Source: an uncultured bacterium (lineage in GTDB: Bacteria > Omnitrophota > Omnitrophia > Omnitrophales > Aquincolibacteriaceae). From it: a stretch of 64,000 nucleotides of DNA. Within the stretch, counting starts at the first letter, position 1. Every line of letters begins with the position of its first letter. This document shows, one piece after another, positions 1 to 64,000 of this stretch. The position numbers and the translations under genes are program-made. The DNA lies in assembly GCA_964562525.1 (NCBI GenBank), contig CAZLTL010000006.1, forward strand, positions 31,187 to 95,186, written 5' to 3'. Under the pieces are notes generated by a model. That model was given only the letters and a program-made list of their open reading frames with translations. It was not told the DNA's origin and did no database searches.

Positions 1-159
1 AGTCCTCGAATTGGAAAAACAGCTCTCTCGGGGTATTATGTAGCTAATGGTTATTATCGATGCGGTATTTTGGTTGCGGTGTATGTCGGGGAGCTTTTGG
101 CACAGCTGATGCTGTCAAAACGGGTTCCTCAAAAGTTAAGGCCTTTTGCAGTAAATTAA
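1..159 (+). CDS. 3' end of an upstream gene running off the left edge (C-terminus ...GILVAVYVGELLAQLMLSKRVPQKLRPFAVN*)
   Basis: Frame 1 is open from base 1 to TAA at 157-159, 10 nt before the next ATG. There is no start in the window, so function is unknown. Confidence 0.3.
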   Translation, partial: SPRIGKTALSGYYVANGYYRCGILVAVYVGELLAQLMLSKRVPQKLRPFAVN

Positions 160-169
160 AGGAGTTGGC

Positions 170-844
170 ATGAAAGTTTTGATTGTTGAAGACGAATTGA
201 AAATGTCGAGTTTTCTTGAACGTGGATTGAAAGAGGAAGGCTATGAAGTTACGGTCGCGGCCGATGGCGCGCGAGGCTGGCAGCTTGCCTCCGAATCGCA
301 TTATGACCTTTTTATTCTGGATTGGATGGTTCCGCAAATTTCCGGCGTGGAGCTTTGCCGTAAAATCCGTGAGTTGGGGGTCAAAGTTCCTATCATTGTT
401 CTTACCGCGAAAGATTCAACCGAAGACAAGGTTTCCGGATTGGATGCCGGTGCGGATGATTATGTGACCAAGCCTTTCAGCTTTGAAGAGTTGCTTGCGC
501 GTATCCGCGCTTTGATGCGTCGTCCCGCCAAAGTTCAGGAAGATACTCACTTGGAATCCGGTAAACTGAAGCTGGATCTTTTACGTCGGCATGTTTATAT
601 CGGTTCCGAGAAAGTCACGCTTTCTCAGAAAGAATTCAAGCTGCTTGAGTTTTTGCTGCGGAATAAAGAAAATCCGGTTTCACGAACCCAAATTGCGGAG
701 CAGGTTTGGGATCTGCAGTTTGATCCGATGAGCAACACCATCGATGTGTATGTTAACTTTTTGCGAAAGAAAGTGGATCCTGCCAAGTCGGGATGCCGGA
801 TTGAGACGGTACGCGGGATCGGCTACCGCCTGATTGATGCGTGA
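170..844 (+). CDS. OmpR-family response regulator (CusR/CopR-like)
   Basis: 224-aa ORF. Receiver domain (MKVLIVEDE..., LFILDWMVP, VLTAKDS, YVTKPF) plus a winged-helix output domain (TVRGIGYRL). AGGAG lies 5 nt upstream of the ATG. Confidence 0.93.
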   Translation: MKVLIVEDELKMSSFLERGLKEEGYEVTVAADGARGWQLASESHYDLFILDWMVPQISGVELCRKIRELGVKVPIIVLTAKDSTEDKVSGLDAGADDYVTKPFSFEELLARIRALMRRPAKVQEDTHLESGKLKLDLLRRHVYIGSEKVTLSQKEFKLLEFLLRNKENPVSRTQIAEQVWDLQFDPMSNTIDVYVNFLRKKVDPAKSGCRIETVRGIGYRLIDA

Positions 845-936
845 GCGGTATGCTAGCTGTTTTATTTTTCTCTGGGCTTGTAGCCCAACCGGCAATTGAA
901 TTAAGCCATTTATAAATTGATTGGGGCTAAAGCGGT

Positions 937-2433
937 ATGATCCGTCTTCAATCAGTTAAAGTTAGGCTGACGCTTTGGTATGCGCTTGTCTTAAGCGTTT
1001 TTCTCGCCATTTTTTCATTCATGATGTACGCGGAGCTGGCCCGCGCGCTTTATCATGATGCCGAGAAAAATTTAGCTTGGTCGGTTCAAAAAGCGGAAGA
1101 AGCCCTTCAAGCGAAACTGACGGCTCAGCCGAAACTGCTTTCATCTCTTGCAAGGACCTCCCAAGAAGCACTTAAACCTTTTTCGCCGGAAACAGATCAA
1201 GCTCTTCGAAATATCATTTTAGAATGGGAAAAGCAGTCTCTTTTTTTGGCGCGCAGTCAGCACATGTTGCGGATTGTGAATTTTGCGCACGAGGATATTG
1301 TTTCGAATCTCAAAGAATGGGAAAAGGAAATTATCTTTCCCAACTTTGAGCGCGATTCTTTCTTTATGGAATCCGGCGCTTCTTATCAGACCATTCATTT
1401 CAAGAACAAACCTTTCCGTTTGTATTACAAAATGCTGCGAGTTGCGGGGAATCCCGTTGCCGTCGTACAGTCCGCCTACGCGCTTTACGAAACTGAAAAA
1501 ACACTCAAACAGCTTGCGGGGATGATCGCGATTGGTATTCCCTTGGCGGTGCTTTGCGCTTGCTTTGCGGGTTGGTTTTTGGCGCGCCGATTTTTTAAAC
1601 CTGTTGATAGCATGACGAAAGAAGCGAAGCAAATTACCGCCGCGCATCTGGATAGCCGTTTGCCGCGAACCTACATGGGGGATGAAATTGACCGTCTGGC
1701 CGAAACGCTGAATGAGATGATCGACCGTCTTGAGCATTCGACGCGCGCCATGCGTGAATTCAGCTCGGACGTTTCGCATGAGCTTAAAACGCCGCTGGCG
1801 ATTATTCGCGGCGAACTTGATTTGGCGGCGCGCAAGACTCGATCGCGCGAAGAAATTGATAAAATGCTCTTGGTGATCAGTGAAGAAACCGACGAAATGA
1901 TCCGATTGGTCAACGACCTGATGATTTTGGTGCGCAGTGATGCCCGTCAGCTCCGCTTAGATAAGCAGAATCTTCATCTTTTAGAAGTTTTGGAGCCGCT
2001 CGTGGAGCGTTTTCAGGAAAGAGCCCGGCAAAAAGGGATTAAGCTTATTTGGAGTCCTTTGGGGGATGGGGTAATTGAGGCGGATGAAGGCCATTTTAAG
2101 CGGGTGATGAATAATTTAATCGATAATGCTTTAAAGTTTACCGATACCGGCGGAGAAGTGATCGTGGCTTTAGGGCTGCAGGATGATATGGCGATCATTG
2201 AAGTCAAAGACTCCGGTATTGGAATCAGCCCTGAAAATCAGCCAAAAATTTTTATGCGGTTTTTCCGTGACGAATTGGCAAGGTCACGTGAGGGGTCCGG
2301 ATTGGGGCTCAGTATTGTGAAGGCGATTTGCGATGCTCATTTATGGCAAATTGGTTTAGAGAGTGTTCCCGGGCAAGGGACGCTCATTCGTCTTTTTATA
2401 CCCGTGACCCAAACGGCCACTTCATTGAGCTAG
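937..2433 (+). CDS. Sensor histidine kinase (heavy-metal-sensor-like, CusS-type layout)
   Basis: 498 aa. N-terminal RLTLWYALVL TM segment, a second TM plus HAMP, H-box SHELKTPLA, N-box NLIDNALKF, G-boxes DSGIGI and GSGLGLSIV. Adjacent to the response regulator. Confidence 0.92.
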   Translation: MIRLQSVKVRLTLWYALVLSVFLAIFSFMMYAELARALYHDAEKNLAWSVQKAEEALQAKLTAQPKLLSSLARTSQEALKPFSPETDQALRNIILEWEKQSLFLARSQHMLRIVNFAHEDIVSNLKEWEKEIIFPNFERDSFFMESGASYQTIHFKNKPFRLYYKMLRVAGNPVAVVQSAYALYETEKTLKQLAGMIAIGIPLAVLCACFAGWFLARRFFKPVDSMTKEAKQITAAHLDSRLPRTYMGDEIDRLAETLNEMIDRLEHSTRAMREFSSDVSHELKTPLAIIRGELDLAARKTRSREEIDKMLLVISEETDEMIRLVNDLMILVRSDARQLRLDKQNLHLLEVLEPLVERFQERARQKGIKLIWSPLGDGVIEADEGHFKRVMNNLIDNALKFTDTGGEVIVALGLQDDMAIIEVKDSGIGISPENQPKIFMRFFRDELARSREGSGLGLSIVKAICDAHLWQIGLESVPGQGTLIRLFIPVTQTATSLS

Positions 2434-2473
2434 AATCCCTTTACTTTTTCGCTGGGAAGCCGATACTTGCCTT

Positions 2474-2830
2474 ATGGAAAACATACAGTCTCAGCTTATT
2501 AAGCCCTTCGTCGAGAAGATGGAAAAAGAGTGGCAAGCTCTTTACGACAAAATTAGCCAGGAAAAGTCGCAAGAGTCTGATAAGCTCCGCCCCGAAGTCG
2601 AAGACCATCTCGCCAAACTAAAAAAACTCCGCAGTAACGAAGAAATCTCCATGAAGTTATCCTCGACGGGAGAGGAAGCTATTCATGAATTTGTTCGGCA
2701 GTCTAAAATGGAATTTAGGGTGGCTGAGCGCCGCTGGCAACGACATATAGTGTCCCGTGAGCGAGTTAAAACCCGCGCTTCAAATCAATCCGCTAAGTTT
2801 TTGAGCCGCGAAACACCAACAAAAAAATAA
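2474..2830 (+). CDS. Hypothetical charged/helical protein (118 aa)
   Basis: ORF only. Lys/Glu-rich, no recognisable motif, weak RBS. Confidence 0.35.
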   Translation: MENIQSQLIKPFVEKMEKEWQALYDKISQEKSQESDKLRPEVEDHLAKLKKLRSNEEISMKLSSTGEEAIHEFVRQSKMEFRVAERRWQRHIVSRERVKTRASNQSAKFLSRETPTKK

Positions 2831-3012
2831 AAATCAAGCGGTTTTTTTTGTCGCCGCCTGGCTCGTCCTCTTTTTGCTTGCCAACGGAATACTTCATTGT
2901 AAGATAACGCCCAAGGTCGGCTGCTTTTTCTGTTATTTTCTATTTTTTTACATCTTTTTTACCGAGAGCCGTCCTCCCTTTATTACTTTTTTTGAGGGAA
3001 GGATTATCATTC

Positions 3013-4689
3013 ATGACGGTTTTAAACCGCGATCAAATTAGCGCTCGTTTGCTGAAGCGTGCTGAAGATTTTGGACGGGGATACCGCCAAAATTTGGCGT
3101 TGCTCGGACGGGTAGGGCTTGGCAAGACGAAGTTGATTGCCAAATTCACGGAAGCCGTCCGCGCGCGTGACTTTCCAATTCTCACAGTGCTCATTGATCT
3201 TGCGCCGGTTTCATCCAGCCAAATCACTTTTTATTGGATACGCTGCCTTTTATCTTCAGCGCTGCACTTACCGGACTCTTCTCTTGATGTTCTCTTGGAG
3301 ACTGCGGATGCCCAAGTTCCCAAAACGGCCAAAGCCGCGCGGCATATTTTAAAATTGTATAAGCAGGGCAATGCCGCTTTGGCCGTGCGCGAGTTGTTTG
3401 CTTTGAGCGGGCAATTAGCCGAAGAAACGGCTCGGAAAGTGGTTTTAATTCTGGATGAGTTTCTCGGTCTTGAGAAATTTGGGGTTCATGATGTTTATTC
3501 CATTTTCGGCAACCGGATGATGATGGAAAAAGAAGTTCTCTTTGTCGTGACCAGCTCGGAGTCCAAAAAATCCCGCGCTATTTTTTCAGAAAAACTCTCT
3601 TTGCTTTTCAGCAACTTTGAAACCATGGATTTACAGTCCTTCGGTTTTAAAGAAATGAATGTCCACATTGACGGACGAGCCTGCGCTTCTTACCTTTCTT
3701 TGCCGGCAAGGCGATTCTTGTTCCGTTTAACGGACGGGGAACCGCGTTATTTGGACGCGATGCTTCGCGCTTTAGATGATTTGGTTTGCACTGATCCGAA
3801 GCGTCAGCTGGGAATTGCCACTTTGTTTGAAACGGTTATGCGGGAAGTGCTTGAGTCGGATGGCCGTATTTCACTTTTGTTTCAAAAAAAAGTGGAGTCG
3901 CTTCCGCGGGGGCTTCGTGAGAGCGAGCATGTTTTGTCCGAAGCGGTGGCTTTGCTCAGCACGGGTCGTGTGAAGCCCGGTGCTTTAGCCGCTGCGCTGG
4001 GACTTAAAATTCCGGAAGCAAAGAAAATGATTACCCGCATGGAAGACGCAGGATGGCTGGTTTCAGGCGGAGCTTCTTATTCATTACGCGATCCGCTTTT
4101 CAGATTTTGGGCGCATGAAGTCTTGCTTCCAAACTGCCAGGGACAGCTTCTTGACGATAAAGCACGCCGCGGCCGCTGGATGCGTCTCTTAGGTTCTATT
4201 TATGAAATGGGATGTGAATCGGATTCCGCTAAAATTGTGACCCAGGTAGAGTCTTTGCTGAAGCAATTTCGCGCCGGAACAACGCAATTAGAAGGGCGCA
4301 AGGTTTACGGAGCCCATTTTCAGGAAATTGCCTGGTCGGTTGTGCAGGAGGGCTGCTGGAGTTTGCGGGCGATTTCGTCTAAAGAGAACCACTTTTATCT
4401 GGCTTCCTGCAGAGAGCTGACGGAAGCGGATATTGAGGAATTTAAAGCCTCCTCGGGCCGCCAAAAGAAGCGTGTTCGCCGGATTTTGGTCGTTGCGGGC
4501 GGGATTGAACAAAATGCCCGTCTTTTGGCCCAACAGTATAAAATGGATATCTGGGATTTGAGGTTCTTTAACCTCCTGCTTGATTTTTACGGCCTCTCTA
4601 AAATTATTGTGGAGAAACGTAATTCGTTGTGGGACAGCGACGGAGCGTGGGCAGGATCCGAAAGTTTGTTTAGTTCGGTTACACAATAA
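3013..4689 (+). CDS. AAA-type ATPase (archaeal-ATPase/ORC-like P-loop protein)
   Basis: Walker A GRVGLGKTKL and Walker B VVLILDEF. I prefer the ATG at 3013, which has GAGGGAAGGA just upstream, over the TTG at 2992 used by the ORF track. Confidence 0.75.
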   Translation: MTVLNRDQISARLLKRAEDFGRGYRQNLALLGRVGLGKTKLIAKFTEAVRARDFPILTVLIDLAPVSSSQITFYWIRCLLSSALHLPDSSLDVLLETADAQVPKTAKAARHILKLYKQGNAALAVRELFALSGQLAEETARKVVLILDEFLGLEKFGVHDVYSIFGNRMMMEKEVLFVVTSSESKKSRAIFSEKLSLLFSNFETMDLQSFGFKEMNVHIDGRACASYLSLPARRFLFRLTDGEPRYLDAMLRALDDLVCTDPKRQLGIATLFETVMREVLESDGRISLLFQKKVESLPRGLRESEHVLSEAVALLSTGRVKPGALAAALGLKIPEAKKMITRMEDAGWLVSGGASYSLRDPLFRFWAHEVLLPNCQGQLLDDKARRGRWMRLLGSIYEMGCESDSAKIVTQVESLLKQFRAGTTQLEGRKVYGAHFQEIAWSVVQEGCWSLRAISSKENHFYLASCRELTEADIEEFKASSGRQKKRVRRILVVAGGIEQNARLLAQQYKMDIWDLRFFNLLLDFYGLSKIIVEKRNSLWDSDGAWAGSESLFSSVTQ

Positions 4690-4707
4690 TGGGATGGTCT
4701 TCGTAAG

Positions 4708-6309
4708 ATGAGTCAGAAACTGGCCGCTGCGAAAAAAAATCAAAGTGTTATTGAGAAGTATTTACTGACCCACACCGACTGGAATGAAGGGTTCCGCGAG
4801 TTCAGCCGCTTGATGAAACGGCCTGATTTTTGGATTTATATTGCCCCTTCTACTTCCGAATCCAAATTAATTCCTCTCGACCGCAAAGGATCGGCCTCTT
4901 CGCTTTCTGTGCTTCAAAGCGATAAAGCTTCAACGGGTGCATTTTTAAAAAAATTCGCGGATCAATGGCTTGAAAGTTCAGAGATGCGTAAACCCTTGCC
5001 CGCATTTTTCAGGACAAACCGCAGCCGGATGGGGCTGATGCTGGGGCTAAGCCATTTGGGTAATTACAAAGGCTTTATTTTCTTAACGGAGTTTTCCTCC
5101 GGCAATGAAATGCGGGTTCGTGGTGAGCTTGAACCCTATCTCAAGCCGTTTCAGTTTTTTGCGCAGGCTCAACTGGAAATTGCTTATAAAAACTTTGAAT
5201 TGAATAATTTTTATGAAACAGTGCATCCGCGCGCGTTGGCTTTGTCGACGATGCATTCGGTGCATCGCGTTATCAGCGCGTCTTTGCGCTTAAAAGACTT
5301 GCTGCCGCGGATCGGCCGCTTAAGTGCGCAGATTTTAAAAGCCCAAGGCTGTTCCATTTTGTTAATGGACGAAGATGGTCAGCATTTGATCCCGTTCTTC
5401 GCTTTGGGCGCTCATAAACGGTATGTTCATCACCACCGCGTTCGCGTTGGAAGAGGCGTGGAGGGACGGATTGCGGATACCGGCGAGTTTCGTCTTTCTC
5501 CCAGCTGCATCGGCGTGCCTTTTATTGAGCATGATGTCGTTGGTGTGATTATGCTTTGGGATAAAGTGGACGGACAGGCCTTTACGGCAACGGACCTTGA
5601 AATTCTCAAGTCTCTTTCTGAACAAGCGGTGGTTGCCATTAAAAACGCCCAGCTTTATGAGCGCACGGAAGAGTTGACCATGGGCAGTATCCGCACCATT
5701 ACGGGCTTACTTGAGCGTCAATTCGGTAAAGACCGATCACATCTTGAGCTTGTTGCCGAAATTAGTTTGGAAGTAGGACGCCAAATGGGATTGAGAGGCA
5801 ACGATATTGTGAATTTAGAACGCGGTATTTTACTTTTGGACGCGGGGCAGTTGGTGCACCCTGAATTGACGCTGGAAAAGAAAGAGCGGCTCAGTAAGAA
5901 AGAGTTTCAGGCATTGCGTTCGCTTCCGATTAAAGCCGCGAATTTACTCAAATCGATTTCTTCTTTGAAACCGGCTTTGCCGATTATTTTGTACCGCCAC
6001 GAAAGGTTTGACGGACGGGGTTATCCGGAAGGGCTGAAGGGCGAGCAAATTCCGATCGGAGCGAGGATTGTGTCTGTTGTGGATTCGTTTACGGCCATGC
6101 TTTCAAAAAGGCATTATCGGAGGCCAAAATCGGTTTTGGAAGCTTTGCATGAGATCGAACTGCATAAACTATCTCAGTTTGACCCTCAGGTTGTGGACAC
6201 CTTCTTGAAAGTTGTCAAAAACGATGTTATTTTAGGCAAAATTCAAAACTTGGCTTTGCGGGCCGGCAGTGAAATTCGACTGCCGGTTGCCATGAAGTCT
6301 GCGGAGTAA
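4708..6309 (+). CDS. GAF domain / HD-GYP-type domain protein (HD residues degenerate)
   Basis: GAF-like core (GCSILLMDEDG...VGVIMLWDKVDG...AIKNAQLYE). C-terminal HERFDGRGYPEGLKGEQIPIGARIVSVVDSFTAM matches the HD-GYP signature, but LHDIGK is replaced by LLDAGQ and HHE by RHE. Confidence 0.8.
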   Translation: MSQKLAAAKKNQSVIEKYLLTHTDWNEGFREFSRLMKRPDFWIYIAPSTSESKLIPLDRKGSASSLSVLQSDKASTGAFLKKFADQWLESSEMRKPLPAFFRTNRSRMGLMLGLSHLGNYKGFIFLTEFSSGNEMRVRGELEPYLKPFQFFAQAQLEIAYKNFELNNFYETVHPRALALSTMHSVHRVISASLRLKDLLPRIGRLSAQILKAQGCSILLMDEDGQHLIPFFALGAHKRYVHHHRVRVGRGVEGRIADTGEFRLSPSCIGVPFIEHDVVGVIMLWDKVDGQAFTATDLEILKSLSEQAVVAIKNAQLYERTEELTMGSIRTITGLLERQFGKDRSHLELVAEISLEVGRQMGLRGNDIVNLERGILLLDAGQLVHPELTLEKKERLSKKEFQALRSLPIKAANLLKSISSLKPALPIILYRHERFDGRGYPEGLKGEQIPIGARIVSVVDSFTAMLSKRHYRRPKSVLEALHEIELHKLSQFDPQVVDTFLKVVKNDVILGKIQNLALRAGSEIRLPVAMKSAE

Positions 6310-6312
6310 AAA

Positions 6313-6492
6313 ATGGCAAAAGGCATTCAAATCAAAAAACCGGATCATGTGGCTGAAGCCAAGCCGATTTTGGAGCCCTTGGAACAAAATCAAGCACCGT
6401 TGATGTCGCCGCTCTTGTATTTGATGTTGATCGTTTCTTTTCCCGCTGCCCTTGTCGCGTTTTATTTTTTTATTCAGACTCGCTCCGCTTAA
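6313..6492 (+). CDS. Possible 59-aa small membrane protein (below the ORF-track length cutoff)
   Basis: ATG at 6313, 4 nt after the previous stop. Translation is MAKGIQIKKPDHVAEAKPILEPLEQNQAPLMSPLLYLMLIVSFPAALVAFYFFIQTRSA*, with one C-terminal TM helix. Confidence 0.3.
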   Translation: MAKGIQIKKPDHVAEAKPILEPLEQNQAPLMSPLLYLMLIVSFPAALVAFYFFIQTRSA

Positions 6493-6531
6493 ACGGCTGA
6501 GCGTGCTTCTGGTTTCTGACGTAATTGAAAA

Positions 6532-7002
6532 ATGATCCGCACTTTAAAGTTCCTTCTTATTTTTTTGTTGCTCGCCGTTTCTGCGTGGGTTGTTTTTATC
6601 AGCGCGTTACCCGTCCTTTTTATCCGGCAAATGGAGCATAAATACGCGATCATTTTGAAAGGGGAGCGCGATCTTGTGTTATTCACACCCCGGTTTAAAG
6701 TCAAAAATGCTTCTTTTGTTTGGAATGACAAAGTGGAATTGCTTCAGGGAAACTTTGACATTCAATTGGATCCGTTGGCGTGGATTCGTGACCGAGTTTG
6801 GGCCATGTCGCTTCAGGGGGACGGCTCCAAACTCCGCTTTTTAGGGGAGTGGCTAAAAAAAACGGGAGTCAGCGAAATTCAGACGACAAAGCTGCGGTTG
6901 GCGCTTGATTTTTACGACGGGGATATTCGTGAAATCCATCAGGTTGAAGTGGTCGCGCCGGATTATCAATTTCAAATTCAAAGCCGTGTCGTACCCCAAT
7001 GA
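6532..7002 (+). CDS. Hypothetical N-terminally membrane-anchored protein (156 aa), translationally coupled to murE
   Basis: TM helix (LKFLLIFLLLAVSAWVVFISALPVLF) followed by a beta-rich domain. Its stop overlaps the murE start (ATGA at 6999-7002). It occupies the slot where ftsL/ftsI usually lie. Confidence 0.55.
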   Translation: MIRTLKFLLIFLLLAVSAWVVFISALPVLFIRQMEHKYAIILKGERDLVLFTPRFKVKNASFVWNDKVELLQGNFDIQLDPLAWIRDRVWAMSLQGDGSKLRFLGEWLKKTGVSEIQTTKLRLALDFYDGDIREIHQVEVVAPDYQFQIQSRVVPQ

Positions 7003-8456
7003 TGAATTTAGAGGGTTTGTTTCAAGCGCTGAATTGCATAGAGAAAAAAAATTGGAATGGGCAAGTTTGTCTCGGAAAAATCACGAAGGATTCGCGTCAA
7101 GTTCAGCTCGGGGATCTTTTCGTGGCTTGCCGCGGACCCCAATCCGATGGGCATGATTTTATTTCTGAAGTTATCGCTAAGGGCGCGGCTGCGGTTGTTT
7201 ATGAAAACGCGAACGTGATACTTCCTACCTCGGTTGTTGGGGTTCGGGTTCAGGATTGCCAGCAAATTTTTCCCGAACTATTGAAACGTGTTTATGACTT
7301 TCATTCCGATTCGTTGAGCCTGATCGGTGTGACCGGCACAAACGGAAAAACTACGATTACCCAGCTTTTTTATAAACTTTTGACATCCCACTTTAAAGCC
7401 GGCACGATCGGAACTTTGTCGTATGAACTTCCTTCCGGAAGCCGTGAGTCTGGAAATACCACACCAGGGCCTGAGACCTTAATTCCTTTATTGGCTGAGA
7501 TGGCTGAGCAAGGAGCAAAGTATGTCTCGATGGAAGTGTCTTCTCACGCGTTGGACCAAAAAAGGGTTGTTGGGCTTGATTTTGAATTGGCTGTTTTTAC
7601 TCAGTTGACTCAAGACCATTTGGATTATCACAAGAATTTAGAAGATTACTTTCAAGCCAAGCGTCGGCTTTTCGAGGAATATCAACCGAAGCATATGCTG
7701 ATCAATCGCGACTGTCCTTTTGGCCGGCGTCTGCTGGCGGAATTTCCGCGCGCGAAATCATTCAGCACCGAAGCCAAAGCGGATTATCAAGCCGTGAATA
7801 TTCAAGAGTCGCTTCATGGCTGTGACTTTGAATTAGCTTTTCGCGGAAAAAATATTCCGGTGCATATCCGGCTCCCATTACATTACAACATTTCCAATTG
7901 CACGGCAGTTTTGGCAGGGTTAGATCTATTGGGGCTCAAACTAGAAGACTATCTGCCGGTTTTGGCAACCATTCCTTTTATTCCCGGCCGCATGGAACGG
8001 GTTCCGCATCCTTCGATTCATTTTTTTGTGGATTACGCGCATACTCCCGACGCATTTGTGCAGGTGTTGAAACATGTGCGTCTGCAGAAACCGAAAAAAA
8101 TTATCACTGTTTTCGGCTGTGGCGGCGATCGTGACCGGACCAAGCGCCCCAAAATGACGCGGGCCGCGGCGGATGACTCGGATGTGCTTGTGATGACTTC
8201 CGACAACCCTAGGACTGAAAATCCCCAAACTATTATGGATGAAATGAAAGCCGGATTAACCGCGCATGACCTCAATAAAATTCAAATTGTGGAAGAGTTA
8301 GATAGAAAGAAAGCAATTTACCGCGCGGTCCAGGCAGCTCAGCCCGGCGACGCAGTTTTGATTTTAGGTAAAGGGCATGAAGATTATCAAATCATCGGTA
8401 AAGAAAAGCATCATTTCAGCGACCGCGAAACTGTTTTAGAAGCGTTGGGACAATGA
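6999..8456 (+). CDS. murE: UDP-MurNAc-L-Ala-D-Glu--2,6-diaminopimelate ligase
   Basis: Mur ligase P-loop GVTGTNGKTT. The DNPR motif (TSDNPRTE) is typical of meso-DAP-adding MurE. Position in the dcw cluster. Confidence 0.95.
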   Translation: MMNLEGLFQALNCIEKKNWNGQVCLGKITKDSRQVQLGDLFVACRGPQSDGHDFISEVIAKGAAAVVYENANVILPTSVVGVRVQDCQQIFPELLKRVYDFHSDSLSLIGVTGTNGKTTITQLFYKLLTSHFKAGTIGTLSYELPSGSRESGNTTPGPETLIPLLAEMAEQGAKYVSMEVSSHALDQKRVVGLDFELAVFTQLTQDHLDYHKNLEDYFQAKRRLFEEYQPKHMLINRDCPFGRRLLAEFPRAKSFSTEAKADYQAVNIQESLHGCDFELAFRGKNIPVHIRLPLHYNISNCTAVLAGLDLLGLKLEDYLPVLATIPFIPGRMERVPHPSIHFFVDYAHTPDAFVQVLKHVRLQKPKKIITVFGCGGDRDRTKRPKMTRAAADDSDVLVMTSDNPRTENPQTIMDEMKAGLTAHDLNKIQIVEELDRKKAIYRAVQAAQPGDAVLILGKGHEDYQIIGKEKHHFSDRETVLEALGQ

Positions 8457-9751
8457 ATCCATTTTCGATTGATACACGCACGATTCAATCGGGTGATCTT
8501 TTTATTGCTTTGGATGGAACCCAACAAAAAGGGTATTCGTTTTTGCCCGAAGCTTTCAAAAAGGGCGCCGCTTCAGCTTTATGCGCGGAAAGCTATCGCG
8601 CGCAAGTCTCTCCTGAATGGATTCAGCGGGTGAGGTTTGTTCCGGATCCCGTTTTGGAAATGGCAAATTTAGCGCGGGAGCATCGCAAGCAATTCGATAT
8701 TCCCGTGATCGGGGTTGTCGGTAGCGTGGGTAAAACATCCACCAAGCAGTTTCTGTCCTATTTGCTTTCAAGACATTTTAGAGTTTTAGCCACCACGGGA
8801 AATTTAAATAATCAGCTCGGTCTTCCGATGATGCTGAGCCGACTCAATCCAGAGCACCAAAAGGCTGTTTTGGAAATGGGCGCGGATCATGTGGGAGATC
8901 TTGCTAACTTAGTCAGCATTGCAGCGCCCGACAAGGCTGTTTTGACTCCCATTGCACCCGAACATTTATTGGGGTTTGGTTCTTTAGCGGGAGTTTATGA
9001 CGGAGAACTTGAGATTTTACTTTCACCTCGACTTAAAACAATCGTCACCGTCGCGGGCGACAAGGAGCTTGACCGCCGTTTGAGTGGATGGTCCGGAAAA
9101 GTGATTCGCGTTGGATTTTCCAAAGAAGCGGATGTGGTGATATCTGATGTTTGTATCGAAAACGGAAAGACTCTTTTCAGAGTTCAGGGTCAGCAGGTGA
9201 CTTTACCAACTACGGCATCCTTTTTGGCGCTAAATGCGGGGCTTGCCGCGGCTATGGCAGTTGAGGCGGGACTTCAGTTGTCGGATATTGGCGGAGAATG
9301 GAATCCGGAATTGCCGAAGGGGCGTTATGCCGCGCGTAATATCGCTCGAGATATTACGGTGATTGACGATACATACAACTCAAGTCCCAAAGCTTTTTCC
9401 GCCGCGTTGGACGCGTTTAAAAAAATAAATTTTAAACGAAAATGGATTATTTTTTCTGATATGCTTGAGCTGGGAGCGGAATCGGCGCATTGGCATGATG
9501 TTTTGGCGGAGGATATCGCTCAATCGGGTGTTCACGCCGCTTGGGCTTTCGGCACTGAAGCTAAACGAACGATTCATCGATTAGAAAAGCGGGCCGGCAC
9601 TATCAATAGCCGTTGGTTCCAGAATGCTGAAAGCTTGGCGGAAGAATTGGTGCTGTGCGTTGAACCCGGAGATGGAATTTTGTTTAAGGGGTCGCGCGGT
9701 ATGCGGGTTGAAAAAGTTTTAGAGATTTTAGAGAAAAAGATCGCTGTTTAA
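8453..9751 (+). CDS. murF: UDP-MurNAc-tripeptide--D-Ala-D-Ala ligase
   Basis: Mur ligase P-loop GVVGSVGKTSTK. 4-nt overlap with murE. Order in the dcw cluster. Confidence 0.93.
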   Translation: MNPFSIDTRTIQSGDLFIALDGTQQKGYSFLPEAFKKGAASALCAESYRAQVSPEWIQRVRFVPDPVLEMANLAREHRKQFDIPVIGVVGSVGKTSTKQFLSYLLSRHFRVLATTGNLNNQLGLPMMLSRLNPEHQKAVLEMGADHVGDLANLVSIAAPDKAVLTPIAPEHLLGFGSLAGVYDGELEILLSPRLKTIVTVAGDKELDRRLSGWSGKVIRVGFSKEADVVISDVCIENGKTLFRVQGQQVTLPTTASFLALNAGLAAAMAVEAGLQLSDIGGEWNPELPKGRYAARNIARDITVIDDTYNSSPKAFSAALDAFKKINFKRKWIIFSDMLELGAESAHWHDVLAEDIAQSGVHAAWAFGTEAKRTIHRLEKRAGTINSRWFQNAESLAEELVLCVEPGDGILFKGSRGMRVEKVLEILEKKIAV

Positions 9752-9771
9752 GTTTTTTTACGGAGTCATCC

Positions 9772-10857
9772 ATGCTTTATTTTTTGCATCAATTTGCATC
9801 AGAATCGATTGTTTTTAACCTTTTTCGGTACATTACTTTCCGCGCTGCCGCTGCCGCGGTTTGCGCTTTTCTTTTCAGTTTGCTTTGGGGACCGCGCTTA
9901 ATTCAGGATTTAAAAGCCTTGAAAGCGATTGCTAATAACCAGCGCGAACACGCTGAGTCCATTCATCACCTTTATGCTGATAAGAAAAATATTCCGACCA
10001 TGGGTGGCGTGCTGATTGTGCTGAGTGTTCTGTTTTCTACTTTGTTTTGGGCGAATTTAACCAACCTTTATGTTTGGCTTTTGATCGCGGTTTTGATCGG
10101 ATTCGGCTTTGTAGGGTTTCTCGATGATTGGCTGAAACTGCGGTATCAGAATTCTAAGGGGTTGCATGGTCGGCTTAAACTTCTCGGACAAATTTTGACG
10201 GGGCTTTTAATTGCTTGGGTTTTGTATCACTCCGATACTTTTGGACGCATGCTTTACTTTCCATTTTTAAAGCAGCCGATTTTGAATCTTGGAATTTTGT
10301 TTATTCCTTTCGTGATTTTTGTTTTGGTCGGAACTTCCAACGCGCTCAATTTGACGGATGGTTTGGATGGCTTAGCGATTGGATGCGCGTTTTTTACGGC
10401 ATCGACATTCGCGGTATTAGCTTATGTGACAGGCCGCCAAGATTTTACGGCTTATCTTTCAATACCTTATTTACCGGGCGCGGGTGAAATCACCGTTTTT
10501 TGCGCCGCTTTGGCCGGAGCTTGCGCGGGGTTTCTTTGGTATAACGCTTATCCTTGTCAAATTATGATGGGCGATACTGGCTCCCTTTCGCTGGGCGGCG
10601 TCATCGGTACGGTGGCTGTCCTTTTGAAAAAAGAATTTGTACTTGTGATTGTCGGCGGTATTTTTGTTTGGGAAGCCCTTTCCGTGATTATTCAGGTGAC
10701 GAGCTTTAAGCTGACGGGGAAGCGAGTTTTTTTAATGTCGCCGTTTCATCATCATTTGCAGAAATTGGGATGGCCTGAGAATAAAATTGTAATTCGCTTC
10801 TGGATTATTGCTTTTATGCTCGCCATCGTCGGTCTCGCTACGCTGAAAGTCCGATAA
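9772..10857 (+). CDS. mraY: Phospho-N-acetylmuramoyl-pentapeptide transferase
   Basis: Polytopic membrane protein with NLTDGLDGLA and MGDTGSLSLGG motifs and a C-terminal HHHLQ. Confidence 0.96.
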   Translation: MLYFLHQFASESIVFNLFRYITFRAAAAAVCAFLFSLLWGPRLIQDLKALKAIANNQREHAESIHHLYADKKNIPTMGGVLIVLSVLFSTLFWANLTNLYVWLLIAVLIGFGFVGFLDDWLKLRYQNSKGLHGRLKLLGQILTGLLIAWVLYHSDTFGRMLYFPFLKQPILNLGILFIPFVIFVLVGTSNALNLTDGLDGLAIGCAFFTASTFAVLAYVTGRQDFTAYLSIPYLPGAGEITVFCAALAGACAGFLWYNAYPCQIMMGDTGSLSLGGVIGTVAVLLKKEFVLVIVGGIFVWEALSVIIQVTSFKLTGKRVFLMSPFHHHLQKLGWPENKIVIRFWIIAFMLAIVGLATLKVR

Positions 10858-10861
10858 AAAA

Positions 10862-10977
10862 ATCAGAAATCAGAAATCAAAAATCAGAAATCAAAGCCAT
10901 AACTTAGAATTCAAAGATGTTCGAGCATCTAAATGTATTTAATCTATGGTTCTGAGCTCTGATTTCTAAGCTCTAAA
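10862..10977. repeat. Intergenic heptanucleotide tandem-repeat element with an inverted distal arm (mraY-murD spacer)
   Basis: Five tandem heptamers, ATCAGAA ATCAGAA ATCAAAA ATCAGAA ATCAAAG, at 10862-10896. The distal arm TTCTGAGCTCTGAT TTCTAAGCTCTAAA at 10950-10977 has a reverse complement that again reads ...ATCAGAG CTCAGAA. The imperfect dyad is centred near 10920. Confidence 0.8.
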
Positions 10978-10983
10978 CTTATT

Positions 10984-12237
10984 ATGAATAATCTTCCTCC
11001 GGATATCGGAAAAAATGTGGTCGTTCTTGGTTTGGGTGAAAGCGGCTATCAAAGCGCGCTTGAGCTTCAAAAGCTGGGTTTTGATGTTTTTGCCACGGAT
11101 AAATCCGATACGCAAATTTTAAGAGAACGGGTCGATGCTTTGTCACGGAAAGGCGTTCAAGCGGAATGCGGAAAGCATACTTTTGACCGCGTCCAGTCAG
11201 CTGACTGGGTTTTAATTTCTCCCGGTATTCCGCCGCAATCAGAAATTTATCAGGCGCTTTTAAAATGGAAAAAGCCGGTTTACAGCGAAATTGAAGCAGC
11301 CAGTTGGTTTTGCCCTTCAAAAAATATTGTTGCGGTGACGGGCTCATGCGGAAAAACTACCACCGTGACCCTCATTCAAAGAATTTTAAAAGAAGCCGGC
11401 CGTGATGTGGTGTTATGCGGCAATATCGGCAATCCTTGGATCGGAGAATTGTCCAAAATCAAGCCTGAAACTTGGGTCGTTTTGGAAGTCAGTTCTTTTC
11501 AGCTTAAACATTGCCGCAAATTCAAACCCCATATCGGAGTCTTGCTTAATATTCATGCCAACCATCTTGATTGGCATCCTTCTCTTGAAGACTATGCTCA
11601 TTCAAAGTTGAAAATATTTGAAAATTTAGTCAAGCATGACTGGATGCTGCTTCAACAATCAGATGAAAAGCAATATGGTCCGATTCGTTCTTCCTCGACC
11701 AAGCATTATTTAAACCCGGTTGGGCAGGAGAGTTTGCTTGAAAATGCCGCGCGCCAAGTTGCTGAAATTGCGGATATTTCGTTTTCGGTGGTGGAGCATG
11801 TGTTTCGCAACTTTGAAGGGCTTGAGCATCGGCTTGAAAAGTTTTGGGAAAGTGACGGCGTTCAAGCCGTGAATGATTCCAAGTCCACGACACCCGCTTC
11901 GCTCATTTGGGCTTTAGGGCGTTATCCTGATCAGAGTGTGGTCTTGATTACGGGCGGCAGAGTTAAAACGCCCTCTTTCGTGGAGTGTTTGCCCGCGCTT
12001 AAGGCGAAAGCAAAAAAAATTGTTGTGATCGGTGAAGCACAGCCTATGATGCTTCAAGAGTGGGCCGAGCTGAATCCTCATTCCGCCGAGTCGCTTGCCG
12101 CTGCTTGCAAAACCGCATTGGCTTCTGCCCAAAAAGGGGATACGGTCCTTTTTTCACCCGCTTGCTCCAGCTTCGACATGTTCAAAAGCTACATCGACCG
12201 CGGTAATCAGTTTAAATCCCTCATTCGCCAAAGATAA
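10984..12237 (+). CDS. murD: UDP-MurNAc-L-alanine--D-glutamate ligase
   Basis: N-terminal Rossmann VVVLGLGESG and Mur ligase P-loop VTGSCGKTT. Order in the dcw cluster. Confidence 0.94.
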   Translation: MNNLPPDIGKNVVVLGLGESGYQSALELQKLGFDVFATDKSDTQILRERVDALSRKGVQAECGKHTFDRVQSADWVLISPGIPPQSEIYQALLKWKKPVYSEIEAASWFCPSKNIVAVTGSCGKTTTVTLIQRILKEAGRDVVLCGNIGNPWIGELSKIKPETWVVLEVSSFQLKHCRKFKPHIGVLLNIHANHLDWHPSLEDYAHSKLKIFENLVKHDWMLLQQSDEKQYGPIRSSSTKHYLNPVGQESLLENAARQVAEIADISFSVVEHVFRNFEGLEHRLEKFWESDGVQAVNDSKSTTPASLIWALGRYPDQSVVLITGGRVKTPSFVECLPALKAKAKKIVVIGEAQPMMLQEWAELNPHSAESLAAACKTALASAQKGDTVLFSPACSSFDMFKSYIDRGNQFKSLIRQR

Positions 12238-12434
12238 ACTGTTCCTTACTATTCTCAGACCTGTGATCTAGGATCTGAGCCTTCAATGCTATGATTTGCT
12301 ATAAATGCTAGCTGTTGCTATGCACAATGAATAAAAAGTCATTAAAGATAGCTGTAAATATTGTAATTATTTAATCTTCTAGGTAGCTTTCTATAGGAAG
12401 AACAGACTTTCTAATATGAAAAAAAACTAAATTC

Positions 12435-14013
12435 ATGAATAGAGTCCCGAGAATTTACAAGCTAATCGCAGTGTTTACCGCACTTTGCTTAGAGTGCACG
12501 TCCATCTCCATTCCCACTTTGCATGCTCAAACAGTTCCGCAAAATATTCTTTCTGTAAAAAAACTGAATCCTGAGATTCTTAAATTACCGGAAAAGTTTG
12601 GTGAGGTGGTGGAAAGCCATGCGGGAAATGGAAATGTGATTGTGGTGCAGGACGCGCACGCAATTCCGGATGCGCAGAAGAATATCGCGAATGTGATCAA
12701 GTATATGCAGCAAGAGTATGGCGTGGGAACCGTTGCACTTGAAGGTGCGAGCGGCGATCTCGATCCGCAAATCTTCCGCAGTTTTCCTGATAAGAAGCTG
12801 CTGCGAGAAGTGATGAACGGGTACATGAATTCGGGTGAAATCGCGGGCGGTACGGCTGCTGCGATTTTCGACGAAACCACAACGAAGTATGTCGGGGTAG
12901 AAGATTGGGATGTTTATGAAGAAGGTTTGGGGCTTTATCTCTCCGCGATGGATAAGACCGCAGCCATTGAAGCTCAGCTATCTGCTTTGCGTGAAAAGTT
13001 AAACAAGGAAAAAGAAGCGATTTATCCGCGGGCGTTACTTGAAGTTGATCACGAGATCGAAAAGTTTTATGAAAATGCCGCGCAGCTAACGGAACTGATT
13101 AAAGTGTTGGGAGCGATTCAAGCCCCTAAGGCAGGCAGTGAACTTGAAGCGGTGTGGAAGGAAGTTTCGAAAGCCCACAGTCCGGCGACCGGAGGCGAGA
13201 GAAAGGACATAGAGGTTCGTGCTTTAGCAGCGAAGGTCGAAAAGGTGTTAAAGAGCCCAGGGGCGGTGAAAGCGTTTAACAGCCGTAAACAAGAATGGAT
13301 GACAGGTCAGATCAGCGCAGAAGCCTTTGCACTCAATTTGAAAGAGTTTGCTGATCAAAGCGGACTTAATCTTGAGATGTCCTCCGATTTGCTCGGAATG
13401 GTACGAGACCAGCAAACGTTAAAGGGGCTTGAAGGAACCAAGCTGTTTCGGGACTTAGAGATTTATATCCGTGAAGTGAAGATGCAGTTAACGCAAAGAC
13501 AACAGACGGATGTTTCGGTTAGCGGTGTGAATGCTGAGATGTCAGCGATTCGGGCGTTGGATGAACGGACGAATTCACTGCGTGTATTAACGAAGCTATC
13601 AAAACTTGAGTTGTCCCGCCAAGAGTGGACGAATTTATCGGGGAATTTGGTGTTTGAGGCCTTTGCGGCATTGGGATTAAAACAAGAAGACTTTCTGTTC
13701 CACCTCGCTTTTTATCTGAATGCTGAAGAACGCGACCAAATCTTTTTCGATAATCTCAAAGCTTCGGTCACCGGCCTCCGGCCTTCCGTGATTGTGGCCG
13801 GTGGTTTTCACGCGGAAGGAATCACGAGCCGCCTCAAAGAGGCGGGAATGGGCTATGCGCTTGTGATGCCGAAGATCAATCACATTCCTGAAAATAACTC
13901 GTACAAAGCGCAGATGCGCGGGGAAGTGTCGTGGAAAGATTATTTTGAAGTTGAGAACGGTCGCATCCATCTTTACAAGGCGTTTGTGCGCGCAACGCGC
14001 GACAAGCTTGTCG
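12435..14013 (+). other. ORF A head module: signal peptide plus split TraB/TIKI/ChaN-like domain
   Basis: The signal-like N-terminus is [11 protein letters not shown]...[41 protein letters not shown] and [12 protein letters not shown] resemble the GTxH...VE and GxGHxxG motifs of TraB/GumN/TIKI-fold proteins. The same motifs occur in ORFs B and C. Confidence 0.5.
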
Positions 14014-17000
14014 CAGACCGGAGACCGGAGGTCGGAGGGCAGAGTGACTCAGAGCTCCGGACCCCGGACTTAGGCCTATTAAAAGCTTGGCGCGATCAAA
14101 TCATCCGTGATTTATCGGATATGGGGAAGGTGAATCGCGCGGCCTGGTACACACGGTTTATGGATGAAGTGGTGGACGAAAGCCTGAAGCACACCGATGC
14201 CGACAAGCTGATGATCAAAGTCGACAATTTTATCCGCGGTTTGCGCGGACTTGAGAAGAACAATCAAATTGATCAGGCAAATATAGCGGATTTACTCAAG
14301 GCAAGTATGGCGTCACCTGCTGTTACTTCCCCAGCTGTTGTCGGTACCCCGCTGTCGTTTCCGGTTAATCCCGCAAGTGAAGTTACCATGCAAGAAGCAT
14401 GGGCTAGCGTCCGGGAGTCTCTTCCTGTCGCCATAATTAATGCTTCTCCAGCAGATAATACGCAGTTGCAAGAGCAGGTGACGACGATTCAGGCAAATGA
14501 GCCAATTAATTACAGTGGACTCTCAGCTGAGTTTGATGCAGCAGCTATTAAGCAAACGGCCTTACTTAGCAATTTGGTTCGGCGGGTCTCAAGTATTACC
14601 GATGCAGATTTGGAGTATGAGTGGAATGAAATGGGACGACTTCTTCGTTTGGTGAACGGGATGAAAGGAGAGCCCGACCCGCGAGATCCGGAAGCAATTT
14701 TTGGTTCTGAAGAGCGCAATTTTAAACTACCGGTTGCAATGCGTTCCAAAATTGTGCGCAGTTTGAGTGAGCGAATTCAGTTTAAGTTGGCATGGACGCA
14801 TGCTGTAAATACATTTTTGAACGATGCTGAAGGTGTATCCAAGTTGGCAAGCCGGGCTGCCCCTGCATTAAGAGAGAGTAATGATGAGGGCGCGGCTGTT
14901 GAATTTGAAGTTTTGTCTCCTGGACAATTAACGGACGAAGAATTCTACCGTACTCTTTTGGGCGACAACGGAACCGTGAGCAATGGGTTGATTGGTTCGG
15001 GAAATTTAGTAGCAGCTTTTCGACTTGTTACTCAGAAAATGGCCGTCATGATCAAGGCCGGACCCGAAGGAGTTCCCGGTGGATCAAGAGAGCTAATCAA
15101 GCGCGTTCATGCCTTAGATGGAGTCGCTAAAATGATCCGCGATGAAATTACAACAATGCAGCGCTCCGAAGCGCGGGTTAATGAAAATGCGCCGACAGAT
15201 CAGGCGGCACGGGAGGAAGCGCTTGCAACTGATGAGAAGCTGAAAAGGCTTGATGTCACGACTTTCTTTAAAGAGATCCTTAAATCGGAATGGAAGTGGT
15301 TGTTGGTTGGTTTTGTTTTATTAATTTTGAGCACCATGCTCTACGACTTAGTCGCTGTTACTACGGTCGCGCAATTTTTTTTAAAATCTCTGGGGGTGGG
15401 TGTTGGTTTCTCTTGGGGTGCGATTTTGCTGTTCAATCCTTTGACAGTGCTTACCCATGAATTAGGGCATTTTCTAACCTACCGATTAGTTGGCGGTAAA
15501 TCCGATAACACGTTTGGTTTTAATAGGCACTCCTACTTTTTCAATGCAGATGACATATATAAACTCCCCATATGGAAAGTTCGGATTGTGGATATGGGTG
15601 GGCTTGTGATCAACACAGCTATTTTTGCCACAATTGGTCTTATTTCGTATCTTACTTTGGGCGCGACCCCTGTTCTTATTGCTCTCGCTGGACTTCAACT
15701 TGCTGAATTTATAATGGCTTCCGGTGATTATGAGAAATTCTTCAATGCCAGAGGGTATCAGGCTTTGAGCCTTGATATTGCAAAGTTTCAGGAAGAGATC
15801 AAAAATTACAAACCTGAATTTCATGCAGATGGCACGCGAATATCGGCTGAAGCTGATCGCCCTTTGGATGAGCAAACTCAACGCGAAGCACGGGTGGATA
15901 AAACAGAAGAGGCTTTGAGAAGTGGGGCGTTAACAGTTGAAGGGAAAACGGCGGTTTTTGGCCCTCAGGCGAATAAAGATTTTGCGATAGGAGTAAGCCC
16001 GGAAGTTTCATTTGTGGATTTAGATAAAGCCGATTTTGTAACGAAAGCAGAAACATTTCTCTTTCAATCGCTTTTCTTTGCGGCGGCTTTTTTAAAAATC
16101 CCTGTTGGGAAAGAGCAGAAATTAAATACTTACAAGGAAGTATTTGAAGCGCTTCAAAATGCCAAAGCCGCGGTCAAAAATGCCGGTGGCTTAAGCTTGT
16201 ATGCTGCCCAAGAAAAATTAAAAGAAGCCCAAGCTGAAAAAGATGAGTTTGTGGCTGAAGCTCAAAAGAGAGGTTTTGCCGAGTTTTTGCTTCCGGGTGG
16301 AATTCTAAGCCGCCGCATGGAGATTTTTGTTCCCAATGAAAATCAGCGCGAACGGCTTTTAAAGTATTTAACCTTAACTTTTGTAGGGCAAAGTAAGGAA
16401 TCGCTGCTCTCAGACATTCTGAAAGTGCAGCAAAAATTAGGAGTCACTTTTGATCCGGCGGTTCTTGAGCAGCTTTTAGCCGAGTTTGAATCAAAGCGCA
16501 GCTTCATGTTTCCCGGGGGAGTTTTTGCCGGGAAAATGGATGCAGAGATTCAAGATATTTTTGGTCAATTTATTCAGGTGAAAGTTTTAAGTCAAACCCA
16601 AAGTGTTTCAAGCCCCTCAGTTGGAAATATTCAGCTCAATCTTTCAGGTGCGTTGGTTATGGGGGCAGGCCAATCTGAAGTCGCTGTGGATTGGGATCAA
16701 GTTTTACAGTCAGGAGAATTGGCTCCGGCATGGTCTGAAGCTTTTACTGCACAGCTCAAGAAGGCGCTCATCTTTAAAGATGGGAAACTGCGTGTGTTTA
16801 ATCTCGGGACAGGCGACCCCACCCCGTTTAGCCAGAATCAAGATTACACACATATGGCATTTATTGTGAATGGGAAAATGATTGTTACCGATCCGTCCAT
16901 TCGCAGTATTCGTAATCTTGAGCGTTTGGGATTTTTGGAAAAAGTTGAGGCAATTCATCTGACCCATGTTCACTTTGACCATGTAGGTGGCATTTTAGAT

Positions 17001-20000
17001 ATAGCGCGCCGTAAACTCAAAAAATCGGAATCCTTGCCTAAGCTTAAGCTGGTTATGCCGACTGTTGTTGCGCTGCAACTCGAAAGAACTCTTGCTTATA
17101 ACTTTTCCACGATGGCTGATGATTCAAATTATGATTTCAGCCAGCTTGCGCTGGTCAGCGAACTTTTCGATTATCGGGGACCTGAGAAAATCAATAAAAC
17201 GATAGAAATTTCCCAATTACAAGAATCTGCAGAGTTTAAAGGTGTTCAAATTGAACTTGCACCAACGTTTGGACACCCGATTCCAACCTACGGAGTCAAA
17301 TTGATTACTCAAGAGGGTTTGAAGATAGCCTATTTGTCCGATTCAGTGATGCCAACCCCAACGATTAAAGCAGCGGATGGAAAGGCAATCCCTAATCCTC
17401 GATATTCGGAGTTTGTAAGTTACTATGCGGATTCAGATATATTGATTGCTGAAAATGGCGTGCCGGGCGTGCATATTACTCCCGAGCAGCTTGCCGAGGC
17501 TTTCCCTGAGCATATTAATAACGGAACTCTGTTTACTGTTCATTCGTCGGGTCCCCAAGCTCAAAAAGGGTTAATTCGATTTATGCCGGGCATGATCTTG
17601 TCTCCGCTTCAATCGAATCAAAGAAAGCAAGATGTTCAGCAAAGTGCAGCGACGCTCATTGAGAATGAAGCTATTCGAGATTTTTTAAAGTTAAATTTAG
17701 AGTTAGCCCAAGAACTTTCGAGTATGGGAACGAAGGTTTCATTTTCTGAGGGGGAAGTTCTTTTTCAGCAAGGCAACCCGGTTTATGACTTTGATCATGT
17801 TTATATTTCTTTATCCGGCGAAACAATCGTTGAGGGGCCCGGTGCAAAGCGGCTTCCTTCGATTGGAGCTGGGAGATTAATCGGTGAAATGGCGCTTTTG
17901 ACTAAGGCTTTGACGCAAGAACAATATGACCAGATCATGGTAGCCATCGGGAAGGGTAAGGATACGGCAGCGCTCGATTTTTTTGGGAGAGTGACTTACG
18001 ATTTGGTAATCGAAGGGCAGCCTCCTTATCGCATTGTGAATCCAAGTTTTGACTTAGAAATAGAAGCGAAGGAATTGACGGAGGATCAAAAATCAAAGTT
18101 AAAGCCTGTCTTTGATATTGCAAAGTCAGGTAAACCCATTCCGCGATCGGTAACGGTTCGGGCAGGTGCGGGAGCAACTTATTTAGCGATTCCCAAAGAT
18201 GCTTTTTTACAGTTTTTAACACGAATTGATGCGTCAAAAATCGATTCGAGTCGACAAGCATTCATTTCAGCTATTTACGCACAAATTGGCATCAATCTTG
18301 ATTCTCGAAAAAAGATGAGTGAGTTAGCCACTCCCACTCAGAACGAAACAGATGTGGTAAAGGCATCAGCTGATACGTCAGTTCGCTCCGAAGCGCGCGC
18401 GGATGTTGAATGGTTTAACTGGCGCGTGGACAAACAAGGCAATCCAGTTTCGAATGCCGGGCCTATGAGCGAGCTTGTCACTTTGAATGTTGGTGACAGT
18501 ATCTACTTTGAGGTTCCAAAAAATAAGCCGGGTTTGATCGACTATTACTACCAAGTCGGAATGGAGGGCGAGAATTTTACTTTTCAGCGCTATGAACAAA
18601 GCGGGTCTGTTGCTCAACCTGCTGGTAAGAAAATCGAAATTCCCCGATCACTGCAAACGGATAAGGCCGCTAAAAACAGTGATAACTATCTATTTAGTTT
18701 TCAAGTTAATAATGGAAAACTAATGGTGAGTTCAGGCCAGAAATATGGCTTGCTAAAAAGTAAGGTTAAAAAAGACGGAGCGATTGGTGATAGTAAACCG
18801 AGCGTGCGACGAAAAAAATTTGACGATGCCGCTCGGTCTTATCGTGAAGCATTATCAAAAACAGATTTCCCCAGGTTGAGAAGTTTGTCAGCTGAATTAG
18901 ATGAAAAAATGGACGAAATTTTGGGGGTGGCTACGAATGGTTTATTTCTAATACCGCTTGGTTGGCTTGAAGGACGAATCAAAGAAATGGATGCGGGGTT
19001 GCGTCGAATTGAGAGACATGAGTTATCGGGTCAGGGTAAAGAAGCTTTGGGCTGGGCGATGCAGGTGCTGACGGAACAAATCAATCATTTTCGAAATTCT
19101 GTTGTTGCTGTTAATTTAGAACTCAATCTTTTGACCCAAGGAGAGAAAATTAATTACGATGTTTTTAGTGAGTTGATAGAGAGCTTTCTTCAAACCAACA
19201 GCTTATTTGCATTATCTCAAGAGTTGAATGTTCGCATGCAGTCCTACCCTGAGACAATTGAGTTCAGTTTAAAAAATGTCGATGCCGATTCAAAGATTTC
19301 TGCGCTTAAAAGGCGAATTTTCGATTATGGGCAAGCAACGGCTACTTTGACGCGTCTTGAAGACGCTCGAATATTTTTTGAGAACAGCTGGAAATTGTAT
19401 GATGATCTTGTTGGGTTGATTCAGCAAATGGCATTAGAAATTCAAAGACGTGATGAAACCGAAATGACGATTGAAAGAGGTGCTGAGGCAGCAAAAGAAC
19501 AGCGCAATCAGCTTTGGCGGAGTATTGATTATTATGAAGTGCTAGGTGTTTCTCGAGATGCTTCTCTAGGGGACATAAAAAATGCTTATCGCAGTTTAGT
19601 TCGCGCGGGTAATCATCCGGATAAGGTCGCAGGCGACTCTGCTACGCTAAAAGCAGCTGAAGAGAGATTTAAAGAAATAGGACCGGCATATGAGGTCTTA
19701 AGTAATGAAGTAGACCGCGCTGAATATGACAAAATTCATTTTGCCCGTTCCGAAGCTCGTTCGGTAGACTCAGGGCAAGCGCGGGACTCGTATGAGCGCT
19801 ACAAGCTTTTATCAGGGACTTTGGCAGATTTACCTGACCCTGTATTTGTCAACGATGGGGAAACGATTACTTTGCGGATTCCGCATGATGAAGTCGAAGG
19901 TAGTCAGCCCGAGCTTGATCTTTTGGTTGTATTCAAAAAATTTAATGGGAAGGTGTTTTTTGCCCACCTAGATTCATTTTCAGACTTATCAATGCTTGAT

Positions 20001-23000
20001 GAATATTACCGTTCTGCTGATCCTCTTCAGGAAGGTTCTCGAATCAAATGGGAAGAGGTGAACGAGACTTCAGAAGTTGAGATTATAGGTCGTGAGGAGG
20101 AAATGGATAGTGAGGGTACCAAGGTCAAGATTGTTTTTAGTGAACAGGGTTTTACGATTGCCAATGCCTCGATCTCGGATGTTTATTATTTTGAGGGTAA
20201 GCCCGGTCCGGAAATTATTGCTTCCGCTCTTCGGGATAGTTATCTTTCAAGTGCGAGCACAGGTTTGCCCATAGCCACCGAGCCAATTTTTATTGCCGGG
20301 GAGGATGCAACTGAAATTTTTAACTTGGTCACTGAGTTTATTAATCAGGGTCCGTATGTTCCTGCTGCAGGCGAAACCGCTCTCTACACAAAGGTGAAAC
20401 AACAAATTAGGTTGATTACCGAAAGAACCGGCGAAAAGTATCGATTCAACCCGATGATTCAAATAAATGCCTTAAGTGATACTTATAGAGCTTTAAACAA
20501 TTTTCTCATGAATCGATTTACTGACCTGGAAGGCTTGGAAAAAGGTGTGGTCATTCTCAAGCGAATTCCTAATCTTGAGAAGCTGATCGAAGTTTTAAGA
20601 CATTTAATATCAGCTTACGAGCTGGCTTTTAATCACCTTGAGAATTCAACTATTGAGATCGAGGTGGATGAAAAAGAAAACCATCGGCGTCATGCCTTGC
20701 AAATGCTGGTTGAGTTAAAAAAGATTGTTAATTCATATGATTCAATTCCTCCTGCCGAACGACCGCGGGCTGAAATCCAAGGAGAAGTTCGAATGGCAAG
20801 GTTGCCCAGCCAAAAAAACTTTTCCGAGTTCATTTCTTACAATGGCGATAAAATTCCACTTTGGGCAATTAAAAGAATTTATCTGCCGGATAATAGGGTT
20901 ATTCAATTTGGTGAGATTTCTCAGGCTAATAACGAGGATGGTGTGTATGATCGGGAGGATCGCACGAGAGACGTTAGGAATGCCTTGTCACCATTTCCAG
21001 AGAGTGCGGAGATCGTTTTTGAGCTGCAAGATGGCGTTTTATTAAAGCGAATTTTGGAAGCGGAAGAGTATGAGACGATAACGGCAGTCTATCCGGTTGA
21101 TTTTGACCCCAAAGAATTTAGCAGGCTTCCGCACGGAATAGATTTACCGGAGCGGCGGTTTATAAATGCAGTTAACGTGAACGGGTTTATTACCACCCTT
21201 TATGAGTTGGAATCTCTTTTGCCTGAGACTGGGTTAGCCGGCAGGACAGTGACTTTTTTCTATTCCGCGAATAACCATCTTCAAGCCTTCAAAATCAGTG
21301 ATGAAGCTAAACCTCAGTCTGAGCAATATGTTTACTCTCAGTTTCGAAATTCAAGCAATGTTCAGCCTATGTCCGCGCCTTTTTCTGCTCAGGAAACTCA
21401 AGAAATTGCAAAAAAGGATTTGGTTGACCTATTTGCGGATCTCTTTAATCGCCGTGCGTTGACCTCCGCGCAGAGGGTGGTTCCGTTGAGCGCGCTTATT
21501 CTTCAATTTTTGGCTGTCTCGCTTAACGCTAAGGCTGTTTCAGATTGGGCTCAGGAAGGCAAAGTTCCGCTGTTTGAAGTTGAGTTGGCGAACGAACAAA
21601 CCATTTCATTCAGCGGGCTTAATCCTGCTTTACATCACGATGATGCCGTGCGGATTGAAAGACTGCTATCTCAGATTGACGGGGGATTGGATGCCGCTTC
21701 TTTTCGAATTGTTTTGGCGCCTGCTGGACCGGCTACCCAGTCGAATCAAGCGGGGCAATTTTTTGATCGACCCGGGCGTGGTTTGGATGAGTTCAATGCC
21801 TGGCATAAGTTATCTGATGTCTTGGAACTGTTTTTTCTGTCAGTGGGCGAAACTGGCAAAGACAAGAAATTGGATGCTGCGTCAAAACAAAAACTTTTAG
21901 ATAAACTCGCCGTGCTTGTTGAGGCGATAGCCATGATTCATCCTTCAGTAACAGGAAGTGAAATTTATCATACTTTATATGCTGTCATGGATGCTTCAAT
22001 GTTTAGGGCTAAAAAACTAGATACAGGCAGCAGAATCAATGTTTTGATTAATTTGGCGCGCCAAATCAGAGCCGCTGCGCCTCAAGATCCTCAACAGAGC
22101 ATTTATGTGCAAGGTGAGTTTGAATCAAAATTAAAGACCCCAAACTTAGATCTAAATGAATTGGCAAAAGAGACTGCCCGCTCCGAAGCCCGTTCGGCAG
22201 ACTCAGGGCAAGCGCGGGAGGCTGAGGCGGTTGCGGGAGATGTGTTTGGCTTTTTTAAATCGCCCGCGGATTATTCTGCAGACCAGATAAATACTTTGGC
22301 AGATGAAATTGATACATTGGCTGATAAACAAGGGCTTGATGTTTTTGTGAATCTCTTGCGATCGATAGCTCGAGACTTAGCTGTCGTTAGTGTTCAGGGG
22401 AGCGAAAATATTTTAAGCAAAGAAGCGACAAGTTTTGCCGTGAAACTTTTTGTTGGACGCATGATGGCAGCAAAGCGGCAGTCGACTTTAATAGATGTAA
22501 AAATCGAGAAGCCAACCATTGCTTTAGCATTAAAATTGAATGATGCCCAAAAAGCTTCTCTGGGAGATAAGTTGTCCAGCGAATTGGCTGAAATTCTGGG
22601 TGCGGTTCAGATTGAGGCCAAAGATTTTAAAGAATTAGGTGCGTTTTTTAAGAGCGTAGGGGTTTTAGTGACAACGATTGATCCCGATCTAGCAAACGCA
22701 GTTGTATTAGAAAGTTTTGGTGCGGATTGGAGTGGTTTACCTGCCGTGGGTGTCTTAGAAGAATCGCAGCAATTTGATTCGGAGTTAGAAGGGATGCGTA
22801 TTTATTTGCAGCTTTTGATCGCGGCTTATTTAGCTCGGAGCTTTCCGGATAAGAAAGTAATTTTGACACCCGAGATTGTTGGCGAGATTAATAAGCTGCT
22901 GTTTCAATCTGATGCAGGGCAAGAAGGAATTGTGCAGATACAAAATGGTCAGTTAGTTGTTAAACGAAGCAGTCTGCTGGCATATATTCAAACCTTATTC

Positions 23001-23033
23001 GCGGCGCAATCTGCCGTTGCAGTCGCCGCGTAA
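12435..23033 (+). CDS. Giant modular protein A (3,532 aa): signal peptide, head module, multi-enzyme cargo, tail module
   Basis: Uninterrupted 10.6-kb ORF. Recognisable in-frame motifs occur along its whole length (see the domain sub-features). Its N- and C-terminal modules are paralogous to the ORFs at 41847 and 45438. Confidence 0.85.
13179..13199 (+). repeat. In-frame heptamer triplet AGTCCGG CGACCGG AGGCGAG (encodes SPATGGE)
   Basis: Three 7-nt units (21 nt) inside the ORF A head module. Confidence 0.55.
14015..14070 (+). repeat. In-frame heptamer repeat with inverted arm (AGACCGG AGACCGG AGGTCGG ... CCGGACC CCGGACT)
   Basis: Direct reading of the sequence. The arms match as reverse complements at 11 of 14 positions. 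It encodes [18 protein letters not shown] at the end of the head module. Confidence 0.75.
15291..15755 (+). other. ORF A cargo: M50/S2P-like intramembrane metalloprotease-like module
   Basis: Several hydrophobic helices. HELGH (15456-15470) lies within a predicted TM segment ([18 protein letters not shown]), as in site-2 protease/M50 families. A downstream MASGDYEKF may supply the acidic ligand. Confidence 0.55.
16786..17560 (+). other. ORF A cargo: metallo-beta-lactamase-fold hydrolase domain
   Basis: The HxHxDH signature [10 protein letters not shown] is at 16965-16982. Downstream are His/Asp positions (TFGHP, YLSDS, TVHSS). Confidence 0.75.
17650..18230 (+). other. ORF A cargo: cyclic-nucleotide-binding (CAP_ED-like) domain with a large internal insertion
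   Basis: [30 protein letters not shown]...[12 protein letters not shown], then about 75 aa, then [26 protein letters not shown]. Confidence 0.65.
19527..19742 (+). other. ORF A cargo: J-domain (DnaJ N-terminal domain)
   Basis: [34 protein letters not shown]...[23 protein letters not shown], with the HPD tripeptide at 19614-19622. Confidence 0.85.
22179..23030 (+). other. ORF A tail module (shared with ORFs B and C)
   Basis: It starts at the last RSEAR motif and ends ...[38 protein letters not shown]. Compare B ...EDGIEKAGKNWRITKPSLSRLKDIWQRFQAALQVMQSA* and C ...EQEGVGRYKLTNNSLVLYLETILADIEALLATAQSA*. Confidence 0.6.
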
Positions 23034-23073
23034 TCTTTTCCTTATCAGCACCACAAGTCCCGGGTTGGTTTTG

Positions 23074-23108
23074 GTCGTTGGTCTCTAGTCGTTAGTCTTT
23101 AGTCTGTG
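23074..23108. repeat. Intergenic heptamer tandem array (GTCGTTG GTCTCTA GTCGTTA GTCTTTA GTCTGTG) between ORF A and ftsW
   Basis: Five 7-nt units. The reverse-complement units (TAACGAC, CAACGAC) are the same unit seen in frame at 42670 and 46658. Confidence 0.75.
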
Positions 23109-23122
23109 GTATTATCTGCTCC

Positions 23123-24229
23123 ATGTCACGCGAAGGCCGTCTTCTTTTTTGGGCTTCTTTTATCCTTGTCGGATTTGGTTTGGTCATGGTTTATAGCTCC
23201 AGCGCCGTTGTTGCTGCTGAGCAATACAAACATGCTTCCTATTATCTGACACGCCAGGCTTTATTTGCCGGTTTGGGAGTAATGGCTTTCTTTCTCGTTG
23301 CCTCCATTCCGCTGAGTTTTTATAAAGATCACGCGCGCACAATTATGTTTTGCGCCATCGGACTGACTTTGCTTGTCTTCGTTCCTGGTTTGGGCCGTTC
23401 AGCGGGTGGTGCGCGCCGCTGGATTACTTTGGGCGGATTTAATATTCAGCCCGCTGAGTTTGTAAAGCTGGCTGCTTGTATTTATTTAGCCAACTACTTA
23501 TCCCGAAAAGTAACCGTCGTTCAAAAGGGAACTTTAAGTGTTTATATTCCACCCGCAATTTTGATCGGATTGGTGTGCCTCTTGGTTTTGGTTCAGCCCG
23601 ACTTGGGTTCTTTCGCTTTTCTTGTGATTTTGACCAGTTTGGCATTTTTCGTGACTGGTCTTCCGGTCCGCTTCGTTGCTATTGCTTTGGGTGTTTTGAT
23701 TCCTGCGTTTTATTTCCTGATTGTGCGTGTGCCTTATCGTATGAAGCGCCTCGAAGCCTATCTTAATCCTTGGGATGATCCGCAAGGCAAAGGTTTCCAG
23801 ATTATTCAGTCTTTGCTTTCTTTTGCTTTGGGCGGAACCACCGGTGCGGGGCTTGGGCAGGGAACTCAGAAACTTTATTATCTGCCGTCAGGGCACAATG
23901 ACTTTATCTTTGCTGTAATCGGCGAAGAGTTGGGGCTTTTCGGGACTTGTTTTGTTTTGGCCGCTTTTTTGGTGATTTTTTACGCCGTCGTGAAGATCGC
24001 TTCCCGGCGTCAGCAGATTTTTGAAAAACTTCTCGTTTTGCTTTTAGGCTATTACCTCGTTATTCAAGCGATGATTCATATGATGGTGTGCACCGGTTTA
24101 GTCCCTACAAAAGGCTTGCCGCTTCCTTTCATTAGTTATGGTGGCAGTGCTTTAATTGCGAATATGGTGGCGGTGGGGTTGATTATTGCGTGTGACAGAC
24201 ATACCCGAGTCGAATGGAAACCGCAATAA
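23123..24229 (+). CDS. ftsW: SEDS-family lipid II flippase/peptidoglycan glycosyltransferase
   Basis: Polytopic membrane protein with the FtsW/RodA signature (...GLVPTKGLPLPFISYGGSA). Located in the dcw cluster upstream of murG. Confidence 0.92.
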   Translation: MSREGRLLFWASFILVGFGLVMVYSSSAVVAAEQYKHASYYLTRQALFAGLGVMAFFLVASIPLSFYKDHARTIMFCAIGLTLLVFVPGLGRSAGGARRWITLGGFNIQPAEFVKLAACIYLANYLSRKVTVVQKGTLSVYIPPAILIGLVCLLVLVQPDLGSFAFLVILTSLAFFVTGLPVRFVAIALGVLIPAFYFLIVRVPYRMKRLEAYLNPWDDPQGKGFQIIQSLLSFALGGTTGAGLGQGTQKLYYLPSGHNDFIFAVIGEELGLFGTCFVLAAFLVIFYAVVKIASRRQQIFEKLLVLLLGYYLVIQAMIHMMVCTGLVPTKGLPLPFISYGGSALIANMVAVGLIIACDRHTRVEWKPQ

Positions 24230-24233
24230 CCCG

Positions 24234-25340
24234 ATGAAGACGATTGTTGTTTTTTCTGGTCCGTCGGGGGGGCATTTATTTCCGGCGCAGGCATTTGCGG
24301 AAGTTGCTCATGCGGAATCTGCTGATTTTAAAATTATTTTGGTGACCAGCGTTCGGGCTCGGGGACTTTGCGCAAAATTTCCTGCGGATATTTTTTCTGA
24401 AATTATTTATCTCCCGGAATTCGGCTCGCCGATTGGCTTTTCCTGGGCCGGCTTCAAGGCGCTGCTCAATATTCCCGTTGCGATGGTTCAAAGCTGGATT
24501 TTGCTTTCTCGTTTAAAACCGGATTTGTGCGTTGGCTTTGGCAGTTTCGTTTCGTATTTTGGGATGCTTTTCGCTGCATGGCGGGGAATTCCGACTTTAA
24601 TTCATGAACAAAATCAAATGCCTGGCAAAGCAACGCGCATGCTGCAAGGGTGGGTCAAAACCGTCGCAGTTTCATTTCCTGAAACGCATTTTCGTAAAAA
24701 ACCACACGAAGTGATTGTGACCGGGTTGCCAATTAGGCGTGCAATTCGAGAAAACCGCATTGATTTTGACAAAAAACAAGGGCATCCGTTCACGGTTTTG
24801 GTTTGTGGCGGCTCGCAAGGTTCGGCTTTTTTAAACCGGGCGGTTCTATCCGCATTTTCTGGTTTTTCCGCTGAAGAACGTGCGAAATTTGCCGTTATAC
24901 ATATCACGGGAAATTCGGCTGAAAATTTGGTTCGCGAAACTTACGCGAAGTTAGGGATTTCCGCCGAAGTTTATTCCTTCTTTGAAAAAATGCACGTTTT
25001 GTACAACCGGGCGAATATGGCTGTTTCAAGGGCAGGAGCCAATAGCTCGTTTGAACAGGCTTTGTACGGTATTCCAACGGTGTTCATTCCGTATCCTTTC
25101 GCGGAAGGGCATCAAAATGATAATGCAAAGTACTTTGTTGATCATGGTGCAGCAATCATAGTGCCTCAGGATGAGCAGGCTGGTAAGCAAGTCGGGGCTT
25201 TGATTCAGGCTTGGTCTGAGCGGTCGGCTGAATACCATGAGGCGGTCAAAAAAATGATCTCGGTGAGCTTTGAAAATGGGGACATTCGTCTCTGGAATAT
25301 TGCCAAAAATATGTTAAAACTTAACACATGCAATTCTTAA
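24234..25340 (+). CDS. murG: UDP-GlcNAc:lipid I N-acetylglucosaminyltransferase
   Basis: N-terminal GPSGGHLFPA, a GGSQGS motif and the C-terminal GT28 region. I prefer the ATG at 24234 (MKTIVVFSG...) to the ORF-track start at 24186, which overlaps ftsW. Confidence 0.92.
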   Translation: MKTIVVFSGPSGGHLFPAQAFAEVAHAESADFKIILVTSVRARGLCAKFPADIFSEIIYLPEFGSPIGFSWAGFKALLNIPVAMVQSWILLSRLKPDLCVGFGSFVSYFGMLFAAWRGIPTLIHEQNQMPGKATRMLQGWVKTVAVSFPETHFRKKPHEVIVTGLPIRRAIRENRIDFDKKQGHPFTVLVCGGSQGSAFLNRAVLSAFSGFSAEERAKFAVIHITGNSAENLVRETYAKLGISAEVYSFFEKMHVLYNRANMAVSRAGANSSFEQALYGIPTVFIPYPFAEGHQNDNAKYFVDHGAAIIVPQDEQAGKQVGALIQAWSERSAEYHEAVKKMISVSFENGDIRLWNIAKNMLKLNTCNS

Positions 25341-26740
25341 ATTCGGAATATCAAAATTTGTTCGGAAAAGTCCGCTCAGTTTACCTTGTCGGTATTGGCG
25401 GAGCGGGTATGAGCGGGTTAGCACGCATCTTAAAAACACAGGGTTTTGATGTTTCAGGCTCTGACCGCAAAGCGACTCCCATTCTTGAGCAATTACAGGC
25501 CGAAGGCATTCAGATTCATGTCGGTCAGCAATCTCCTGGATTTACGCAAACAGACTTGGTGATTTATTCGACGGCCATTGCTCCCGACCATATTGAAATG
25601 AAGCAGGCCCGTGAAAAGGGAATTCGCACCTGTCATCGCGCTGAAGCTTTAGCCGCAGTGTTCAACCAAGCTGAAACGTCGATTGCGATTACCGGAACGC
25701 ATGGCAAAACAACCACTTCCGCGATGGTTTCATTTTTACTCGCCAAGCTGGGTAAGTCCCCAACGAGTTTTGTCGGCAGTGAAATGCTGAATTTTGGAAG
25801 CAATGTTTTATCCGGTTCCGCGAATAATTATTTTGTTGCGGAAGTGGATGAAAGCGATCGGACGCATGAGCTTTTTTCTCCGAATTACGCGATTATTACC
25901 AATCTGGAAATGGATCACCACGAGAGTTATGAATCGATGGAAGTGCTTGGCGATTCATTCCGAAAATTTTTAAGCCGTTTTCATTTTCCGGGGCTCGCAG
26001 TGCATTGCGGTGATGACGCTTTTCTGCATCAGGTGGTTAAAAGCTCCGGTAAACCCAGCCTGAGTTACGGCCTTCAGCCGCAAAATGATTTTTCGGCCCG
26101 TAATATTGAGTTTCGCTCTTTCGGATCCGAGTTTGACTGGTATGAGGGAGATTTCTTTCTGACGCGTGTTCGGCTTTCAATACCGGGCGTTCATAATATT
26201 TATAACTCGATGGGTGCGCTGATTGTGTGCCTACAGCTGGGATTTGATCTCGAAGCTTTAAAAGCCGCCATTTTTGAATTCCGCGGAACTCGCCGCCGCC
26301 TCGAAATAAAATATGACTGTGATGCGATGACGGTTGTGGATGATTATGCGCATCACCCGACGGAAATTACGGCTTCATTGCGGGCGCTTCAGTCTTCGGG
26401 CCGGAAAGTTTTGACAGTGTTTCAGCCGCATCGTTATTCGCGTGTTCGGCATCTCTTTAAAGAATTTGCCGGCGCTTTGGGTGAAGCGCAGGAAGTGTAT
26501 CTGACTGATATTTATGCCGCGGGCGAGCAGAATCCTGATAACGTCAGTATTCAAATGATTTACGAAGAAGCGCAGAAACACGGCATTCATCGAATTACGA
26601 TGGTGAAAAAACAAGATTTGGTTCCAACCTTGCTTCGGCGGCGTGTTGCCAACGAAGTGATTGCTTTTTTAGGCGCGGGAGATATTGGAGAAGTAGCGGA
26701 TGAATTTGTCAGCAGTTACCGATCTCAAAATCAGGCGTAA
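25328..26740 (+). CDS. murC: UDP-N-acetylmuramate--L-alanine ligase
   Basis: VGIGGAGMSGLARIL...VSGSD and P-loop GTHGKTTTS. Confidence 0.95.
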   Translation: MQFLNSEYQNLFGKVRSVYLVGIGGAGMSGLARILKTQGFDVSGSDRKATPILEQLQAEGIQIHVGQQSPGFTQTDLVIYSTAIAPDHIEMKQAREKGIRTCHRAEALAAVFNQAETSIAITGTHGKTTTSAMVSFLLAKLGKSPTSFVGSEMLNFGSNVLSGSANNYFVAEVDESDRTHELFSPNYAIITNLEMDHHESYESMEVLGDSFRKFLSRFHFPGLAVHCGDDAFLHQVVKSSGKPSLSYGLQPQNDFSARNIEFRSFGSEFDWYEGDFFLTRVRLSIPGVHNIYNSMGALIVCLQLGFDLEALKAAIFEFRGTRRRLEIKYDCDAMTVVDDYAHHPTEITASLRALQSSGRKVLTVFQPHRYSRVRHLFKEFAGALGEAQEVYLTDIYAAGEQNPDNVSIQMIYEEAQKHGIHRITMVKKQDLVPTLLRRRVANEVIAFLGAGDIGEVADEFVSSYRSQNQA

Positions 26741-27611
26741 TGTCGCTCTTTCCGGTTTTGTAACCATGCAAACCGGGGGACGCGCGAATTATTTCGCGGA
26801 ACCGACCGCGACAGAGGATTTGTCTGCCGTTTTGAGCTGGGCGCAGGAGGAAAAGATTCCTTACTTTATTTTGGGTAAGGGATCTAATGTTGTTTTTGAT
26901 GACGAGGGTTTTGACGGCTTGATTATTTCGATGCTGCGTTTCCGCAGTGAAGACCTCCGGCGCGAAGGTAATGAAGTGATCGCGGGCGCGGGTGTTCATC
27001 TTTACCGCTTGGCGAAGTATTGCTGTAATCAGGGACTTGCCGGGGGCGAGTTTTTTGCGAATATTCCGGGCACGGTGGGCGGAGCGGTTTATATGAACGC
27101 GGGATTTAGCCGTATTGCCGGTAAGAAAAATGAAACCGCTGATGTTTTAAAAGAAGTTCGTCTTCTTGACGCGCACGGTAAGGAAAAGCTGTATAAGCGT
27201 GATGAATTGGTTTTTGAATACCGCAAGTCGAAGCTTCCGCCCAAATCGTTTGTTGTTGAAGCGCGCTTTGGCTTTCAGCCCGGAACTCAGGCGGAAATCA
27301 CCGCTGAGATGCAGGCTAATTTTGATTACCGCAACACCAAACAAGATTTAAAGTTTCCGAGCTCCGGATCCATTTTTAAAAACCCTTCGCCGCCTTCGCC
27401 TTCCGCAGGTTTATTGATTGATCGAAACGGTTTAAAGGGCAAGCGTGTCGGCGGTATGATGGTTTCTGAAAAGCATGGAAATTATTTCATCAATGTGGGA
27501 AAGGGGACATGCCGCGATTTAAAAACCCTCATTGAAGAAGTTCAGACTGTCATTTTTGTTTCTGAAGGAATTCGGCTCGAACCCGAAGTCCGTATTATCG
27601 CTTCCAAGTAA
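26700..27611 (+). CDS. murB: UDP-N-acetylenolpyruvoylglucosamine reductase
   Basis: FAD-binding N-terminus (MQTGGRANYF, GKGSNVVF) and SGSIFKNP in the C-terminal domain. Confidence 0.92.
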   Translation: MNLSAVTDLKIRRNVALSGFVTMQTGGRANYFAEPTATEDLSAVLSWAQEEKIPYFILGKGSNVVFDDEGFDGLIISMLRFRSEDLRREGNEVIAGAGVHLYRLAKYCCNQGLAGGEFFANIPGTVGGAVYMNAGFSRIAGKKNETADVLKEVRLLDAHGKEKLYKRDELVFEYRKSKLPPKSFVVEARFGFQPGTQAEITAEMQANFDYRNTKQDLKFPSSGSIFKNPSPPSPSAGLLIDRNGLKGKRVGGMMVSEKHGNYFINVGKGTCRDLKTLIEEVQTVIFVSEGIRLEPEVRIIASK

Positions 27612-27621
27612 TTTATTTTTT

Positions 27622-28542
27622 GTGAATTTATCCTCTTATAAGATTGGCGTACTCATGGGCGGTTTTTCATCCGAGCGCCCGATTTCGATTAAATCCGGAA
27701 CGGCTGTTCTTGAATCTATGAAACGCAGCGGTCTTCGGGCCGTTGCGATTGATCCCCGCGCAAAAAACTTCGATAAAAAATTAGCCCAGGTGGACGCTGT
27801 TTTTATCGCGCTTCACGGCGAATTCGGTGAAGACGGACAAATCCAGCAAATTCTTGAAAAGAAAAAAATTCCTTACGCGGGCTCGCAGACGGTGGGTATG
27901 CGAATCAGCTTTGATAAGCTCAAAACGAAGCAGATTTTAAAGCGCAAAGGGTTGCCGACACCGCCTTTTTGGATTCTCACCAAGTCGAATTGGAAGCGAA
28001 TTGCTTCAAAAATTCAGGGTTCTTTTTTTATTAAACCTCTTACGGAAGGTTCCAGTGTCGGAGTTGAACTGATTGAAAGTTTTGAAAAAAATGCCGATAT
28101 TATCCGGAAGTCGGTAGCGCGCTATGGAAAAATTCTGGCGGAAGCGAAGGTCACGGGGCGGGAAGTGACAGCGGGAATTTTGGGCAGTAAAAAGCTTCCC
28201 GTTGTTGAGATTCGGACATCCCGGGCTTTTTATGATTACACGGCTAAGTACACTCCCGGGCACACAGAATATGTGACGGAACATGGGCTTCCGGAGAAAC
28301 AGGTTAAACGCATTCAGAATACCGCGCTGAAAGTCTTTAAAGCTTTGAAGATGCGGGATTTTGGCCGCGTCGATATGATGTTGGATGAGCAGGGGCGGCC
28401 TTTTGTTTTGGAAGCGAACAGCATTCCGGGCTTAACCGCCATGAGCTTGCTGCCGAAAGCCGCTCAAAAGGCGGGCATTTCGTTTGATGAACTTATTTTG
28501 ACAATTATTGGCATGGCCGCGAAACGGCTTAAGAAAAAATAA
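27622..28542 (+). CDS. ddl: D-alanine--D-alanine ligase
   Basis: IGVLMGGFSSERPISIKSG, an ATP-grasp core and EANSIPGLT. A GTG at 27622 avoids overlap with murB. The ORF-track start at 27532 lies inside murB. Confidence 0.92.
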   Translation: MNLSSYKIGVLMGGFSSERPISIKSGTAVLESMKRSGLRAVAIDPRAKNFDKKLAQVDAVFIALHGEFGEDGQIQQILEKKKIPYAGSQTVGMRISFDKLKTKQILKRKGLPTPPFWILTKSNWKRIASKIQGSFFIKPLTEGSSVGVELIESFEKNADIIRKSVARYGKILAEAKVTGREVTAGILGSKKLPVVEIRTSRAFYDYTAKYTPGHTEYVTEHGLPEKQVKRIQNTALKVFKALKMRDFGRVDMMLDEQGRPFVLEANSIPGLTAMSLLPKAAQKAGISFDELILTIIGMAAKRLKKK

Positions 28543-28586
28543 ATACGAGGAGCTCCGACTGCGGTTTGCGGGAGTGGGATTGAAAA

Positions 28587-29429
28587 ATGGCTAAACGAAA
28601 AAACAATGTTTCAACTCGAAAAAAGTTTAAATGGGGTTCGCTTTATGACTGGGTGCCCAGCGCGCTTGTGCAATCCTTCGCATGGGTTGTCTTAATTTTG
28701 TTTTTGGCGGGCTCAGGGATGGGCGTTCGCGAAATGCTTTATGCTGACCCTGCTTTGCAATTGCGCCAAATCAAGGTTTATCCTCCTGACGCGATGTCGA
28801 TGGCGAAATTGGAATCTTTGCAGAAGAAATACTTCGGTCAAAACACGGCTGAAATTGATTTAAAAGCCATATCGAAAGATTTGGAAACCGACCATCAAAT
28901 ACTCAAAGCGGAAGTCCGCCGCGATTTACCCAATCAGCTTGAAATTCATGTTGAGCGCCGCGTACCTTTTGCCTCGGTTCATTTCGGTCGCAACGGTAAA
29001 TGGGCCCTGGTTTCGCGCGACGCGGTTGTGATTGATTTGATCCAACAGCCGTCCGAAGGGTTGTACGTAGTTGAAGATGATTTGCTGGCGAGCCAAAAAC
29101 CTAAAGTGGGATTGAGATTGTCGCGCGACATTTTAGATTTAGTCCGCACGACGGACGCATTTAAGAAACATCCCGCGGTGCAGAATGAGAAGATCAATTC
29201 AATTCAAATGCTGCCGAATGACGCGGCCATTTTGAACCTGAGTGATCTGTATTTAAAAGTCAGCTTGAATGATCCGGATCCGTCGGAAGCTTTCAGTAAA
29301 TTTCAATATTTACTTGAAACGGAGAGCCGTGCCGTGATCGAATATGTCGATTTGAGATTTAACCGCGTTATTTTAAAGCGCAAAGCAGAAAAAAAAGAAG
29401 ATGAACCCCGGCGAAATAAGAAAAGGTAA
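28587..29429 (+). CDS. ftsQ: Cell division protein FtsQ/DivIB (TM plus POTRA)
   Basis: Basic N-terminus, one TM (FAWVVLILFLAGSG), a POTRA-like segment (LRQIKVYPP...EIHVERRVPFA). Positioned between ddl and ftsA. Confidence 0.8.
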   Translation: MAKRKNNVSTRKKFKWGSLYDWVPSALVQSFAWVVLILFLAGSGMGVREMLYADPALQLRQIKVYPPDAMSMAKLESLQKKYFGQNTAEIDLKAISKDLETDHQILKAEVRRDLPNQLEIHVERRVPFASVHFGRNGKWALVSRDAVVIDLIQQPSEGLYVVEDDLLASQKPKVGLRLSRDILDLVRTTDAFKKHPAVQNEKINSIQMLPNDAAILNLSDLYLKVSLNDPDPSEAFSKFQYLLETESRAVIEYVDLRFNRVILKRKAEKKEDEPRRNKKR

Positions 29430-30645
29430 GTCGATTGTCGTTTATATTGGCGGCAGGCGCATTGTCGCAATTTTAGGTTCGACTGATGCTGCGGTACCCA
29501 GTGTTTTACGTTTTCAGGAGCGCAAATTTCCCGACGGCTTAACGAACGGTCTCGTTACTAACTTACAAAACGCAACCAACTCCATTGAAAAGGTGCTGAG
29601 CGATTTAGCACCTCTTTCTGAATTGGAAAAGACGCCCGTTTACGTTGTTTTGGGAAACGCGTCTTTGCGCCAGCATCGCTTTGAAAGTTCCCAATATTAT
29701 TCTGCAACACGCACGATTACTGCGGAGGATGTGCGCGCGGTGATTCAGCAAACTCGCAGCGTCGCGACTTTGCCCTTAGCGGAGACTGTTCTTACCGCGT
29801 TGCCGGAATCATTCGTGGTAAATGATATGGGGGGCGTTAAAAATCCGATTGATTTGGAAGCCCAAAGACTGGGCGCTCAGGTGCAATTGTTTTCCATGGA
29901 TTATCAAAGTCTCCGCAATATTGTCAAAATATTCGAAGGCTTGGACCTTGAGGTGAAAGGTTTTTTTCCTAAGACTCTGACTGTTTCTGAAGCGGTTCTG
30001 AAGCCGGAACATAAACAGAATGGGTCGGTTGTGATCGATATTTCCGACCGTTCCACCGAGGTGATGGTTTGGAAAGATCAAAAGCTGGTTGTCTCTAAAT
30101 TTATTCCCGTCGGAGGAAGCTGGCTGACTGAAAAGATATCCTCCCGCTATAAGCTTGACCCCGCGGCCGCGGAAAGTTTGAAAGAGAAATATGGTTCTGT
30201 CGACAGCGATATCAAGGCAGATGAACTTATTCCGCTTTGGTCAAAGTCGGAGCAGTCGCGTGAGATGATCCGCCGGGGCGATTTTCAAGCTGTTTGGCTT
30301 GAGCTTGTTAAAGAGTGGATGACTTTGATTCATAAAGAAGTGGAACAAGTACTCAACGAAGCGAATGTTTTTCATCCGGAGACTTTCTTTACGGGAGGCC
30401 CGGTTCAAATGGACGGTTTTTTAGAGTGGATGCAGCGTGAGTTTAAAATAGAGGGGAAGATAGGCCTTTCTCATCAGCTGGATACGACGCCTGAAATTCT
30501 TCGCAGCCCGGTTTTGGTGCCTGCCTTAGGAATGCTGCATTGGATTGATTATTTTAAGCGGGAACTCGAACCGCTTTATGTTCCGCGCGGCGTTCTTGAA
30601 AAATCTATTTTGACAGCGAAGACTTGGTTCGCGAATTACTTTTAG
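29401..30645 (+). CDS. ftsA: Cell division protein FtsA (actin-like ATPase)
   Basis: FtsA-like blocks: ITAEDVRAVIQQ, PESFVVNDMGGVKNPIDLEAQRLG, SVVIDISDRSTEVMVW, IPVGGSWLTEKI. The phosphate-1 motif is divergent (VVYIGGRRIV). Confidence 0.82.
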   Translation: MNPGEIRKGKSIVVYIGGRRIVAILGSTDAAVPSVLRFQERKFPDGLTNGLVTNLQNATNSIEKVLSDLAPLSELEKTPVYVVLGNASLRQHRFESSQYYSATRTITAEDVRAVIQQTRSVATLPLAETVLTALPESFVVNDMGGVKNPIDLEAQRLGAQVQLFSMDYQSLRNIVKIFEGLDLEVKGFFPKTLTVSEAVLKPEHKQNGSVVIDISDRSTEVMVWKDQKLVVSKFIPVGGSWLTEKISSRYKLDPAAAESLKEKYGSVDSDIKADELIPLWSKSEQSREMIRRGDFQAVWLELVKEWMTLIHKEVEQVLNEANVFHPETFFTGGPVQMDGFLEWMQREFKIEGKIGLSHQLDTTPEILRSPVLVPALGMLHWIDYFKRELEPLYVPRGVLEKSILTAKTWFANYF

Positions 30646-30667
30646 AGTCTACTTTTTTGGAGCTTTC

Positions 30668-31285
30668 ATGAAAAAAAATATCATAGCTTTAAATTCATTA
30701 CTTTTAATCATTGCCATGTCTTTTTCGATGCCGGGATCGGCGCAGGAGCTTTCAGCCCAGCAAGGGGTCGAAGCCTTTTTGAACACGATTCGTTCAATGG
30801 ATTTTCCCGTTAAAGATGCCGCGCTGCATGATCAGAAAACTCAGCAGGCCGCGGCCTTTCTCGATCTTCAGGCTATGGGGCAGAAAGCTCTCGGCGCGAA
30901 TTGGACCGCAATGACCGCGGATCAGCAGAAGCAATTTATGGAATTGCTTTGGAAGCTGATTGAAAACATTGCTTATCCGCGCACCAAGAGTTTTTTAGGC
31001 GAGCAGAAAATTACTTATACCGATACAAAACAAGTTGAGCAGGGCGCCGAAGTGTCCAGCTTGGTGCATGATAGTGAAGCCGCGCTGGATGTTCCGATTG
31101 TTTATCATCTCTACCAAGACGGCACGCAATGGAAAATCAAAGATATTTTTATGGACGGTGTTTCCATGACAGAAGATTTGCAGTATCAATTCGATAAAAT
31201 GATCCAAGATGGATCCATCCAAACGCTGCTGGACCGCATGAGTGAACGTTTAGTTCAGGCTCAAAAAGAAACAACGGGCGCTTAA
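30668..31285 (+). CDS. MlaC/Ttg2D-family periplasmic lipid-binding protein (HpnM-like)
   Basis: Signal peptide (...MPGSAQE). Family-typical blocks: FLDLQAMGQKALGANW, QQKQFMELLWKLIENIAYP, WKIKDIFMDGVSM. Confidence 0.75.
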   Translation: MKKNIIALNSLLLIIAMSFSMPGSAQELSAQQGVEAFLNTIRSMDFPVKDAALHDQKTQQAAAFLDLQAMGQKALGANWTAMTADQQKQFMELLWKLIENIAYPRTKSFLGEQKITYTDTKQVEQGAEVSSLVHDSEAALDVPIVYHLYQDGTQWKIKDIFMDGVSMTEDLQYQFDKMIQDGSIQTLLDRMSERLVQAQKETTGA

Positions 31286-31287
31286 TT

Positions 31288-33684
31288 TTGTCCCGCCGCT
31301 TTAGTTTTGTTCATAGTCAGGCGCGGTTAATCAACCGCTATGCTTTCGGAATTTTATTGGCGCTCACGCTCGTCACGGTTCTTTTGTTCCCGGCTGCCGC
31401 TCAATTAAAAATCAAAGCCAATTTTCTGTCTCTTCTTCCTTCCTCAGCGGCTAGTGTCAAAAGTCTCGAAAAACTCATCGATAAAATCGGCGGAACGAGC
31501 TACATCATCGTCGCTGTCGAATCGGAAGATGAAGAAAGCGCGCGGATTGCGGCGGAAAAGCTGGCGGCTGCGGCGAAGTCTTTTGATCAGGTTGAGTCAG
31601 CTGACAACCGAAGCAGTATTCCCGAATATGCCAAGCGGCATATGCTTTTTTTTAGCCTGGAAAGTTTAAAAAAATTTGAGAAAGAGATTCAGAGCTTTAT
31701 TGATTTTCAGCGCCGTAAAAACAGCCCTTTTTCATTGGACTTGATTCAGGAAGATGAGCCGAAAGTTGATGCGGACGCGCTCGATTTTGAAGAAAAAGTT
31801 TACAGTATCGGTGCCTTTCCAAAAAATGAGAGCGGAACGGCGATGCGGATTGTTTTGATTAAGCCGCATTTTCAAGTCGGAGACTTTGTTCCTTCCAAAC
31901 AAATGTTTGACCGGATTGATACTGCTTTTGCCGAAATCGCGCGGATGGTTCCGGAACCGGTGACCTATGGAATCACGGGGCCTTACAAGACCCGTTACGA
32001 TGAATACCATACCATTACTCAAGATTTGAAACTGACAACCGGCGTGACTTTGTTTTTAATCGGCGTTTGCCTTATTTTAGGGTTTCGGACTTTGCGGTCG
32101 CTTTTATTGGGATTTTTGCCTTTGGGCATTGGGATGGTTTGGATGTGCGCGTTTGCCACTTTTGCCGTGGGGTATCTCAACTTGATTTCCGGTTTTCTGC
32201 TCGGAATTATGACAGGGATGGGGATTGACTATAGTTTGCATATGTTGGTCGATTTGGAAGAGGAGCGTTCCAAGACGAAAAGCACATATAAAGCCGTTGA
32301 GCGCACCATCCGCTCTCTCGGAATGCCGCTTTTTACAAGTGTTTTAACTACGGTTATCGCTTTTTTGACGCTGACGATAAGTGGTTTTGAGGGTTATCGC
32401 CATTTTGGATTGATTGCGGGGGTGGGGTTGGTACTTTGCGCTGTTACCATTTTTTATGGATTACCCAGTCTTTTGGTGGTGGGCGAAAAATTCAAATTAT
32501 TCCGCTGGAACGGAACTCCTTCGAGCATGCATTTGCGCGAACCGCGTCGTGGGCCCGTGTTAGTCATTGCCGGAGCGGGAATTCTTTTCTCTATTATTTG
32601 CTTTTTCCAATTACCTCGGGTTCAATTCGAGTTTGACTTTACCAAACTTCAAGAGCGCGATGCGCCCGCTATGGATCTCGCGCAAAGAATCGGTGATCAT
32701 TTCGGAGTAGTCCTTAATCCGGTTGCTATTCTGACGCCCAATCTTGAGCGTGCGGGAGAGGTTTCAAAGCGGATCAATGAACACGTTGCCGCGAATTCTA
32801 ACAGCCATATCGATTTTTCGGCCTCGCTCATGACCCAGGTTCCTAAGCAGCAGGAAGAAAAAATCGTAGTTCTGCAGTCCATCCGTTCGAAATTGGATCG
32901 CTATAACCGGCTGATTCAGTCCTTGGATGCGGATACCCGAAAAAAAATATCGGATTTGCGTGAACAGCTTGAACCGGAAATTTTGACTTTGGACCGTTTG
33001 CCGGAGACCGTGAAAGAACAGTATGAAGGCAAAACAGGCGAGCTTTCCGCCGTTTTTGTTTATCCGAATCAGAGCATTATGGATGGACGATTCGCGCAAA
33101 AATTTGTCAAAGAAGTGGAAAGCTTGAATTTACCGTCCGATGTCGAGCTTGCCGGAGAGCCCATGATTTATGTCGAAATTTTGTCGATGCTCGAGCGTGA
33201 CACACCACGCGCGGTGGGGCTGAGCTTGATCGTGATCATTGTATTGCTTTTTATTCACTTCCGAAATCCTTTGGACGTGATGTGGGTTTTGCTTCCGATT
33301 TTAACCGGGTTTCTCTGGATGTGCGGCACCGCGGCCATTTTAGGAGTGAACTTCAACTATATGAATATGTCGATTTTGCCCTGCATTTTGGGTGTGGGTA
33401 TTGATAGCGGTGTTTATATTTTTCACCGCTATAAAAAAGAGAAAAAATCAACGATGGCTCAAATTCTGGATAAAACCGGAAAAGCCGTCATTTTGTCTTC
33501 ACTAACCACGATGTGCGCGTTCGGCAGTTTGTTCTTGGCGAAGCATCAGGGGATGTCGTCCATGGGGGCGCTGGGGTTTATTGGATTTGGCTGCTGTATG
33601 CTGGCATCGGTGGCTTTTGTCCCGGCGCTGATGGAAATATTAGCGATGAAATATTGGCGCCCTTTCGGACATTCCGTGAAATAG
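31288..33684 (+). CDS. MMPL/RND-superfamily exporter (HpnN-like)
   Basis: 798 aa with two 6-TM bundles, each preceded by a large loop. Contains MMPL-type motifs (GMGIDYSLHM; GVGIDSGVYIFHRY). TTG start. Confidence 0.85.
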   Translation: MSRRFSFVHSQARLINRYAFGILLALTLVTVLLFPAAAQLKIKANFLSLLPSSAASVKSLEKLIDKIGGTSYIIVAVESEDEESARIAAEKLAAAAKSFDQVESADNRSSIPEYAKRHMLFFSLESLKKFEKEIQSFIDFQRRKNSPFSLDLIQEDEPKVDADALDFEEKVYSIGAFPKNESGTAMRIVLIKPHFQVGDFVPSKQMFDRIDTAFAEIARMVPEPVTYGITGPYKTRYDEYHTITQDLKLTTGVTLFLIGVCLILGFRTLRSLLLGFLPLGIGMVWMCAFATFAVGYLNLISGFLLGIMTGMGIDYSLHMLVDLEEERSKTKSTYKAVERTIRSLGMPLFTSVLTTVIAFLTLTISGFEGYRHFGLIAGVGLVLCAVTIFYGLPSLLVVGEKFKLFRWNGTPSSMHLREPRRGPVLVIAGAGILFSIICFFQLPRVQFEFDFTKLQERDAPAMDLAQRIGDHFGVVLNPVAILTPNLERAGEVSKRINEHVAANSNSHIDFSASLMTQVPKQQEEKIVVLQSIRSKLDRYNRLIQSLDADTRKKISDLREQLEPEILTLDRLPETVKEQYEGKTGELSAVFVYPNQSIMDGRFAQKFVKEVESLNLPSDVELAGEPMIYVEILSMLERDTPRAVGLSLIVIIVLLFIHFRNPLDVMWVLLPILTGFLWMCGTAAILGVNFNYMNMSILPCILGVGIDSGVYIFHRYKKEKKSTMAQILDKTGKAVILSSLTTMCAFGSLFLAKHQGMSSMGALGFIGFGCCMLASVAFVPALMEILAMKYWRPFGHSVK

Positions 33685-33700
33685 CTGTTTAAGAAACAGC
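33684..33700. terminator. Hairpin between convergent genes (GCTGTTT-AAG-AAACAGC)
   Basis: Perfect 7-bp inverted repeat with a 3-nt loop, spanning both stop codons. The stem is AT-rich and the U-tracts are weak. Confidence 0.35.
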
Positions 33701-34165
33701 CTTCATTTTCTCTTCTAGCAAGTCGAGCTCATTCAGTAAAACATTATAAGCAACCTGCACGGAACCATCGGGATACTTGACCAAAAGCAGTTCTTTTTTA
33801 CCTTCCGATCTTAGAACGTATTTTTTAAGAAAAGTGCGCGTGTCCTGACCTTTTTCATAACGGTTCCGGACAAGCCACATTCCGCCGCGATACGCTTCAA
33901 CCCAGCTATACCAGTTACCATCGTAGTAATACTGTAAATCTTTCGGGGCCTCTTTAAGACGTTGAAAGAAGTATTGCTGCTCCTGCACCGGACCTCGTTG
34001 GCTTTGGGCGAAGGTTTTAAACGCTTCGGTGTTTTCAATCGGGACCGGTCCTAAATAGACTTTGCTGCCTTCCGGGGTGACACCCTTGAGGTAAGGAGTT
34101 GTGGCGCAAGCGGTCAGTCCCGCAATAAAGATCAAAGTTAAAATGGAACGTATTGAAAGTTTCAT
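33689..34165 (-). CDS. Hypothetical lipoprotein (158 aa)
   Basis: Signal peptide with lipobox (IAGLTAC). No recognisable domain. Confidence 0.7.
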   Translation of the reverse strand: MKLSIRSILTLIFIAGLTACATTPYLKGVTPEGSKVYLGPVPIENTEAFKTFAQSQRGPVQEQQYFFQRLKEAPKDLQYYYDGNWYSWVEAYRGGMWLVRNRYEKGQDTRTFLKKYVLRSEGKKELLLVKYPDGSVQVAYNVLLNELDLLEEKMKAVS

Positions 34166-34259
34166 GATTAAAGCCCTCAGGGTTGATATTCGGCATTATA
34201 AAAGAGGACAACAGCAGCACCAAGCCCAAAAAAGAAATAGAAAAAGCTGCGGTGACTGC

Positions 34260-34288
34260 TTGTCCGTGTTGGATTGTCCCGATATAAT
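34260..34288 (+). promoter_or_regulatory. Candidate sigma70-type promoter for the gcv operon
   Basis: TTGTCC (34260-34265), a 17-nt spacer, then TATAAT (34283-34288), about 36 nt upstream of the gcvT ATG. Confidence 0.4.
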
Positions 34289-34324
34289 CACGGCTCATTC
34301 TTCTAATTTGAAAGGGCTTTTTTT

Positions 34325-35416
34325 ATGTCATCCACTTCCGCTGCTGTTCGTCGGTTACCTTTACACGCCCGTCATGTAGAGAAAAACGCCCGTATCGGCC
34401 AATTCGGTAATTGGGAAGTTCCGCTTTATTACACCAGCATTCTTCAAGAGCATCATGCCGTCCGTCAAAAGGCGGGGGTGTTTGATATTTCGCATATGGG
34501 CGAGTTTTTTGTTTCCGGCCCCGCGGCTTGCGAGTATCTCAATAAAATTTTACCGCGTTCGATTGAAAAAATGCTGCCGGGTCAGGCATGGTATGTGCCA
34601 CTTTTAAATGATCAGGGTGGTTTGGTTGACGACATCATTGTTTACGCCAAAGCTCATAATGATTATTTAGTGATTGTGAACGCGGGCAATGTAGATAAAG
34701 ATCGCGCTTGGTTTGAAAAAAATTTGATCCCCGGTGTTACTTTTAAAGATCGTTCGGATGAATTTGGGTTGCTCGCGATTCAGGGGCCTGCCAGTGTTGC
34801 CGTGCTTCAAGATGCGTTCGGGCAATTTTATATCGGCTTAAAAAATTATTCTTTTGCTTCTTTCGGCGGAGGCATGATTGCGCGCACGGGCTACACGGGG
34901 GAAGACGGCTTTGAAATTATGGTGCCCACGGCGAAGCTGGATGAAATCTGGCAAACTCTCATGCGTGCCGGCGCAAAACATGGATTGGTACCGGTCGGGT
35001 TCGGCGCACGCGATACTTTGCGTCTTGAAGCCGCCATGCCGCTTTATGGGCATGAATTGAACGATGAAATCTCACCCGTTGAAGCCGGGCTTTCGATGTT
35101 TATTGATTGGATGAAAACGGGCGATACGGCTCGCGCTCAAATGAATGCGATTAAGCAGGCCGGCCCTAAGCGTAAACGGGTTGGGTTTGAGTTAGTTGGG
35201 CGTGGTATTGCGCGCGAAGGAGCCGAAGTGACCGTCAACGGCCAAAAAGTGGGCTGGGTGACGAGCGGAGCCCCTTCGCCGACGCTTGGGAAGACGATTG
35301 GCATGGCTTATGTCTCGGCGGATTTAGCGGTTTTAGATGGAGTTATAGATATTATGATTCGTGGCTCGGCCGTGCCAGCTAAAATCGTAAAACTTCCATT
35401 TTACAAACGCAAGTAA
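34325..35416 (+). CDS. gcvT: Glycine cleavage system aminomethyltransferase (T protein)
   Basis: VFDISHMGEF and RTGYTGEDGFEI motifs. 363 aa. Operon context. Confidence 0.95.
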   Translation: MSSTSAAVRRLPLHARHVEKNARIGQFGNWEVPLYYTSILQEHHAVRQKAGVFDISHMGEFFVSGPAACEYLNKILPRSIEKMLPGQAWYVPLLNDQGGLVDDIIVYAKAHNDYLVIVNAGNVDKDRAWFEKNLIPGVTFKDRSDEFGLLAIQGPASVAVLQDAFGQFYIGLKNYSFASFGGGMIARTGYTGEDGFEIMVPTAKLDEIWQTLMRAGAKHGLVPVGFGARDTLRLEAAMPLYGHELNDEISPVEAGLSMFIDWMKTGDTARAQMNAIKQAGPKRKRVGFELVGRGIAREGAEVTVNGQKVGWVTSGAPSPTLGKTIGMAYVSADLAVLDGVIDIMIRGSAVPAKIVKLPFYKRK

Positions 35417-35435
35417 TGGAATATAATCTGCGTCT

Positions 35436-35458
35436 CTGCGCTACCCGTAGCGCGGTTT
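35436..35458 (+). terminator. Intra-operon stem-loop followed by a T-rich stretch (gcvT-gcvH spacer)
   Basis: CTGCGCTA-CCCG-TAGCGCGG (8 bp including one G-U pair), followed by TTTACTCGTTTTAATTCCTTTTGTTTTTT. Confidence 0.4.
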
Positions 35459-35504
35459 ACTCGTTTTAATTCCTTTTGTTTTTTACGGCTTATAAGGAGC
35501 TTTC

Positions 35505-35894
35505 ATGAACTTTCCTGAAAATTTGAAATACACCAAAACGCATGAATGGATTTCCGTGAACGGCTCTACGGCCAAAGTCGGAATTACCGAGTACGCACAA
35601 AAAGAAATTTCAGACGTGGTGTTTGTGGAGTTGCCTAAAGTTGCTTTCGGAGCCATCAAAGAAAAAGGCGCTGCGGTAGTTGAGTCCGTGAAAGCAGCTT
35701 TTGATATTTATGCTCCCGTGTCAGGCACGGTGACCTCGATCAATAAAGAACTCGAATCGAACCCCGGACTTGTTAATCAAGATTGCTATGGCACGGGCTG
35801 GTTCTTTGAAATGCAGTTGTCGGATCCCGCTCAAGTCAACACTTTGATGTCTGCCAAAGATTACGCCGCGCATATTCAAAGCGCTGCGCATTAA
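35505..35894 (+). CDS. gcvH: Glycine cleavage system H protein (lipoyl carrier)
   Basis: 129 aa. Lipoyl-lysine motif VVESVKAAFDIYAPVSG. Confidence 0.96.
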   Translation: MNFPENLKYTKTHEWISVNGSTAKVGITEYAQKEISDVVFVELPKVAFGAIKEKGAAVVESVKAAFDIYAPVSGTVTSINKELESNPGLVNQDCYGTGWFFEMQLSDPAQVNTLMSAKDYAAHIQSAAH

Positions 35895-35906
35895 TCGGGC
35901 GGGTTT

Positions 35907-37244
35907 ATGCAATACCATCCGATTACTGCCGACGACGAAGCAAAAATTCTTGAGGCCGCAGGCGTTGCTTCTTTCGATGATTTAGTCAAAGGCATTCCTG
36001 CATCTCTGCGCAATCCCAAGTTGAATTTGCCTGCGGGCATGAACGAGATGGATGTTCAAAATCTCATCCGCTCATTTGGCACTAAAAATCAATCCACTAA
36101 AACTGTTTCTTCGTTTTTAGGCGCAGGCAGTTATGAGCATTTTGTACCTTCTGTGGTTTTTGAAATTCTCGCGCGCAGCGAATTTTTAACCGCGTATACG
36201 CCTTATCAGCCGGAAGCTTCACAGGGAACTTTGCAGGCTGTTTTTGAGTACCAAAGTTTGATTGCTGAATTGACCGGCTTGGATGTTTCCAACGCGTCGC
36301 ATTATGACGGAGCGACGTCGCTCGCCGAAGCCTGCATTTTAGCCGCGCGCCATACAGGGAAGAGCCGCATTGTTGCCGCGTCTTCTCTTCATCCGGATTA
36401 CCGCGAAGTCTTGGAAACTTATCTTTTATCCGCTTCATTTCAACTTGATTCTTTTGCTTATCAAGCCAATTTGTCTTTGGATCGTGCCGCGCTTTTAAAA
36501 TCGCTTACGCCGGATACTGCAGCTGTTGTGATTCAAACTCCGAATTATTTTGGAATTGTTGAAGATCTGACCGGTCTTGCGGATGAATTACACGCGAAAG
36601 GGATTTTGCTGATTCTTGCTTCTAACCCGATTTCCATGGGCGTCTTGAAAACTCCGGGCGAATGGGGCGCGGATATTGCGGTGGGCGAAGGTCAGCCTTT
36701 GGGTGTGCCAATGAGCTATGGCGGACCGTACTTGGGTTATTTTGCCGTAACGAAAGAATTGATGCGTAAAATTCCGGGACGCATCGCAGGTTTAACCGAA
36801 GACTCCAACGGCAACCGTGCCTTTGTTTTGACGCTTCAGGCGCGCGAGCAGCATATTCGCCGTGAAAAAGCGATGTCCAATATTTGTACAAACCAAGCTT
36901 TGATCGCACTTGCGGCCACGGTTTATATGACATTGATGGGTAAGGCCGGTATTCGCGAAGTAGGCGAACTTAATTTGGACCGCGCAAATTATTTGCGCGA
37001 ACAAATTTCGAAAATTAAAGGCTTCCGTGTTGATTTGACACAGCCCATTTTCAATGAATTTGTGGTGACAGCTGATAAACCGTTTGCCGAGATCGAAGCA
37101 ACCATGCTTAAAAAAGGATTTTTTGTCGGTGTTCCCCTTGAGAAACATTTTCCGCAGCTGAAAAACTCTTTTTTGGTTTGCGCGACGGAAACGAAATCGA
37201 AAGCTGATTTGGACGCTTTTGTGGAAGGGTTGAAACAATGTTAA
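35907..37244 (+). CDS. gcvPA: Glycine dehydrogenase (decarboxylating) subunit 1
   Basis: 445 aa. Split-type P-protein alpha subunit (YTPYQPEASQGTLQ). Operon context. Confidence 0.94.
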   Translation: MQYHPITADDEAKILEAAGVASFDDLVKGIPASLRNPKLNLPAGMNEMDVQNLIRSFGTKNQSTKTVSSFLGAGSYEHFVPSVVFEILARSEFLTAYTPYQPEASQGTLQAVFEYQSLIAELTGLDVSNASHYDGATSLAEACILAARHTGKSRIVAASSLHPDYREVLETYLLSASFQLDSFAYQANLSLDRAALLKSLTPDTAAVVIQTPNYFGIVEDLTGLADELHAKGILLILASNPISMGVLKTPGEWGADIAVGEGQPLGVPMSYGGPYLGYFAVTKELMRKIPGRIAGLTEDSNGNRAFVLTLQAREQHIRREKAMSNICTNQALIALAATVYMTLMGKAGIREVGELNLDRANYLREQISKIKGFRVDLTQPIFNEFVVTADKPFAEIEATMLKKGFFVGVPLEKHFPQLKNSFLVCATETKSKADLDAFVEGLKQC

Positions 37245-38734
37245 TCTCAAATGACTCCCGTCTCAGTTTTGAAAAAAGCCGTCCCGGCCGTCGCGGAGCT
37301 TTGTTGCCGACCGACCGATTAACGCAAAGCAAATTACCGCAGAATTTGAAGCGAGCCACACCGCTCGCTTTTCCTGAAATCTCTGAACCCGAAGCGATGC
37401 GCCATTTTGTTAATTTGTCGCGCAAGAACTTTTCTATCGATACTCATTTTTATCCGCTTGGAAGCTGTACGATGAAGTACAACCCTAAGGTGAATGAATG
37501 GGCGGCACGCCACCGTAAATTTGCATCATTGCATCCGCTTCAGCCGATTTCCACTGTGCAGGGCATGCTTCGTACCATGGTTGAACTTGAAGAAGGTTTG
37601 ATGACCATTGCCGGCATGGACCGTTTTACTCTTCAGCCTGCGGCTGGTGCGCACGGTGAATTAACCGGTTTGATGATTGTGCATGCATACCACAAAGCTC
37701 GCGGCGATAATCATCGCCGTAAAGTTTTGGTTCCTGACTCCAGTCACGGCACGAATCCAGCGACTGCGGCTTTAGTGGGTTATGAAGTGGTGCAAATGAA
37801 ATCCAATGAACGCGGCCGTTTGTCGGTAGCCGAACTCGAAAAACATTTGGATGATAATGTTGCGTGTTTAATGCTTACTAACCCTAATACGCTAGGGCTT
37901 TTTGAAGAAGATATTTTGGAAGTCGCCAAACGCGTGCATGCCAAGGGTGGTTTGCTGTATTACGACGGAGCGAATTTAAACGCTCTTCTTGGTTTGGCGC
38001 GTCCCGGCGATATGGGTTTTGATATCGTGCATATCAATTTGCATAAAACTTTTTCCACTCCGCATGGCGGCGGCGGTCCCGGTTCAGGTCCTGTCGGTGT
38101 AAAAAAGCATTTGATTCCATTTTTGCCGCATCCTTTGGTTGAGAAAAAAGGGGATTCGTATGTTTTTTCCGAAAAGTCACCGCAATCAATCGGCCGCGTG
38201 AAAGCGTTTCATGGCAATGCCGGAACTTTATTACGCGCTTTTGTTTATCTCCGTTCGCTTGGCTTGGAAGGAATCAAAAAAACCGGCCGTGACGCGGTTT
38301 TGAACGCGAATTATGTGCGTGTGAAACTGCGCGATTCTTTTAAACCCGCGGTGGATGAGCCTTGTATGCATGAATTTGTTTTGACCTTGAAGCCCGAACA
38401 AGCCGCTCAGCATCTGCATGCGTCTGATATCGGTAAGCGCCTTTTGGACTATGGGTTTCACGCGCCGACGGTTCATTTTCCGCTCGTGGTTCCGGATTCA
38501 ATTATGATTGAGCCGACGGAATCGGAAAGCTTAGAAACTTTGGATAATTTCATCACGGCTATGAAAGAGATTGCCGATGAAATTGCAAATGAACCGGATA
38601 AGGTTCGTTTGGCGCCGCATCATTTGCCGATTCGCCGTCCCAATGAAGTTCTCGCGGCTCGCAAGCCGATTTTGACCTACAAGGATTATCTGCGCGAGAA
38701 CGCTCCGGCGGAGCCCGCTGTTTTAGCGAAGTGA
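37238..38734 (+). CDS. gcvPB: Glycine dehydrogenase (decarboxylating) subunit 2
   Basis: 498 aa. PLP-lysine region NLHKTFSTPHGGGGPG. Overlaps gcvPA by 7 nt. Confidence 0.95.
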   Translation: MLISNDSRLSFEKSRPGRRGALLPTDRLTQSKLPQNLKRATPLAFPEISEPEAMRHFVNLSRKNFSIDTHFYPLGSCTMKYNPKVNEWAARHRKFASLHPLQPISTVQGMLRTMVELEEGLMTIAGMDRFTLQPAAGAHGELTGLMIVHAYHKARGDNHRRKVLVPDSSHGTNPATAALVGYEVVQMKSNERGRLSVAELEKHLDDNVACLMLTNPNTLGLFEEDILEVAKRVHAKGGLLYYDGANLNALLGLARPGDMGFDIVHINLHKTFSTPHGGGGPGSGPVGVKKHLIPFLPHPLVEKKGDSYVFSEKSPQSIGRVKAFHGNAGTLLRAFVYLRSLGLEGIKKTGRDAVLNANYVRVKLRDSFKPAVDEPCMHEFVLTLKPEQAAQHLHASDIGKRLLDYGFHAPTVHFPLVVPDSIMIEPTESESLETLDNFITAMKEIADEIANEPDKVRLAPHHLPIRRPNEVLAARKPILTYKDYLRENAPAEPAVLAK

Positions 38735-39462
38735 CGACTTGGAATCTTTTTCCAACTTTGTCGGCGCCAATGCCGCTGCAAATGGCGATCGACCGTCTTC
38801 TATTTGAGCAACATCATCGTGGTTGCGCCGACGGCGCAGAGCCAAGACCCATACTGCGTATTTTTTATTCGTCTGAGCCTTGGTGCTCGGTGGGATATGC
38901 CGCTGAAAAGAAATCAGGTTATTTTTTAGAATCTTCCCGGCATGCGCTTCAAACTTTGCCGGTTTGCCGAAGAGTGACGGGAGGCGGAACCGTGATACAC
39001 GGACAAGATCTCATTTTTGCTCTTTGCGCACGCAAAGAAGACGACCCGGTCAAATTTGAAAGTGTTGAAACCAGCTACCGCCATTTGCATGAAGCCGTCA
39101 AAATTGCTTTTGAAAAGCTGGGCATGAAGCCTGAGTTTTATCGCGATCAGCGTCTACAAACGGGCCGCGATTGTTTCTTGTTTCCTGTCGAAACTGATTT
39201 GCGTTTGGAGGGAAAAAAGATTGCCGGTGGTGCTCAGAAACGATCGGGGACAGTGTTTTTACATGAAGAGTCGATTCAGCCGCCCGAGGAAATTTCGCTC
39301 GTCAAACTGGAAGCGGAAATTCTCAATGCTTTTGAAAATTATTTTAACATTAAAATGGAACGAATTTTGATTGATCCCGAGCTCATCGCGGAAGCGGAAA
39401 AAATTGCACCCGATTCTGTACTTAAGGTCTCCGAGCTCAATATTTGGAATTCCGCGGTATAA
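38731..39462 (+). CDS. Lipoate-protein ligase / octanoyltransferase-like protein (BPL_LplA_LipB fold)
   Basis: RRVTGGGTVIHGQDL and GKKIAGGAQKR motifs. 4-nt overlap with gcvPB, which fits lipoylation of GcvH. Confidence 0.75.
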   Translation: MTTWNLFPTLSAPMPLQMAIDRLLFEQHHRGCADGAEPRPILRIFYSSEPWCSVGYAAEKKSGYFLESSRHALQTLPVCRRVTGGGTVIHGQDLIFALCARKEDDPVKFESVETSYRHLHEAVKIAFEKLGMKPEFYRDQRLQTGRDCFLFPVETDLRLEGKKIAGGAQKRSGTVFLHEESIQPPEEISLVKLEAEILNAFENYFNIKMERILIDPELIAEAEKIAPDSVLKVSELNIWNSAV

Positions 39463-39467
39463 ATTCC

Positions 39468-41564
39468 ATGAGTGATTTGCTTAAGAACTTAAATCCGGCT
39501 CAGTTTGAGGCCGTGACTTGGCCTAAAGACAAACCGCTTTTGATTGTCGCCGGCGCCGGCAGCGGCAAAACCCGTATTTTGACTCATCGCATTGCTTGGC
39601 TTATCCAACAGGGGGTTCCGGCTTACAGTATTTTGGGTGTTACTTTTACCAATAAAGCTGCCAAAGAAATGCAAAGCCGCATTGAACGGCTCGTTTCCCA
39701 ACGGGTTTGGATCAGCACTTTCCACAGTACTTGCCTTAAAATTTTACGTATGGATGGTGCGGCTATTGGAATAGACCCACTCTTTACGATTTTGGATGAA
39801 CAAGATCAGCTTTCGAATATCAAGGAATGTCTGGCAGCTTTGCAAATGAATGAAAAGCAAGTTCATCCCAAAGCCGTGCGCGAGCGCATTCAGCGTGCTA
39901 AAGATTATGTGATTGGTCCGGCGCAATATCGTGCGGATGCCCAAGAGTATTTTGAAGAGCAAGTTGCCAAAGTCTACGCGCTGTATGAGCAACGCCTTGA
40001 AAAACAAAAAGCACTCGATTTTGGTGATTTGATTATGCGTACGGTGCTTTTGTTTCAGCAGGCACCGCAAGTTTTGGAAGCATGGCGTTCCCGTTTCCGC
40101 ACGGTGTTGATTGATGAGTATCAGGACACGAACCATGCGCAGTATAAGCTGATTCACTTGATCGCTTCGGCAACCAATCAAATTACTGCGGTGGGTGACC
40201 CGGATCAATCGATTTACTCTTGGCGAGGGGCGGATATTCAAAATATTTTACGATTTGAACATGATTATCCGGGCGCGGGTCATATCCGCATGGAACAAAA
40301 TTATCGCTCGAGCCCCGTTATTTTGGATTCGGCGAACACTTTGATTCGAAACAATGTGAATCGTAAGCCGAAAGAACTTTGGACGGAGCGGAAAGATAAT
40401 GATCCGATTGAAGTTTATCAGGCATCGGATGAAATGGATGAGGCGCAGTTTGTCGCGGGAAGGGTACAAGCTTATCGCCGTGAGGGAATTGAGCTTGCGC
40501 ATCAGGTTATTTTCTATCGTACGCATGCCCAGTCGCGTGCGATTGAAGACGTGCTGATGAAAATGAATATTCCGTACAAGATTGTGGGCGGTGTACGTTT
40601 TTATGACCGTAAAGAAATCAAAGATATTGTGGCTTATCTCAAAGTGATTGCGAATGCCGCCGATGAAACGAGTCTTAAACGCATTATCAATGTGCCCGCG
40701 CGCGGCATTAGCAAAAAAACCGTCGAAGAAATTGAAGAGTTGGCTCGTATTTCGAATGTGAGTTGGGATGCCGCTTTGCGCCGAGTGAATTCGATTCCGG
40801 ATTTAATGCCTAAAGCTAAAAAAGCTGTAACGAGTTTGGTTTATTGGCTTGATAGCATGCGCTCGAAGCATCAGCTGATCACCTTACGAGCTTTGGTTGA
40901 AAAGATGTTGCAGGACACGGGCTACTTATCCGCTCTGGAAGCCGAAAAAACGTCCGAGTCTTTGGCTCGCATTGAAAATATCGAAGAATTTTTTAGTGTT
41001 ATTGACCACTTTGAAGAATCTTACATCGCATCCGGCGGTGCTTCCGAGCTTGATAAGAATATGCCGATGAATAATCCTGCTGAACAAAAAGAACTGTTGC
41101 CGCCTCCTTCCAAGCTGCACGCTTTTTTGGAACAAATTTCTTTGGTGACGGATTTAGACAAATGGGAAGCCGGCACCAATGCCTTAACTATGATGACTTT
41201 GCATACCGCGAAAGGTTTGGAGTTTCCGGTGGTGTATATGGTTGGTTTGGAAGAGGGGATTTTTCCGCATAATAATTCGATGGGTGCTGACACCGAAGAA
41301 CTCGAAGAAGAACGCCGTCTTTGCTATGTCGGCATGACGCGCGCGGAGAAAAAACTGCATTTGTCATTTGCGAATTGCCGCCGTCTGTTTGGTTCGATTC
41401 AGCACAATTTGCCTTCCCGCTTTCTAACAGAAATTCCAACCGAGCATATTCATTCCGCATCCGGTATGCGTTCCACTTACGGCTCTAAATCATCCTCTTT
41501 TCGCGATGAACTTGTCGCCGAAGATATTTTCGACGATCTCCAAATTCCCGACTTCGACAACTAA
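39468..41564 (+). CDS. pcrA: ATP-dependent DNA helicase, UvrD/PcrA family
   Basis: Motifs AGAGSGKTR, TFTNKAA, DEYQDTN, GDPDQSIYSWRGA, QNYRS, VGMTRAEKKL. I prefer the ATG at 39468 over the TTG at 39444, which overlaps the upstream gene. Confidence 0.93.
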   Translation: MSDLLKNLNPAQFEAVTWPKDKPLLIVAGAGSGKTRILTHRIAWLIQQGVPAYSILGVTFTNKAAKEMQSRIERLVSQRVWISTFHSTCLKILRMDGAAIGIDPLFTILDEQDQLSNIKECLAALQMNEKQVHPKAVRERIQRAKDYVIGPAQYRADAQEYFEEQVAKVYALYEQRLEKQKALDFGDLIMRTVLLFQQAPQVLEAWRSRFRTVLIDEYQDTNHAQYKLIHLIASATNQITAVGDPDQSIYSWRGADIQNILRFEHDYPGAGHIRMEQNYRSSPVILDSANTLIRNNVNRKPKELWTERKDNDPIEVYQASDEMDEAQFVAGRVQAYRREGIELAHQVIFYRTHAQSRAIEDVLMKMNIPYKIVGGVRFYDRKEIKDIVAYLKVIANAADETSLKRIINVPARGISKKTVEEIEELARISNVSWDAALRRVNSIPDLMPKAKKAVTSLVYWLDSMRSKHQLITLRALVEKMLQDTGYLSALEAEKTSESLARIENIEEFFSVIDHFEESYIASGGASELDKNMPMNNPAEQKELLPPPSKLHAFLEQISLVTDLDKWEAGTNALTMMTLHTAKGLEFPVVYMVGLEEGIFPHNNSMGADTEELEEERRLCYVGMTRAEKKLHLSFANCRRLFGSIQHNLPSRFLTEIPTEHIHSASGMRSTYGSKSSSFRDELVAEDIFDDLQIPDFDN

Positions 41565-41846
41565 CCACACTTGGCTACGGGTGGTGGGACCAATTTAATT
41601 CTGCATTAGTTTATTTATTTTTACCCGGAATTGGTTTAAATAATAAATATATTATTTAAATGCATATCTCTTCCTCAGAATGCCTTCGATCTTCGCAATC
41701 ATGTACGCAAAAAATACTCCTGACCTGATTTGTAAGATCGAGACTGTCTTTATATAGCAAAAACTATCATTTATGACTTTAAAATTGCTTTAAAAAACTT
41801 TAATGTTAAATTTATTTTAGGTGAGGAGTGTATAGAGAAAAAAACT

Positions 41847-44800
41847 ATGAGATCAGTTAAGCACAAAAGTAAACGGTGGGTAGCGCTTGGAGCGTGTATT
41901 TGCTTTGTTGCCACGCTCTTTCCCGACGCTCATGCCGCGCTGCCTTCGATTGACATGGCGGTTAAGGCCGAAACTCCTCGTGTTCTTAATATTGACATTC
42001 CCACTGAATTAGCCACAGTCGATGAGTGGTATCAGGCTCCTTCAAAATCCAAGCCGAAACTGATTGTGCATATTCAGGATGCTCACGCGAATTATGAAGC
42101 TCAAACCAAGATTCGTGATGTGATTAAGTATCTCAATACGAATTACGGTTTTAAAACAATTCTCGTTGAAGGCGCGGCAAGTGAGCTGGACCCGAATATT
42201 CTTAAGCTTTTTCCGGATCAAGACCGCAATTTAAAACTTGTCGACGAGCTTGCCAAAATCGGTGAGGTCACCGGCGCGGAAATGTTTTTGGTTGAAAACA
42301 GTGATGCCGCAAAAGGGATGGGGATTGAGAAGCCGGAGCTTTATCGCAAGAATTTTGACGCGCTTCAAAAAGTTTATTCCGAAGATGAGTTTGTCAGCGG
42401 ATTTTTCGAAGCTTATGAAAAAAAATTAGGACAAATTTCATCGCGAAGTTTTGGCCCGCGCATGATCCAAGCTTTGGCCGAATGGCGTAAATTTGAGAGC
42501 GGGCATCGTGATTTTTTACCATTTGTATCTAAGCTGGCGGAGCTTTCCAAGAAAGTTTTAGAGATGGATCTCGGTGTTCTTTACTCGCAGATTGAGTGGC
42601 CGCAATTAACACGTTTGTTGGTTCTGCAGCGTGTTGAAAAAGAATTAGAGCAGACTCATGACAGACGACCAACGACTGACGTCGAAGAAGGTGCTCAGCG
42701 TTCAGCCCTTAGTGTCAAACAACAAGCGGAACTGGAAAAACAGAACATCATCGATTTGATGAAAGTTGCTCAGTCGCCGGAAGGATTGATTCGAGGACTG
42801 GAGAACTTTAATGAGAAATCAGCTAATCTCAACCGCATTGGATCTTCCGAAGTTCGCCAGGCAAGTGCGCCGCGCGCTTTGATGGAGGCGTTGGTGGAAG
42901 AGGGTGCTAAGTTCGGTTTGAACATTCGCGATTATCCTGCTTTTGCCAAATACGCTGGCTATTTGATTCTTCGCGGCGAAATTGTGCCCGCAGAGTTATT
43001 TGAAGAAATTAAAAAGCTATTTGACCTCATTCTTGAATCTCTCGTGAAAGAAGCACCTTCTGCAGCAATGGAGTCAACGGATGATTTAGCCGCTCGCAAA
43101 CGTCTGCTTTTACTGCATCGTGATGAAATGCTGGCGCGCAAACTCCTTAAGCTTGAATTAACCCACGACGAGTGGCTGGCGGTGCTGAATAGACAAGATC
43201 GCTTTTATCCTGATGATTTGAATCGCCGTATGCTTGAACAACTGGGACAAAATACCCGAGTTAAAGAAACCGGCGGGGAAGAAGCCTCGCAAATGAAAAA
43301 ACTCAATGAAGCCTTTCGTGCCGCATTCACTTTCTATTCCGCTGCGGTGAATCGTGACACTTTCTTCTTTCAGCGTACGCAAGAAGTTTTAGCGCAAACC
43401 GACAAAGCCATTTTGATTACCGGAGGTTTTCACGCGGAGGGAATGAAGTATTTCTTTAGAAAATATGACATCAATTACGGAACTCTCACTCCACGCATTA
43501 CCCAAGAGTTCACCAACGAACAATACCGTAAGGTGATGATGACCGGCGTCGAGAAAAACAAAGCGGAGATTACGCAGCAGCTACAGGAAGGATCTTCAGC
43601 GGTGGAGGAGAGCGACACTCCAAAGTCTAAAAAAGCTGCGAAAGAAAACTATCTTGGTGCGGAAAGTCTTATTGATCCTCTAAGTGATGGTTTAGTTGGT
43701 GGGACAAGATCTGAAGTGCGGAGAAATATAGTTCAAATGTTAGCGGTTTCATTGGGCTTACCGAAAATTCAACAAGAAACCTCTTTAGCTGCGCCCGCGC
43801 AGGTGGCCGTTTCACGTCAGCCGAGATCGATCGCAGTACGATTCGAAAGTGTTTCTGCTCCTCAGGGCTTTTTATCTGTCCTAGAGGGGCAGCGAGCTTT
43901 AATTGGTGCGGGTATTGGGATTTTTGGTCTGGTTGCAGCGTATTTAGCCGCGTTATCCTCTCCAATTTTGTTGATTCTGGCGATTCCTTTTACTGCCAGT
44001 GGAATGATTTATGGATTCGATCAATATTTTAAAGCGCAATATTTGATTTCGAATGCCACCAAAGCCGGAAGTGTTGAATTAACCGATAGGCTTGCTACTT
44101 CTAGTCAAACAGAGGTTCCAGTTGTTGTGCAGCGAACGGAGGTTGCGCAAGTGGATGCGGAGCCGCTCACTTTCACTTCTGTTTTAACAGAGTTGGAAGT
44201 TGAAAGAGCGAAGTCTGAGCCAGATGCAGCGCGTTTGGCTGATTTGGTTGCCCAGTTGGTTGATTTAGCCGGTGACATTGAAGAGGCTAAACAAGCTCAG
44301 AATGTACTACGAGATTTAAGAGTTAAATACAAGAATCAGTTGAATCCGTCGCAATCAACCAACCTGATCATGAAAGTAGCACAACTCGCTGTGAAGTTGA
44401 ATCAATTCCAACAAGCTCAAAAATTATATGAGAGGGAGGAGATTGTTGTAACAGCGAAAGCTCCGCGCGAAGCTATTTTTGCAGCTCTTTCTCCGGAGGA
44501 CAGAGGGATTTTAAAGAGGATGGCGTTTGATGATTTAGAGAATCAAATTATTGACGCAAAAGACTTGTCCGCATCGCAAGCTGTGGCTATTTTGATTACT
44601 TACGGATTTATTTCCGATAAGGACCGCAATGCCGCCAAAAACTTAGCGATATTGGCTTCACTGGCTGTCACCAAGATTGCGCCTCAAAGGGTTTCGGAAT
44701 TGGCGGAAATGGTACGAGCCTTTTTCCCGGAAATGGTCTCATCGGACTTGGGTTATTTAGGCCGAATTATTGATGCGAATGGCATCGGAAACAAGTTAGA

Positions 44801-45272
44801 TACGATGCGGATGCAAGCTGTTTTAAATCCAAAAATGGAATTTGAAGTTGTTGTGTTTGGAGAGCGCGGCCCGATGGTTGAAGATAAGGCTCTTTCTAAT
44901 TTGCGTATTCGTTATGCCAAAGATTTTAATTCAGCTGCTAGTTTAGTTACCAGCAAAGGCGCTATGGAGAAATTTAAAATAGGCACCAAAGTATTGATGG
45001 TTGTGCCGGAAGGTAAAGATTTTAGAAAACTAGCTTCTCAGCTCAACTTGCAAATTGTTCAGGAAGAAAATAACCATGAGAAAAATTTAGAGGCGAGTGT
45101 TGCTATGGTTGTTGGAGCTCAGAATCTTGCCAGAAATGTTGAGGCATCCGTTGATGAGGACGGTATTGAAAAAGCAGGCAAGAACTGGCGCATTACAAAG
45201 CCCTCTTTATCAAGGCTAAAGGATATTTGGCAAAGGTTTCAAGCTGCTTTGCAGGTTATGCAATCAGCGTAA
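41847..45272 (+). CDS. Modular protein B (1,141 aa): head module, RSEVR, TM hairpin, tail module (cargo-less family member)
   Basis: Signal peptide (...FPDAHA/ALP). The head aligns closely with ORF C (HIQDAHANYEAQTKIRDVIKYLNTNYGFKTILVEGA; EWRKFESGHRDFLPFV; LLVLQRVEKEL; AILITGGFHAEGM). The tail ends ...ALQVMQSA*. Confidence 0.85.
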   Translation: MRSVKHKSKRWVALGACICFVATLFPDAHAALPSIDMAVKAETPRVLNIDIPTELATVDEWYQAPSKSKPKLIVHIQDAHANYEAQTKIRDVIKYLNTNYGFKTILVEGAASELDPNILKLFPDQDRNLKLVDELAKIGEVTGAEMFLVENSDAAKGMGIEKPELYRKNFDALQKVYSEDEFVSGFFEAYEKKLGQISSRSFGPRMIQALAEWRKFESGHRDFLPFVSKLAELSKKVLEMDLGVLYSQIEWPQLTRLLVLQRVEKELEQTHDRRPTTDVEEGAQRSALSVKQQAELEKQNIIDLMKVAQSPEGLIRGLENFNEKSANLNRIGSSEVRQASAPRALMEALVEEGAKFGLNIRDYPAFAKYAGYLILRGEIVPAELFEEIKKLFDLILESLVKEAPSAAMESTDDLAARKRLLLLHRDEMLARKLLKLELTHDEWLAVLNRQDRFYPDDLNRRMLEQLGQNTRVKETGGEEASQMKKLNEAFRAAFTFYSAAVNRDTFFFQRTQEVLAQTDKAILITGGFHAEGMKYFFRKYDINYGTLTPRITQEFTNEQYRKVMMTGVEKNKAEITQQLQEGSSAVEESDTPKSKKAAKENYLGAESLIDPLSDGLVGGTRSEVRRNIVQMLAVSLGLPKIQQETSLAAPAQVAVSRQPRSIAVRFESVSAPQGFLSVLEGQRALIGAGIGIFGLVAAYLAALSSPILLILAIPFTASGMIYGFDQYFKAQYLISNATKAGSVELTDRLATSSQTEVPVVVQRTEVAQVDAEPLTFTSVLTELEVERAKSEPDAARLADLVAQLVDLAGDIEEAKQAQNVLRDLRVKYKNQLNPSQSTNLIMKVAQLAVKLNQFQQAQKLYEREEIVVTAKAPREAIFAALSPEDRGILKRMAFDDLENQIIDAKDLSASQAVAILITYGFISDKDRNAAKNLAILASLAVTKIAPQRVSELAEMVRAFFPEMVSSDLGYLGRIIDANGIGNKLDTMRMQAVLNPKMEFEVVVFGERGPMVEDKALSNLRIRYAKDFNSAASLVTSKGAMEKFKIGTKVLMVVPEGKDFRKLASQLNLQIVQEENNHEKNLEASVAMVVGAQNLARNVEASVDEDGIEKAGKNWRITKPSLSRLKDIWQRFQAALQVMQSA
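42663..42718 (+). repeat. In-frame heptamer triplet AGACGAC CAACGAC TGACGTC plus an imperfect inverted arm
   Basis: Directly follows the codons for LLVLQRVEKEL(EQTH). Encodes DRRPTTDVEEGAQRSALSV. Confidence 0.65.
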
Positions 45273-45283
45273 TGTTGTTACCC

Positions 45284-45310
45284 CCATCCCGGATCCCGTA
45301 TCTGGGATGG
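45284..45310 (+). terminator. Stem-loop after ORF B (CCATCCCGGAT-CCCGT-ATCTGGGATGG)
   Basis: 11-bp stem with one G-U pair, 12 nt after the ORF B stop. No clear U-tract follows, so it may be an RNA-stability or processing hairpin rather than an intrinsic terminator. Confidence 0.4.
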
Positions 45311-45437
45311 AGGGAGCATTGGCGAGCAGAATATAACAGAGGGAAGCGTTTCTAATGGCTGTAGGAATGTTTGTTTGATTTACAAATTTTAATAATGTAT
45401 TGTTCTCAGAAAATTATAGAGGTTTATAAAGGTTTTA

Positions 45438-48400
45438 ATGCGTAACTCGTCCTGGCTTAAATTCACCGCTGGTGTATTTACGTTTCTTTTCGTTTTAAAC
45501 GACATTGGGCAAGCTGCGCCTGCGCTTGACTTTGCGGCGTCGTTGCGTTCAGAAATTCCGCGCGTATCCCATATTGAAATTCCACCTGAAATGGCAACTC
45601 TGGAAGATTGGTATGAATCGCCGAACGTAGGAGATACGCGGCTTATGCTTCACATTCAAGATGCTCACGCTCAGCCTGAAGCGCAAGCACGAATCCGTGA
45701 TCTCATCCACTATTTAAATAAACAGTATGGTTTTAAAACAGTTTTTGTTGAAGGTGCAGCGGAACAACTTGATGTGAAGTGGCTGCATCCATTTAAAAAT
45801 TCTGAACAAAACAAAAAGTGGATTGAAGAAAAAACATCTTCAGGCGAAATGTCGGGCGTTGATTTGGCATTGCTTGATGGCGTTGCCGGGCTCAAGGCTT
45901 TGCCAATTGAAACAATTGAAGGCTATCGGGATGGTTATCAAAAACTGCACGCGGTTTATACCGCTGAACCAGAGGTGAACGAGTTTATTAATTTTTTTGA
46001 CTCCAAGCTCGATTCAGCGGCATCCAAGATTTTGAATGAAAAAACAAGACGTATTCTTTCTGAGTGGAAAAAGTTTGAGTCTGGACATCGTGATTTTCTG
46101 CCTTTTGTTGAAAAATTAGCCGCGCTTGCGAAAGAGGATCTCAAGCTTGATTTAGACGCTCTCTACTCCCAAATCGAATGGCCACAACTGAGTCGGCTAC
46201 TTGTTCTTCAGCGAGTTGAGAAAGAACTCGCTGAAGCGGTGCCGACAGGGCAAAGGTCAAAAGTCAAAGGTCAAAGCCATAACTCAAAGCCGGTTAGCTG
46301 GAGAGAACAAGCGCTCGATGAAAAGGAAATAGTTCTCAATTTGCTAAAAGACGAACAAGCTAGCTCGGGATTGATCCATGGTCTCGAGCGGTTTGACGAG
46401 AAACATCTCAACTTAAACCGTATTACTGTCGGCGATGGAAGGCAATTTTCGAGCCCGCGCGCTTTAGTTGAGCAGTTAGTTGAAGAAACTCGCAAATTTG
46501 AGATTGATTTGCGAGATTATCTCGCTTTTTTGAAATACGCCGGATATTTGATTTTACGCGGCGAACTTCAGCCTTCTTTGCTTTTCAAGGAAATAGAGCG
46601 CCTTTTTGAGAAATTCCTCGAGAAGACTAACGACCCTTCGGCTGAGCTCAGGGCAAGCCAACGACTAACGACTAACGCCGGAGAAGATGTTCAGCGTGAA
46701 GCGCAGAGCGTTAAGCTGATCGAGATCTACCGCGATTCATTTCTTTTAAAAAAGTTGCTTAATCTTGAGCTTTCTCGCGAGGAGTGGCGAAAAGCGCTTG
46801 CGAAGCGGGAGGAGCTTGAACCGCAAAAGATTTTAGGGAGACTAAAGAATCTTGGAGCCGCGGTCCACGGTCCACGAGCCACGGCAAACGAAAAAAAGAT
46901 CACGAATCTTGAACCTCGAACTACGGAAAATCAGGACGTGGAGCGCACGTTTGAGAATGCCTTTGATTTTTATGATGCCGCGTTAGCGCGTGAAGATATT
47001 TTCTTTGAGAAAATTAGTTCGTCTTTGGCTCAAAACGATAAAGCGATTTTGATAACGGGCGGTTTTCATAGCGAAGGAATGAATGCGTTTTTTCGTGAAA
47101 AAGAAATTTCTTACGGAACCTTAACGCCGCGTATTACCAATCTTGCGCCCACTTCTTTGTACCGCAGCGCGATGATGCAAGCGACAAATTTGTCTAAAGT
47201 TTCGTCTCAGCCCACCCCAGCCTTGGCACAGCCGCTCGAGACTATTGCCGCCATGACTGCTTTGAGCGTGGTTGCAGTTCGTTCTGAAAGCCGACTTCAG
47301 ACTGAAGCTGCCGATTTTGTTCAATGGGTTGAGGATTTGAAATTAGTTCGGGATCCAAATAATGCCGCTGAAATCGAAACTGTTTTGCTTCGCCATCGAG
47401 ATCTTTTTAAGCATAGACCCGATGAATTTCCTGAAGAGTCGGTTAGCTTTCGCGGAAGAAATTTGCAGAAGATTCCTTCTCGTTTGATTCATCAGCTTGA
47501 TCTTACTTGGCTTAATGGCCGAAATTCTGATGCCAAACCGATTACAAGAAATGACTTGTTTCAGTTGGTATTTGACCGGCCTTTGGATGAAAACGAAGCT
47601 AAGGGGTTTGCCGGGTATGACAACATACAAAGTTTGCGTGATTTGTTCTATTTTTTGATTACTAAAGAGCATGGCAGAAGTTTGCAGCTTTTTGCAGAGC
47701 AGTATTTTGCTTTGGACTCCGGACAACGAGAGCTTTTTTTGGAGCAAGCATTTGATATTCATCAAATTACTCAGTATTTGATGGGGCAGATGGCTCGTAA
47801 CGATGATTATGAAGTTTCTGATGAGATTTTAACGGCTTACGCGAAAGCATGGCCAATTGTCATTCAATTTGGAGAGGCAGAGCTTCAATCGGGCGGGATA
47901 TTAAAGCGGTTAAAGACCGTTCCGGATTTGCCGGTTGACATCGATTTGCGCTCAAATCAGGATTCGGGGCAAGAAGTAATTTTAGAAGATTGGGAGCGAG
48001 CCCTTTTGCTGCTTGAGAACTATGTTGAGATCGGAGATGAGTCGATTGATACTCAAATCGGAGTGGTTTCATTGGGATTAAGGAGTTTGGCGGGGGATCA
48101 GGCAACGGAGGTTCGCTGGTCTCGTGCATCATCACTGGAACGGGCTGTGGCAGTTCGTCTGGAAGGAACTTTGCCTCTATCTCGCGAGGAAGCGAATCGA
48201 TATTTGCGATGGCTTGAAGTTGCGGATAGCGATTTGAATGGATTGGATCAAGCCAAACTTTTTGAGCCGAATCGTCTGGTCTTGATCGGCAAAATTGCCA
48301 GTTTGCGTGAACAGATAGTTGCTCGTCAGCTGCAGTCTGAATCTCGAGAGGATGAGCGTGATAGGGGAATGGCTCGATCAGAATTACGTACCGTTGAAAT

Positions 48401-51400
48401 TGACGGAGTCACTGCGAACTGGGAAATTGTGGAAAACCTGCTGCTGGGAGACCCCGGAAAATTTGATGCGGCATTCGAGTTTGAAAAAGACGAAGAGGTT
48501 TACTTAAAAATAAAACCCGCCAACTTCAAACAGCAGCAAGATTTGACTGAAGCGGGTTTTGAGTCTGAAAATCCGAATTGGGTTAAGAGTTTAGTGGATG
48601 ATGCGCAGCTGCTTACTTATGTGGTTGGAGCTCAGCCCAAGATCCGTGCTTATCTTGTCCAAGATAAATCAAGAAATACGACCGGCTTAAATCAAATCGA
48701 GTTTGATGCGGGCGGAGTTGTTCGGCCGAAGGGTGATAAGGGTATTTCTGCAAGCCGGTTGAATGAAGCTGGCCAACTAATTACTTTTATACCGCAGGTT
48801 TTTGTTTTAACGAAAGCCGGAGTTTTGCCCGGCAGATTTAAAACTTTATCAGAAAAAGATGAAATAGAACGTGTTGCGGCTGAAAGATTGGCTGCTGAGC
48901 AAGAAAATCTGCGGGCAGTTCAGCGTTCAACTGCCGCATTAAAAGAAATTCAAGACCGCATGAGTGCGCTCGCGGCATCGATGGAAAGTGAGTCTGCGTG
49001 GTCTTTTGTTCCTCAAAGCATTCCTAATATTGATCGTGAGGAAATTGCGGATAGCGATGACCTTAAGTTGATTCGAGCGCGCAGTCAGATGATTTCTGAA
49101 GATTTGAATTCTTTACGAATAGCTTGGCAGCAGGCGACGGATACACAAAAGAAATGGGACAGGCTGCTCCGAGATTGGGCTTCTGCTTACGATAAAATCA
49201 ACAAAGAAAGCAGTAAGCTTGCCGGCTTAAATTTTCAATCGATTGCGGTGAATCTGCAAAGCCGCCGTGAGGCATTGAATAAAATAGAAACGTATCTTGA
49301 AAGTTTGGTCAGAATAATGGGCTCGTTTCAAGCCAAAAAAGCTGAATTTGAAAGCAAATTACAGGCTGAGAAAGAAAGAAAAAGAGCGGAAATAGAGCGA
49401 GTTCGGTTCGAATCTTCTCAGAGGCGTGGTGCTTTTTGGGATAGGGTTAACCGTTGGGGGCCGTTTGGTTTGATCGCTTTTGCTGCAATGGCTCTGATTT
49501 GGTTTTTGGGGATACGCGAAAAAACTGTCGCACCTGAAGTTCGTTTGTCGCAACCGGAAATGATGGATTATTCTTTACAGGGCTTGCCCCAAGGGATTTT
49601 GGACGCAATGCAGCGAAATCGGCAGAATTTGAAATGGACCCCGCAAGAGGTTCTTTTACAGCTGCAGACTCTTATATCAAAGCATGTCACAGATGAGCTG
49701 GATTTGGGGCCAATGACAATTGCTGGTTTTCCAAAAGATTTCGATCAGCTTGAAGTTGTAAACCCGCCCAAGGATGCTTACTCGATTGTTATTCCGGGAG
49801 TGCAATTTTACCAAGCCGAGTTCATTCCGAAGCTGAATAACAAACCGATTAAGCAATTTCAGCAAATGGTTGTTTCAGTAGAAACAGTTCGCGGTGCGAA
49901 AGTATTTTATGCACAAGATACGATTGTGCAGGTGGGCGAATGGCTGCTTTCTTTAGCGGGCGATTCGATTTCTTCAGCGGAGAGTTTGCGGATGGGTGCC
50001 TACATTGCCCAGGAGTTTGCCGGCACCACCTTTGGTTTAGAGCAAATTGATCATTGGCTTGCGAAAAACGGTGCCTCGCAGGCTCCGAGTCCATTGCTGC
50101 GAGGGCAAGTCGATTTGCCGGTAACGTATTTTATCGCTAAAGAACTTGAGGGATTGCTGTCATCAGACTCTCCGTTTGTTGAGCCGTTTCGGGAGCTGGA
50201 GAAGCAATTAAACGGAGGGCAGGGGAATGTTTCCGCTTCCGGTAAGATTTTGACAGCACTCATAATCAGCGTTTACGCAGACTCTAAGCTCTATCTTGAA
50301 AAAATTAGCGTGGATGAGCAAAAGAAAATATTTGATGCATTATCAAGAGAGCTTGTCCCGCTGGTAAATCAGAATGGCGTTGGCGTTGAGGTTGCGGCGC
50401 TTGAGCGCCTGCGCGGTTCGATCACTTTTCGAATGGCGTCGCAAACTCAAATGCTTTCGGCAGGTTTAAGAAATGGTTCAATTACCTCCGAACAAGCAGT
50501 CTTGCTGTGGAATCAGCTGATGGGGTTGGAGGAGGAAAACATTTTAGCGATTGTTGGATATTTAAATCAGAAAAATATTCCTCAGGCCGCCAAGCTTTCT
50601 GGGTTTGTCAAAAGTTACTTTGAGAATGCCCGTGCTCTTAGCCAAGACCCTGATGGGGTAAGGTATATTCGCGAGCAAGTTGAATTAAGAATGAGAATGG
50701 GAACAGAGCTACTGCACAAATCTGAGCAGACAAAACCGGCCGGTCGTTCTGAAATGCGGGAGTTTGGTGAGCTGGTTGAACGTGTTATTTCGCACACTCA
50801 TTCGGATGGTGCGAACAAAGATCAACGGAAAAACCTTGTTGATTTTTTTAGGATGATGTCGCGAGGATATCAGCAAGAGTTTCTTGCGGAGCTTCAGCAT
50901 CAAGCGCAAGGACAGCCTGCAAGGAAAAAAATAAAAATTGTTTTAAGTCATGAAAATCCTGACCCCGACGCGATCATTAGCGTGATCGGCGAAGCATACG
51001 CTCAGTGGGCGGCATTAAGCGATCAAGAAAAAGATAAAACCTTGGTGATGCCTTTGCTTTACGGCGAGGTTCCGGCAAACACCTTGTATTTGATTCAAAT
51101 GCTGGAACGTCTGCTTAAGAATGATACGGTTCCGGATGAACAGGAATATGGCGGAATGCTCATGCTTCGTGGTCCACCTGCAATTTCTGGAAAGACGGCT
51201 CCCGGAACGATTCTAGATTTATTACTTATAATTAGCACTAACGCTTCTCAGCAGGACTTATTTCAGCCGTCCGGAGCGATAGAGCTAACCTTGATCGATT
51301 TTAACCCTTCTATTGCTCCAAAAGATTTGGATCCTCTTATGCCTGCGATTGTCCGAACCCTGGATCATCACATCCAAAATGTTGAAAAAGCACCGAATAT

Positions 51401-54400
51401 GACTGCGGAGGAAACTTTTATTTTTAAGAATGGCTCAGCCTCAACATTAGCCGCATTGCGCGCCGCAGGCTTAGGGACATACTTAAGTCGCTCAGATTTA
51501 TTTACGCAGCAAAATGTTTCGGCCAATTCTTTTGCAGAGGAACGCGAAAAAATGGAATCAGCTATGTCGGCAATTCCACTGCCGTTACGCCTTTTGTTCT
51601 TGCTGGCAATCATGATTGATACCGATAACTTTAAAAACGACAGTACGGTTAAACCTGTTGATATTTTGGTTTATGAGAGTTTACAGAAGTCTTTATCCGC
51701 CGGGCTGGTTTCCTTTTCTGAATTGATTCCTTACCGTGATCTTATTAAAGATTTTTTGTCGAATTATCACCTCAAAAAAGATTTTTTGCAGGATGATTCC
51801 GCTCGTTCAGTCGCAGAGGTCGATGCTCACAATCGCAAGGCCCTCGTGGACTTAATTTTAAAAGGGGATAAGAAGAAATTTCTCACAGCGGATGGGCAGC
51901 CTTTTCTTTTTTCGAGCATTGATCTTTCTTCTGTTTCTGACCTTCCGAGGATTCGTACTGTGCTTGAACTTGCCCTTCAGGATGTGTTTAACCAAGTTAT
52001 TCGTAATTATGGAACAGGTCAAGATGGCAGCTCAGCTGGGGCGGAGCAATATGCTTTTGTCGTAGTTCGTTTTGCTTTTTGGGGCGATCAAAAGGTTGAA
52101 ATTCACACCATGCGAAAAAACTTAACCGCAAATCAACCGGGGATAGATGGGCAGGCTTTGGCAAACTTTATGCAGGCCGCGATGACGACGAATGGCCAAC
52201 CACCCCTTTCAGGCACTTCGCACAAACATGGTTTTGTTTTGCTCCCGGCGACATGGATGCAGCGTAAGCAACTTTCCGGTTTATTGGAAAATTATAAAAA
52301 CCCTGAAAAAGAGACTCGCCGTTCTGAAAGCCGCGCCGGTTATATTTCGAGAAGAACTGCGATTTTTGGGGGATTGATGGCATTGTCCTCTTATTTTGTT
52401 CCTTCGTCATTAGTGGCAGAGCAAAATGCGCAAAAATGGCGTGATGGCGAAAGGCTCATGCACGGTTTAGGCGCTTGGGGTGTTGTCGCGGGCGAGTACG
52501 GCGACACCGATGCTAGTCACATGATTTATCGCGGCCAATCTTTATCTGAAATTAAAATTAGTTTTGATACAAGACGAGGACATGCTCCGCAGGCCGTAAG
52601 CATCAATGCGAATGGCGCCATTCGCGGGCATGCGGTGCAACCAGGAAGAAACGACGGTCTTGCCTCTACTTTTTATCTTCTTCGGTATCACGATGAAAAG
52701 GGCGTTTTACATGACAGCGCTTTGATTCAGAAATTGTTAGGAGTTAAAACACAAGAAGGAAAGCTTGTGTTGGATGTTGAGTTAGGCGACCGCGAAAAGG
52801 GTGCCTCCCGTTGGAAGACTATGAATGCCCAAATTGTTATTTATCCTCCCGATCGTGTTGATGGGACGTTGCGGATGGATATCCACCGCTCTGCTCCTCA
52901 GGGTTTGAAAGTGTCTCAAGAAAAATTAGGTTTAATGGAAGGTCTCATGACGGAATTTATCGCTACGAACCATAGCGGTGCGGATTCTGACTTTGATGGC
53001 AGAGAGTATTCAGATGCTCAGGCAGCTCAATTTTATGATGACAAAGGAAAACTTGTTCTCGATCGAGATTTGAAAAAGGCGCGTGATGAGGTTCCTTCTG
53101 ATTCGGGTTTCAGACTTATAACCGCGGAAGGGGATGATTGGATGCCGAAGAAAATAGGGGGTATAGCGGCTTTTGCGGTGGTAAGTGAAAAACATTCACC
53201 GGCGCACCAATTTAAGCGCATGCCTATTCCTCCGACGATGTTGGTTGTGCCGCATCAAGGATTTTATTTGGCATCAGGTGCGGTGACTTATCGGAAAGGC
53301 GAAACCAATTTTAATTCGGATAATGTGAATGTTACGGTTCAACCCGAAGATGTTGAGGCGGCTTTAAGTAAACCATCATCGGTTTCGGTTTTCTTTATGC
53401 CCGGCGCGACACCTGAATCAGAGAAGCGTATTCCGGCTATGATTCAGTCTGTGCGTCGCTCCGAAGTTCGAGGGGATCAGGACAGGCAATTGGGTGGAGC
53501 AATTTCATTTCCGATTATTATTGGTTTGCTAGGTTCGTTCACCGCCGGCGTTTATGTTTCGATGCTTACACCCGCAATCGCCGGACTCGCTGCGGCGGCC
53601 CTATTCTTTTTACCGATTTATGCTGGCGCACGCTTTTTTTGGCGGACGGTTGTGGAGGGAAAGAATTTTCCATTTCAAAATCTTCAAGACGCCTTTTTGT
53701 GGGAATCGAAACTATTGGCACGCGTTTTATCAAAGAATTGGTCTGAGATTAAACTTTGGATTTTTATGCGAAAAACGCTTTCCGCCGAAGAGATGAGGAA
53801 TCAATTTGATGAGCTCAGCTCTTGGGGGTTAATCCAATCGGACGTGGATGCTTCCTTTTCGGATTCTAAAGATTCTCTCAAGATTCGATTTAAGCTTTTA
53901 AGCTTAGATTCGGAAGAATCGGCCGCAACATCGTCTCATAGCTTGAGTATATCGCGCATTTTTGCCGATGGTGAGCGCGTTTATTTTGAATATTACGATG
54001 ATTCACAATCTCCGGCACGCTACCGCTATCGTATTTTTGATCAAAGCAATTTAAAGAGTGCTGCCGAAGATTTAAGCGCAAACGACTATCGCGCCCAATA
54101 TCGTTCAATTGCCGCACTACATCGATCTGTTCCAACAAGTTTTCTGGATGTCATGAATGATCATAATGAGAGCCCGAGACGCTGGAGCCTTTTGTTTTAT
54201 CCGCTTGTGATTGCGTTTGCAGTATTTGCAGGCTATCAGTATGTGGGAGCTGATGTGATGGACTGGATTTCGCTCTGGCATGATGTGCGATCATCTTATG
54301 TGAAGTTGTTATCGCCGCTTTCCGTTGAAGCGGTGATGGGTATTGGGGTTTTATCTTTGGCAGGTATTGTTCTAGCTTTATTCATTGTTGATCGGGTTTT

Positions 54401-57400
54401 TCTTTTTCTTCAAACATTGATATTTATGATTGCCTCGCTTCCGGCAACTTTGGTCTATGCACTTATTTATTATTCGCGCGTTCCCGATTTAATTTATTTT
54501 GCGTTTTCAAAAAGTGGCAAGCTCAAGCCGACACTTCTGAATAAGCTGGTTAATTTATCGGTTGGTTTGGATGAAATGGAACCCGAGGAACCTGAGTTCG
54601 GAGAAGAGGAAAAATCTGCCCTGATTCGTGAGCAAATAACTCAAACACTTTCAAGTTACGAGATTGGCGTTGATGATCAAATTACTTATTTTGGGAATGA
54701 TCGCCGCTTGGCAAATGAGTTGGCAGCATTTCAGCCCGATACCTATGTTGTTATTTCTCCTGAAAGTGAAAATCTCTCCCAAATTGAAATTGATTTAACG
54801 GCCCCATTTGATGGCGAGGGCATTTGGGAAAGAGCGACCGATAAAACAATTGTTTTTTTTGATGATCACGCCCAAGAAACATTTACCTTTGTGAATGAAT
54901 TGGATTTTAGCCGCGACCAGGTTGTGATTATCGACCCGGACGTTGAAGTGACTTGGGATGAACTGAATGCCTTTTTAACTCAGACGACAGGGACTGGTCT
55001 GATCGTTGGTCATCGCAGTTCCTTTCCGGAAAACTGGGAAAATTTGCTGGGGGATGACGAGCGTTTTGAGGTGCTTGAGGCTGATGATATTGTCACTATT
55101 CACATGAACGATATCAATCGTTCTGAAACACGTTTACAAAAAGCATCATTGCAAATCGTTGACGCGCTTCAAGGCTACGCAAATTGGCTTTCAACATCAG
55201 AGTATGATTTAAGCGCTTCCGCGGTGCGCAAGCAACCTCAACGACTGCGTGAAATAGGTGCTTTTATGGTTTTAGGCAATCCGGATGCTAAAACATTTAT
55301 TGAGTTTGCTAAAGGCTGGTATGAGATTGCTCAAAAAGTTCAGCGCCAAATTCCGATTGTCATAGCCGGAGGCATTGGCAGGGGAACAATAGGTTTGATT
55401 GATACGACGCTTGAGCACTATAGGCAATTAGGACGTTTGAATCCCGCAGAGGAAAAACTTTTGCTCAAAATGCGTTCTCAGGTTGAAAGTTATCTTGAAG
55501 CGAAGGCGTCTGCCGCGATTGCCCGATCAAAACAGCCTGAACATCCCGGTGTGACGGAAAAAAATGTCATCATGTTTATTTTTGCCAAAGAAGGTGTTGG
55601 GCGTTTTGCGTCTCAGCCAGGCAAAGTCGAAGCTTTTGACCCCAGACAGAATTACACCGGGGCTCCGGTGTATTTTGAAAATGGAAACTCGACAAACACT
55701 CCTGAGAACTTTGAGTTTTCCAAGCCTGTTTTTGAATCATTGGTTCAAGAGGGTTTGATTCTGCCTAATCAGAAAACTGTCATTGTGACCGAACCCGCGC
55801 TTTTGGCGAGAATTAAACCTACTTTGCTTTATGTTGCAAAGGAAAAGGGCTGGCAAGGAGATATGAATTGGCCGCGCGCGCGGGTTTATCCGCTTGATTT
55901 AAAAAAGCTGTTTAAGCCGAATAGCATGACTGCGGAAAACGCACAGCGGTTGCTGGATAAAATTCTTTATTGGGCCGGGCCCTCTAAGCGCATGATCGAA
56001 ATGTTTCCCGACTCCGCAAAGAATGTGAGTGAGCTTAAAAAATATGCAGACCAGTATTGGGGGGCTATTTCTGATGGCGGGCTTGACTTTAAAGTGCCCG
56101 TAGAAAAGCTGCGTGAGCGCGTGCCTGAGTACTCAGCTGCGGAAGGCTTGATTCAATCCACATTGATGGCAACCGATGAGTTTCTAGATGCTTTGAGTGA
56201 AGCCAGTTACAAAATTGAATTCGATACGTTGAACCGCACTTTTACGGTCACCGCCCGATCTGAGTCGCGAATGCTTGGAAAAGATAGTTTAATCACCACC
56301 GCAAAAATGACTTTTGAGAATGCTTTGGCCATGGTGAAGCGACGCGGTTCGGATGCGATTACAGATGAGACAGTGAGATTAGCCGAAAACTATCATCGTA
56401 CCCCAGAAGCATGGATCATTGCGAATGAAGAGGAACGCCGCTATGCCGAGCGGCTCTCTTCGATGACTTTGGCGGAAATGAAGGAACATGCTGAAGACAA
56501 AACAAATCCGATTTACGGAGAATTAAACAAATACCGAGGCTTCGATTCAATTGTCAATTATCTCAGTAACGTTCAGGCCCGTCGCGGCGGACAATCGCTT
56601 TCCATTGCGCAACGCTGGATCGATATCCTTACCCAAAGTAACCCGGAAGTTATGGCACAATTTTTTGAGGGTGACCCCGATAATAAGGCGTTGCAAAACT
56701 TGCGTTTTTACCGAGCGTTTTTGCGTGAAATGATTTACCGTTGGGACACCAATGAGAAACCGCGTTCCGCAGAATTGTTTAATGCTCGTTCCGAAATGCG
56801 TTTAGCGGACGAAGATCGCGCTGCCCTTGAGCAATCACTTTCGGAGCTGATGAAATATTTGTCGCAAGGACGCGTTTACCGCATGACACCGGGAATGAAA
56901 GCCTTTGAAATGGACGAGTCATCACGGCCAATGGCTTGGGATGAAATCGCTAATTTGCCTGAGGACTATTTGCCGGATGCAGTTTTATATTTTGGCAGCC
57001 GTGATGATCAGGTTCCGCAGCTTTCGATACCGGTTTTACAAAAAATGATCGCGCGTAAACCTGATTTGAAGATTGTGACCACCGGCAAATGGAGTGATAC
57101 GCATACGGAACTGGCCGGAAACTTCAAAGATGAGTCCGGCGCGCGGATTTCCGAGGCTGAGCATTTTGCCCGCATTCTCGAAAGAGAGTTGGCAATTCAA
57201 GTCGAGCGCGAATCCAATTCAACCAATACCGGACAAAATATTTCGATGGGGCGGGAAAAGTTGACCCAAGCCGGAGTTGATACAAAAAATATTAAACTAT
57301 TGGTTGTCGCTCAGCCGGCGCATCAGCGCCGTGTCGGCGCTTCGGTGTTGAAGCAATGGCTGAAGCCCGAAGAGCTTGCGGGAGGAGACTATCAATTGCA

Positions 57401-59639
57401 TGTGATTTCGGCAACACCGCGAGAGTTAGAGAAAAAAGATATCGAGATGCTCACGGATGATGAGCTTTTGGCGTTAACTGAGATTGCTTTGGGGGAAATC
57501 AAGCGAATTTATAATTATCCCGCTTCCGGATTTACGGTGCCTGTGGATGTTCCTGCGGAAGTGAATGGGGCTGAAACCAATTTAAATCTGCTGGTGGCAA
57601 AAGTCGGAAGACTGAGTCAGCGTGCTGAGCTGCCCAAGCCGACGCTTGATTTTGAATCTTTAAAGACCGAGGTTAATCAAGGCACTTATAACGCGCTTTC
57701 CGATATTCGTGACGCAATTCAAACGACGAATCTGCCTCTCGAAATGATTCTTTTTGGGTCTTATGCGGATGGGTATCAAATATCCGGCAGCGATTTAGAT
57801 TTAATGTTTAATGCCTCCATCCGCGGGTATGAGTCACAGGCAGAATCTGTCAGTCGTCGAATCATAGATCATTTGATGCAGCTTGGTTATCGGTTTGATT
57901 TGAAGCATCATGCTGCGGGCGGTGTGCTGCCATCCGTTATGCATACGACGCCCGCTGATTTTGTTGAGGCGCGCGGTCCCGGAAAATTTTTCCGTAAGGA
58001 AGAAAATAAAACCGCGTGGATTGTTTCTGCTTCTTCCGTCCGCCGCATTAATTTATTGAACGGCGATGTTCAGATTTATCAGTTTGCCCGCTCCGAAATG
58101 CGGGATGTGCCCAATTGGAAGGCGCTCGGTGCGGCGGAACAAGTTAAAACGCTTTTGTATCCCGGCAGCGGAGTTGATTTTTCCGCGGGATTGAGTTTAG
58201 CGCTGCAGCTGCCGAACCTGACTGATATTTATTATGTTGATCCCGCGTATTCAAGCCAGCAATTGCCTGAACGAAAGGCTGAAAAAGGTTATCACTATTA
58301 TCTTTATGATATTTTGGCGAATGTGGATTCGCGATATTTCTTTTCTGCCCGTGAACCGTTCTCAATGGAGGAAATTATAGCGTTTCAAAAGCAATTTGCT
58401 CAAACCGGTAAGGTCGCTATACCTATTATCTTGCCTGATTCGGGCGGACGAACGATCAATATTCATCTTGTCGCAAGTCTGTTTGAGACGGGATTTCAGT
58501 CCAAAATAGGTATTCCGGAGCAGGTTGATTTTATTCTTGTGAAAAACCCGGGTACGAATCGTCGATTGAGCCAAGAGCCTTCTTATTGGAATCAAGTTGT
58601 TGAATCTGTGCAGCCGAATGGAATTGTGGCGGTGACTTTTGCCGAGATTCCGGGTCAGGGAGTTGATTTTAAGCCGGTTCGTGATGCTCTTGGCGAGCCT
58701 CTTTTTAAATCAAGTGAATTTTCGGGACAAGGTTTGGTTTGGGCGGGACAGTGGGTTGTTTATCAGAAAAAAGACACCCGGACTGAGATTCGACGGTCAG
58801 AATTAACATTGGGAACTCGGATACAGGTACCAACTCCTGAGTTATCCCCAGCTTTTGAGAAGGTGTATGAAGCGTTGATGCTGAAGTTGAATGAACTGAC
58901 TACTGTCGAAGAAACGGCGGCGGTGATTGCTTATGGCTTTACAAACTCATCCCTCGGCCGCGAAAAGCAAGTTGCTATGTTAACTGCCCTCGTAGGACTT
59001 ATCGGCGTGAGCCGTTTCGAGATAATACAGAAGGTGATGCGTGAAAAGCATGCCGATGCTTGGGGCCGCCTGCAATCCATGGTTCGCTCGCCATCTAAAA
59101 ACCGTGTCATCTATCGAACGATTGATGCGGCGCAATTATCCGATGCGAAACTTCGTGAAGCATTGTTGAACGGAATGAAAGCCGTGTGGCTTGTGAACCC
59201 CAATCAAAAATTTCATTTACTTGCGGATGCCGATGTTTCGCAAGACGTTTTGAATCGGTTGGATTCAGATGTTAAGTCTTGGAAGTCTCAACTCGAAATC
59301 AAAGCGGATAATTTTGGTATTCAAGCTCGCGCTGATTTTGCTCTAAAGGCGAATGCGGATAGTTTTGTTTTTAGTACGACACGAGAAGAATTGCTCAATG
59401 ACCGCATGGCTTTGCCGGTGCATGAGTCTTTTTCGCAAAATGAACCTGATTATCTTGAAGCCGCGATTTTAGCTTTGGCAAATCTAGCTCAACAAGGTTC
59501 GCTGGTTGATCGCTTACTGCCCGGATTTGAGCAAGAGGGGGTAGGGCGTTATAAGTTAACCAATAATAGTCTTGTTCTTTATCTTGAAACAATTTTGGCT
59601 GATATCGAAGCGCTTCTGGCAACAGCCCAATCCGCTTAG
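45438..59639 (+). CDS. Giant modular protein C (4,733 aa): signal peptide, head module, long multi-enzyme cargo, tail module
   Basis: Uninterrupted 14.2-kb ORF with in-frame domain motifs throughout. The head is paralogous to ORFs A and B. The tail ends ...LLATAQSA*. Confidence 0.85.
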   Translation: MRNSSWLKFTAGVFTFLFVLNDIGQAAPALDFAASLRSEIPRVSHIEIPPEMATLEDWYESPNVGDTRLMLHIQDAHAQPEAQARIRDLIHYLNKQYGFKTVFVEGAAEQLDVKWLHPFKNSEQNKKWIEEKTSSGEMSGVDLALLDGVAGLKALPIETIEGYRDGYQKLHAVYTAEPEVNEFINFFDSKLDSAASKILNEKTRRILSEWKKFESGHRDFLPFVEKLAALAKEDLKLDLDALYSQIEWPQLSRLLVLQRVEKELAEAVPTGQRSKVKGQSHNSKPVSWREQALDEKEIVLNLLKDEQASSGLIHGLERFDEKHLNLNRITVGDGRQFSSPRALVEQLVEETRKFEIDLRDYLAFLKYAGYLILRGELQPSLLFKEIERLFEKFLEKTNDPSAELRASQRLTTNAGEDVQREAQSVKLIEIYRDSFLLKKLLNLELSREEWRKALAKREELEPQKILGRLKNLGAAVHGPRATANEKKITNLEPRTTENQDVERTFENAFDFYDAALAREDIFFEKISSSLAQNDKAILITGGFHSEGMNAFFREKEISYGTLTPRITNLAPTSLYRSAMMQATNLSKVSSQPTPALAQPLETIAAMTALSVVAVRSESRLQTEAADFVQWVEDLKLVRDPNNAAEIETVLLRHRDLFKHRPDEFPEESVSFRGRNLQKIPSRLIHQLDLTWLNGRNSDAKPITRNDLFQLVFDRPLDENEAKGFAGYDNIQSLRDLFYFLITKEHGRSLQLFAEQYFALDSGQRELFLEQAFDIHQITQYLMGQMARNDDYEVSDEILTAYAKAWPIVIQFGEAELQSGGILKRLKTVPDLPVDIDLRSNQDSGQEVILEDWERALLLLENYVEIGDESIDTQIGVVSLGLRSLAGDQATEVRWSRASSLERAVAVRLEGTLPLSREEANRYLRWLEVADSDLNGLDQAKLFEPNRLVLIGKIASLREQIVARQLQSESREDERDRGMARSELRTVEIDGVTANWEIVENLLLGDPGKFDAAFEFEKDEEVYLKIKPANFKQQQDLTEAGFESENPNWVKSLVDDAQLLTYVVGAQPKIRAYLVQDKSRNTTGLNQIEFDAGGVVRPKGDKGISASRLNEAGQLITFIPQVFVLTKAGVLPGRFKTLSEKDEIERVAAERLAAEQENLRAVQRSTAALKEIQDRMSALAASMESESAWSFVPQSIPNIDREEIADSDDLKLIRARSQMISEDLNSLRIAWQQATDTQKKWDRLLRDWASAYDKINKESSKLAGLNFQSIAVNLQSRREALNKIETYLESLVRIMGSFQAKKAEFESKLQAEKERKRAEIERVRFESSQRRGAFWDRVNRWGPFGLIAFAAMALIWFLGIREKTVAPEVRLSQPEMMDYSLQGLPQGILDAMQRNRQNLKWTPQEVLLQLQTLISKHVTDELDLGPMTIAGFPKDFDQLEVVNPPKDAYSIVIPGVQFYQAEFIPKLNNKPIKQFQQMVVSVETVRGAKVFYAQDTIVQVGEWLLSLAGDSISSAESLRMGAYIAQEFAGTTFGLEQIDHWLAKNGASQAPSPLLRGQVDLPVTYFIAKELEGLLSSDSPFVEPFRELEKQLNGGQGNVSASGKILTALIISVYADSKLYLEKISVDEQKKIFDALSRELVPLVNQNGVGVEVAALERLRGSITFRMASQTQMLSAGLRNGSITSEQAVLLWNQLMGLEEENILAIVGYLNQKNIPQAAKLSGFVKSYFENARALSQDPDGVRYIREQVELRMRMGTELLHKSEQTKPAGRSEMREFGELVERVISHTHSDGANKDQRKNLVDFFRMMSRGYQQEFLAELQHQAQGQPARKKIKIVLSHENPDPDAIISVIGEAYAQWAALSDQEKDKTLVMPLLYGEVPANTLYLIQMLERLLKNDTVPDEQEYGGMLMLRGPPAISGKTAPGTILDLLLIISTNASQQDLFQPSGAIELTLIDFNPSIAPKDLDPLMPAIVRTLDHHIQNVEKAPNMTAEETFIFKNGSASTLAALRAAGLGTYLSRSDLFTQQNVSANSFAEEREKMESAMSAIPLPLRLLFLLAIMIDTDNFKNDSTVKPVDILVYESLQKSLSAGLVSFSELIPYRDLIKDFLSNYHLKKDFLQDDSARSVAEVDAHNRKALVDLILKGDKKKFLTADGQPFLFSSIDLSSVSDLPRIRTVLELALQDVFNQVIRNYGTGQDGSSAGAEQYAFVVVRFAFWGDQKVEIHTMRKNLTANQPGIDGQALANFMQAAMTTNGQPPLSGTSHKHGFVLLPATWMQRKQLSGLLENYKNPEKETRRSESRAGYISRRTAIFGGLMALSSYFVPSSLVAEQNAQKWRDGERLMHGLGAWGVVAGEYGDTDASHMIYRGQSLSEIKISFDTRRGHAPQAVSINANGAIRGHAVQPGRNDGLASTFYLLRYHDEKGVLHDSALIQKLLGVKTQEGKLVLDVELGDREKGASRWKTMNAQIVIYPPDRVDGTLRMDIHRSAPQGLKVSQEKLGLMEGLMTEFIATNHSGADSDFDGREYSDAQAAQFYDDKGKLVLDRDLKKARDEVPSDSGFRLITAEGDDWMPKKIGGIAAFAVVSEKHSPAHQFKRMPIPPTMLVVPHQGFYLASGAVTYRKGETNFNSDNVNVTVQPEDVEAALSKPSSVSVFFMPGATPESEKRIPAMIQSVRRSEVRGDQDRQLGGAISFPIIIGLLGSFTAGVYVSMLTPAIAGLAAAALFFLPIYAGARFFWRTVVEGKNFPFQNLQDAFLWESKLLARVLSKNWSEIKLWIFMRKTLSAEEMRNQFDELSSWGLIQSDVDASFSDSKDSLKIRFKLLSLDSEESAATSSHSLSISRIFADGERVYFEYYDDSQSPARYRYRIFDQSNLKSAAEDLSANDYRAQYRSIAALHRSVPTSFLDVMNDHNESPRRWSLLFYPLVIAFAVFAGYQYVGADVMDWISLWHDVRSSYVKLLSPLSVEAVMGIGVLSLAGIVLALFIVDRVFLFLQTLIFMIASLPATLVYALIYYSRVPDLIYFAFSKSGKLKPTLLNKLVNLSVGLDEMEPEEPEFGEEEKSALIREQITQTLSSYEIGVDDQITYFGNDRRLANELAAFQPDTYVVISPESENLSQIEIDLTAPFDGEGIWERATDKTIVFFDDHAQETFTFVNELDFSRDQVVIIDPDVEVTWDELNAFLTQTTGTGLIVGHRSSFPENWENLLGDDERFEVLEADDIVTIHMNDINRSETRLQKASLQIVDALQGYANWLSTSEYDLSASAVRKQPQRLREIGAFMVLGNPDAKTFIEFAKGWYEIAQKVQRQIPIVIAGGIGRGTIGLIDTTLEHYRQLGRLNPAEEKLLLKMRSQVESYLEAKASAAIARSKQPEHPGVTEKNVIMFIFAKEGVGRFASQPGKVEAFDPRQNYTGAPVYFENGNSTNTPENFEFSKPVFESLVQEGLILPNQKTVIVTEPALLARIKPTLLYVAKEKGWQGDMNWPRARVYPLDLKKLFKPNSMTAENAQRLLDKILYWAGPSKRMIEMFPDSAKNVSELKKYADQYWGAISDGGLDFKVPVEKLRERVPEYSAAEGLIQSTLMATDEFLDALSEASYKIEFDTLNRTFTVTARSESRMLGKDSLITTAKMTFENALAMVKRRGSDAITDETVRLAENYHRTPEAWIIANEEERRYAERLSSMTLAEMKEHAEDKTNPIYGELNKYRGFDSIVNYLSNVQARRGGQSLSIAQRWIDILTQSNPEVMAQFFEGDPDNKALQNLRFYRAFLREMIYRWDTNEKPRSAELFNARSEMRLADEDRAALEQSLSELMKYLSQGRVYRMTPGMKAFEMDESSRPMAWDEIANLPEDYLPDAVLYFGSRDDQVPQLSIPVLQKMIARKPDLKIVTTGKWSDTHTELAGNFKDESGARISEAEHFARILERELAIQVERESNSTNTGQNISMGREKLTQAGVDTKNIKLLVVAQPAHQRRVGASVLKQWLKPEELAGGDYQLHVISATPRELEKKDIEMLTDDELLALTEIALGEIKRIYNYPASGFTVPVDVPAEVNGAETNLNLLVAKVGRLSQRAELPKPTLDFESLKTEVNQGTYNALSDIRDAIQTTNLPLEMILFGSYADGYQISGSDLDLMFNASIRGYESQAESVSRRIIDHLMQLGYRFDLKHHAAGGVLPSVMHTTPADFVEARGPGKFFRKEENKTAWIVSASSVRRINLLNGDVQIYQFARSEMRDVPNWKALGAAEQVKTLLYPGSGVDFSAGLSLALQLPNLTDIYYVDPAYSSQQLPERKAEKGYHYYLYDILANVDSRYFFSAREPFSMEEIIAFQKQFAQTGKVAIPIILPDSGGRTINIHLVASLFETGFQSKIGIPEQVDFILVKNPGTNRRLSQEPSYWNQVVESVQPNGIVAVTFAEIPGQGVDFKPVRDALGEPLFKSSEFSGQGLVWAGQWVVYQKKDTRTEIRRSELTLGTRIQVPTPELSPAFEKVYEALMLKLNELTTVEETAAVIAYGFTNSSLGREKQVAMLTALVGLIGVSRFEIIQKVMREKHADAWGRLQSMVRSPSKNRVIYRTIDAAQLSDAKLREALLNGMKAVWLVNPNQKFHLLADADVSQDVLNRLDSDVKSWKSQLEIKADNFGIQARADFALKANADSFVFSTTREELLNDRMALPVHESFSQNEPDYLEAAILALANLAQQGSLVDRLLPGFEQEGVGRYKLTNNSLVLYLETILADIEALLATAQSA
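46255..46284 (+). repeat. In-frame heptamer triplet GGTCAAA AGTCAAA GGTCAAA followed by GCCATAACT
   Basis: Directly follows LLVLQRVEKEL(AEAVPTGQ). TCAAAGCCATAACT (46271-46284) is identical to 10891-10904 in the mraY-murD spacer element. Confidence 0.75.
46658..46678 (+). repeat. In-frame heptamer triplet CCAACGA CTAACGA CTAACGC
   Basis: Encodes QRLTTNA. It lies in a segment absent from the ORF B head at the equivalent position. Confidence 0.7.
46862..46882 (+). repeat. In-frame heptamer triplet GGTCCAC GGTCCAC GAGCCAC
   Basis: Encodes VHGPRAT. It lies in a segment absent from the ORF B head at the equivalent position. Confidence 0.7.
50925..51665 (+). other. ORF C cargo: DHH-family [15 protein letters not shown] domain
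   Basis: Motif I SHENPDPDAI, motif II LIDFNPS, motif III LDHH (DHH at 51363-51371), motif IV MIDTDNF. Confidence 0.75.
55260..55820 (+). other. ORF C cargo: DUF218/YdcF-like module 1
   Basis: FMVLGNPD...IVIAGGIGRG...ENGNSTNTPENF...VIVTEPALLARI follows the DUF218 pattern (VLG...sGG...E..S.nT.eN...lVT..H..R). The final His is not conserved. Confidence 0.45.
56979..57355 (+). other. ORF C cargo: DUF218/YdcF-like module 2
   Basis: VLYFGSRDD...IVTTGKW...SEAEHFARIL...ERESNSTNTGQNI...LLVVAQPAHQRRV closely follows the DUF218 signature. Confidence 0.6.
57738..57818 (+). other. ORF C cargo: Pol-beta-superfamily nucleotidyltransferase core motif
   Basis: LEMILFGSYADGYQISGSDLDLMFNAS matches hG[GS]x9-13 D-h-[DE]-h. 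Confidence 0.65.
58794..59636 (+). other. ORF C tail module (shared with A and B)
   Basis: It starts at the degenerate motif RRSELT. AAVIAYGFTNSS...MLTALVGL parallels B AVAILITYGFISD...LAILASLAV. The C-terminal approximately 40 aa follow the pattern EGhx...SL...QSA*. Confidence 0.6.
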
Positions 59640-59651
59640 TCTTATCGCGAC

Positions 59652-60320
59652 TTAAGCTTTCAGAGTTCTGAGACGGGCTTCCATTTTGCGTTGGGTCATC
59701 ATGTCGCCTTTTTTATCCGCGACCGCGATACCTTGCTTGTAAATTTCGACAGCTTTTTCTTGATTGCCCAAAGCTTCCCACGCTTGTCCTAAACCATAAT
59801 AGGAAGAGGAGTGATCGGGGTCTACTTGAACCGCCTTCTCAAACGTTTGGCGGGCGAGATCTTTTTTATAGGCGTCAAGGTAAGCGTTTCCCAAACTGAA
59901 ATAACCCAATACATCATTAGGATCGAGCTCAATCACTTTTTTGAAACGCTCAATTTTTTCGAAATTATCGTTGGCAGCCGGTTCAACCTGAGGTTTTAAC
60001 CCTGCGGCTTGGCGCCAGCCCAGCGTAGCGGCCTTGGCTTGGGCTTCCTCAGCCTCAGGAATCTTACCCTGGCGCATGAGGCAGCGAGAGAGGTTGGTAT
60101 AAGCCATGACGGCATTGGGATTGATTTTGAGCCATTCGGCGATGATTTGAACGGCTTCGCTGATTTTGTCTTGATTGATTAAAATAACTGCAAGCGCTTC
60201 GTACCCGTTTTCAAACTTGGAATCAATTTCAATTGTATGCGAAAGTTTTTTACAGGCTTCTTCGGTTTGACCATTTTTGAAGTGGAGAAGTGCTTGCTTG
60301 AATAATTCTTCTGGTTTCAT
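59652..60320 (-). CDS. Tetratricopeptide-repeat protein (222 aa)
   Basis: Several 34-aa TPR units (e.g. AYTNLSRCLMRQGKIPEAEEAQAKA; GYFSLGNAYLDAYKKDLARQTFEKAVQVDP; YYGLGQAWEALGNQEKAVEIYKQGI). Confidence 0.85.
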   Translation of the reverse strand: MKPEELFKQALLHFKNGQTEEACKKLSHTIEIDSKFENGYEALAVILINQDKISEAVQIIAEWLKINPNAVMAYTNLSRCLMRQGKIPEAEEAQAKAATLGWRQAAGLKPQVEPAANDNFEKIERFKKVIELDPNDVLGYFSLGNAYLDAYKKDLARQTFEKAVQVDPDHSSSYYGLGQAWEALGNQEKAVEIYKQGIAVADKKGDMMTQRKMEARLRTLKA

Positions 60321-60388
60321 GGCGTAAGTATAACAGCTGTGTCTATGGGATGTTATTTAAGGGGGATTCTCTGATATAATTCTCGCTT

Positions 60389-61162
60389 ATGAAATCAGCC
60401 AAAAAAGACGCTTCAGCTTGGGTTGCTATTCCGATTTCTTGCATCACTTGGGCGGGGGCGGTTATTTTTACCATCCTCTATGTTTTGATCGGATTTATTG
60501 TTTTTTTTCCGATCACGCTCATTCAGCGTGATTTGTCGCGCCGGTTAATTCATTGGAGTGCAATTCTTTGGGCGCGATCTATTATTGCTATCACGCCGGT
60601 TTGGAAAATGCAGGCAGAGGGGATTACGAATATCGATCCCAAAAAAACCTATTTGATTGTCTGCAATCACCAAAGCATGCTCGATATTTTGATTGTCGCA
60701 GCGAAATTACCGGTATTGTTTAAGTTTTTGGCGAAGAAGGAGTTGTTCGATATTCCGGTTTTGGGCTGGCATATGAAGCTGGCAAAATATATTCCTGTCG
60801 ATCGCTCCAACCGCACCAGCCGCCATCAAGCTTTAGTTGATTTATCGGATTGGCTGAAAAAAGGTGCCAGCGTACTCTTTTTTCCCGAAGGAACGCGCAG
60901 TTTAGACGGCGAGATTCACGAGTTTCGCGCAGCCGCTTTTAAAATTGCGCGCGATGCCGGTGTGGAAATTTTACCCGTGGTGGTGGACGGAACAGGCGAT
61001 GCTTTACCGAAACATTCTTGGCTTTTGAAAAAGCACGTTGAGTTTCAATTAAGTGTGCTGCCGTCGATTGATATGAAGGCTGTTTCCGACGATGAAATGG
61101 ATGCTGTGAAGGATCGCGTGCGCGAAAGCATGATCGCAAAACTGAAAGAACTCCGTGCTTAG
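60389..61162 (+). CDS. plsC: 1-acyl-sn-glycerol-3-phosphate acyltransferase
   Basis: HX4D motif NHQSMLDI, FPEGTRS, and an N-terminal TM segment. Confidence 0.88.
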   Translation: MKSAKKDASAWVAIPISCITWAGAVIFTILYVLIGFIVFFPITLIQRDLSRRLIHWSAILWARSIIAITPVWKMQAEGITNIDPKKTYLIVCNHQSMLDILIVAAKLPVLFKFLAKKELFDIPVLGWHMKLAKYIPVDRSNRTSRHQALVDLSDWLKKGASVLFFPEGTRSLDGEIHEFRAAAFKIARDAGVEILPVVVDGTGDALPKHSWLLKKHVEFQLSVLPSIDMKAVSDDEMDAVKDRVRESMIAKLKELRA

Positions 61163-61907
61163 ACTGTTGACGCTCAACACTTGGCAGGAGCGCGGTCCCT
61201 GGCGCGAACGTTGGGAATTAATTTTTGCCGGACTCAAATTTTATTTGCCTGATATTGTCGCTTTTCAGGAAGTCTTTAACATGGATTGGGCGGATGAAAT
61301 TCAGAAACGTAGCGGATTTCCTTATTTATCCAAGAGTGGACAAAACTCCGGGCTCATTTTTCTATCCAAGCATCCCATATTAAAATCTGAGTGTCTGACT
61401 TATAAAACAAAATCACCGAATGAAGACTACAACCGCTACGCGCATTTCGTGCTGTTCCAAGTCGGGCGTCAAAGGATTGCAGTGTTCAACACCCACCTTT
61501 CATGGCTTTTGCCCGAAGATGATATTCGATTAGGGCAAACGCGCGAATTACTTGGGTTTATGCGTCAAAAATCACGGCGTTGGCTTGGTTTAGGGGGCAG
61601 TTACCCTTCCTTTCTCACGGGAGATTTGAATTCTGACCCGAATAAGCCTTCCGTGGAAGCCGTCAAAAAGATAATGACAGACACTTATGCGGAACTTAAC
61701 CCAGGGCAGCCGGGTATCACTTGGGATTATAAGAATCCCTTTGCTGAACGCGCGCGCGATCGCATGCCTGAGCGCAGGCTGGATTACATTTTTACCCGCG
61801 GCATGAAAGGGAAGACCAAAAGCTCGGAAATCGTCTTTAATCAGCCGGACGCGAATGGCACTTTTCCGTCCGATCATTTGGGCGTGATGACGGAGATACA
61901 GTTATGA
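61155..61907 (+). CDS. Endonuclease/exonuclease/phosphatase (EEP) family protein
   Basis: LLTLNTW...DIVAFQEV at the N-terminus, GDLNSDP, and C-terminal PSDHLGV. Confidence 0.82.
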   Translation: MLRLLTLNTWQERGPWRERWELIFAGLKFYLPDIVAFQEVFNMDWADEIQKRSGFPYLSKSGQNSGLIFLSKHPILKSECLTYKTKSPNEDYNRYAHFVLFQVGRQRIAVFNTHLSWLLPEDDIRLGQTRELLGFMRQKSRRWLGLGGSYPSFLTGDLNSDPNKPSVEAVKKIMTDTYAELNPGQPGITWDYKNPFAERARDRMPERRLDYIFTRGMKGKTKSSEIVFNQPDANGTFPSDHLGVMTEIQL

Positions 61908-63028
61908 CAGACCGGAGACCGGAGGCCGTAAGATCGGGCGGCGCTAAAGAGTATCAGCGGATTAAAAAAACGCTTTCGCTAGTTCATTTATTTTTAACGC
62001 CCGCGTTATTGGCTTTGTGGATTTTTACTCCGCTCTCCATCATGGTACAAGAGTTCGCAGTGTCAGCTTCGGATATTGCTTTCTTGCAAGTTGCTTTGTT
62101 TTTTCTTCTTTTTTCTTTGTTCTTTTTTATTATTGATTTGCCTTTGTCGTTTTATTCTGGGTTTGTAATTGAGCACCGCTTTCAGGTTTCTAATTTAACT
62201 TTCTTAGGTTGGCTGCGCGAAAATGGGAAACGCTCCTTACTTTCATTTGTTTTCTCGCTGGTGTTAATTCAGGGATTGTATTTTTTGATTGAGCGCCGTA
62301 CTTCAGATTGGTGGTTATGGGCTTGGGCGGCTTATGCCGGCGTGAGTTTTATTATGGGCAAGCTTTTTCCGGTATTTATCGTGCCGCTTTTTTATAAATA
62401 TCAGCCTTTGCCCGAAGGTGAGTTAAAAGACAGAATCTTGGCGTTGCTTAAACGGTTTGGGTTGCCGGCTGCGAATCTTTTTTCAATTAATTTAAGCAAG
62501 ACAACTAAAAAAGCGAATGCGGCTTTTATGGGGTTAGGGAAAACGAAGCGTGTTGTGTTGAGCGATACTTTACTTGAGAATTTTACTCCCGCCGAAATCG
62601 AGCAAGTAGTCGCGCATGAGCTTGGACATTTTAAACATCAGGACATCTGGAAACAGCTTGGGTTGGGACTTTCTATTTCTTTGATTTGTTTTTATCTTGG
62701 GTACCAGGGTGTTGAAAATATGCTTTCGGTTGCCGGGCTTGAGACAGCGGCGGATGTGGCGGGGTTACCGCTTTTGATGCTGATTTTTTTGGGTGTGTCT
62801 TATGTCAGTATGCCAATTACGAATGGCTTTTCGCGGAGCTGTGAATTCGCGGCGGATCGGTTTGCCTTGGATGCTTGTCGCGATCGCGATACGTTTATTT
62901 CAATGATGAATAAGCTGGGAAAACTCAATTTGTCGGACCCCGATCCTGCGCCATGGTATGAGTTTATTTTTTACAGTCATCCTTCGAATAAGAAAAGAAT
63001 CGCTGCTGCGCAGAGTTGGAAATCATGA
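61904..63028 (+). CDS. M48-family (Ste24/HtpX-like) membrane zinc metallopeptidase
   Basis: Multiple TM helices, HELGHFKH, and a downstream EFAADRFA. The N-terminus (MTDRRPEAVRSG) is encoded by a heptamer repeat. Confidence 0.85.
   Translation: MTDRRPEAVRSGGAKEYQRIKKTLSLVHLFLTPALLALWIFTPLSIMVQEFAVSASDIAFLQVALFFLLFSLFFFIIDLPLSFYSGFVIEHRFQVSNLTFLGWLRENGKRSLLSFVFSLVLIQGLYFLIERRTSDWWLWAWAAYAGVSFIMGKLFPVFIVPLFYKYQPLPEGELKDRILALLKRFGLPAANLFSINLSKTTKKANAAFMGLGKTKRVVLSDTLLENFTPAEIEQVVAHELGHFKHQDIWKQLGLGLSISLICFYLGYQGVENMLSVAGLETAADVAGLPLLMLIFLGVSYVSMPITNGFSRSCEFAADRFALDACRDRDTFISMMNKLGKLNLSDPDPAPWYEFIFYSHPSNKKRIAAAQSWKS
61909..61929 (+). repeat. In-frame heptamer triplet AGACCGG AGACCGG AGGCCGT at the 5' end of the M48 peptidase gene
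   Basis: CAGACCGGAGACCGGAGG (61908-61925) is identical over 18 nt to 14014-14031 inside ORF A. Confidence 0.8.
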
Positions 63029-64000
63029 AATTAAAACGAAGTAGATGCAATAATCTTTTGAGTGCATGGACAGTCTTGGGTCTATTGTCTTTGGTCTGTT
63101 GTCCCGCGCTTTGCGCTGCGGAACAAAGTTTTGCCGAGAAACGTGAGCAAACCCAATATGAACGCCGTCTCCAGATGCTGGCTCAGCGTTATCAGCGTGC
63201 GCCTGCCGGAACCGTGGACTTTCCGCAAGAGCTGATGGCTGTTGATTACATCAATGAAGGTTATAAGCTTTTTGAAAAAAATCAATATGACTTAGCGCTC
63301 AAAGCCGCACAAGAAGCTCTGAAATATGACAAAAAAAGCCCCGTTGCGCATGAGTTGAGCGGAGATGTTTATTATTTGCGGCAAGATCTCACCAAAGCGA
63401 ATGAGCATTACCGCGAAGCGTTTAAATTGGAACCTGTTTCCCGGCTTAAAGATAAGCTTGAAAAATTAGGCAGGGAAACAAATGTTGAACAAAGTTTTGA
63501 AACGGTGGAAGAAGAGCATTTTCTAATTAAATATAACGGTAACCAAAGCGATTATGAGGGCTTTGAGCTCAAAACGATGCTGCGTGAAACCTACTTAGCC
63601 ATCGCCAAAGAAATTGCGCATTATTTGAATCATAAAACGACCGTCCTTTTTTATGACGCGGGAAACTTTCATTCTGTTGCGAATTTATCGCATTGGATTG
63701 GCGGGCTTTACGACGGAAAAGTCAGGCTCCCGGTTCATCCGCGGGGATTCGGGGAAAAGCAATTGCGCGCGGTGGCGCGGCACGAATTAACCCATGTGTT
63801 TTTGGATGACTTGGGTAAAAAGAAAACTCCGGTTTGGCTGCATGAAGGATTCGCCGTGTATCAGCAGAATAAAGTCGAGCCTTTGCCTGCGTCGTCGCTT
63901 TTTGTTTTACGGGATGAGAAAAACCTCATTCCTCTGCATAGTCTTTTCAATTCAGCGACATTTGAAAGCCACAAAAATGATGAGGCCTGGATGAGTTTGT
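63025..64000 (+). CDS. Secreted TPR plus MA-clan zinc-peptidase-like protein (partial, runs off the right edge)
   Basis: The ATG at 63025 overlaps the M48 stop (ATGA). The frame stays open to base 64000, so the ORF is absent from the track. Signal peptide MKLKRSRCNNLLSAWTVLGLLSLVCCPALCAAEQ, TPR-like segment, then ARHELTHVF...WLHEGFAVY (HExxH plus E). Confidence 0.7.
   Translation, partial: MKLKRSRCNNLLSAWTVLGLLSLVCCPALCAAEQSFAEKREQTQYERRLQMLAQRYQRAPAGTVDFPQELMAVDYINEGYKLFEKNQYDLALKAAQEALKYDKKSPVAHELSGDVYYLRQDLTKANEHYREAFKLEPVSRLKDKLEKLGRETNVEQSFETVEEEHFLIKYNGNQSDYEGFELKTMLRETYLAIAKEIAHYLNHKTTVLFYDAGNFHSVANLSHWIGGLYDGKVRLPVHPRGFGEKQLRAVARHELTHVFLDDLGKKKTPVWLHEGFAVYQQNKVEPLPASSLFVLRDEKNLIPLHSLFNSATFESHKNDEAWMSL

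Follow-up and report, generated by a model that had tools for sequence, protein, structure and literature searches.

Omnitrophota are uncultured, ultra-small, and probably predatory or parasitic bacteria with very large genes, and the key paper on the phylum stated that the cleavage points of its very large proteins were unknown. The window analysed here, a stretch of 64,000 nucleotides from one of these bacteria, contained three paralogous genes (A, B, and C), and it raised the question of what the shortest of them, B, was for. The initial annotation had described B as the empty scaffold of the family, which defined what was constant in it and might be its functional core, for example an anchor, translocator, or processing unit for the cargo-bearing paralogs. 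The family was previously uncharacterised, and its head-cargo-tail architecture is defined here. According to our comparisons, B is a zero-cargo member of this Omnitrophota-specific modular family. Taken as a whole, the reading that the family is modular and exported, and that B is a cargo-less paralog rather than a dedicated helper for C, seemed on balance probable.

Table 1. Features of the three paralogs and of the B-C spacer (positions are those of the window)
Feature	Position	Strand	Remarks
Paralog A	12435..23033	+	3532 aa; divergent head, four RSEAR, cargo MBL/cNMP-binding/DnaJ
ORF B	41847-45272	+	1141 aa
B signal peptide	41847..41936	+	aa 1-30; Sec-type, read from sequence
B head domain	41937..43562	+	aa 31-572; TIKI/TraB/ChaN/Ere/RRSP-like alpha/beta core
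B head, His80	42084-42086		invariant
B head, Glu108	42168-42170		invariant
B head, His529	43431-43433		invariant
B low-complexity linker	43563..43892	+	with the single RSEVR
B RSEVR	43707-43721		aa 621-625; single copy
B two-helix hydrophobic hairpin	43896..44018	+	about aa 683-724; Kyte-Doolittle scan
B tail, helical-repeat part	44172..44723	+	aa 776-959
B tail, Rossmann-like alpha/beta part and terminal amphipathic helix	44751..45269	+	aa 969-1141; ends in QSA-COOH; homology to C detected in this part
GC-rich hairpin 3' of the B stop codon	45281..45315	+	no U-tract
AT-rich promoter-like block upstream of C	45374..45409	+	TTGATT-17 nt-TATTGT
Paralog C	45438..59639	+	4733 aa; head, nine RSExR, several TM segments, own tail

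The anatomy of B proposed earlier proved correct, and B consisted of a signal peptide, a head of ~570 aa, one RSEVR, a two-helix hairpin, and a tail of ~370 aa (Table 1). As read from the sequence, the signal peptide consisted of a basic n-region, WVALGACICFVATLF, and then AHA|A, and equivalent N-termini were present in all family members. The RSEVR opened a short conserved helix, RSEVRRNIVQMLAVSLGL. Hydropathy resolved the hydrophobic segment into two helices of ~20 aa with SSP between them, a predicted membrane anchor. Two membrane passes would place both the head and the tail of B on one side of the membrane, a topology that is read from hydropathy only. The protein ended in ...ALQVMQSA-COOH.

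B is functional, given its intact orthologs and the purifying selection on its head. At least four diverged genomes had intact cargo-free orthologs of 1141-1202 aa, and the dN/dS of the head was ~0.06 in the comparison with the ortholog P0003, which points to strong purifying selection; the ratio was ~0.3 for the hairpin and tail and highest (~0.48) in the linker. These values contradict the idea of a pseudogene, which the initial annotation had named as an outcome that would speak against it. For the same reasons we regard it as very improbable that B is the decaying remnant of a cargo deletion, functionless on its own. The tail evolved fast, and the RSExR before the hairpin was degenerate in B (PRSIAVR) and P0003 and intact in P0002, P0004, and P0005, as a remnant might show; however, minimal members of ~1000 aa were also common in other clades.

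Within its own clade, B could rightly be called empty. No cargo was present in B, P0003, P0005, and P0006, a single insert of ~450-550 aa was found in P0002 and P0004 at a site between head and hairpin (the linker interval), and many modules were carried by P0030 (4044 aa). Constant across the clade were the head and a terminal unit of hairpin and B-type tail, mostly with an RSExR before the unit. Both P0003 (cargo-free) and P0004 (with cargo) shared the syntenic position of B. Since the orthologs at this locus carried none or one insert, B represents the empty state within the clade. Moreover, the central region of B had no significant similarity to the cargo of A or C in the alignments, and therefore the simple truncation considered earlier as the contrary outcome was not what we found. 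The positional ortholog of C resembled it just in the head region and in a single block of RSEVR and hairpin, so that the cargo of C has turned over.

The claim that B defines what is constant in the whole family was not supported. Members of ~1000 aa from other clades lacked the TM hairpin, and many of them also lacked RSExR; distant clades bore cargo without RSExR; and the B-type tail was confined to a few representatives (see below). RSExR and the hairpin were clade-specific rather than family-wide. The hairpin was kept in members of the B clade, an HMM built from it matched neither A, C, nor the ortholog of C, and the internal RSEVR and hairpin block of C had no detectable homology to that of B. 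What every member shared was its start, a signal peptide followed by the ~570-aa head, and nearly all complete members ended with an [S/A]A-ending tail. Between head and tail there were from zero to more than 10 domain-sized modules, and the cargo varied even between positional orthologs.

How far the tail was shared depended on the paralog. BLASTP found no similarity to the B tail in A or C. In hhalign, the B-clade tail profile matched C over no more than its final ~160 aa, with the C-terminus in register (Prob 95.9, P = 6.4e-9; P >= 0.086 in 18 control windows), and A had a weak family signature in its last ~25 residues only (9.6 bits; 5.9 for the best unrelated A window). A tail common to all three, as first supposed, was therefore shown for this part of C but not for A. 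All three proteins had small-residue C-termini (...QVMQSA in B, ...ATAQSA in C, and likewise in A), and the amphipathic helix with an [S/A]A-COOH ending, present in B, recurred in that 40 complete members ended alike. Most of the family has just two parts in common, the head and the C-terminal portion of the tail (...[S/A]A-COOH). Of 1.84 billion representatives, an exhaustive profile search with the linker, hairpin, and tail of B recovered only 7, so that a tail family of wide distribution is ruled out at the level of sequence. In jackhmmer and BLASTP searches of local sets with the tails of B, C, and A, the B profile grew within its own clade only and the tails of C and A stayed orphans; in database searches the C tail matched one fragment and the A tail nothing. 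The structure model of the B tail had modest confidence (pLDDT 60), its fold matches were generic, and Foldseek against the PDB gave no significant match. A type-I periplasmic binding protein/LacI fold for the alpha/beta part was considered and rejected, as two Rossmann-like lobes with a hinge and ligand cleft were not found.

The head recurred throughout the family. Residues 7-572 of B aligned with residues 2-587 of C at 42.6% identity (E = 3e-134) and more weakly with A, and the head HMM matched B (E = 7e-218), A (3e-131), and C (3e-186). The head was found in all 29 database matches and 44 genome loci, and the named records among these matches were all Omnitrophota. His80, Glu108, and His529 were invariant across 24 sequences and also in the heads of A and C. 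In the structure model, all three residues followed beta-strands, and the alpha/beta core contained a parallel beta-sheet flanked by helices, as is characteristic of the TIKI/TraB-PrgY/GumN/ChaN/Ere (Bcr135/136)/RRSP/HopBA1/PMT-C2 superfamily. The spacing of His80 and Glu108, 28 residues, equalled that of His85/Glu113 in Bcr135 and His3902/Glu3930 in RRSP (PMC6254334). The B family differed from this superfamily in several respects. Namely, its core was split by a helical insert of ~350 aa, the first Glu (His-2) of the 2His/2Glu motif that the superfamily has at strand ends (Glu-x-His, Glu, His) was replaced by Asp (Asp78 in B), Asn, or Thr, and the head was fused to a signal peptide on its N-terminal side and to a train of modules on its C-terminal side. 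Additionally, there was no match at the sequence level: the head profile found no TIKI/TraB-superfamily sequence and nothing relevant among PDB sequences, no HMM match to Pfam TraB/PrgY/GumN (PF01963) or another curated family was significant, B gave no NCBIfam match at E <= 0.1, and in Pfam it had nothing beyond a sub-threshold MtxA_C match (E = 0.028). We assigned the head, on the basis of the model, as a putative hydrolase-like domain with the TIKI/TraB/ChaN/Ere/RRSP fold. Members of this superfamily include esterases and a heme binder, and the fold therefore does not imply protease activity.

The second recurrent element was RSExR, observed 195 times in 144.5 kaa of family proteins where 3.2 copies were expected. 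A, B, and C together held 14 in-frame copies, and the six frames of the window contained one further copy only, out of frame within the coordinates of A. Copy number followed protein length (r = 0.87, ~2.2 per 1000 aa, zero at ~800 aa), with a median spacing of ~300 aa. All Pfam matches in A and in the proteins of three other loci (L029, L005, and L016) lay between motifs, none spanned an RSExR, and several of these domains began or ended 6-30 aa from one. Hydrophobic content dropped around the motif, and its flanks were unconserved except for Ala at -1. In the remaining ORFs of the loci with a length of 300 aa or more (~110 kaa), all carriers of the motif were fragments of family members, with the exception of one single-motif ORF. 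In the part of the family to which B belongs, RSExR genuinely delimits the modules. Its Arg residues were encoded by all six codons, which argues for selection mainly at the peptide level, and a signal at the DNA or RNA level only was rejected on this ground in spite of a codon bias; a 2A-like translational skip was rejected because the flank lacked conservation. A literature search on the motif returned irrelevant matches only. In the distant head clades P0024-P0029 cargo was present and RSExR absent, and no alternative delimiter motif was found in the RSExR-free clades. These distant clades and the many ~1000-aa members without RSExR all kept His/Glu/His, and thus the conserved role of the head is not RSExR cleavage alone.

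Under the favoured reading, B would be exported by the Sec route and lose its signal peptide, after which the central hairpin would tether it to the inner membrane with the hydrolase-like head and the tail both facing the periplasm, as far as hydropathy can indicate. The basic activity of the family would be carried by head and tail, and the cargo modules would be passengers in the larger paralogs. Against purely periplasmic passengers, many cargo domains were of cytoplasmic type (DnaJ, cNMP-binding, response regulator, FHA, and methyltransferase) with no obvious use in the periplasm of the producer. We tentatively suggest that RSExR may be a proteolytic site that frees the modules, with the TIKI-like head of the family as the first candidate for the protease. 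In that case, a single cut would separate the head of B from its membrane-anchored tail. In a more doubtful extension, the proteins would be secreted polyproteins in which cleavage of RSExR, by the head or by a partner recognising the family, frees cytoplasm-type effectors for the host or prey. Such a strategy would be similar to that of MARTX toxins but dependent on Sec, and it would be found in Omnitrophota only. If this were true, at least some very large Omnitrophota proteins would have their missing "cleavage point" in RSExR, and B, which has a single site and lacks cargo, would combine a minimal substrate and the enzyme on one polypeptide.

It was rather unlikely that RSExR is cut by another protease, of the producer, host, or prey, and that the head does a different job, for example as an esterase or peptidase acting on the envelope or on its own termini. 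The invariance of His/Glu/His even in RSExR-free clades and minimal members would agree with such a role, as would the location of A within the dcw cell-wall cluster and a weak membrane-zincin-like segment in A (aa 956-1099). Also, R-x-x-x-R preceded by a small residue (-1) is similar to the sites of basic-residue-specific proteases. However, the motif was essentially restricted to the family in the DNA examined, where a general protease should have further substrates, and no candidate protease gene was consistently adjacent. We gave equally little credence to an uncut RSExR that serves as a linker, hinge, or docking motif in giants working whole as membrane-tethered scaffolds, with B as the smallest. 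RSExR was set in linker-like sequence, a conserved short helix started at the copy in B, and a 2026 preprint describes Omnitrophota long proteins as signal-peptide-plus-TM, membrane-anchored multi-enzyme proteins, with cleavage unmentioned. Yet a passive linker would not usually have four strictly invariant residues between unconserved flanks, a docking role requires that a partner be postulated, and tethered cytoplasm-type cargo would be hard to use on the exported side. Even if the proteins were uncleaved, the family would add to the TIKI superfamily a new branch that is restricted to one phylum and unusual in its modular architecture. With regard to the proposed processing, the family supplies a strongly non-random junction motif and a conserved hydrolase-fold head as a possible processing enzyme. 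Since B is intact, conserved, and cargo-less and has just one motif, this natural construct of 1141 aa is compact enough to express, mutate, and model, and it could provide a small test of whether the very large proteins of the phylum are cut.

Among known systems, MARTX toxins are likewise huge exported proteins whose conserved N- and C-terminal regions surround variable, unrelated effector domains of cytoplasmic type; the domain set varies between strains, short processing sites (putative in the B family) lie between the domains, and one MARTX effector, RRSP, has the fold of the B-family head. In contrast to MARTX, with its C-terminal T1SS signal, the B family has an N-terminal Sec-type signal, TM segments, no rtxBDE neighbours, and a junction motif unrelated to the Leu sites of the CPD. 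Neither RTX or glycine-rich repeats nor a C80 cysteine protease domain appeared in a Pfam scan of A, B, and C. Polymorphic toxins (Rhs, CDI/CdiA) share with the B family a constant scaffold, swappable modules, rapid cargo turnover in close relatives, and tandem paralogs. However, they carry a single C-terminal toxin tip, whereas B-family cargo is internal and multiple with a conserved tail at the C-terminus, and it is regulatory or enzymatic rather than recognisably toxic; no immunity-like small ORF was found after B or C. Outside this family, protein evolution by rapid exchange of cargo within a constant head-tail bracket is known mainly from toxin systems. The gingipain and HagA polyproteins of Porphyromonas are likewise exported, and in the gingipains the downstream modules are separated by an N-terminal protease domain that cleaves after basic residues. 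Their caspase-like protease fold is unrelated to the B-family head, they use a T9SS C-terminal domain, and they are not known to show the kind of cargo polymorphism seen here. Finally, the Omnitrophota giants ("Archaeovorins" and multi-enzyme long proteins) belong to the same phylum and also combine a signal peptide and TM segments with strings of unrelated Pfam domains. Papers on them describe proteins of >10-30 kaa with SecA-like, C39, or S8 domains and suspect cleavage into smaller products. Judged by these descriptions they are set apart, for neither the B-family head, the [S/A]A tail, nor the RSExR delimiter was reported.

As noted in the initial annotation, B lies directly upstream of C, the largest member, with only 165 nt and a strong GC hairpin between them. 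This hairpin was kept in the orthologous intergenic regions of the loci L046 and L047; the terminator scan missed it because it has no U-tract. The AT-rich block that follows, probably a promoter, was near-invariant in L046/L047, and L002, a more distant locus, kept most of it. The conservation of both the hairpin and the promoter-like block behind it argues for separate transcription units. A small ORF between B and C was absent, and an Rfam scan of the whole window found no family. Thus, it was improbable that B is a co-expressed anchor, translocator, or processing subunit dedicated to C, even though the tandem of a B-like gene and a giant was kept in at least three genomes (the window, L046/L047, and L002) and tandem family members were common at other loci. 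Not only the spacer but also the proteins themselves spoke against it: C had a tail of its own and a complete head with all three invariant residues, A had a complete His/Glu/His head and no B-like neighbour, and the positional orthologs of B themselves can bear cargo. The proposed functional core or helper of the cargo-bearing paralogs was therefore not supported, and B is seen as a cargo-less paralog. The neighbouring genes were gcv, lplA, and uvrD and those for a TPR protein, an acyltransferase, and M48, with the convergent TPR gene located 3' of C.

ORF B encoded a head domain of ~570 aa, a single copy of the pentapeptide RSExR (as RSEVR), a hydrophobic hairpin (aa 684-724; two ~20-aa helices with SSP between them) and a C-terminal tail of ~370 aa. 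Its N-terminus read as a typical Sec signal: the n-region was basic and was followed by a hydrophobic core and AHA|A. By BLASTP, B aa 7-572 matched aa 2-587 of the paralog C (42.6% identity, E = 3e-134) and the paralog A in two shorter stretches. An iterated head profile covered A, B and C, and no other ORF in the window carried the head. The RSExR motif occurred four times in A, once in B and nine times in C; the six frames of the 64-kb window held one further copy, out of frame inside A's coordinates. The C gene started 165 nt after the B stop codon.

Coordinates of ORF B, its paralogs and associated features in the window
Feature	Position (nt)	Strand	Remarks
ORF B	41847-45272	+	1141 aa
Single RSEVR of B	43707-43721	+	aa 621-625
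Paralog C	45438-59639	+	4733 aa
Paralog A	12435-23033	+	3532 aa
Strong GC hairpin between B and C	45281-45315		
Promoter-like AT-rich block	45374-45409		TTGATT-17-TATTGT; conserved even in the more distant locus L002
Region of A	9772-30645		dcw cluster
murD	10984-12237		
ftsW	23123-24229		
Multi-TM segment of A	15294-15731		A aa 954-1099
Extended linkers of A	19746-19790; 22179-22223		A aa 2438-2452; 3249-3263
Putative internal signal of C	52317-52400		C aa 2294-2321

The initial annotation, whose coordinates for B (ORF, RSEVR, hydrophobic segment and B-C gap) were all correct, considered B as the empty scaffold of its family. Within B's clade this was borne out by cargo-free and cargo-bearing relatives and by synteny. 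Namely, the relatives P0003, P0005 and P0006 (1142-1202 aa) had parts identical in kind to those of B. In P0002 (1572 aa) and in P0004 (1672 aa), the head was ~75% identical to that of B and the RSExR-hairpin-tail unit was kept, and an unrelated insert of 450-550 aa separated the head from the pre-hairpin RSExR. P0030 (4044 aa) had many modules ahead of a B-type terminal unit. Moreover, P0003 and P0004 shared B's genomic position (MMPL, small ORF, gcvT, gcvH, gcvP1, gcvP2, lplA, uvrD, B ortholog). Simple truncation was not indicated, as B's central region had no significant similarity to the cargo of A or C. A 4944-aa ortholog of C started 160 nt after P0004; the two giants had in common the head and the first ~710 aa (51%), a single RSEVR-plus-hairpin block (52%) and, at lower similarity, a stretch of ~300 aa (25%), and the rest differed. 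Thus, cargo turns over between positional orthologs. In P0004 (L046 10001-15019), the insert contained a zincin-like HExxH motif (HEIAH) but gave no Pfam match.

Searches of B against Pfam and NCBIfam returned nothing beyond one sub-threshold match, and its head profile found nothing relevant among PDB sequences. At the structure level, the head matched a TraB family protein (8bqs_DQ, score 10.4), Ere-like Bcr-type proteins (2rad, 9.5; 2qgm, 8.5), HopBA1 (9.1), ChaN (8.8), the MARTX Ras/Rap1 endopeptidase RRSP (8.7), EreC (8.4) and PMT (6.6), largely the same set as the TIKI superfamily described in PMC6254334. The active site of that superfamily is formed by 2His/2Glu at strand ends, with a spacing of 28 residues for His85/Glu113 of Bcr135 and His3902/Glu3930 of RRSP (PMC6254334). 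B His80 (HIQDAH) and Glu108 (VEGA), both invariant in the family, were likewise 28 apart, and the invariant His529 (GGFH) came after a later strand. However, the fourth position, Glu in the TIKI superfamily, was occupied by Asp78 in B, and the rest of its family had Asp, Asn or Thr there. The core of the head was split by a ~350-aa helical insert. Together, the structure matches, the His/Glu spacing and the split core identify the modelled head as a new, sequence-remote branch of this hydrolase superfamily, which contains peptidases and esterases.

With the cutoff relaxed to E = 10, BLASTP still matched the tail of B to neither A nor C. Nevertheless, a profile of 23 B-clade tails matched the final ~160 aa of C, aligned in register with its C-terminus (hhalign Prob 95.9, P = 6.4e-9), whereas 18 control windows from A and C all gave P of at least 0.086 and the tail of A gave P = 0.17. 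Against a 45-aa C-terminal family profile, the last 60 residues of A ranked first of 695 A windows, but with only 9.6 bits; the best unrelated window reached 5.9 bits. The proposed common tail was therefore recovered in part for C, and for A as a weak C-terminal signal only. A, B, C and essentially every complete family member terminated in an amphipathic helix and then [S/A]A-COOH. The B-type tail sequence was rare, with 7 representatives among 1.84 billion. Between B and P0003 (window 41847-45269 versus L045 10001-13429), rates differed sharply along the protein: dN/dS was ~0.06 in the head, 0.48 in the linker and ~0.27 in the helical tail, and the alpha/beta tail reached dN 0.83 with dS saturated. 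The tail thus evolved much faster than the head, a pattern that would fit recognition of a variable partner. The intact orthologs and the slow head also showed that B was not a pseudogene.

The view that B defines what is constant in the family was not supported, since the protein hairpin was confined to its clade and RSExR was optional; of the family's parts, head and C-terminal tail alone were near-constant. Nor was there support for B as a core or processing unit for its paralogs, as A and C had complete heads with the invariant residues and no need of B's. The B-C intergenic hairpin was conserved in the genome loci L046 and L047. Judged from its sequence, the AT-rich block upstream of C, more conserved across orthologous loci (L046 15017-15181; L047 12381-12545; L002 3529-3645) than much coding sequence, was probably C's promoter or operator. 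Hairpin and block suggest that B and C are separate transcription units. A functional link between them may still exist, as the order of B followed by a giant was kept in the window, L046/L047 and L002; tandem family members were common in other loci. A itself was embedded in the dcw cluster of cell-wall and division genes (mraY, murD, A, ftsW, murG, murC, murB, ddl, ftsQ, ftsA), with no ftsZ after ftsA in the window but MlaC and then an MMPL transporter.

In 144.5 kaa of family proteins, RSExR was observed 195 times against 3.2 expected from composition, and scrambled or conservative variants were rare. Its flanks were unconserved save for Ala at -1, and x was mostly Val, Met or Ala. Its carriers among the other ORFs in the loci (those of 300 aa or more) were, bar one single-motif ORF, fragments of adjacent family members. 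Motif number rose linearly with protein length (r = 0.87, ~2.2 per 1000 aa, zero at ~800 aa; median spacing ~300 aa), and hydrophobic content dropped nearby. All Pfam domains in A and in loci L029, L005 and L016 lay between motifs, including DnaJ, cNMP-binding, MBL, HEAT, response-regulator receiver, Rce1-like, methyltransferase and FHA domains, several of them 6-30 residues from an RSExR. RSExR is thus a module delimiter, albeit not a universal one: many ~1000-aa members lacked it, and the distant cargo-bearing clades (P0024-P0029) had neither RSExR nor a detectable substitute. Codon bias at 203 sites (L001-L044; in the window, e.g., 43707-43721 and 47280-47294) exceeded gene-wide usage (Arg1 CGC 58% versus 23%, Ser TCC 53% versus 20%), with AGY Ser nearly absent, x codons mostly G-ending and the consensus CGC TCC GAA NNG CGG. 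Since all six Arg codons occurred, the peptide was the main target of selection. Two A junctions shared a near-identical extended linker, which suggests a duplicated junction.

Sec export would be followed by signal-peptide cleavage. The two-pass hairpin of B would leave head and tail periplasmic, and in minimal members without TM segments both would likewise lie on the exported side. A pentapeptide that is strictly conserved while its linker-like surroundings are not, that lies between modules of domain size and is confined to one family, resembles a polyprotein processing site, and we tentatively predict proteolysis at RSExR, with rather less than even confidence. The family's own peptidase-related head would be the obvious candidate enzyme. 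However, its catalytic residues were equally conserved in members without RSExR, so that it must have another or an additional substrate; its superfamily also includes esterases and a heme binder, and many cargo domains were of cytoplasmic type. If such cargo is exported, effector delivery of the MARTX kind would be the closest analogy, a speculative one that fits the predatory or epibiotic way of life proposed for the phylum. In A, the multi-TM segment weakly matched membrane-embedded zincin peptidases (DUF3267, E = 0.018; YydH/LiaK epipeptide maturation protease, E = 1.2e-5) and, as part of the cargo, might provide an alternative protease for processing.

Preprints and a paper on Omnitrophota long proteins discuss possible cleavage and a signal-peptide-plus-TM topology; one of them states that the cleavage points are unknown, and none of them mentions the head, the tail or RSExR described here. 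A text search for the motif found nothing relevant. All named database relatives of B, and all named records among the 44 genome loci, came from Omnitrophota MAGs. The family appears to be undescribed; it is modular and specific to the phylum, combines RSExR junctions and polymorphic cargo with a TIKI-fold head, and offers a testable handle on how very large proteins are processed. After one junction, C reads RRSESRAGYISRRTAIFGGLMALSSYFV, an SRR motif and then a hydrophobic stretch, which looks like an internal twin-arginine-type signal.

Follow-up and report, generated by a model that had tools for sequence, protein, structure and literature searches.

To our knowledge, there is essentially one textbook example of 'selfish' palindromes that sit in frame within genes, the Rickettsia RPEs. 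These are dispersed palindromic repeats, found between genes as well as in frame in unrelated genes whose protein products stay intact; they span ∼100–150 bp, have a conserved family consensus, and show no heptamer periodicity (PMC10969869). Tandem heptanucleotides are known from Geobacter metallireducens, where elements named Gmet_H4## contain four units of GGACCGG and occur in 49 copies, and class-3 sites (Gmet_I30x) contain five units of MTYCTGA and occur in pairs, with copies both within and between genes (PMC2700814). The heptanucleotide elements were a side note in that genome paper, which interpreted them as regulatory RNA or binding sites and did not link them to protein loops, to hypervariability, or to a particular protein family (PMC2700814). 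Heptanucleotide SSRs have also been described in Xanthomonas (GGGAATC) and Nostoc (GGGGAYT) (PMC4692102), and in Beggiatoaceae (TAACTGA) (PMC4679880); heptamers of this long SSR class, which includes the cyanobacterial STRR, are mostly intergenic and are depleted in coding sequence (PMC4692102).

Here, we examine heptamer repeats in a 64,000-nucleotide stretch of DNA from an uncultured member of the Omnitrophota (hereafter, the window), in which three ORFs (A, B, and C) have paralogous head domains. A first-pass annotation had reported a different heptamer triplet in each of the three heads. This observation is partly confirmed and real in large part, and the three triplets do represent three different unit families. 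They are probably copies or remnants of short, dispersed tandem-heptanucleotide elements, which are tolerated in frame in the manner of RPEs.

Over-Representation of Period-7 Arrays

Arrays were defined by a period of 7 and at least 12/14 self-matches, with dinucleotide shuffles of the 64-kb window as the null. The window has eight such arrays, compared with 0.35 in the shuffles (maximum 3), and the same window test for periods 4–6 and 8–12 returned 0–2 arrays each, which is the chance level. Across 1.24 Mb of Omnitrophota loci, there were 53 period-7 arrays (nearly all from the closer relatives) vs. 2–22 for other periods, and tandem heptamers are thus over-represented relative to both chance and other periods in the window and in these loci. 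Heptamer palindromes are plentiful in the clade of L001–L054 and almost missing from L055–L080. Array density per 10 kb was 3.8 in heads, 1.9 outside ORFs, 0.34 in other ORFs, and 0 in the rest of the giant ORFs (222 kb), where the heads are related and their counts therefore non-independent, with at least six distinct alignment positions involved. Mere tolerance would not predict this contrast between the heads and elsewhere. The units are also diverse (46 canonical units across ∼60 arrays), which is odd for a copy-and-paste family. A heptamer vocabulary common to the Omnitrophota genomes was considered and set aside as weak, with ∼6–8 cross-genome coincidences vs. ∼1.5 expected, uncorrected for composition.

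Head Domains and Their Insertion Sites

The head domain of ORF C (45438..47267, + strand) appears to have a Tiki/TraB/ChaN-like alpha/beta core (HIQDAH...VEGA...GGFH), a superfamily with a common alpha/beta fold and a conserved His...Glu...His. All three heptamer sites of ORF C lie in a long, helical insertion that interrupts this core; the paralogous heads of ORF B and ORF A extend from 41847 to ∼43676 and from 12435 to ∼14234, respectively. A Pfam search of the heads gave no match above threshold, and a PDB sequence search returned a single, non-significant match (E 0.76). The conserved N-terminal head of the Omnitrophota giant proteins is a candidate Tiki/TraB-type domain that collects heptamer elements. 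In the structure model, residues 266–287, 403–412, and 484–494, which correspond to the heptamer sites, have low pLDDT and lie between helices, with values in the insert loops from below 50 to ∼60; the sites are thus predicted to be low-confidence, inter-helix loops of the head.

In ORF C, the triplet GGTCAAA AGTCAAA GGTCAAA is located at 46255–46275, and GQRSKVKGQS is encoded directly 3′ of LLVLQRVEKEL, as had been stated. The triplet sits in a TRF array (46247–46276; period 7, 4.3 copies, score 46), and the whole insert in this loop, here termed hot spot 2, spans 46239..46307 (+ strand; 69 nt, 23 aa, VPTGQRSKVKGQSHNSKPVSWRE), with the array GGGCAAA GGTCAAA AGTCAAA GGTCAAA (46247–46277) followed by GCCATAACT..CAAAG. 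This is a half element: it has no complementary right arm, the complement unit TTTGACC would bring an in-frame TGA at this site, and no hairpin was found in the insert (z = 0.0, own-arm complementarity 10/21). It shares TCAAAGCCATAACT exactly (46271) with an intergenic element (10891), to which it aligns by blastn at 24/28 nt. The motifs GLIRGLENFNEK and GLIHGLERFDEK, which the first-pass annotation took as the point where conserved sequence resumes, proved to lie ∼46 aa past LLVLQRVEKEL; alignability returns 22–23 aa after that peptide, at QAxxEK.

The two further ORF C arrays reported earlier were found again, at 46660–46677 and 46861–46884; at these places ORF B lacks 11 and 9 aa, respectively, and is non-periodic. 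Site 2 (46620..46716, + strand) is a near full-length copy of a family designated N (nhmmer 46658–46720, E = 7.8e-17, this copy having been one of the model seeds). Its left end is GAGAAGACTAACGAC and its degenerate right arm is GTTCAGC GTGAAGC GCAGAGC GTTAAGC, and its middle is formed by a nested segment of 24 nt that contains a GAGCTC core (CCTTCGGCTGAGCTCAGGGCAAGC, 46635–46658), the array CAACGACTAACGACTAACGCC, and the loop GGAGAAGAT. It is ∼80% identical to the element in another loop (hot spot 2) of the ORF C ortholog in the relative L083. Site 3 (46861..46884, + strand; CGGTCCA x3.4, HGPRAT) also occupies a low-confidence loop, and the aligned position of L003 has CGTGGAG x3, a similar unit in reverse orientation.

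The ORF B triplet AGACGAC CAACGAC TGACGTC (DRRPTTD) is present at 42663–42683 as described and is non-significant by itself (9/14 self-matches), whereas it has three mismatches to AACGACTAACGACTAACG (0.02 matches expected per window) and aligns with clean (GACCAAC)3–4 arrays at the same site in L083. The insert to which it belongs, at hot spot 2 (42657..42722, + strand; 66 nt, 22 aa, HDRRPTTDVEEGAQRSALSVKQ), is a degenerate family N copy with GACAGAC GACCAAC GACTGAC as the left arm and GCTCAGC GTTCAGC as the right, and in L081, a close relative, a different sequence has taken its place. No palindrome was seen in the hot spot 2 copies of window B and C, either by fold z or by own-arm complementarity; each of these copies, in the loop after LLVLQRVEKEL, is a decayed or half element and has lost its folding.

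Similarly, the ORF A triplet AGTCCGG CGACCGG AGGCGAG does occur at 13179..13199 (+ strand, SPATGGE), at chance level when taken alone (8/14 self-matches). It is a decayed triplet of the AGACCGG family, with two mismatches to GACCGGAGACCGGAGG (0.19 expected per window), and exact copies of the latter are present at 14016 and 61910. Its segment cannot be assigned to the equivalent loop, as ORF A is only 20–26% identical and two alignments disagree on the placement. Another array in the ORF A head (AGACCGG AGACCGG AGGTCGG AGG, 14013..14038, + strand; ADRRPEVGG) includes an 18-nt exact match with 61906–61923.

Distribution and Turnover of the Inserts

For comparison, 44 homologous heads were obtained from a genome scan; a first protein search had yielded three homologs. 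No insert follows LLVLQ..E.EL in 35 of the 44, and nine have 8–31 extra residues at this point. The insert DNA has period 7 in eight of these nine (self-match 10–14/14, and 12–14 in six), the exception being an 8-aa insert in L010 (4/14). In the alignment of the 44 heads, the blocks of inserted sequence are also those with period-7 DNA, and another hot spot, after GAELYLLE, behaves in the same way in a different clade. Between close relatives, nucleotide identity falls locally, from ∼85% to 35% over 42657–42717 for window B and L081, and from ∼93% to 58% at the insert site for L009 and L010. Together, the survey of inserts and these drops in identity support the earlier proposal that the repeats mark hypervariable insertion points. 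A metagenome scan for strain variants of ORF C produced a single locus (57% identity) and nothing closer. Window B and L083 B differ by a 7-aa (21-nt) indel within the array, which corresponds to a nested GC segment or hairpin (CCUGCC/GGCAGG, paired in the L083 fold) and not to three heptamer units; the nested 24-nt segment CCTTCGGCT..GCTCAGGGC has no significant fold (z = −0.11).

Element Families, Intergenic Copies, and Other Genes

Related elements are found outside the heads. The mraY-murD spacer contains an intergenic palindromic heptamer element (10857..10975, no strand; RNA fold z = −4.03) made up of (AAATCAG)x5, an inner stem AGCCATAAC/TCTATGGTT, and the right arm CTGAGCT CTGATTT CTAAGCT, and the spacer between ORF A and ftsW contains the array GGTCGTT GGTCTCT AGTCGTT AGTCTTT AGTCTGT (23070..23107, no strand), which is the reverse complement of the AACGACT family. 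An AGACCGG array (61906..61932, + strand) lies in a 9-aa N-terminal insert of an M48 peptidase (DRRPEAVRSGG region), which is missing in the L001 ortholog, and UvrD in L084 also carries a heptamer element. Family searches of the window gave five matches vs. 0.19 expected and five matches vs. 0.02 expected. The AGACCGG family is shared by ORF A and the gene for the M48 peptidase, with the peptide DRRPE in both; the AACGACT/AGCGTTC family occurs in B, C, and one intergenic spacer, and the GGTCAAA/AAATCAG family in C and another spacer. Family N was found with nhmmer in the heads of four genomes, at hot spot 2 and site 2, and in a spacer of L083, and it is therefore dispersed beyond inheritance at one site. 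The frame of this family is identical at every site, and its peptide is ..TNDQRLTTNA..VQRS..SVK (three sites).

Palindromy, Folding, and Reading Frame

In a complete element, the left array is purine-rich and is separated by a loop from a right array that roughly reverse-complements it; inside genes the element measures 66–93 nt, with a loop of ∼10–20 nt (∼30–70 nt in intergenic copies). Clean elements are found, for example, at 10445–10528 of L026 and at 14232–14378 of L001. The two arrays of an element are reverse complements of each other in L015, L026, L032, L029, L003, and L005, and terminal inverted repeats of the kind that define MITEs are present, with the inverted arrays as arms. Because the hot-spot-1 inserts do not align, RNAalifold returned no consensus fold for them, and arms of the same element were instead compared with arms from different elements: own-arm complementarity is 13–20/21 vs. 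11.5 ± 2 across elements. RNA fold z is −8.4, −4.0, −3.0, and −4.3 for intergenic copies and ranges from −4.5 to 0 for in-ORF copies, most of which fold like shuffles, including the hot spot 2 copies of the window, site 2 of window C, and the clean L083 arrays. An Rfam search of the elements gave no match above threshold.

The in-ORF copies seen have only lengths that are multiples of 3, with units that are stop-free in whichever frame is read. Among the head arrays, 26 of 30 are stop-free in all three frames, vs. 70% of random heptamers; in (GACYAAC)n, Y is C precisely where YAA is an in-frame codon, and arrays with a stop-containing unit terminate before the third unit. A frame-switch cassette, with one unit gained in one arm and one lost in the other, was rejected, as the shared parts of orthologous inserts keep one frame.

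Origin and Possible Roles of the Elements

If the triplets derive from dispersed elements as proposed, the elements may spread by copying, whether through transposition or through non-allelic gene conversion. Slippage between units during replication, together with rearrangement stimulated by hairpins, would then reshape them. The host genes would tolerate the elements in frame without requiring them, and the peptide would be a by-product, as for the Rickettsia RPEs. We infer mobility from dispersed similar copies only, since no transposase (among window ORFs of at least 150 aa), target-site duplication, or close-range empty/filled pair was found. Near-identical paralog inserts occur within a genome (L003/L007, with an identical upstream flank, as well as the B and C heads of L083 and those of L084), and these also fit plain gene conversion between paralogs.

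Selection could instead retain the arrays in the head, an exposed part of giant secreted proteins, as an adaptive device for fast mutation, in which slippage by three units would change the loop by 7 aa, slippage by one or two units would cause a frameshift and act as a phase-variation-like off-switch, and array replacement would supply new loop peptides. A unit length that is not a multiple of 3, the 5′-proximal location of the arrays in genes whose giant products bear signal peptides, the >10-fold enrichment of heads over other ORFs alongside 222 kb of array-free downstream giant-ORF sequence, the extreme local divergence between close relatives, and the 7-aa (21-nt) indel in the array between L083 B and window B all accord with such a device. 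It nevertheless appears unlikely to us: the arrays are short (2.3–4.4 units) and imperfect, which lowers slippage; all assemblies seen (consensus only) are in frame, and the frame of the shared parts is conserved across orthologs; elements are also found in the housekeeping UvrD, in M48, and in intergenic spacers; and the L083 indel is the nested GC hairpin rather than three heptamer units. The elements might also be selected as nucleic acids, that is, as hairpins or protein-binding arrays in DNA or mRNA that serve a regulator, processing, stability, or a pause, in which case selection would act on where they sit in the head mRNA. We judge this improbable as well, given that most in-ORF copies are no better folded than shuffles, that 35 of the 44 heads and the ORF C ortholog in L004 are without an insert, and that Rfam gave no match, even though the intergenic hairpins are strong (z −3 to −8.4), some in-ORF copies reach −3.7 to −4.5, the arms co-vary between elements, and insert positions persist in orthologs while the sequence turns over. 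Additionally, the units are near-identical to the Geobacter GGACCGG and MTYCTGA, likewise in inverted pairs, which suggests a shared recognition principle.

Chance, or selection on the protein that favors disordered, low-complexity linkers without any element at the DNA level, would account for the B and A triplets taken alone (9/14 and 8/14 self-matches), for the residue bias of the inserts (G, P, S, R, T, and Q), and for their location in low-confidence loops. This is very unlikely for the arrays as a whole, as the excess over shuffles is >20-fold for period 7 and absent for periods 6, 9, and 12, nothing at the protein level would call for a DNA period of 7 nt, and identical units with their flanks are found in non-coding spacers. 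The first-pass annotation had also raised a targeted diversification site. A diversity-generating retroelement (DGR) variable region, or other templated targeted diversification, is hardly credible here: the variability is indeed local, extreme, and inside a conserved domain, but it takes the form of indels and replaced arrays rather than of adenine-specific substitutions. The 64-kb window has no reverse transcriptase (ORFs of at least 150 aa) and no template repeat, the sole extra matches in a similarity search for the latter being 21–28-nt heptamer ones, and both absences argue against a DGR.

Under the preferred reading of dispersed, tolerated elements, the Omnitrophota look like a second and independent case of in-frame palindromes, in a deeply divergent uncultured phylum. 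They differ from the RPEs in construction, in that the arms are tandem heptamers; frame neutrality is thereby tied to multiples of three units, and the arms leave a readable, unit-by-unit record of selection against stop codons. The excess of heptanucleotides in bacteria, long noted and unexplained, can thereby be connected with a tangible consequence for proteins, the hypervariability of loops. A more speculative and, in our estimation, doubtful idea is that an unrecognized, cross-phylum system writes or spreads a limited 7-mer vocabulary, which the Omnitrophota would have co-opted as a loop-replacement or on/off device in the heads. If true, such a device would act on an enzymatic head that is exposed on giant surface proteins and serves an episymbiotic or predatory lifestyle.

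Comparison With Known Repeat Systems

The small dispersed repeats (SDR) of Nostoc, from Elhai et al. in 2008, are reportedly very small inserts nested in other repeats. The 24-nt segment and the 21-nt GC segment nested in the Omnitrophota heptamer arrays resemble them, with the difference that only two or three nested copies were seen here. With the STRR, the Omnitrophota arrays share the over-representation of period 7 but not of other periods, several unit families per genome, occasional inverted pairs, and length variation between close relatives; they differ in that their density peaks, in frame, in the head coding region (3.8 vs. 1.9 per 10 kb). Hairpin-forming inverted doublets dispersed in the genome are also a feature of REPIN/RAYT systems (PMC3116915). 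In L084, a Y1_Tnp gene lies beside the ORF B ortholog, flanked by REP hairpins. A RAYT/REPIN link was rejected: these flanks are 40-nt GC-rich palindromes unrelated to the heptamer arrays, and the window has no such gene.

By sequence, the nearest match to the window elements appears to be the heptanucleotide elements of Geobacter metallireducens. The window unit AGACCGG is one base apart from GGACCGG, and AAATCAG/CTGATTT resembles the Geobacter TCAGAAT/ATTCTGA, with TTTCTGA one base off. The architecture also matches, with inverted pairs 60–110 nt apart and the purine-rich arm first; the resemblance may reflect either homology or convergence. The H4 elements differ in the fixed 7-6-7 spacing between their four units (our reading of the table in PMC2700814). 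RGACCGG and TCAGAAW were found in both Geobacter and Omnitrophota.

The likeness to RPEs put forward in the first-pass annotation is borne out as an analogy, in that the inserts of related genomes are palindromic, members of their families also lie between genes, and one family occurs in two loops and is read in one frame. As with RPEs, the Omnitrophota elements are palindromic and occur in frame in ORFs and between genes, and each family has a single frame and a family-specific peptide. In contrast to RPEs, they measure 66–93 nt, have tandem 7-mer arms, and draw on 46 diverse units with fast turnover; their host phylum is also different, and they are concentrated in one protein domain. The Omnitrophota elements are thus analogues of RPEs rather than members of the RPE family.

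Genomic Setting of the Head-Bearing ORFs

The DNA of the window is bacterial chromosome, and it carries a dcw cluster (murE, murF, mraY, murD, ftsW, murG, murC, murB, ddl, ftsQ, and ftsA) as well as glycine-cleavage genes and uvrD. Three large ORFs, A (12435-23033; 3532 aa), B (41847-45272; 1141 aa), and C (45438-59639; 4733 aa), share paralogous "heads," which make up their N-terminal ∼600 residues and carry the motifs HIQDAH, VEGA, and GGFH(A/S)EG. ORF A lies inside the cell-wall/division cluster, with murD on one side and ftsW on the other. Heptamer arrays occur to either side of it, one gene upstream at 10857-10975 and the other at 23070-23107. The head (45438-47267 in ORF C, and its paralogs) is not matched by any Pfam family; its predicted fold resembles that of the Tiki/TraB/ChaN superfamily, and it has an invariant His-Glu-His. 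The head-bearing proteins recovered range from ∼1,040 aa up to several thousand aa.

A scan using one genome per species recovered 78 related loci, the best with ∼60% identity to ORF C (relatives are designated by L-numbers below). The ORF B sequence is identical to that of a protein in an NCBI assembly. Their titles are mostly Candidatus Omnitrophota or Omnitrophica, while ∼20 of the 78 records carry another or no phylum name (uncultured bacterium, uncultured Planctomycetia, PVC group). At the syntenic place of B and C (41847-59639), L001 (GCA_023247055.1) encodes a lone 1063-aa head protein (10001-13192), followed, as in the window, by TPR, acyltransferase, EEP, and M48 genes. Because this locus has a single head protein, B and C look like a lineage-specific tandem duplication in which C was greatly extended.

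Period-7 Arrays in the Window

TRF identified period-7 arrays in ORF C at 46247-46276 (4.3 copies), 46660-46677, and 46861-46884, and five more elsewhere in the window. With an array defined by at least 12/14 self-matches at lag 7, the window holds 8, whereas 100 dinucleotide shuffles average 0.35 ± 0.68. Each of the periods 4-6 and 8-12 yields 0-2 arrays, and period 7 is therefore specifically enriched. The first-pass annotation had reported heptamer triplets at 46255 (C), 42663 (B), and 13179 (A), those of B and C following the peptide LLVLQRVEKEL. This peptide was confirmed in both ORFs and every quoted heptamer was found in its place; as repeats, the C array is real by TRF, and the B and A triplets (9/14 and 8/14 self-matches) are not significant alone. 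Judged by sequence matching, the A and B triplets are nevertheless members of families represented elsewhere in the window: GACCGGAGACCGGAGG, allowing ≤3 mismatches, matches at 13180 (the A triplet), 14016, 14023, 61910, and 61917 (0.19 expected), and AACGACTAACGACTAACG at 46660, 42664 (the B triplet), and on the minus strand at 23076-23107 (0.02 expected). The ORF C array and the 3' edge of the intergenic array at 10891 have TCAAAGCCATAACT in common without a mismatch, and blastn matches the two arrays at 24/28 nt.

Arrays also occur in or near other genes. A period-7/14 array at 63073-63103 (GTCTTGG GTCTATT GTCTTTG GTCTGTT) encodes the hydrophobic core (TVLGLLSLVCC) of the signal peptide of a TPR protein starting at 63025. 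The M48 peptidase has an AGACCGG array within a 9-aa N-terminal insert, and a T-rich period-7 array (62094-62128) lies within a membrane helix of the same protein. In L007, the start codon of gcvPA lies 7 nt downstream of a (GGTCTCC)n array (2121-2152), the reverse of AGACCGG.

Insertion Loops in Homologous Heads

We aligned 44 heads and scored the DNA beneath each low-occupancy block for period 7. The loop following LLVLQ..E.EL (hot spot 2) lacks an insert in 35/44 heads; the remaining nine (window B, window C, L003, and L005 through L010) carry inserts of 8-31 aa. Such a survey of homologs had been proposed as a check, and it bears the annotation out: self-match at period 7 is 10-14/14 in these inserts, the sole exception being the 8-aa insert of L010 (4/14). 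The two further arrays of ORF C likewise fall in insert blocks (sites 2 and 3). At another hot spot, after GAELYLLE, the window proteins are empty and another clade carries inserts of 17-71 aa, mostly of period 7. In the AlphaFold model of the C head (mean pLDDT 74, pTM 0.67), hot spot 2 (residues 266-287) lies between helices 249-265 and 288-305, and this loop, site 2 (398-413), and site 3 (484-494), which the annotation had suggested mapping for surface exposure, are all of low model confidence.

Two details of the annotation did not stand. The A triplet is not assignable to the same loop, since A is only 20-26% identical and two alignments disagree; and the motif said to resume about 25 aa later lies ∼46 aa on, the alignable QAxxEK returning after 22-23 aa. 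Its observation is otherwise largely right.

Insert length at hot spot 2 varies among C orthologs (23, 28, 31, ∼9, and 0 aa), and B-type orthologs carry inserts of ∼17 to 34 aa with unrelated sequences, and their site 2 is constant. Nucleotide identity between window B and its L081 ortholog has a baseline of ∼0.85, drops to 0.35 over 42657-42717, and is restored by ∼42810; between L009 and L010 it falls from ∼0.93 to 0.58 at the site. Within one genome, the B- and C-type heads carry nearly the same hot-spot-2 insert (L003, 4125-4208, and L007, 8854-8937; L083, 6807/10589; L084, 6801/11671); L003 and L007 are ∼90% identical there, including the upstream flank, despite only ∼44% identity between the heads overall. 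Window B and C have different families at this loop. The pattern suggests gene conversion within the genome or else repeated insertion.

Palindromic Architecture and Dispersal

In relatives, insert DNA consists of a left array, a ∼10-20-nt loop, and a reverse-complement right array, with arms such as GGATGGA.../...GCCATCC (L026), GCGCAAC/CGTTGAG (L032), and CGGGACT/AGTCCCG (L029), and the same layout in L015 and L003. Arms match their own partner at 13-20/21, compared with 11.5 ± 2 for arms from different elements. Palindromes of this architecture are also intergenic (window 10857-10975; L001 14238/14340 and 22017/22106; L083 2944-3008). Folding is strong in intergenic copies (z = -8.4, -4.0, -3.0, and -4.3), and for copies inside ORFs z lies between -4.5 and 0. 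The hot-spot-2 copies of window B and C have no palindrome (z ∼0; own-arm match 10/21); in ORF C this is because TTTGACC, the complement of GGTCAAA, forces an in-frame TGA when present in three or more units. In nearly all inverted pairs (window 10857-10975, L001, L015, L026, L032, L029, L025, L005, L051, and Geobacter pairs), the purine-rich array precedes its partner (5'-R...Y-3'), an order that reads alike from either strand; the sole exception is L039 (5599/5648). The order also holds for the GGGACCG and TCAGAAT pairs of Geobacter (PMC2700814 supplements).

The families are dispersed, and inheritance is not the sole source of copies, as the syntenic relatives L083 and L084 illustrate. In the L083 B and C orthologs, hot spot 2 holds clean arrays that read (GACCAAC/GACTAAC)n, GCCGARAAA, (AGCGKTC)n, then GTTAAGCAGCA; the insert of window B is this element (family N) in degenerate form. 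In window C, a nearly complete family-N copy (46620-46716) occupies another loop, site 2, and has ∼80% identity to the copy at hot spot 2 of L083 C. An nhmmer model of family N recovered, beyond its seeds, copies in L084 C (E = 7.7e-9) and L084 B, at site 2 of L004, and in a spacer of L083; all coding sites share one frame (..TNDQRLTTNA..VQRS..SVK). Beyond the heads, L084 UvrD (uvrD 4559-4615) has a heptamer palindrome, (AGTACCG)n...(CGCGGTA)n, in a short loop that differs wholly among relatives with ∼95% identical flanks (window equivalent ∼41030-41110). The same family is found in the L084 C head.

Shorter inserts are nested within the arrays. A 24-nt insert, CCTTCGGCT..GCTCAGGGC, occupies different places in window C site 2 (46635-46658) and L084 B (6863-6881), and the fold of window 46632-46662 is no stronger than that of shuffled sequences (z = -0.11). 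In L083 B (∼6826-6846), a 21-nt GC-rich segment adds PPAGRAG and pairs CCUGCC/GGCAGG in the fold. These 21-24-nt inserts are reminiscent of the small dispersed repeats of Nostoc. Just upstream of the L084 B ortholog is a 217-aa Y1_Tnp gene (5103-5887; IS200/IS605 or RAYT-type) with near-identical 40-nt GC-rich hairpins (CCCCGCACTTCCGGGATGTACTTCCCGGAAGTGCGGGG) on both flanks. Considered as a link to the arrays, these proved to be a classic REP/RAYT arrangement, unrelated to them.

Stop Avoidance and Preference for Heads

Stop codons are selected against in coding heptamer arrays. Of 30 head arrays, 26 contain no stop in any of the three frames (70% of random window heptamers), and 23 contain none on either strand (52%). 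In (GACYAAC)n, the variable base is C precisely in the unit whose YAA is read as a codon, and T in the other units; arrays with a stop-bearing unit finish before the unit that would bring the stop into frame (e.g., window 46660-46680), and the intergenic family-N copy has GCTTAAC, which is not translatable through.

Across loci of the array-bearing clade, heads hold 30 arrays in 79 kb (3.8 per 10 kb, counts that are not independent because the heads are related), DNA outside ORFs 9 in 46 kb (1.9), other ORFs 19 in 561 kb (0.34), and the rest of the giant ORFs 0 in 222 kb. Arrays occupy at least six distinct alignment positions in heads. This preference may reflect re-targeting of existing copies, conversion between paralogs, or selection for loop change. 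With regard to the two readings offered by the annotation, likeness to the Rickettsia palindromic elements is well supported, as an analogy, and targeted diversification is not supported.

Comparison With Known Repeat Elements

Among the long SSRs of many bacteria, heptanucleotide repeats form the most frequent class and lie mostly between genes (PMC4692102, PMC4679880). Nearest by sequence are the heptanucleotide elements of Geobacter metallireducens, many paired on opposite strands and including paired MTYCTGA arrays, with units one base off the window AGACCGG and AAATCAG/CTGATTT (PMC2700814); nearest by behavior are the Rickettsia palindromic elements (PMC10969869). Heptamers, palindromes, and a TraB-like head go unmentioned in two preprints on the giant proteins of Omnitrophota. 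The elements are a variant of known element kinds, concentrated in one protein domain.

Follow-up and report, generated by a model that had tools for sequence, protein, structure and literature searches.

The stretch of DNA analysed here (64,000 nucleotides, hereafter the window) is part of an Omnitrophota chromosome; a phage or mobile-element origin was dismissed on account of its dcw, gcv and uvrD genes. Three members of one family of long ORFs lie within it, all on the + strand, as are the features described below. ORF A (12435-23033; 3,532 aa) carries four RSEAR motifs at 15162, 18384, 19746 and 22179, and its cargo includes a HELGH membrane module, MBL and cNMP-binding domains and a J domain. 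A 14-aa junction, ARSEARS[VA]DSGQAR, is duplicated within this ORF. Conserved synteny of ORF A with the dcw cluster was considered and rejected, as it was not seen at other loci. ORF B (41847-45272) is a minimal family member ending in ..MQSA, and consists of a signal peptide, an N-domain, the motif RSEVR (43707), a TM segment and a C-terminal domain. It stands in tandem with ORF C, an arrangement also kept in L004, L005 and L006.

ORF C (45438-59639; 4,733 aa), a polyprotein-like member of the family, is laid out as a signal peptide, a TIKI-like N-domain, about ten cargo modules and a tail ending in ..AQSA. An identical 4,733-aa protein is present in a public protein library (P0004), and two independent Logan contigs are identical to the 3' end of the ORF and its flank. 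When 1,506 aa were used as query, a word-indexed search of proteins yielded no match; this type of search is insensitive for the family, returning only 2-3 proteins with the N-domain or with a 60-sequence N-domain profile. No relative was recovered when metagenomes were scanned with the cargo region (2,964 aa).

ORF C opens with a Sec-type signal peptide (MRNSSWLKFTAGVFTFLFVLNDIGQA; 45438-45515), as read from the sequence, and a similar one is present at the start of nearly all full-length family members. It is followed by the family-defining N-terminal domain (45525-47183), for which the evidence comprises an alignment, weak PF04187 matches (12 of 60 members, best E 0.0012, all below threshold) and an AF2 model (pLDDT 71.6) that ends in a low-confidence linker of ~30 aa just ahead of the first motif. 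The alpha/beta core of the domain is TIKI/EreA/ChaN-like in fold and is interrupted by ~400 aa of helical insert, and residues D75, H77, E105, R518 and H544 are invariant in an alignment of 60 members. Judged from that alignment, D75-x-H77, E105 and H544 match the 2His/2Glu constellation, with Asp in place of the first Glu. The spacing of 28 between H77 and E105 is the same as that of Bcr135 (H85/E113) and RRSP (H3902/E3930) (PMC6254334). The domain resembles the TIKI/EreA/ChaN/TraB superfamily (Tiki, RRSP, erythromycin esterases, ChaN, PrgY/TraB) in its parallel beta-sheet core and in the acid-x-His, Glu and His residues at the strand ends, but differs in the Glu-to-Asp exchange, the helical insertion and the failure of Pfam models to reach threshold. 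Its activity might be that of an esterase and not of a peptidase. A PDB profile search with the N-domain found no superfamily member, and a Foldseek search of its model against the PDB gave no significant match because the helical insert dominates.

At the other end, the last boundary had been placed at RSELT (58794). The coordinate is correct, but a variant motif, RTEIR (58779-58793), with RSELT directly after it, makes the better boundary. The tail module that starts here (58779-59636) ends in ..LLATAQSA-COOH and was assigned by homology to the tail of P0093, which begins at its own RSEMR. A C-terminal ..[A/S]A is seen across the family, the tail alignments of which are highly divergent, too much so to model.

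Between its ends, ORF C is punctuated by the pentapeptide RSExR. The first copy, RSESR (47280-47294), sits after the low-confidence linker, and another, RSELR, lies at 48375-48389; both are upstream of the motifs listed by an earlier, sequence-only reading of this DNA. The coordinates given by that reading all proved right, i.e., RSEMR at 50745, RSESR at 52320, RSEVR at 53457, RSETR at 55119, RSESR at 56256, and RSEMR at 56787 and 58089. ORF C holds nine RSExR motifs versus 0.105 in residue shuffles (maximum of three in 20,000), and ORFs A, B and C together hold 14 versus 0.17 expected, a recurrence far above chance. Elsewhere in the window, all six frames yielded a single RSExR, an out-of-frame chance match at 14029, and the other genes contain none.

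The first of the cargo modules treated here, M3 (50745-52319), opens with RSEMR and is of DHH-DHHA2 type, an assignment based on weak profile matches, conserved motifs and a homologue in L003 (616-1180) that aligns from motif to motif with 35-40% identity. The DHH triplet noted previously lies at 51363-51371. By profile, the DHH label fell short of the Pfam threshold (E 0.0067, 17.1 bits, cut-off 28.1; 22.2 bits for the L003 homologue), with weak matches to family II pyrophosphatases in NCBIfam. By motif it fared better: both M3 and the L003 homologue keep HENPDPDA (HxxPDxDA), IDFN, DHH, DTDNF and GDKKKF. Under the motif definitions of this family (DxD, D, DHH, D and, in DHHA2, a basic substrate-binding motif), all four DHH motifs and the DHHA2-like basic motif GDKK are present, and the assignment holds weakly. 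A PDB sequence search with M3 found nothing. M4 (52320-53456) opens with RSESR and carries a Tat/Sec-like signal, ISRRTAIFGGLMALSSYFVPSSLVA, at 52344-52418; no homologue of this module was found in Pfam, NCBIfam or the family. M5 (53457-55118), which opens with RSEVR, is a membrane module with a soluble part. The two TM bundles proposed earlier were recovered at aa 2685-2725 (53490-53612) and aa 2918-3011 (54189-54470), and the first 98 aa of the module are 70% identical to L006 from 1789, exactly at the RSELR of the latter.

The two modules labelled DUF218-like in the sequence-only reading hold that label weakly. M6 (55119-56255) opens with RSETR and contains VLGNPD, IAGGIGRGT and, at 55677-55709, the landmark ENGNSTNTPEN. 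Its own match to Pfam DUF218 is poor (E 0.014, 15.7 bits), and the label comes from these motifs and from a homologue in L045 (25.7 bits) that begins at its motif (from 2013). The N-terminal block of M6 is common to at least 30 giant proteins. M8a (56787-57620), opening with RSEMR, just passes the Pfam DUF218 cut-off (30.3 bits, cut-off 27.6) and bears its landmark, ERESNSTNTGQN, at 57204-57239; the motifs GG.G and E..S.NT.EN are present in both M6 and M8a. A multi-module MAFFT alignment mixed these two paralogous DUF218 modules and misplaced single-copy fragments. Between them lies M7 (56256-56786), a small helical module that opens with RSESR and has weak relatives in P0095 and L058, which stop at their own RSExR.

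No motif had been listed between the second DUF218 module and the nucleotidyltransferase, but a decayed one, RAELP at 57621, separates the two; in P0006, P0010, P0012 and P0019 the DUF218 module is closed at this point by an intact RSExR, 257-267 aa from where the module starts. Homologues of M8 start 0 or -1 residues from the motif in P0006, P0008, P0010, P0011, P0012, P0019 and P0060. M8b (57621-58088) is a Pol-beta-type nucleotidyltransferase module with GS..SDLD and relatives in P0050 and P0087. Its label was upheld by a marginal pass of Pfam NTP_transf_2 (21.4 bits, cut-off 21), whereas its position was corrected: the G[GS]x9-13 D-x-D signature, GSYADGYQISGSDLDL, lies at 57756-57803, not at 57738-57818. 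A third catalytic Asp was not located in the module. M9 (58089-58778) opens with RSEMR and is a conserved alpha/beta module (LYPGSGxD, TD..VD), with the landmarks LLYPGSGVDFS and IYYVDPAY at 58152-58184 and 58227-58250, respectively, as reported. Its homologue in L004 (from 1016; 50% identity) is the first cargo module there and starts at the motif, and further relatives are P0047 and the free-standing P0057. M9 had no match in Pfam, NCBIfam or a PDB sequence search; its AF2 model is very poor (pLDDT 41.5), and of the Rossmann-like fold suggested by the sequence-only reading, only an alternating beta/alpha pattern of secondary structure was seen.

RSExR marks real module boundaries, given that independent homologues of M3, M5, M6, M8 and M9 begin exactly there. 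None of ten Pfam domains in P0006, P0011 and P0018 is interrupted by a motif, and several of them start 9-40 aa after one. Module sizes, put at 150-450 aa in the sequence-only reading, were computed as 177-554 aa. The closest homologues, which that reading proposed to check for being free-standing proteins, are mostly modules inside other giant proteins, with free-standing relatives appearing only at lower scores, for DUF218 and the 58089 module. Its impression of an operon translated as one chain was supported, in that the modules behave like separate genes, some with Tat, lipoprotein or TM signals of their own right behind the motif. Cargo is reshuffled between relatives, even close ones. 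In UBA2337, where UvrD is 96% identical, the positional orthologue of ORF C has only the N-domain, two modules and the tail in common with it. Cargo in the family includes a TrmB-like methyltransferase, Maf and inositol monophosphatase.

Some internal motifs in the family are followed, within 40 aa, by a canonical Tat signal, made up of RRxF[LV] and an h-region; in two cases the signal includes the lipobox LTGC. A search for the Tat pattern after internal motifs gave nine matches versus 2.1 expected (p = 4e-4), including six textbook cases. Tat and lipoprotein signals work from the cytoplasmic side and need a free N-terminus at or close to their position. The presence of signal peptides right after internal motifs is therefore why we read the ORF as a polyprotein cut into separate proteins.

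RSExR was the top over-represented pattern in the Omnitrophota family of 1,000-7,800 aa proteins. The family ORFs of 80 Omnitrophota loci, 164 k aa in all, contain 180 motifs, i.e., 1.1 per 1,000 aa, with a median spacing of 311 aa; the remaining ORFs of the same loci have 0.08 per 1,000 aa, adjacent giant ORFs being the exceptions. The residue at -1 is preferentially small, x is hydrophobic or small (M, V or L in most motifs), and positions +1 to +6 favour acidic residues. The first Arg is encoded by CGY in 152 of 180 motifs (background 43%) and the Ser by TCN in 170 of 180 (background 68%), while third codon positions are free to vary and 9-10 of the 15 nt are fixed. The codons for x in the window include TTA, GTT, AGC, ACA and GCN. 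Variants of the motif are found by lineage (RAExR, RTExR, HPExR), one clade has [AG]xSLG in place of RSExR at the positionally equivalent module start, and, as a point against processing at this site, some long family members are without a recognisable recurring motif. Within any one protein, x tends to be the same residue (0.36 versus 0.18; 0 of 5,000 shuffles). Lineage variants combined with such homogeneity are how a recognition site behaves when it evolves together with its enzyme.

A conserved short site is thus found at every junction of independently folding units, and the reading we favour, with somewhat better than even confidence, is that ORF C is a polyprotein precursor, belonging to a large Omnitrophota-specific family, that is cut at RSExR. 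The pentapeptide is probably the cut site by which many separate proteins are made from giant chains; we infer the cleavage itself, the position of the cut in or beside the motif and the protease responsible. A single chain would be translated, comprising the Sec signal peptide, the TIKI/EreA/ChaN-like hydrolase domain, a variable string of cargo and a conserved tail ending in Ala. A site-specific endopeptidase would then recognise the pentapeptide at the head of each module, in which x is hydrophobic or small and which is preceded by a small residue and followed by acidic ones, and would cut the chain into separate proteins. Its cytoplasmic products would be nucleotide and small-molecule enzymes (the DHH-DHHA2 protein, two DUF218 proteins and the nucleotidyltransferase), and the others a Tat/Sec-exported protein (52320), a polytopic membrane protein (53457) and the exported N-terminal hydrolase. 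The N-terminal TIKI-like domain may itself be the protease, as the sole universally linked candidate, although we regard this as doubtful. A Sec signal peptide precedes the domain in essentially all members, which would place it outside the cytoplasm, whereas several products need cytoplasmic release. Since the Tat signals and cytosolic-type enzymes imply release in the cytoplasm, an altogether different enzyme may be the protease. The idea of a protease or secretion gene conserved beside the family loci was examined and rejected, the neighbours being housekeeping genes such as dnaX, an ABC transporter and tRNA synthetases.

Other explanations bear on the same features. ORF C might stay uncleaved, as one membrane-anchored "multi-enzyme cluster" in which RSExR is a hinge, docking or topogenic element. 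Its signal peptide and internal TM segments could indeed thread a single chain through the membrane, and two preprints treat Omnitrophota giants as single polypeptides anchored by a signal peptide plus TM segments or by TM segments (10.1101/2023.11.21.568195, 10.64898/2026.06.07.730766). We consider this unlikely: ordinary linkers keep no invariant pentapeptide over hundreds of unrelated junctions in many genomes, internal Tat signals with lipoboxes are senseless in an uncut chain, and the class of motif switches by lineage at equivalent positions. The passage between relatives of cassettes that always start at the motif, together with the CGY and TCN codon bias and the duplicated 14-aa junction of ORF A, could also mean that the motif is mainly a DNA-level recombination junction (CGY TCN GAA NNN CGN) for in-frame cassette swaps, with or without a proteolytic role. 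We hold this to be very improbable, given the free third codon positions with only 9-10 of 15 nt fixed, flanking amino-acid preferences that point to selection on the peptide, and variant clades that alter the peptide class and not codons alone; such a junction would in any case be compatible with cleavage. Separation of the modules during translation, in the manner of viral 2A, whether by ribosomal skipping or by termination-reinitiation at the motif, would give independent products without a protease, and the prevalence of M, V or L at x might hint at it. Internal starts at x were rejected given its codons in the window, which are not start codons; Shine-Dalgarno-like sequence is absent, the upstream context needed for 2A-like skipping is not conserved, and we know of no bacterial precedent for module separation of this kind. 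This explanation is barely credible.

MARTX toxins offer an architectural parallel. Like the ORF C family, they consist of one chain (3,500-5,300 aa in MARTX) in which conserved ends flank an array of effector modules, reshuffled from strain to strain; the modules of MARTX are freed by cutting at short intervening sites, whereas cleavage is inferred in the ORF C family. In MARTX the cutting is done, after Leu, by a cysteine protease domain that host InsP6 activates, and the toxins have glycine-rich repeats and are exported by type I secretion. By analogy, a predatory or epibiotic cell could export the ORF C chain, with its ends mediating translocation and its cargo being freed in the prey at RSExR. 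The shared plan of conserved ends, a reshuffled multi-effector centre and intervening processing sites suits this idea, as do cargo that is hypervariable among close relatives, an N-terminal signal peptide in nearly all members, effector-typical cargo types (J domain, MBL/cNMP, DHH, nucleotidyltransferase), the proposal that Omnitrophota are predators, and an N-domain of the fold class found in the type III effector HopBA1 and the MARTX effector RRSP, which has a TIKI fold (PMC6254334, PMC6315884). The TIKI-like domain is the conserved head in the ORF C family, however, and cargo (RRSP) in MARTX. ORFs A, B and C gave no Pfam match to glycine-rich repeats or a cysteine protease domain, repeat or pore-forming regions are missing, and no T1SS genes or other linked secretion system flank the loci. 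Some cargo of the ORF C family, unlike that of MARTX, bears Tat or lipoprotein signals, which are more simply taken as targeting within the producer cell, and the TrmB-like methyltransferase, Maf and inositol monophosphatase look like housekeeping cargo. Delivery of this kind is, in our estimation, improbable.

A precursor cut at RSExR also has viral counterparts. In viral polyproteins, one ORF gives rise to many mature proteins by way of a short protease-specific site (picornavirus 3C sites, potyvirus NIa sites), and the site varies by lineage along with the protease. The ORF C family differs in that it is encoded on the chromosome of a cell, each genome having multiple paralogous polyproteins, in that its cargo consists of metabolic enzymes and envelope proteins, and in that its protease is only a candidate. 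A wider proposal, to which we give slightly less than even credence, is that Omnitrophota possess a cellular counterpart of viral polyproteins, each lineage having dozens of paralogous "operons without stop codons" whose single chains are cut at RSExR or [AG]xSLG into cytoplasmic, Tat/Sec-exported, lipo- and membrane proteins. The TIKI-type domain at the head may do the cutting, and proteins of 30-150 kaa may follow the same code. Confirmation would add a rare cellular example of polyprotein gene expression on a large scale, one in which the encoded proteins are rapidly exchanged as cassettes.

Giant ORFs are a signature oddity of the Omnitrophota, and current papers cannot tell single proteins from precursors. 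Published accounts of the giants of this phylum ("Archaeovorins", "multi-enzyme metabolic clusters") cover proteins of >10-30 kaa, suggest post-translational cleavage, propose C39 or S8 peptidase domains as processing enzymes and state that the cleavage points are unknown (10.1101/2023.11.21.568195, 10.64898/2026.06.07.730766), a lack said to block structural and functional dissection. One of the two drops internal signal-peptide calls as artefacts, and such proteins have been interpreted as single membrane-anchored giants (10.64898/2026.06.07.730766). A boundary pentapeptide would give a concrete, testable set of cut sites and a rule for splitting giant ORFs for structure prediction and annotation. 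It would also explain "impossible" topologies, i.e., cytosolic enzymes outside and signal peptides in mid-chain, and would hint at what may be a new specificity among hydrolases of the TIKI superfamily. The published giants and the ORF C family come from the same phylum and are alike in their very long ORFs, signal peptide, scattered TM segments and divergent cytosolic-type enzyme domains, e.g., methyltransferases and nucleotide hydrolases. The ORF C family differs from the published giants in its size range of 1-8 kaa, and is characterised by a TIKI-like domain defined at the N-terminus, a pentapeptide defined at the boundaries and a signature Ala at the C-terminus.

The window is bacterial chromosome and encodes cell-wall and division genes (murE, murF, mraY, murD, then ftsW, murG, murC, murB, ddl, ftsQ and ftsA), as well as MlaC, an MMPL transporter, gcvT/gcvP, uvrD, plsC and an M48 peptidase. 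Three giant ORFs lie on the same strand: ORF A (12435-23033; 3,532 aa), between murD and ftsW, ORF B (41847-45272; 1,141 aa) and ORF C (45438-59639; 4,733 aa). All three begin with a Sec-type signal peptide, carry homologous N-terminal domains (N-domain, ~560 aa) and end in ..SA or ..AA. ORF C is not an accident of assembly, since the exact protein is present in a public protein library (P0004) and its 3' end and flank recur as identical copies on two Logan contigs. ORF A interrupts the dcw cluster, with murD (10984-12237) upstream and ftsW (23123-24229) downstream, a synteny absent from the other 80 family loci fetched from species genomes. The gene that follows ftsA (end at 30645) encodes MlaC, not FtsZ.

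A sequence-only reading had described ORF C as a chain of protein-sized modules, each bounded by the pentapeptide RSExR. This finding is real and was understated: ORF C is the local case of a modular, polyprotein-like family that extends across the phylum and whose units are delimited by the motif. On rechecking, all of the motif coordinates were correct. ORF C contains nine RSExR motifs plus RSELT, ORF A four, all of which are RSEAR, and ORF B one. By residue shuffling, chance would supply 0.105 RSExR in ORF C and 0.17 in the three ORFs combined (maximum of four in 20,000 shuffles), and the only other match in the window, a chance one, is in a non-coding frame. Across the family, the pattern extends to a small residue at -1 (A, S or V), V, M, L or A at x, and, at +1, E, G or S ahead of an acidic stretch; motif-to-motif spacing had a median of 311 aa. 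In ORF C, RTEIR (58779), a variant of the motif, sits directly before RSELT. A decayed motif, RAELP (57621), lies between the nucleotidyltransferase and the DUF218 module that precedes it, the second of the two, at exactly the site of a full RSExR in four relatives (P0006, P0010, P0012 and P0019). In ORF A, the 14-aa junction ARSEARS[VA]DSGQAR is present in duplicate, at 19743 and 22176. Motif-like sequences followed by RV, i.e., RSEIP in ORF C (45546-45560) and KAETP in ORF B (41964-41978), occur just past the predicted signal-peptide cleavage site, and may be coincidental or remnant sites.

When pieces of ORF C were searched by BLAST against family ORFs, the alignments opened with the first residue of the piece, opposite a motif of the matched ORF. 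The DHH module (50745) aligned motif to motif with residues 616-1180 of locus L003, the TM module with L006 from 1789, the first DUF218-like module with L045 from 2013, and the 58089 module, ninth in ORF C, with the first cargo module of L004, from 1016. An exhaustive phmmer search with aa 3254-4452 of ORF C against 1.84 billion representatives returned only 94 hits. The best matches were giants, 1,800-7,830 aa long, that contain as many as 17 motifs, show the QDxH/GGFH signatures of the N-domain and terminate in ..[A/S]A; in seven of them DUF218 homology begins 0 or -1 residues from a motif. Lower-scoring matches included free-standing relatives, namely DUF218 proteins (165-283 aa) and, for the 58089 module, a protein of 269 aa. 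A check of 10 Pfam domains in three relatives (P0006, P0011 and P0018) found no motif inside any of them, and several domains began 9-40 residues past a motif. In the AF2 model, the N-domain closes with ~30 residues of low-confidence linker, just ahead of the first motif. Taken together, the homology starts, the uninterrupted Pfam domains and the N-domain linker therefore place module boundaries at the motifs, as had been proposed, and five of the modules have independent homologues.

The individual assignments fared variously. At 30.3 bits, the 56787 module passes the Pfam threshold for DUF218. The 55119 module, which shares a block with 30 or more giant proteins, shows the three motifs of the 56787 module too and has a homologue at 25.7 bits, but its own score is below that threshold. 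All DHH motifs and a DHHA2-like GDKK are kept in the 50745 module, as in its 40% identical homologue, although the DHH profile match is sub-threshold. The nucleotidyltransferase is marginal (21.4 bits versus a cut-off of 21), and its signature lies at refined coordinates, 57756-57803. The 58089 module, previously called Rossmann-like, belongs to a conserved family (LYPGSGxD...TD..VD). Profile and PDB searches gave it no match, and its AF2 model was too poor for use. The 52320 module opens with a Tat/Sec-like signal and the 53457 module is polytopic. Cargo of paralogues and relatives is similar in kind, and includes MBL and cNMP-binding domains, a J domain, a TrmB-like methyltransferase, a flavin oxidoreductase, a cytidylyltransferase, Maf, inositol monophosphatase and an ARMT1-like phosphatase. 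In ORF A, cargo of the modules at 15162-18383 and 18384-19745 includes a membrane module with a HELGH zinc-protease-like motif and an MBL-fold hydrolase that has a weak Apyc1-like match and precedes a cNMP-binding domain; a J domain stops six residues ahead of the next RSEAR.

Scanning 185,579 species genomes for the N-domain identified 158 encoding stretches, from which the 80 loci were fetched; relatives in one-genome-per-species contigs were nearly all labelled Candidatus Omnitrophota. RSExR was the top over-represented gapped pentamer in most long members, whose first 3,900 aa contain 5-10 copies. Its density was 1.10 per 1,000 aa in family ORFs versus 0.08 in the remaining ORFs at these loci, where the exceptions were adjacent giant ORFs, i.e., tandem family members. 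The C-terminus of almost all complete family proteins is ..[A/S/x]A-COOH (AQSA, MQSA, AVAA, SASA, QRAA and so on), as in ORF C (59613-59636), ORF B (45246-45269) and ORF A (23007-23030). Being ssrA-like or PDZ-ligand-like, this ending may be recognised as a tag by a C-terminal processing protease or an AAA+ unfoldase. In the upstream flanks (L020, L048 and others), dnaX precedes the family gene at 12 loci and a fused ABC-ABC2 transporter gene does so at 12 loci, on the same strand in both cases; no functional link to these neighbours was established.

The ORF B-ORF C tandem is kept in L004, L005 and L006, and the L006 upstream frame ends ..EVMQSA*, as does ORF B. L006 and P0093 represent the positional orthologue of ORF C (4,958 aa) in the near relative UBA2337. 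Its cargo set is mostly different, with only four parts in common: the N-domain, the junction of the 52320 and 53457 modules (M4/M5), the first DUF218-like module and the tail. N-domain identity was 51-57% for ORF C and 79% for ORF B, compared with 96% for UvrD; these genes evolve far faster than neighbouring ones. Cargo therefore turns over rapidly at the motif, one cassette at a time, a pattern also known from MARTX and polymorphic toxins.

The strongest indirect evidence that the chain may be cut comes from textbook N-terminal targeting signals right after internal motifs: L006-1102 (..NRRQFLGIFTAG..), L013-1299 (..SRRDFVTTTFVAAGFVALTGC..), L072-1351 (RSEMRRRDFLGMM...GLTGC), P0012-687 (..NRREFLIAGLGAAAAG..VRA) and P0046-883 (..TRRKFLGALAVG..AIAQ). 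Within 40 aa past a motif, RRxF occurred nine times, where 2.1 would be expected (p = 4e-4). Tat signals direct the export of folded proteins out of the cytoplasm, and the Cys of a lipobox has to become the N-terminus; thousands of residues within an uncut chain, neither could function. The motif class also depends on lineage (RAExR, RTExR, HPExR), and one clade has [AG]xSLG in place of RSExR (P0038, P0026, L018 and L021; GASLG, AASLG, 6-13 repeats per protein); in P0038, ASSLG aligns at the position of RSETR in ORF C, at the start of the DUF218-like module. Furthermore, the x residue is uniform within proteins (0.36 versus 0.18; 0/5,000 shuffles), e.g., LLLLLLL in L040 and twelve L in P0032, and differs between paralogues of the same genome, being AAAA in ORF A (15162, 18384, 19746 and 22179) and SLMSVTSMM in ORF C. 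Judged from sequence, such switching and uniformity is the behaviour of protease sites, unlike that of passive linkers. Internal translation starts at the motif were ruled out by the x codons. Codon usage within the motif (e.g., 50745-50759) is biased. Across 180 motifs (L003-L082), CGY encoded the first Arg in 152 (background 43%) and TCN the Ser in 170 (background 68%; TCC alone 49%), whereas codon usage of the Glu and last Arg equalled background; this bias may reflect shared ancestry of the junctions or a nucleotide-level constraint.

Two preprints describe Omnitrophota giant proteins packed with divergent enzyme domains. One of these (10.64898/2026.06.07.730766) takes each giant to be one SP+TM protein and filters out internal signal-peptide calls as artefacts; the words cleavage, motif and polyprotein are absent from its text. 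Our literature search found no paper connecting Omnitrophota with polyproteins, and no description of the boundary pentapeptide, post-motif targeting signals, TIKI-like head or C-terminal Ala signature. The best explanation of the family, albeit unproven, is proteolytic processing.

The N-domain, the sole component present in all members, is a candidate for the protease. Its invariant residues are Q74, D75, H77, E105, Y163, R518, G541, G542 and H544. PF04187, the Tiki-superfamily model for ChaN, was weakly matched by 12 of 60 members. The superfamily comprises site-specific endopeptidases (Tiki, RRSP), but esterases too. Its 2His/2Glu set is represented by E3900-x-H3902, E3930 and H4030 in RRSP, and includes H85/E113 in Bcr135 (PMC6254334). 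D75-x-H77, E105 and H544 of the N-domain match this set, down to the His-Glu spacing of 28 residues. However, a Sec signal peptide opens virtually all family members, which would place the N-domain outside the cytoplasm, while Tat-dependent and cytosolic-type products imply that cutting occurs inside it. A conserved protease gene was not found adjoining the family loci. We therefore consider the polyprotein reading somewhat favoured overall, and the N-domain rather unlikely to be the protease itself.

A split architecture was observed in L059 (9800-21343), L075 (7765-18779), L068 and L071, several of which are labelled Planctomycetia. Here the N-domain is a stand-alone gene ending ..EE; downstream of it lies a distinct giant ORF (1,400-3,100 aa or more) with a signal peptide of its own and without any recurring motif. 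The association of the N-domain with a downstream giant protein is therefore older than their fusion.
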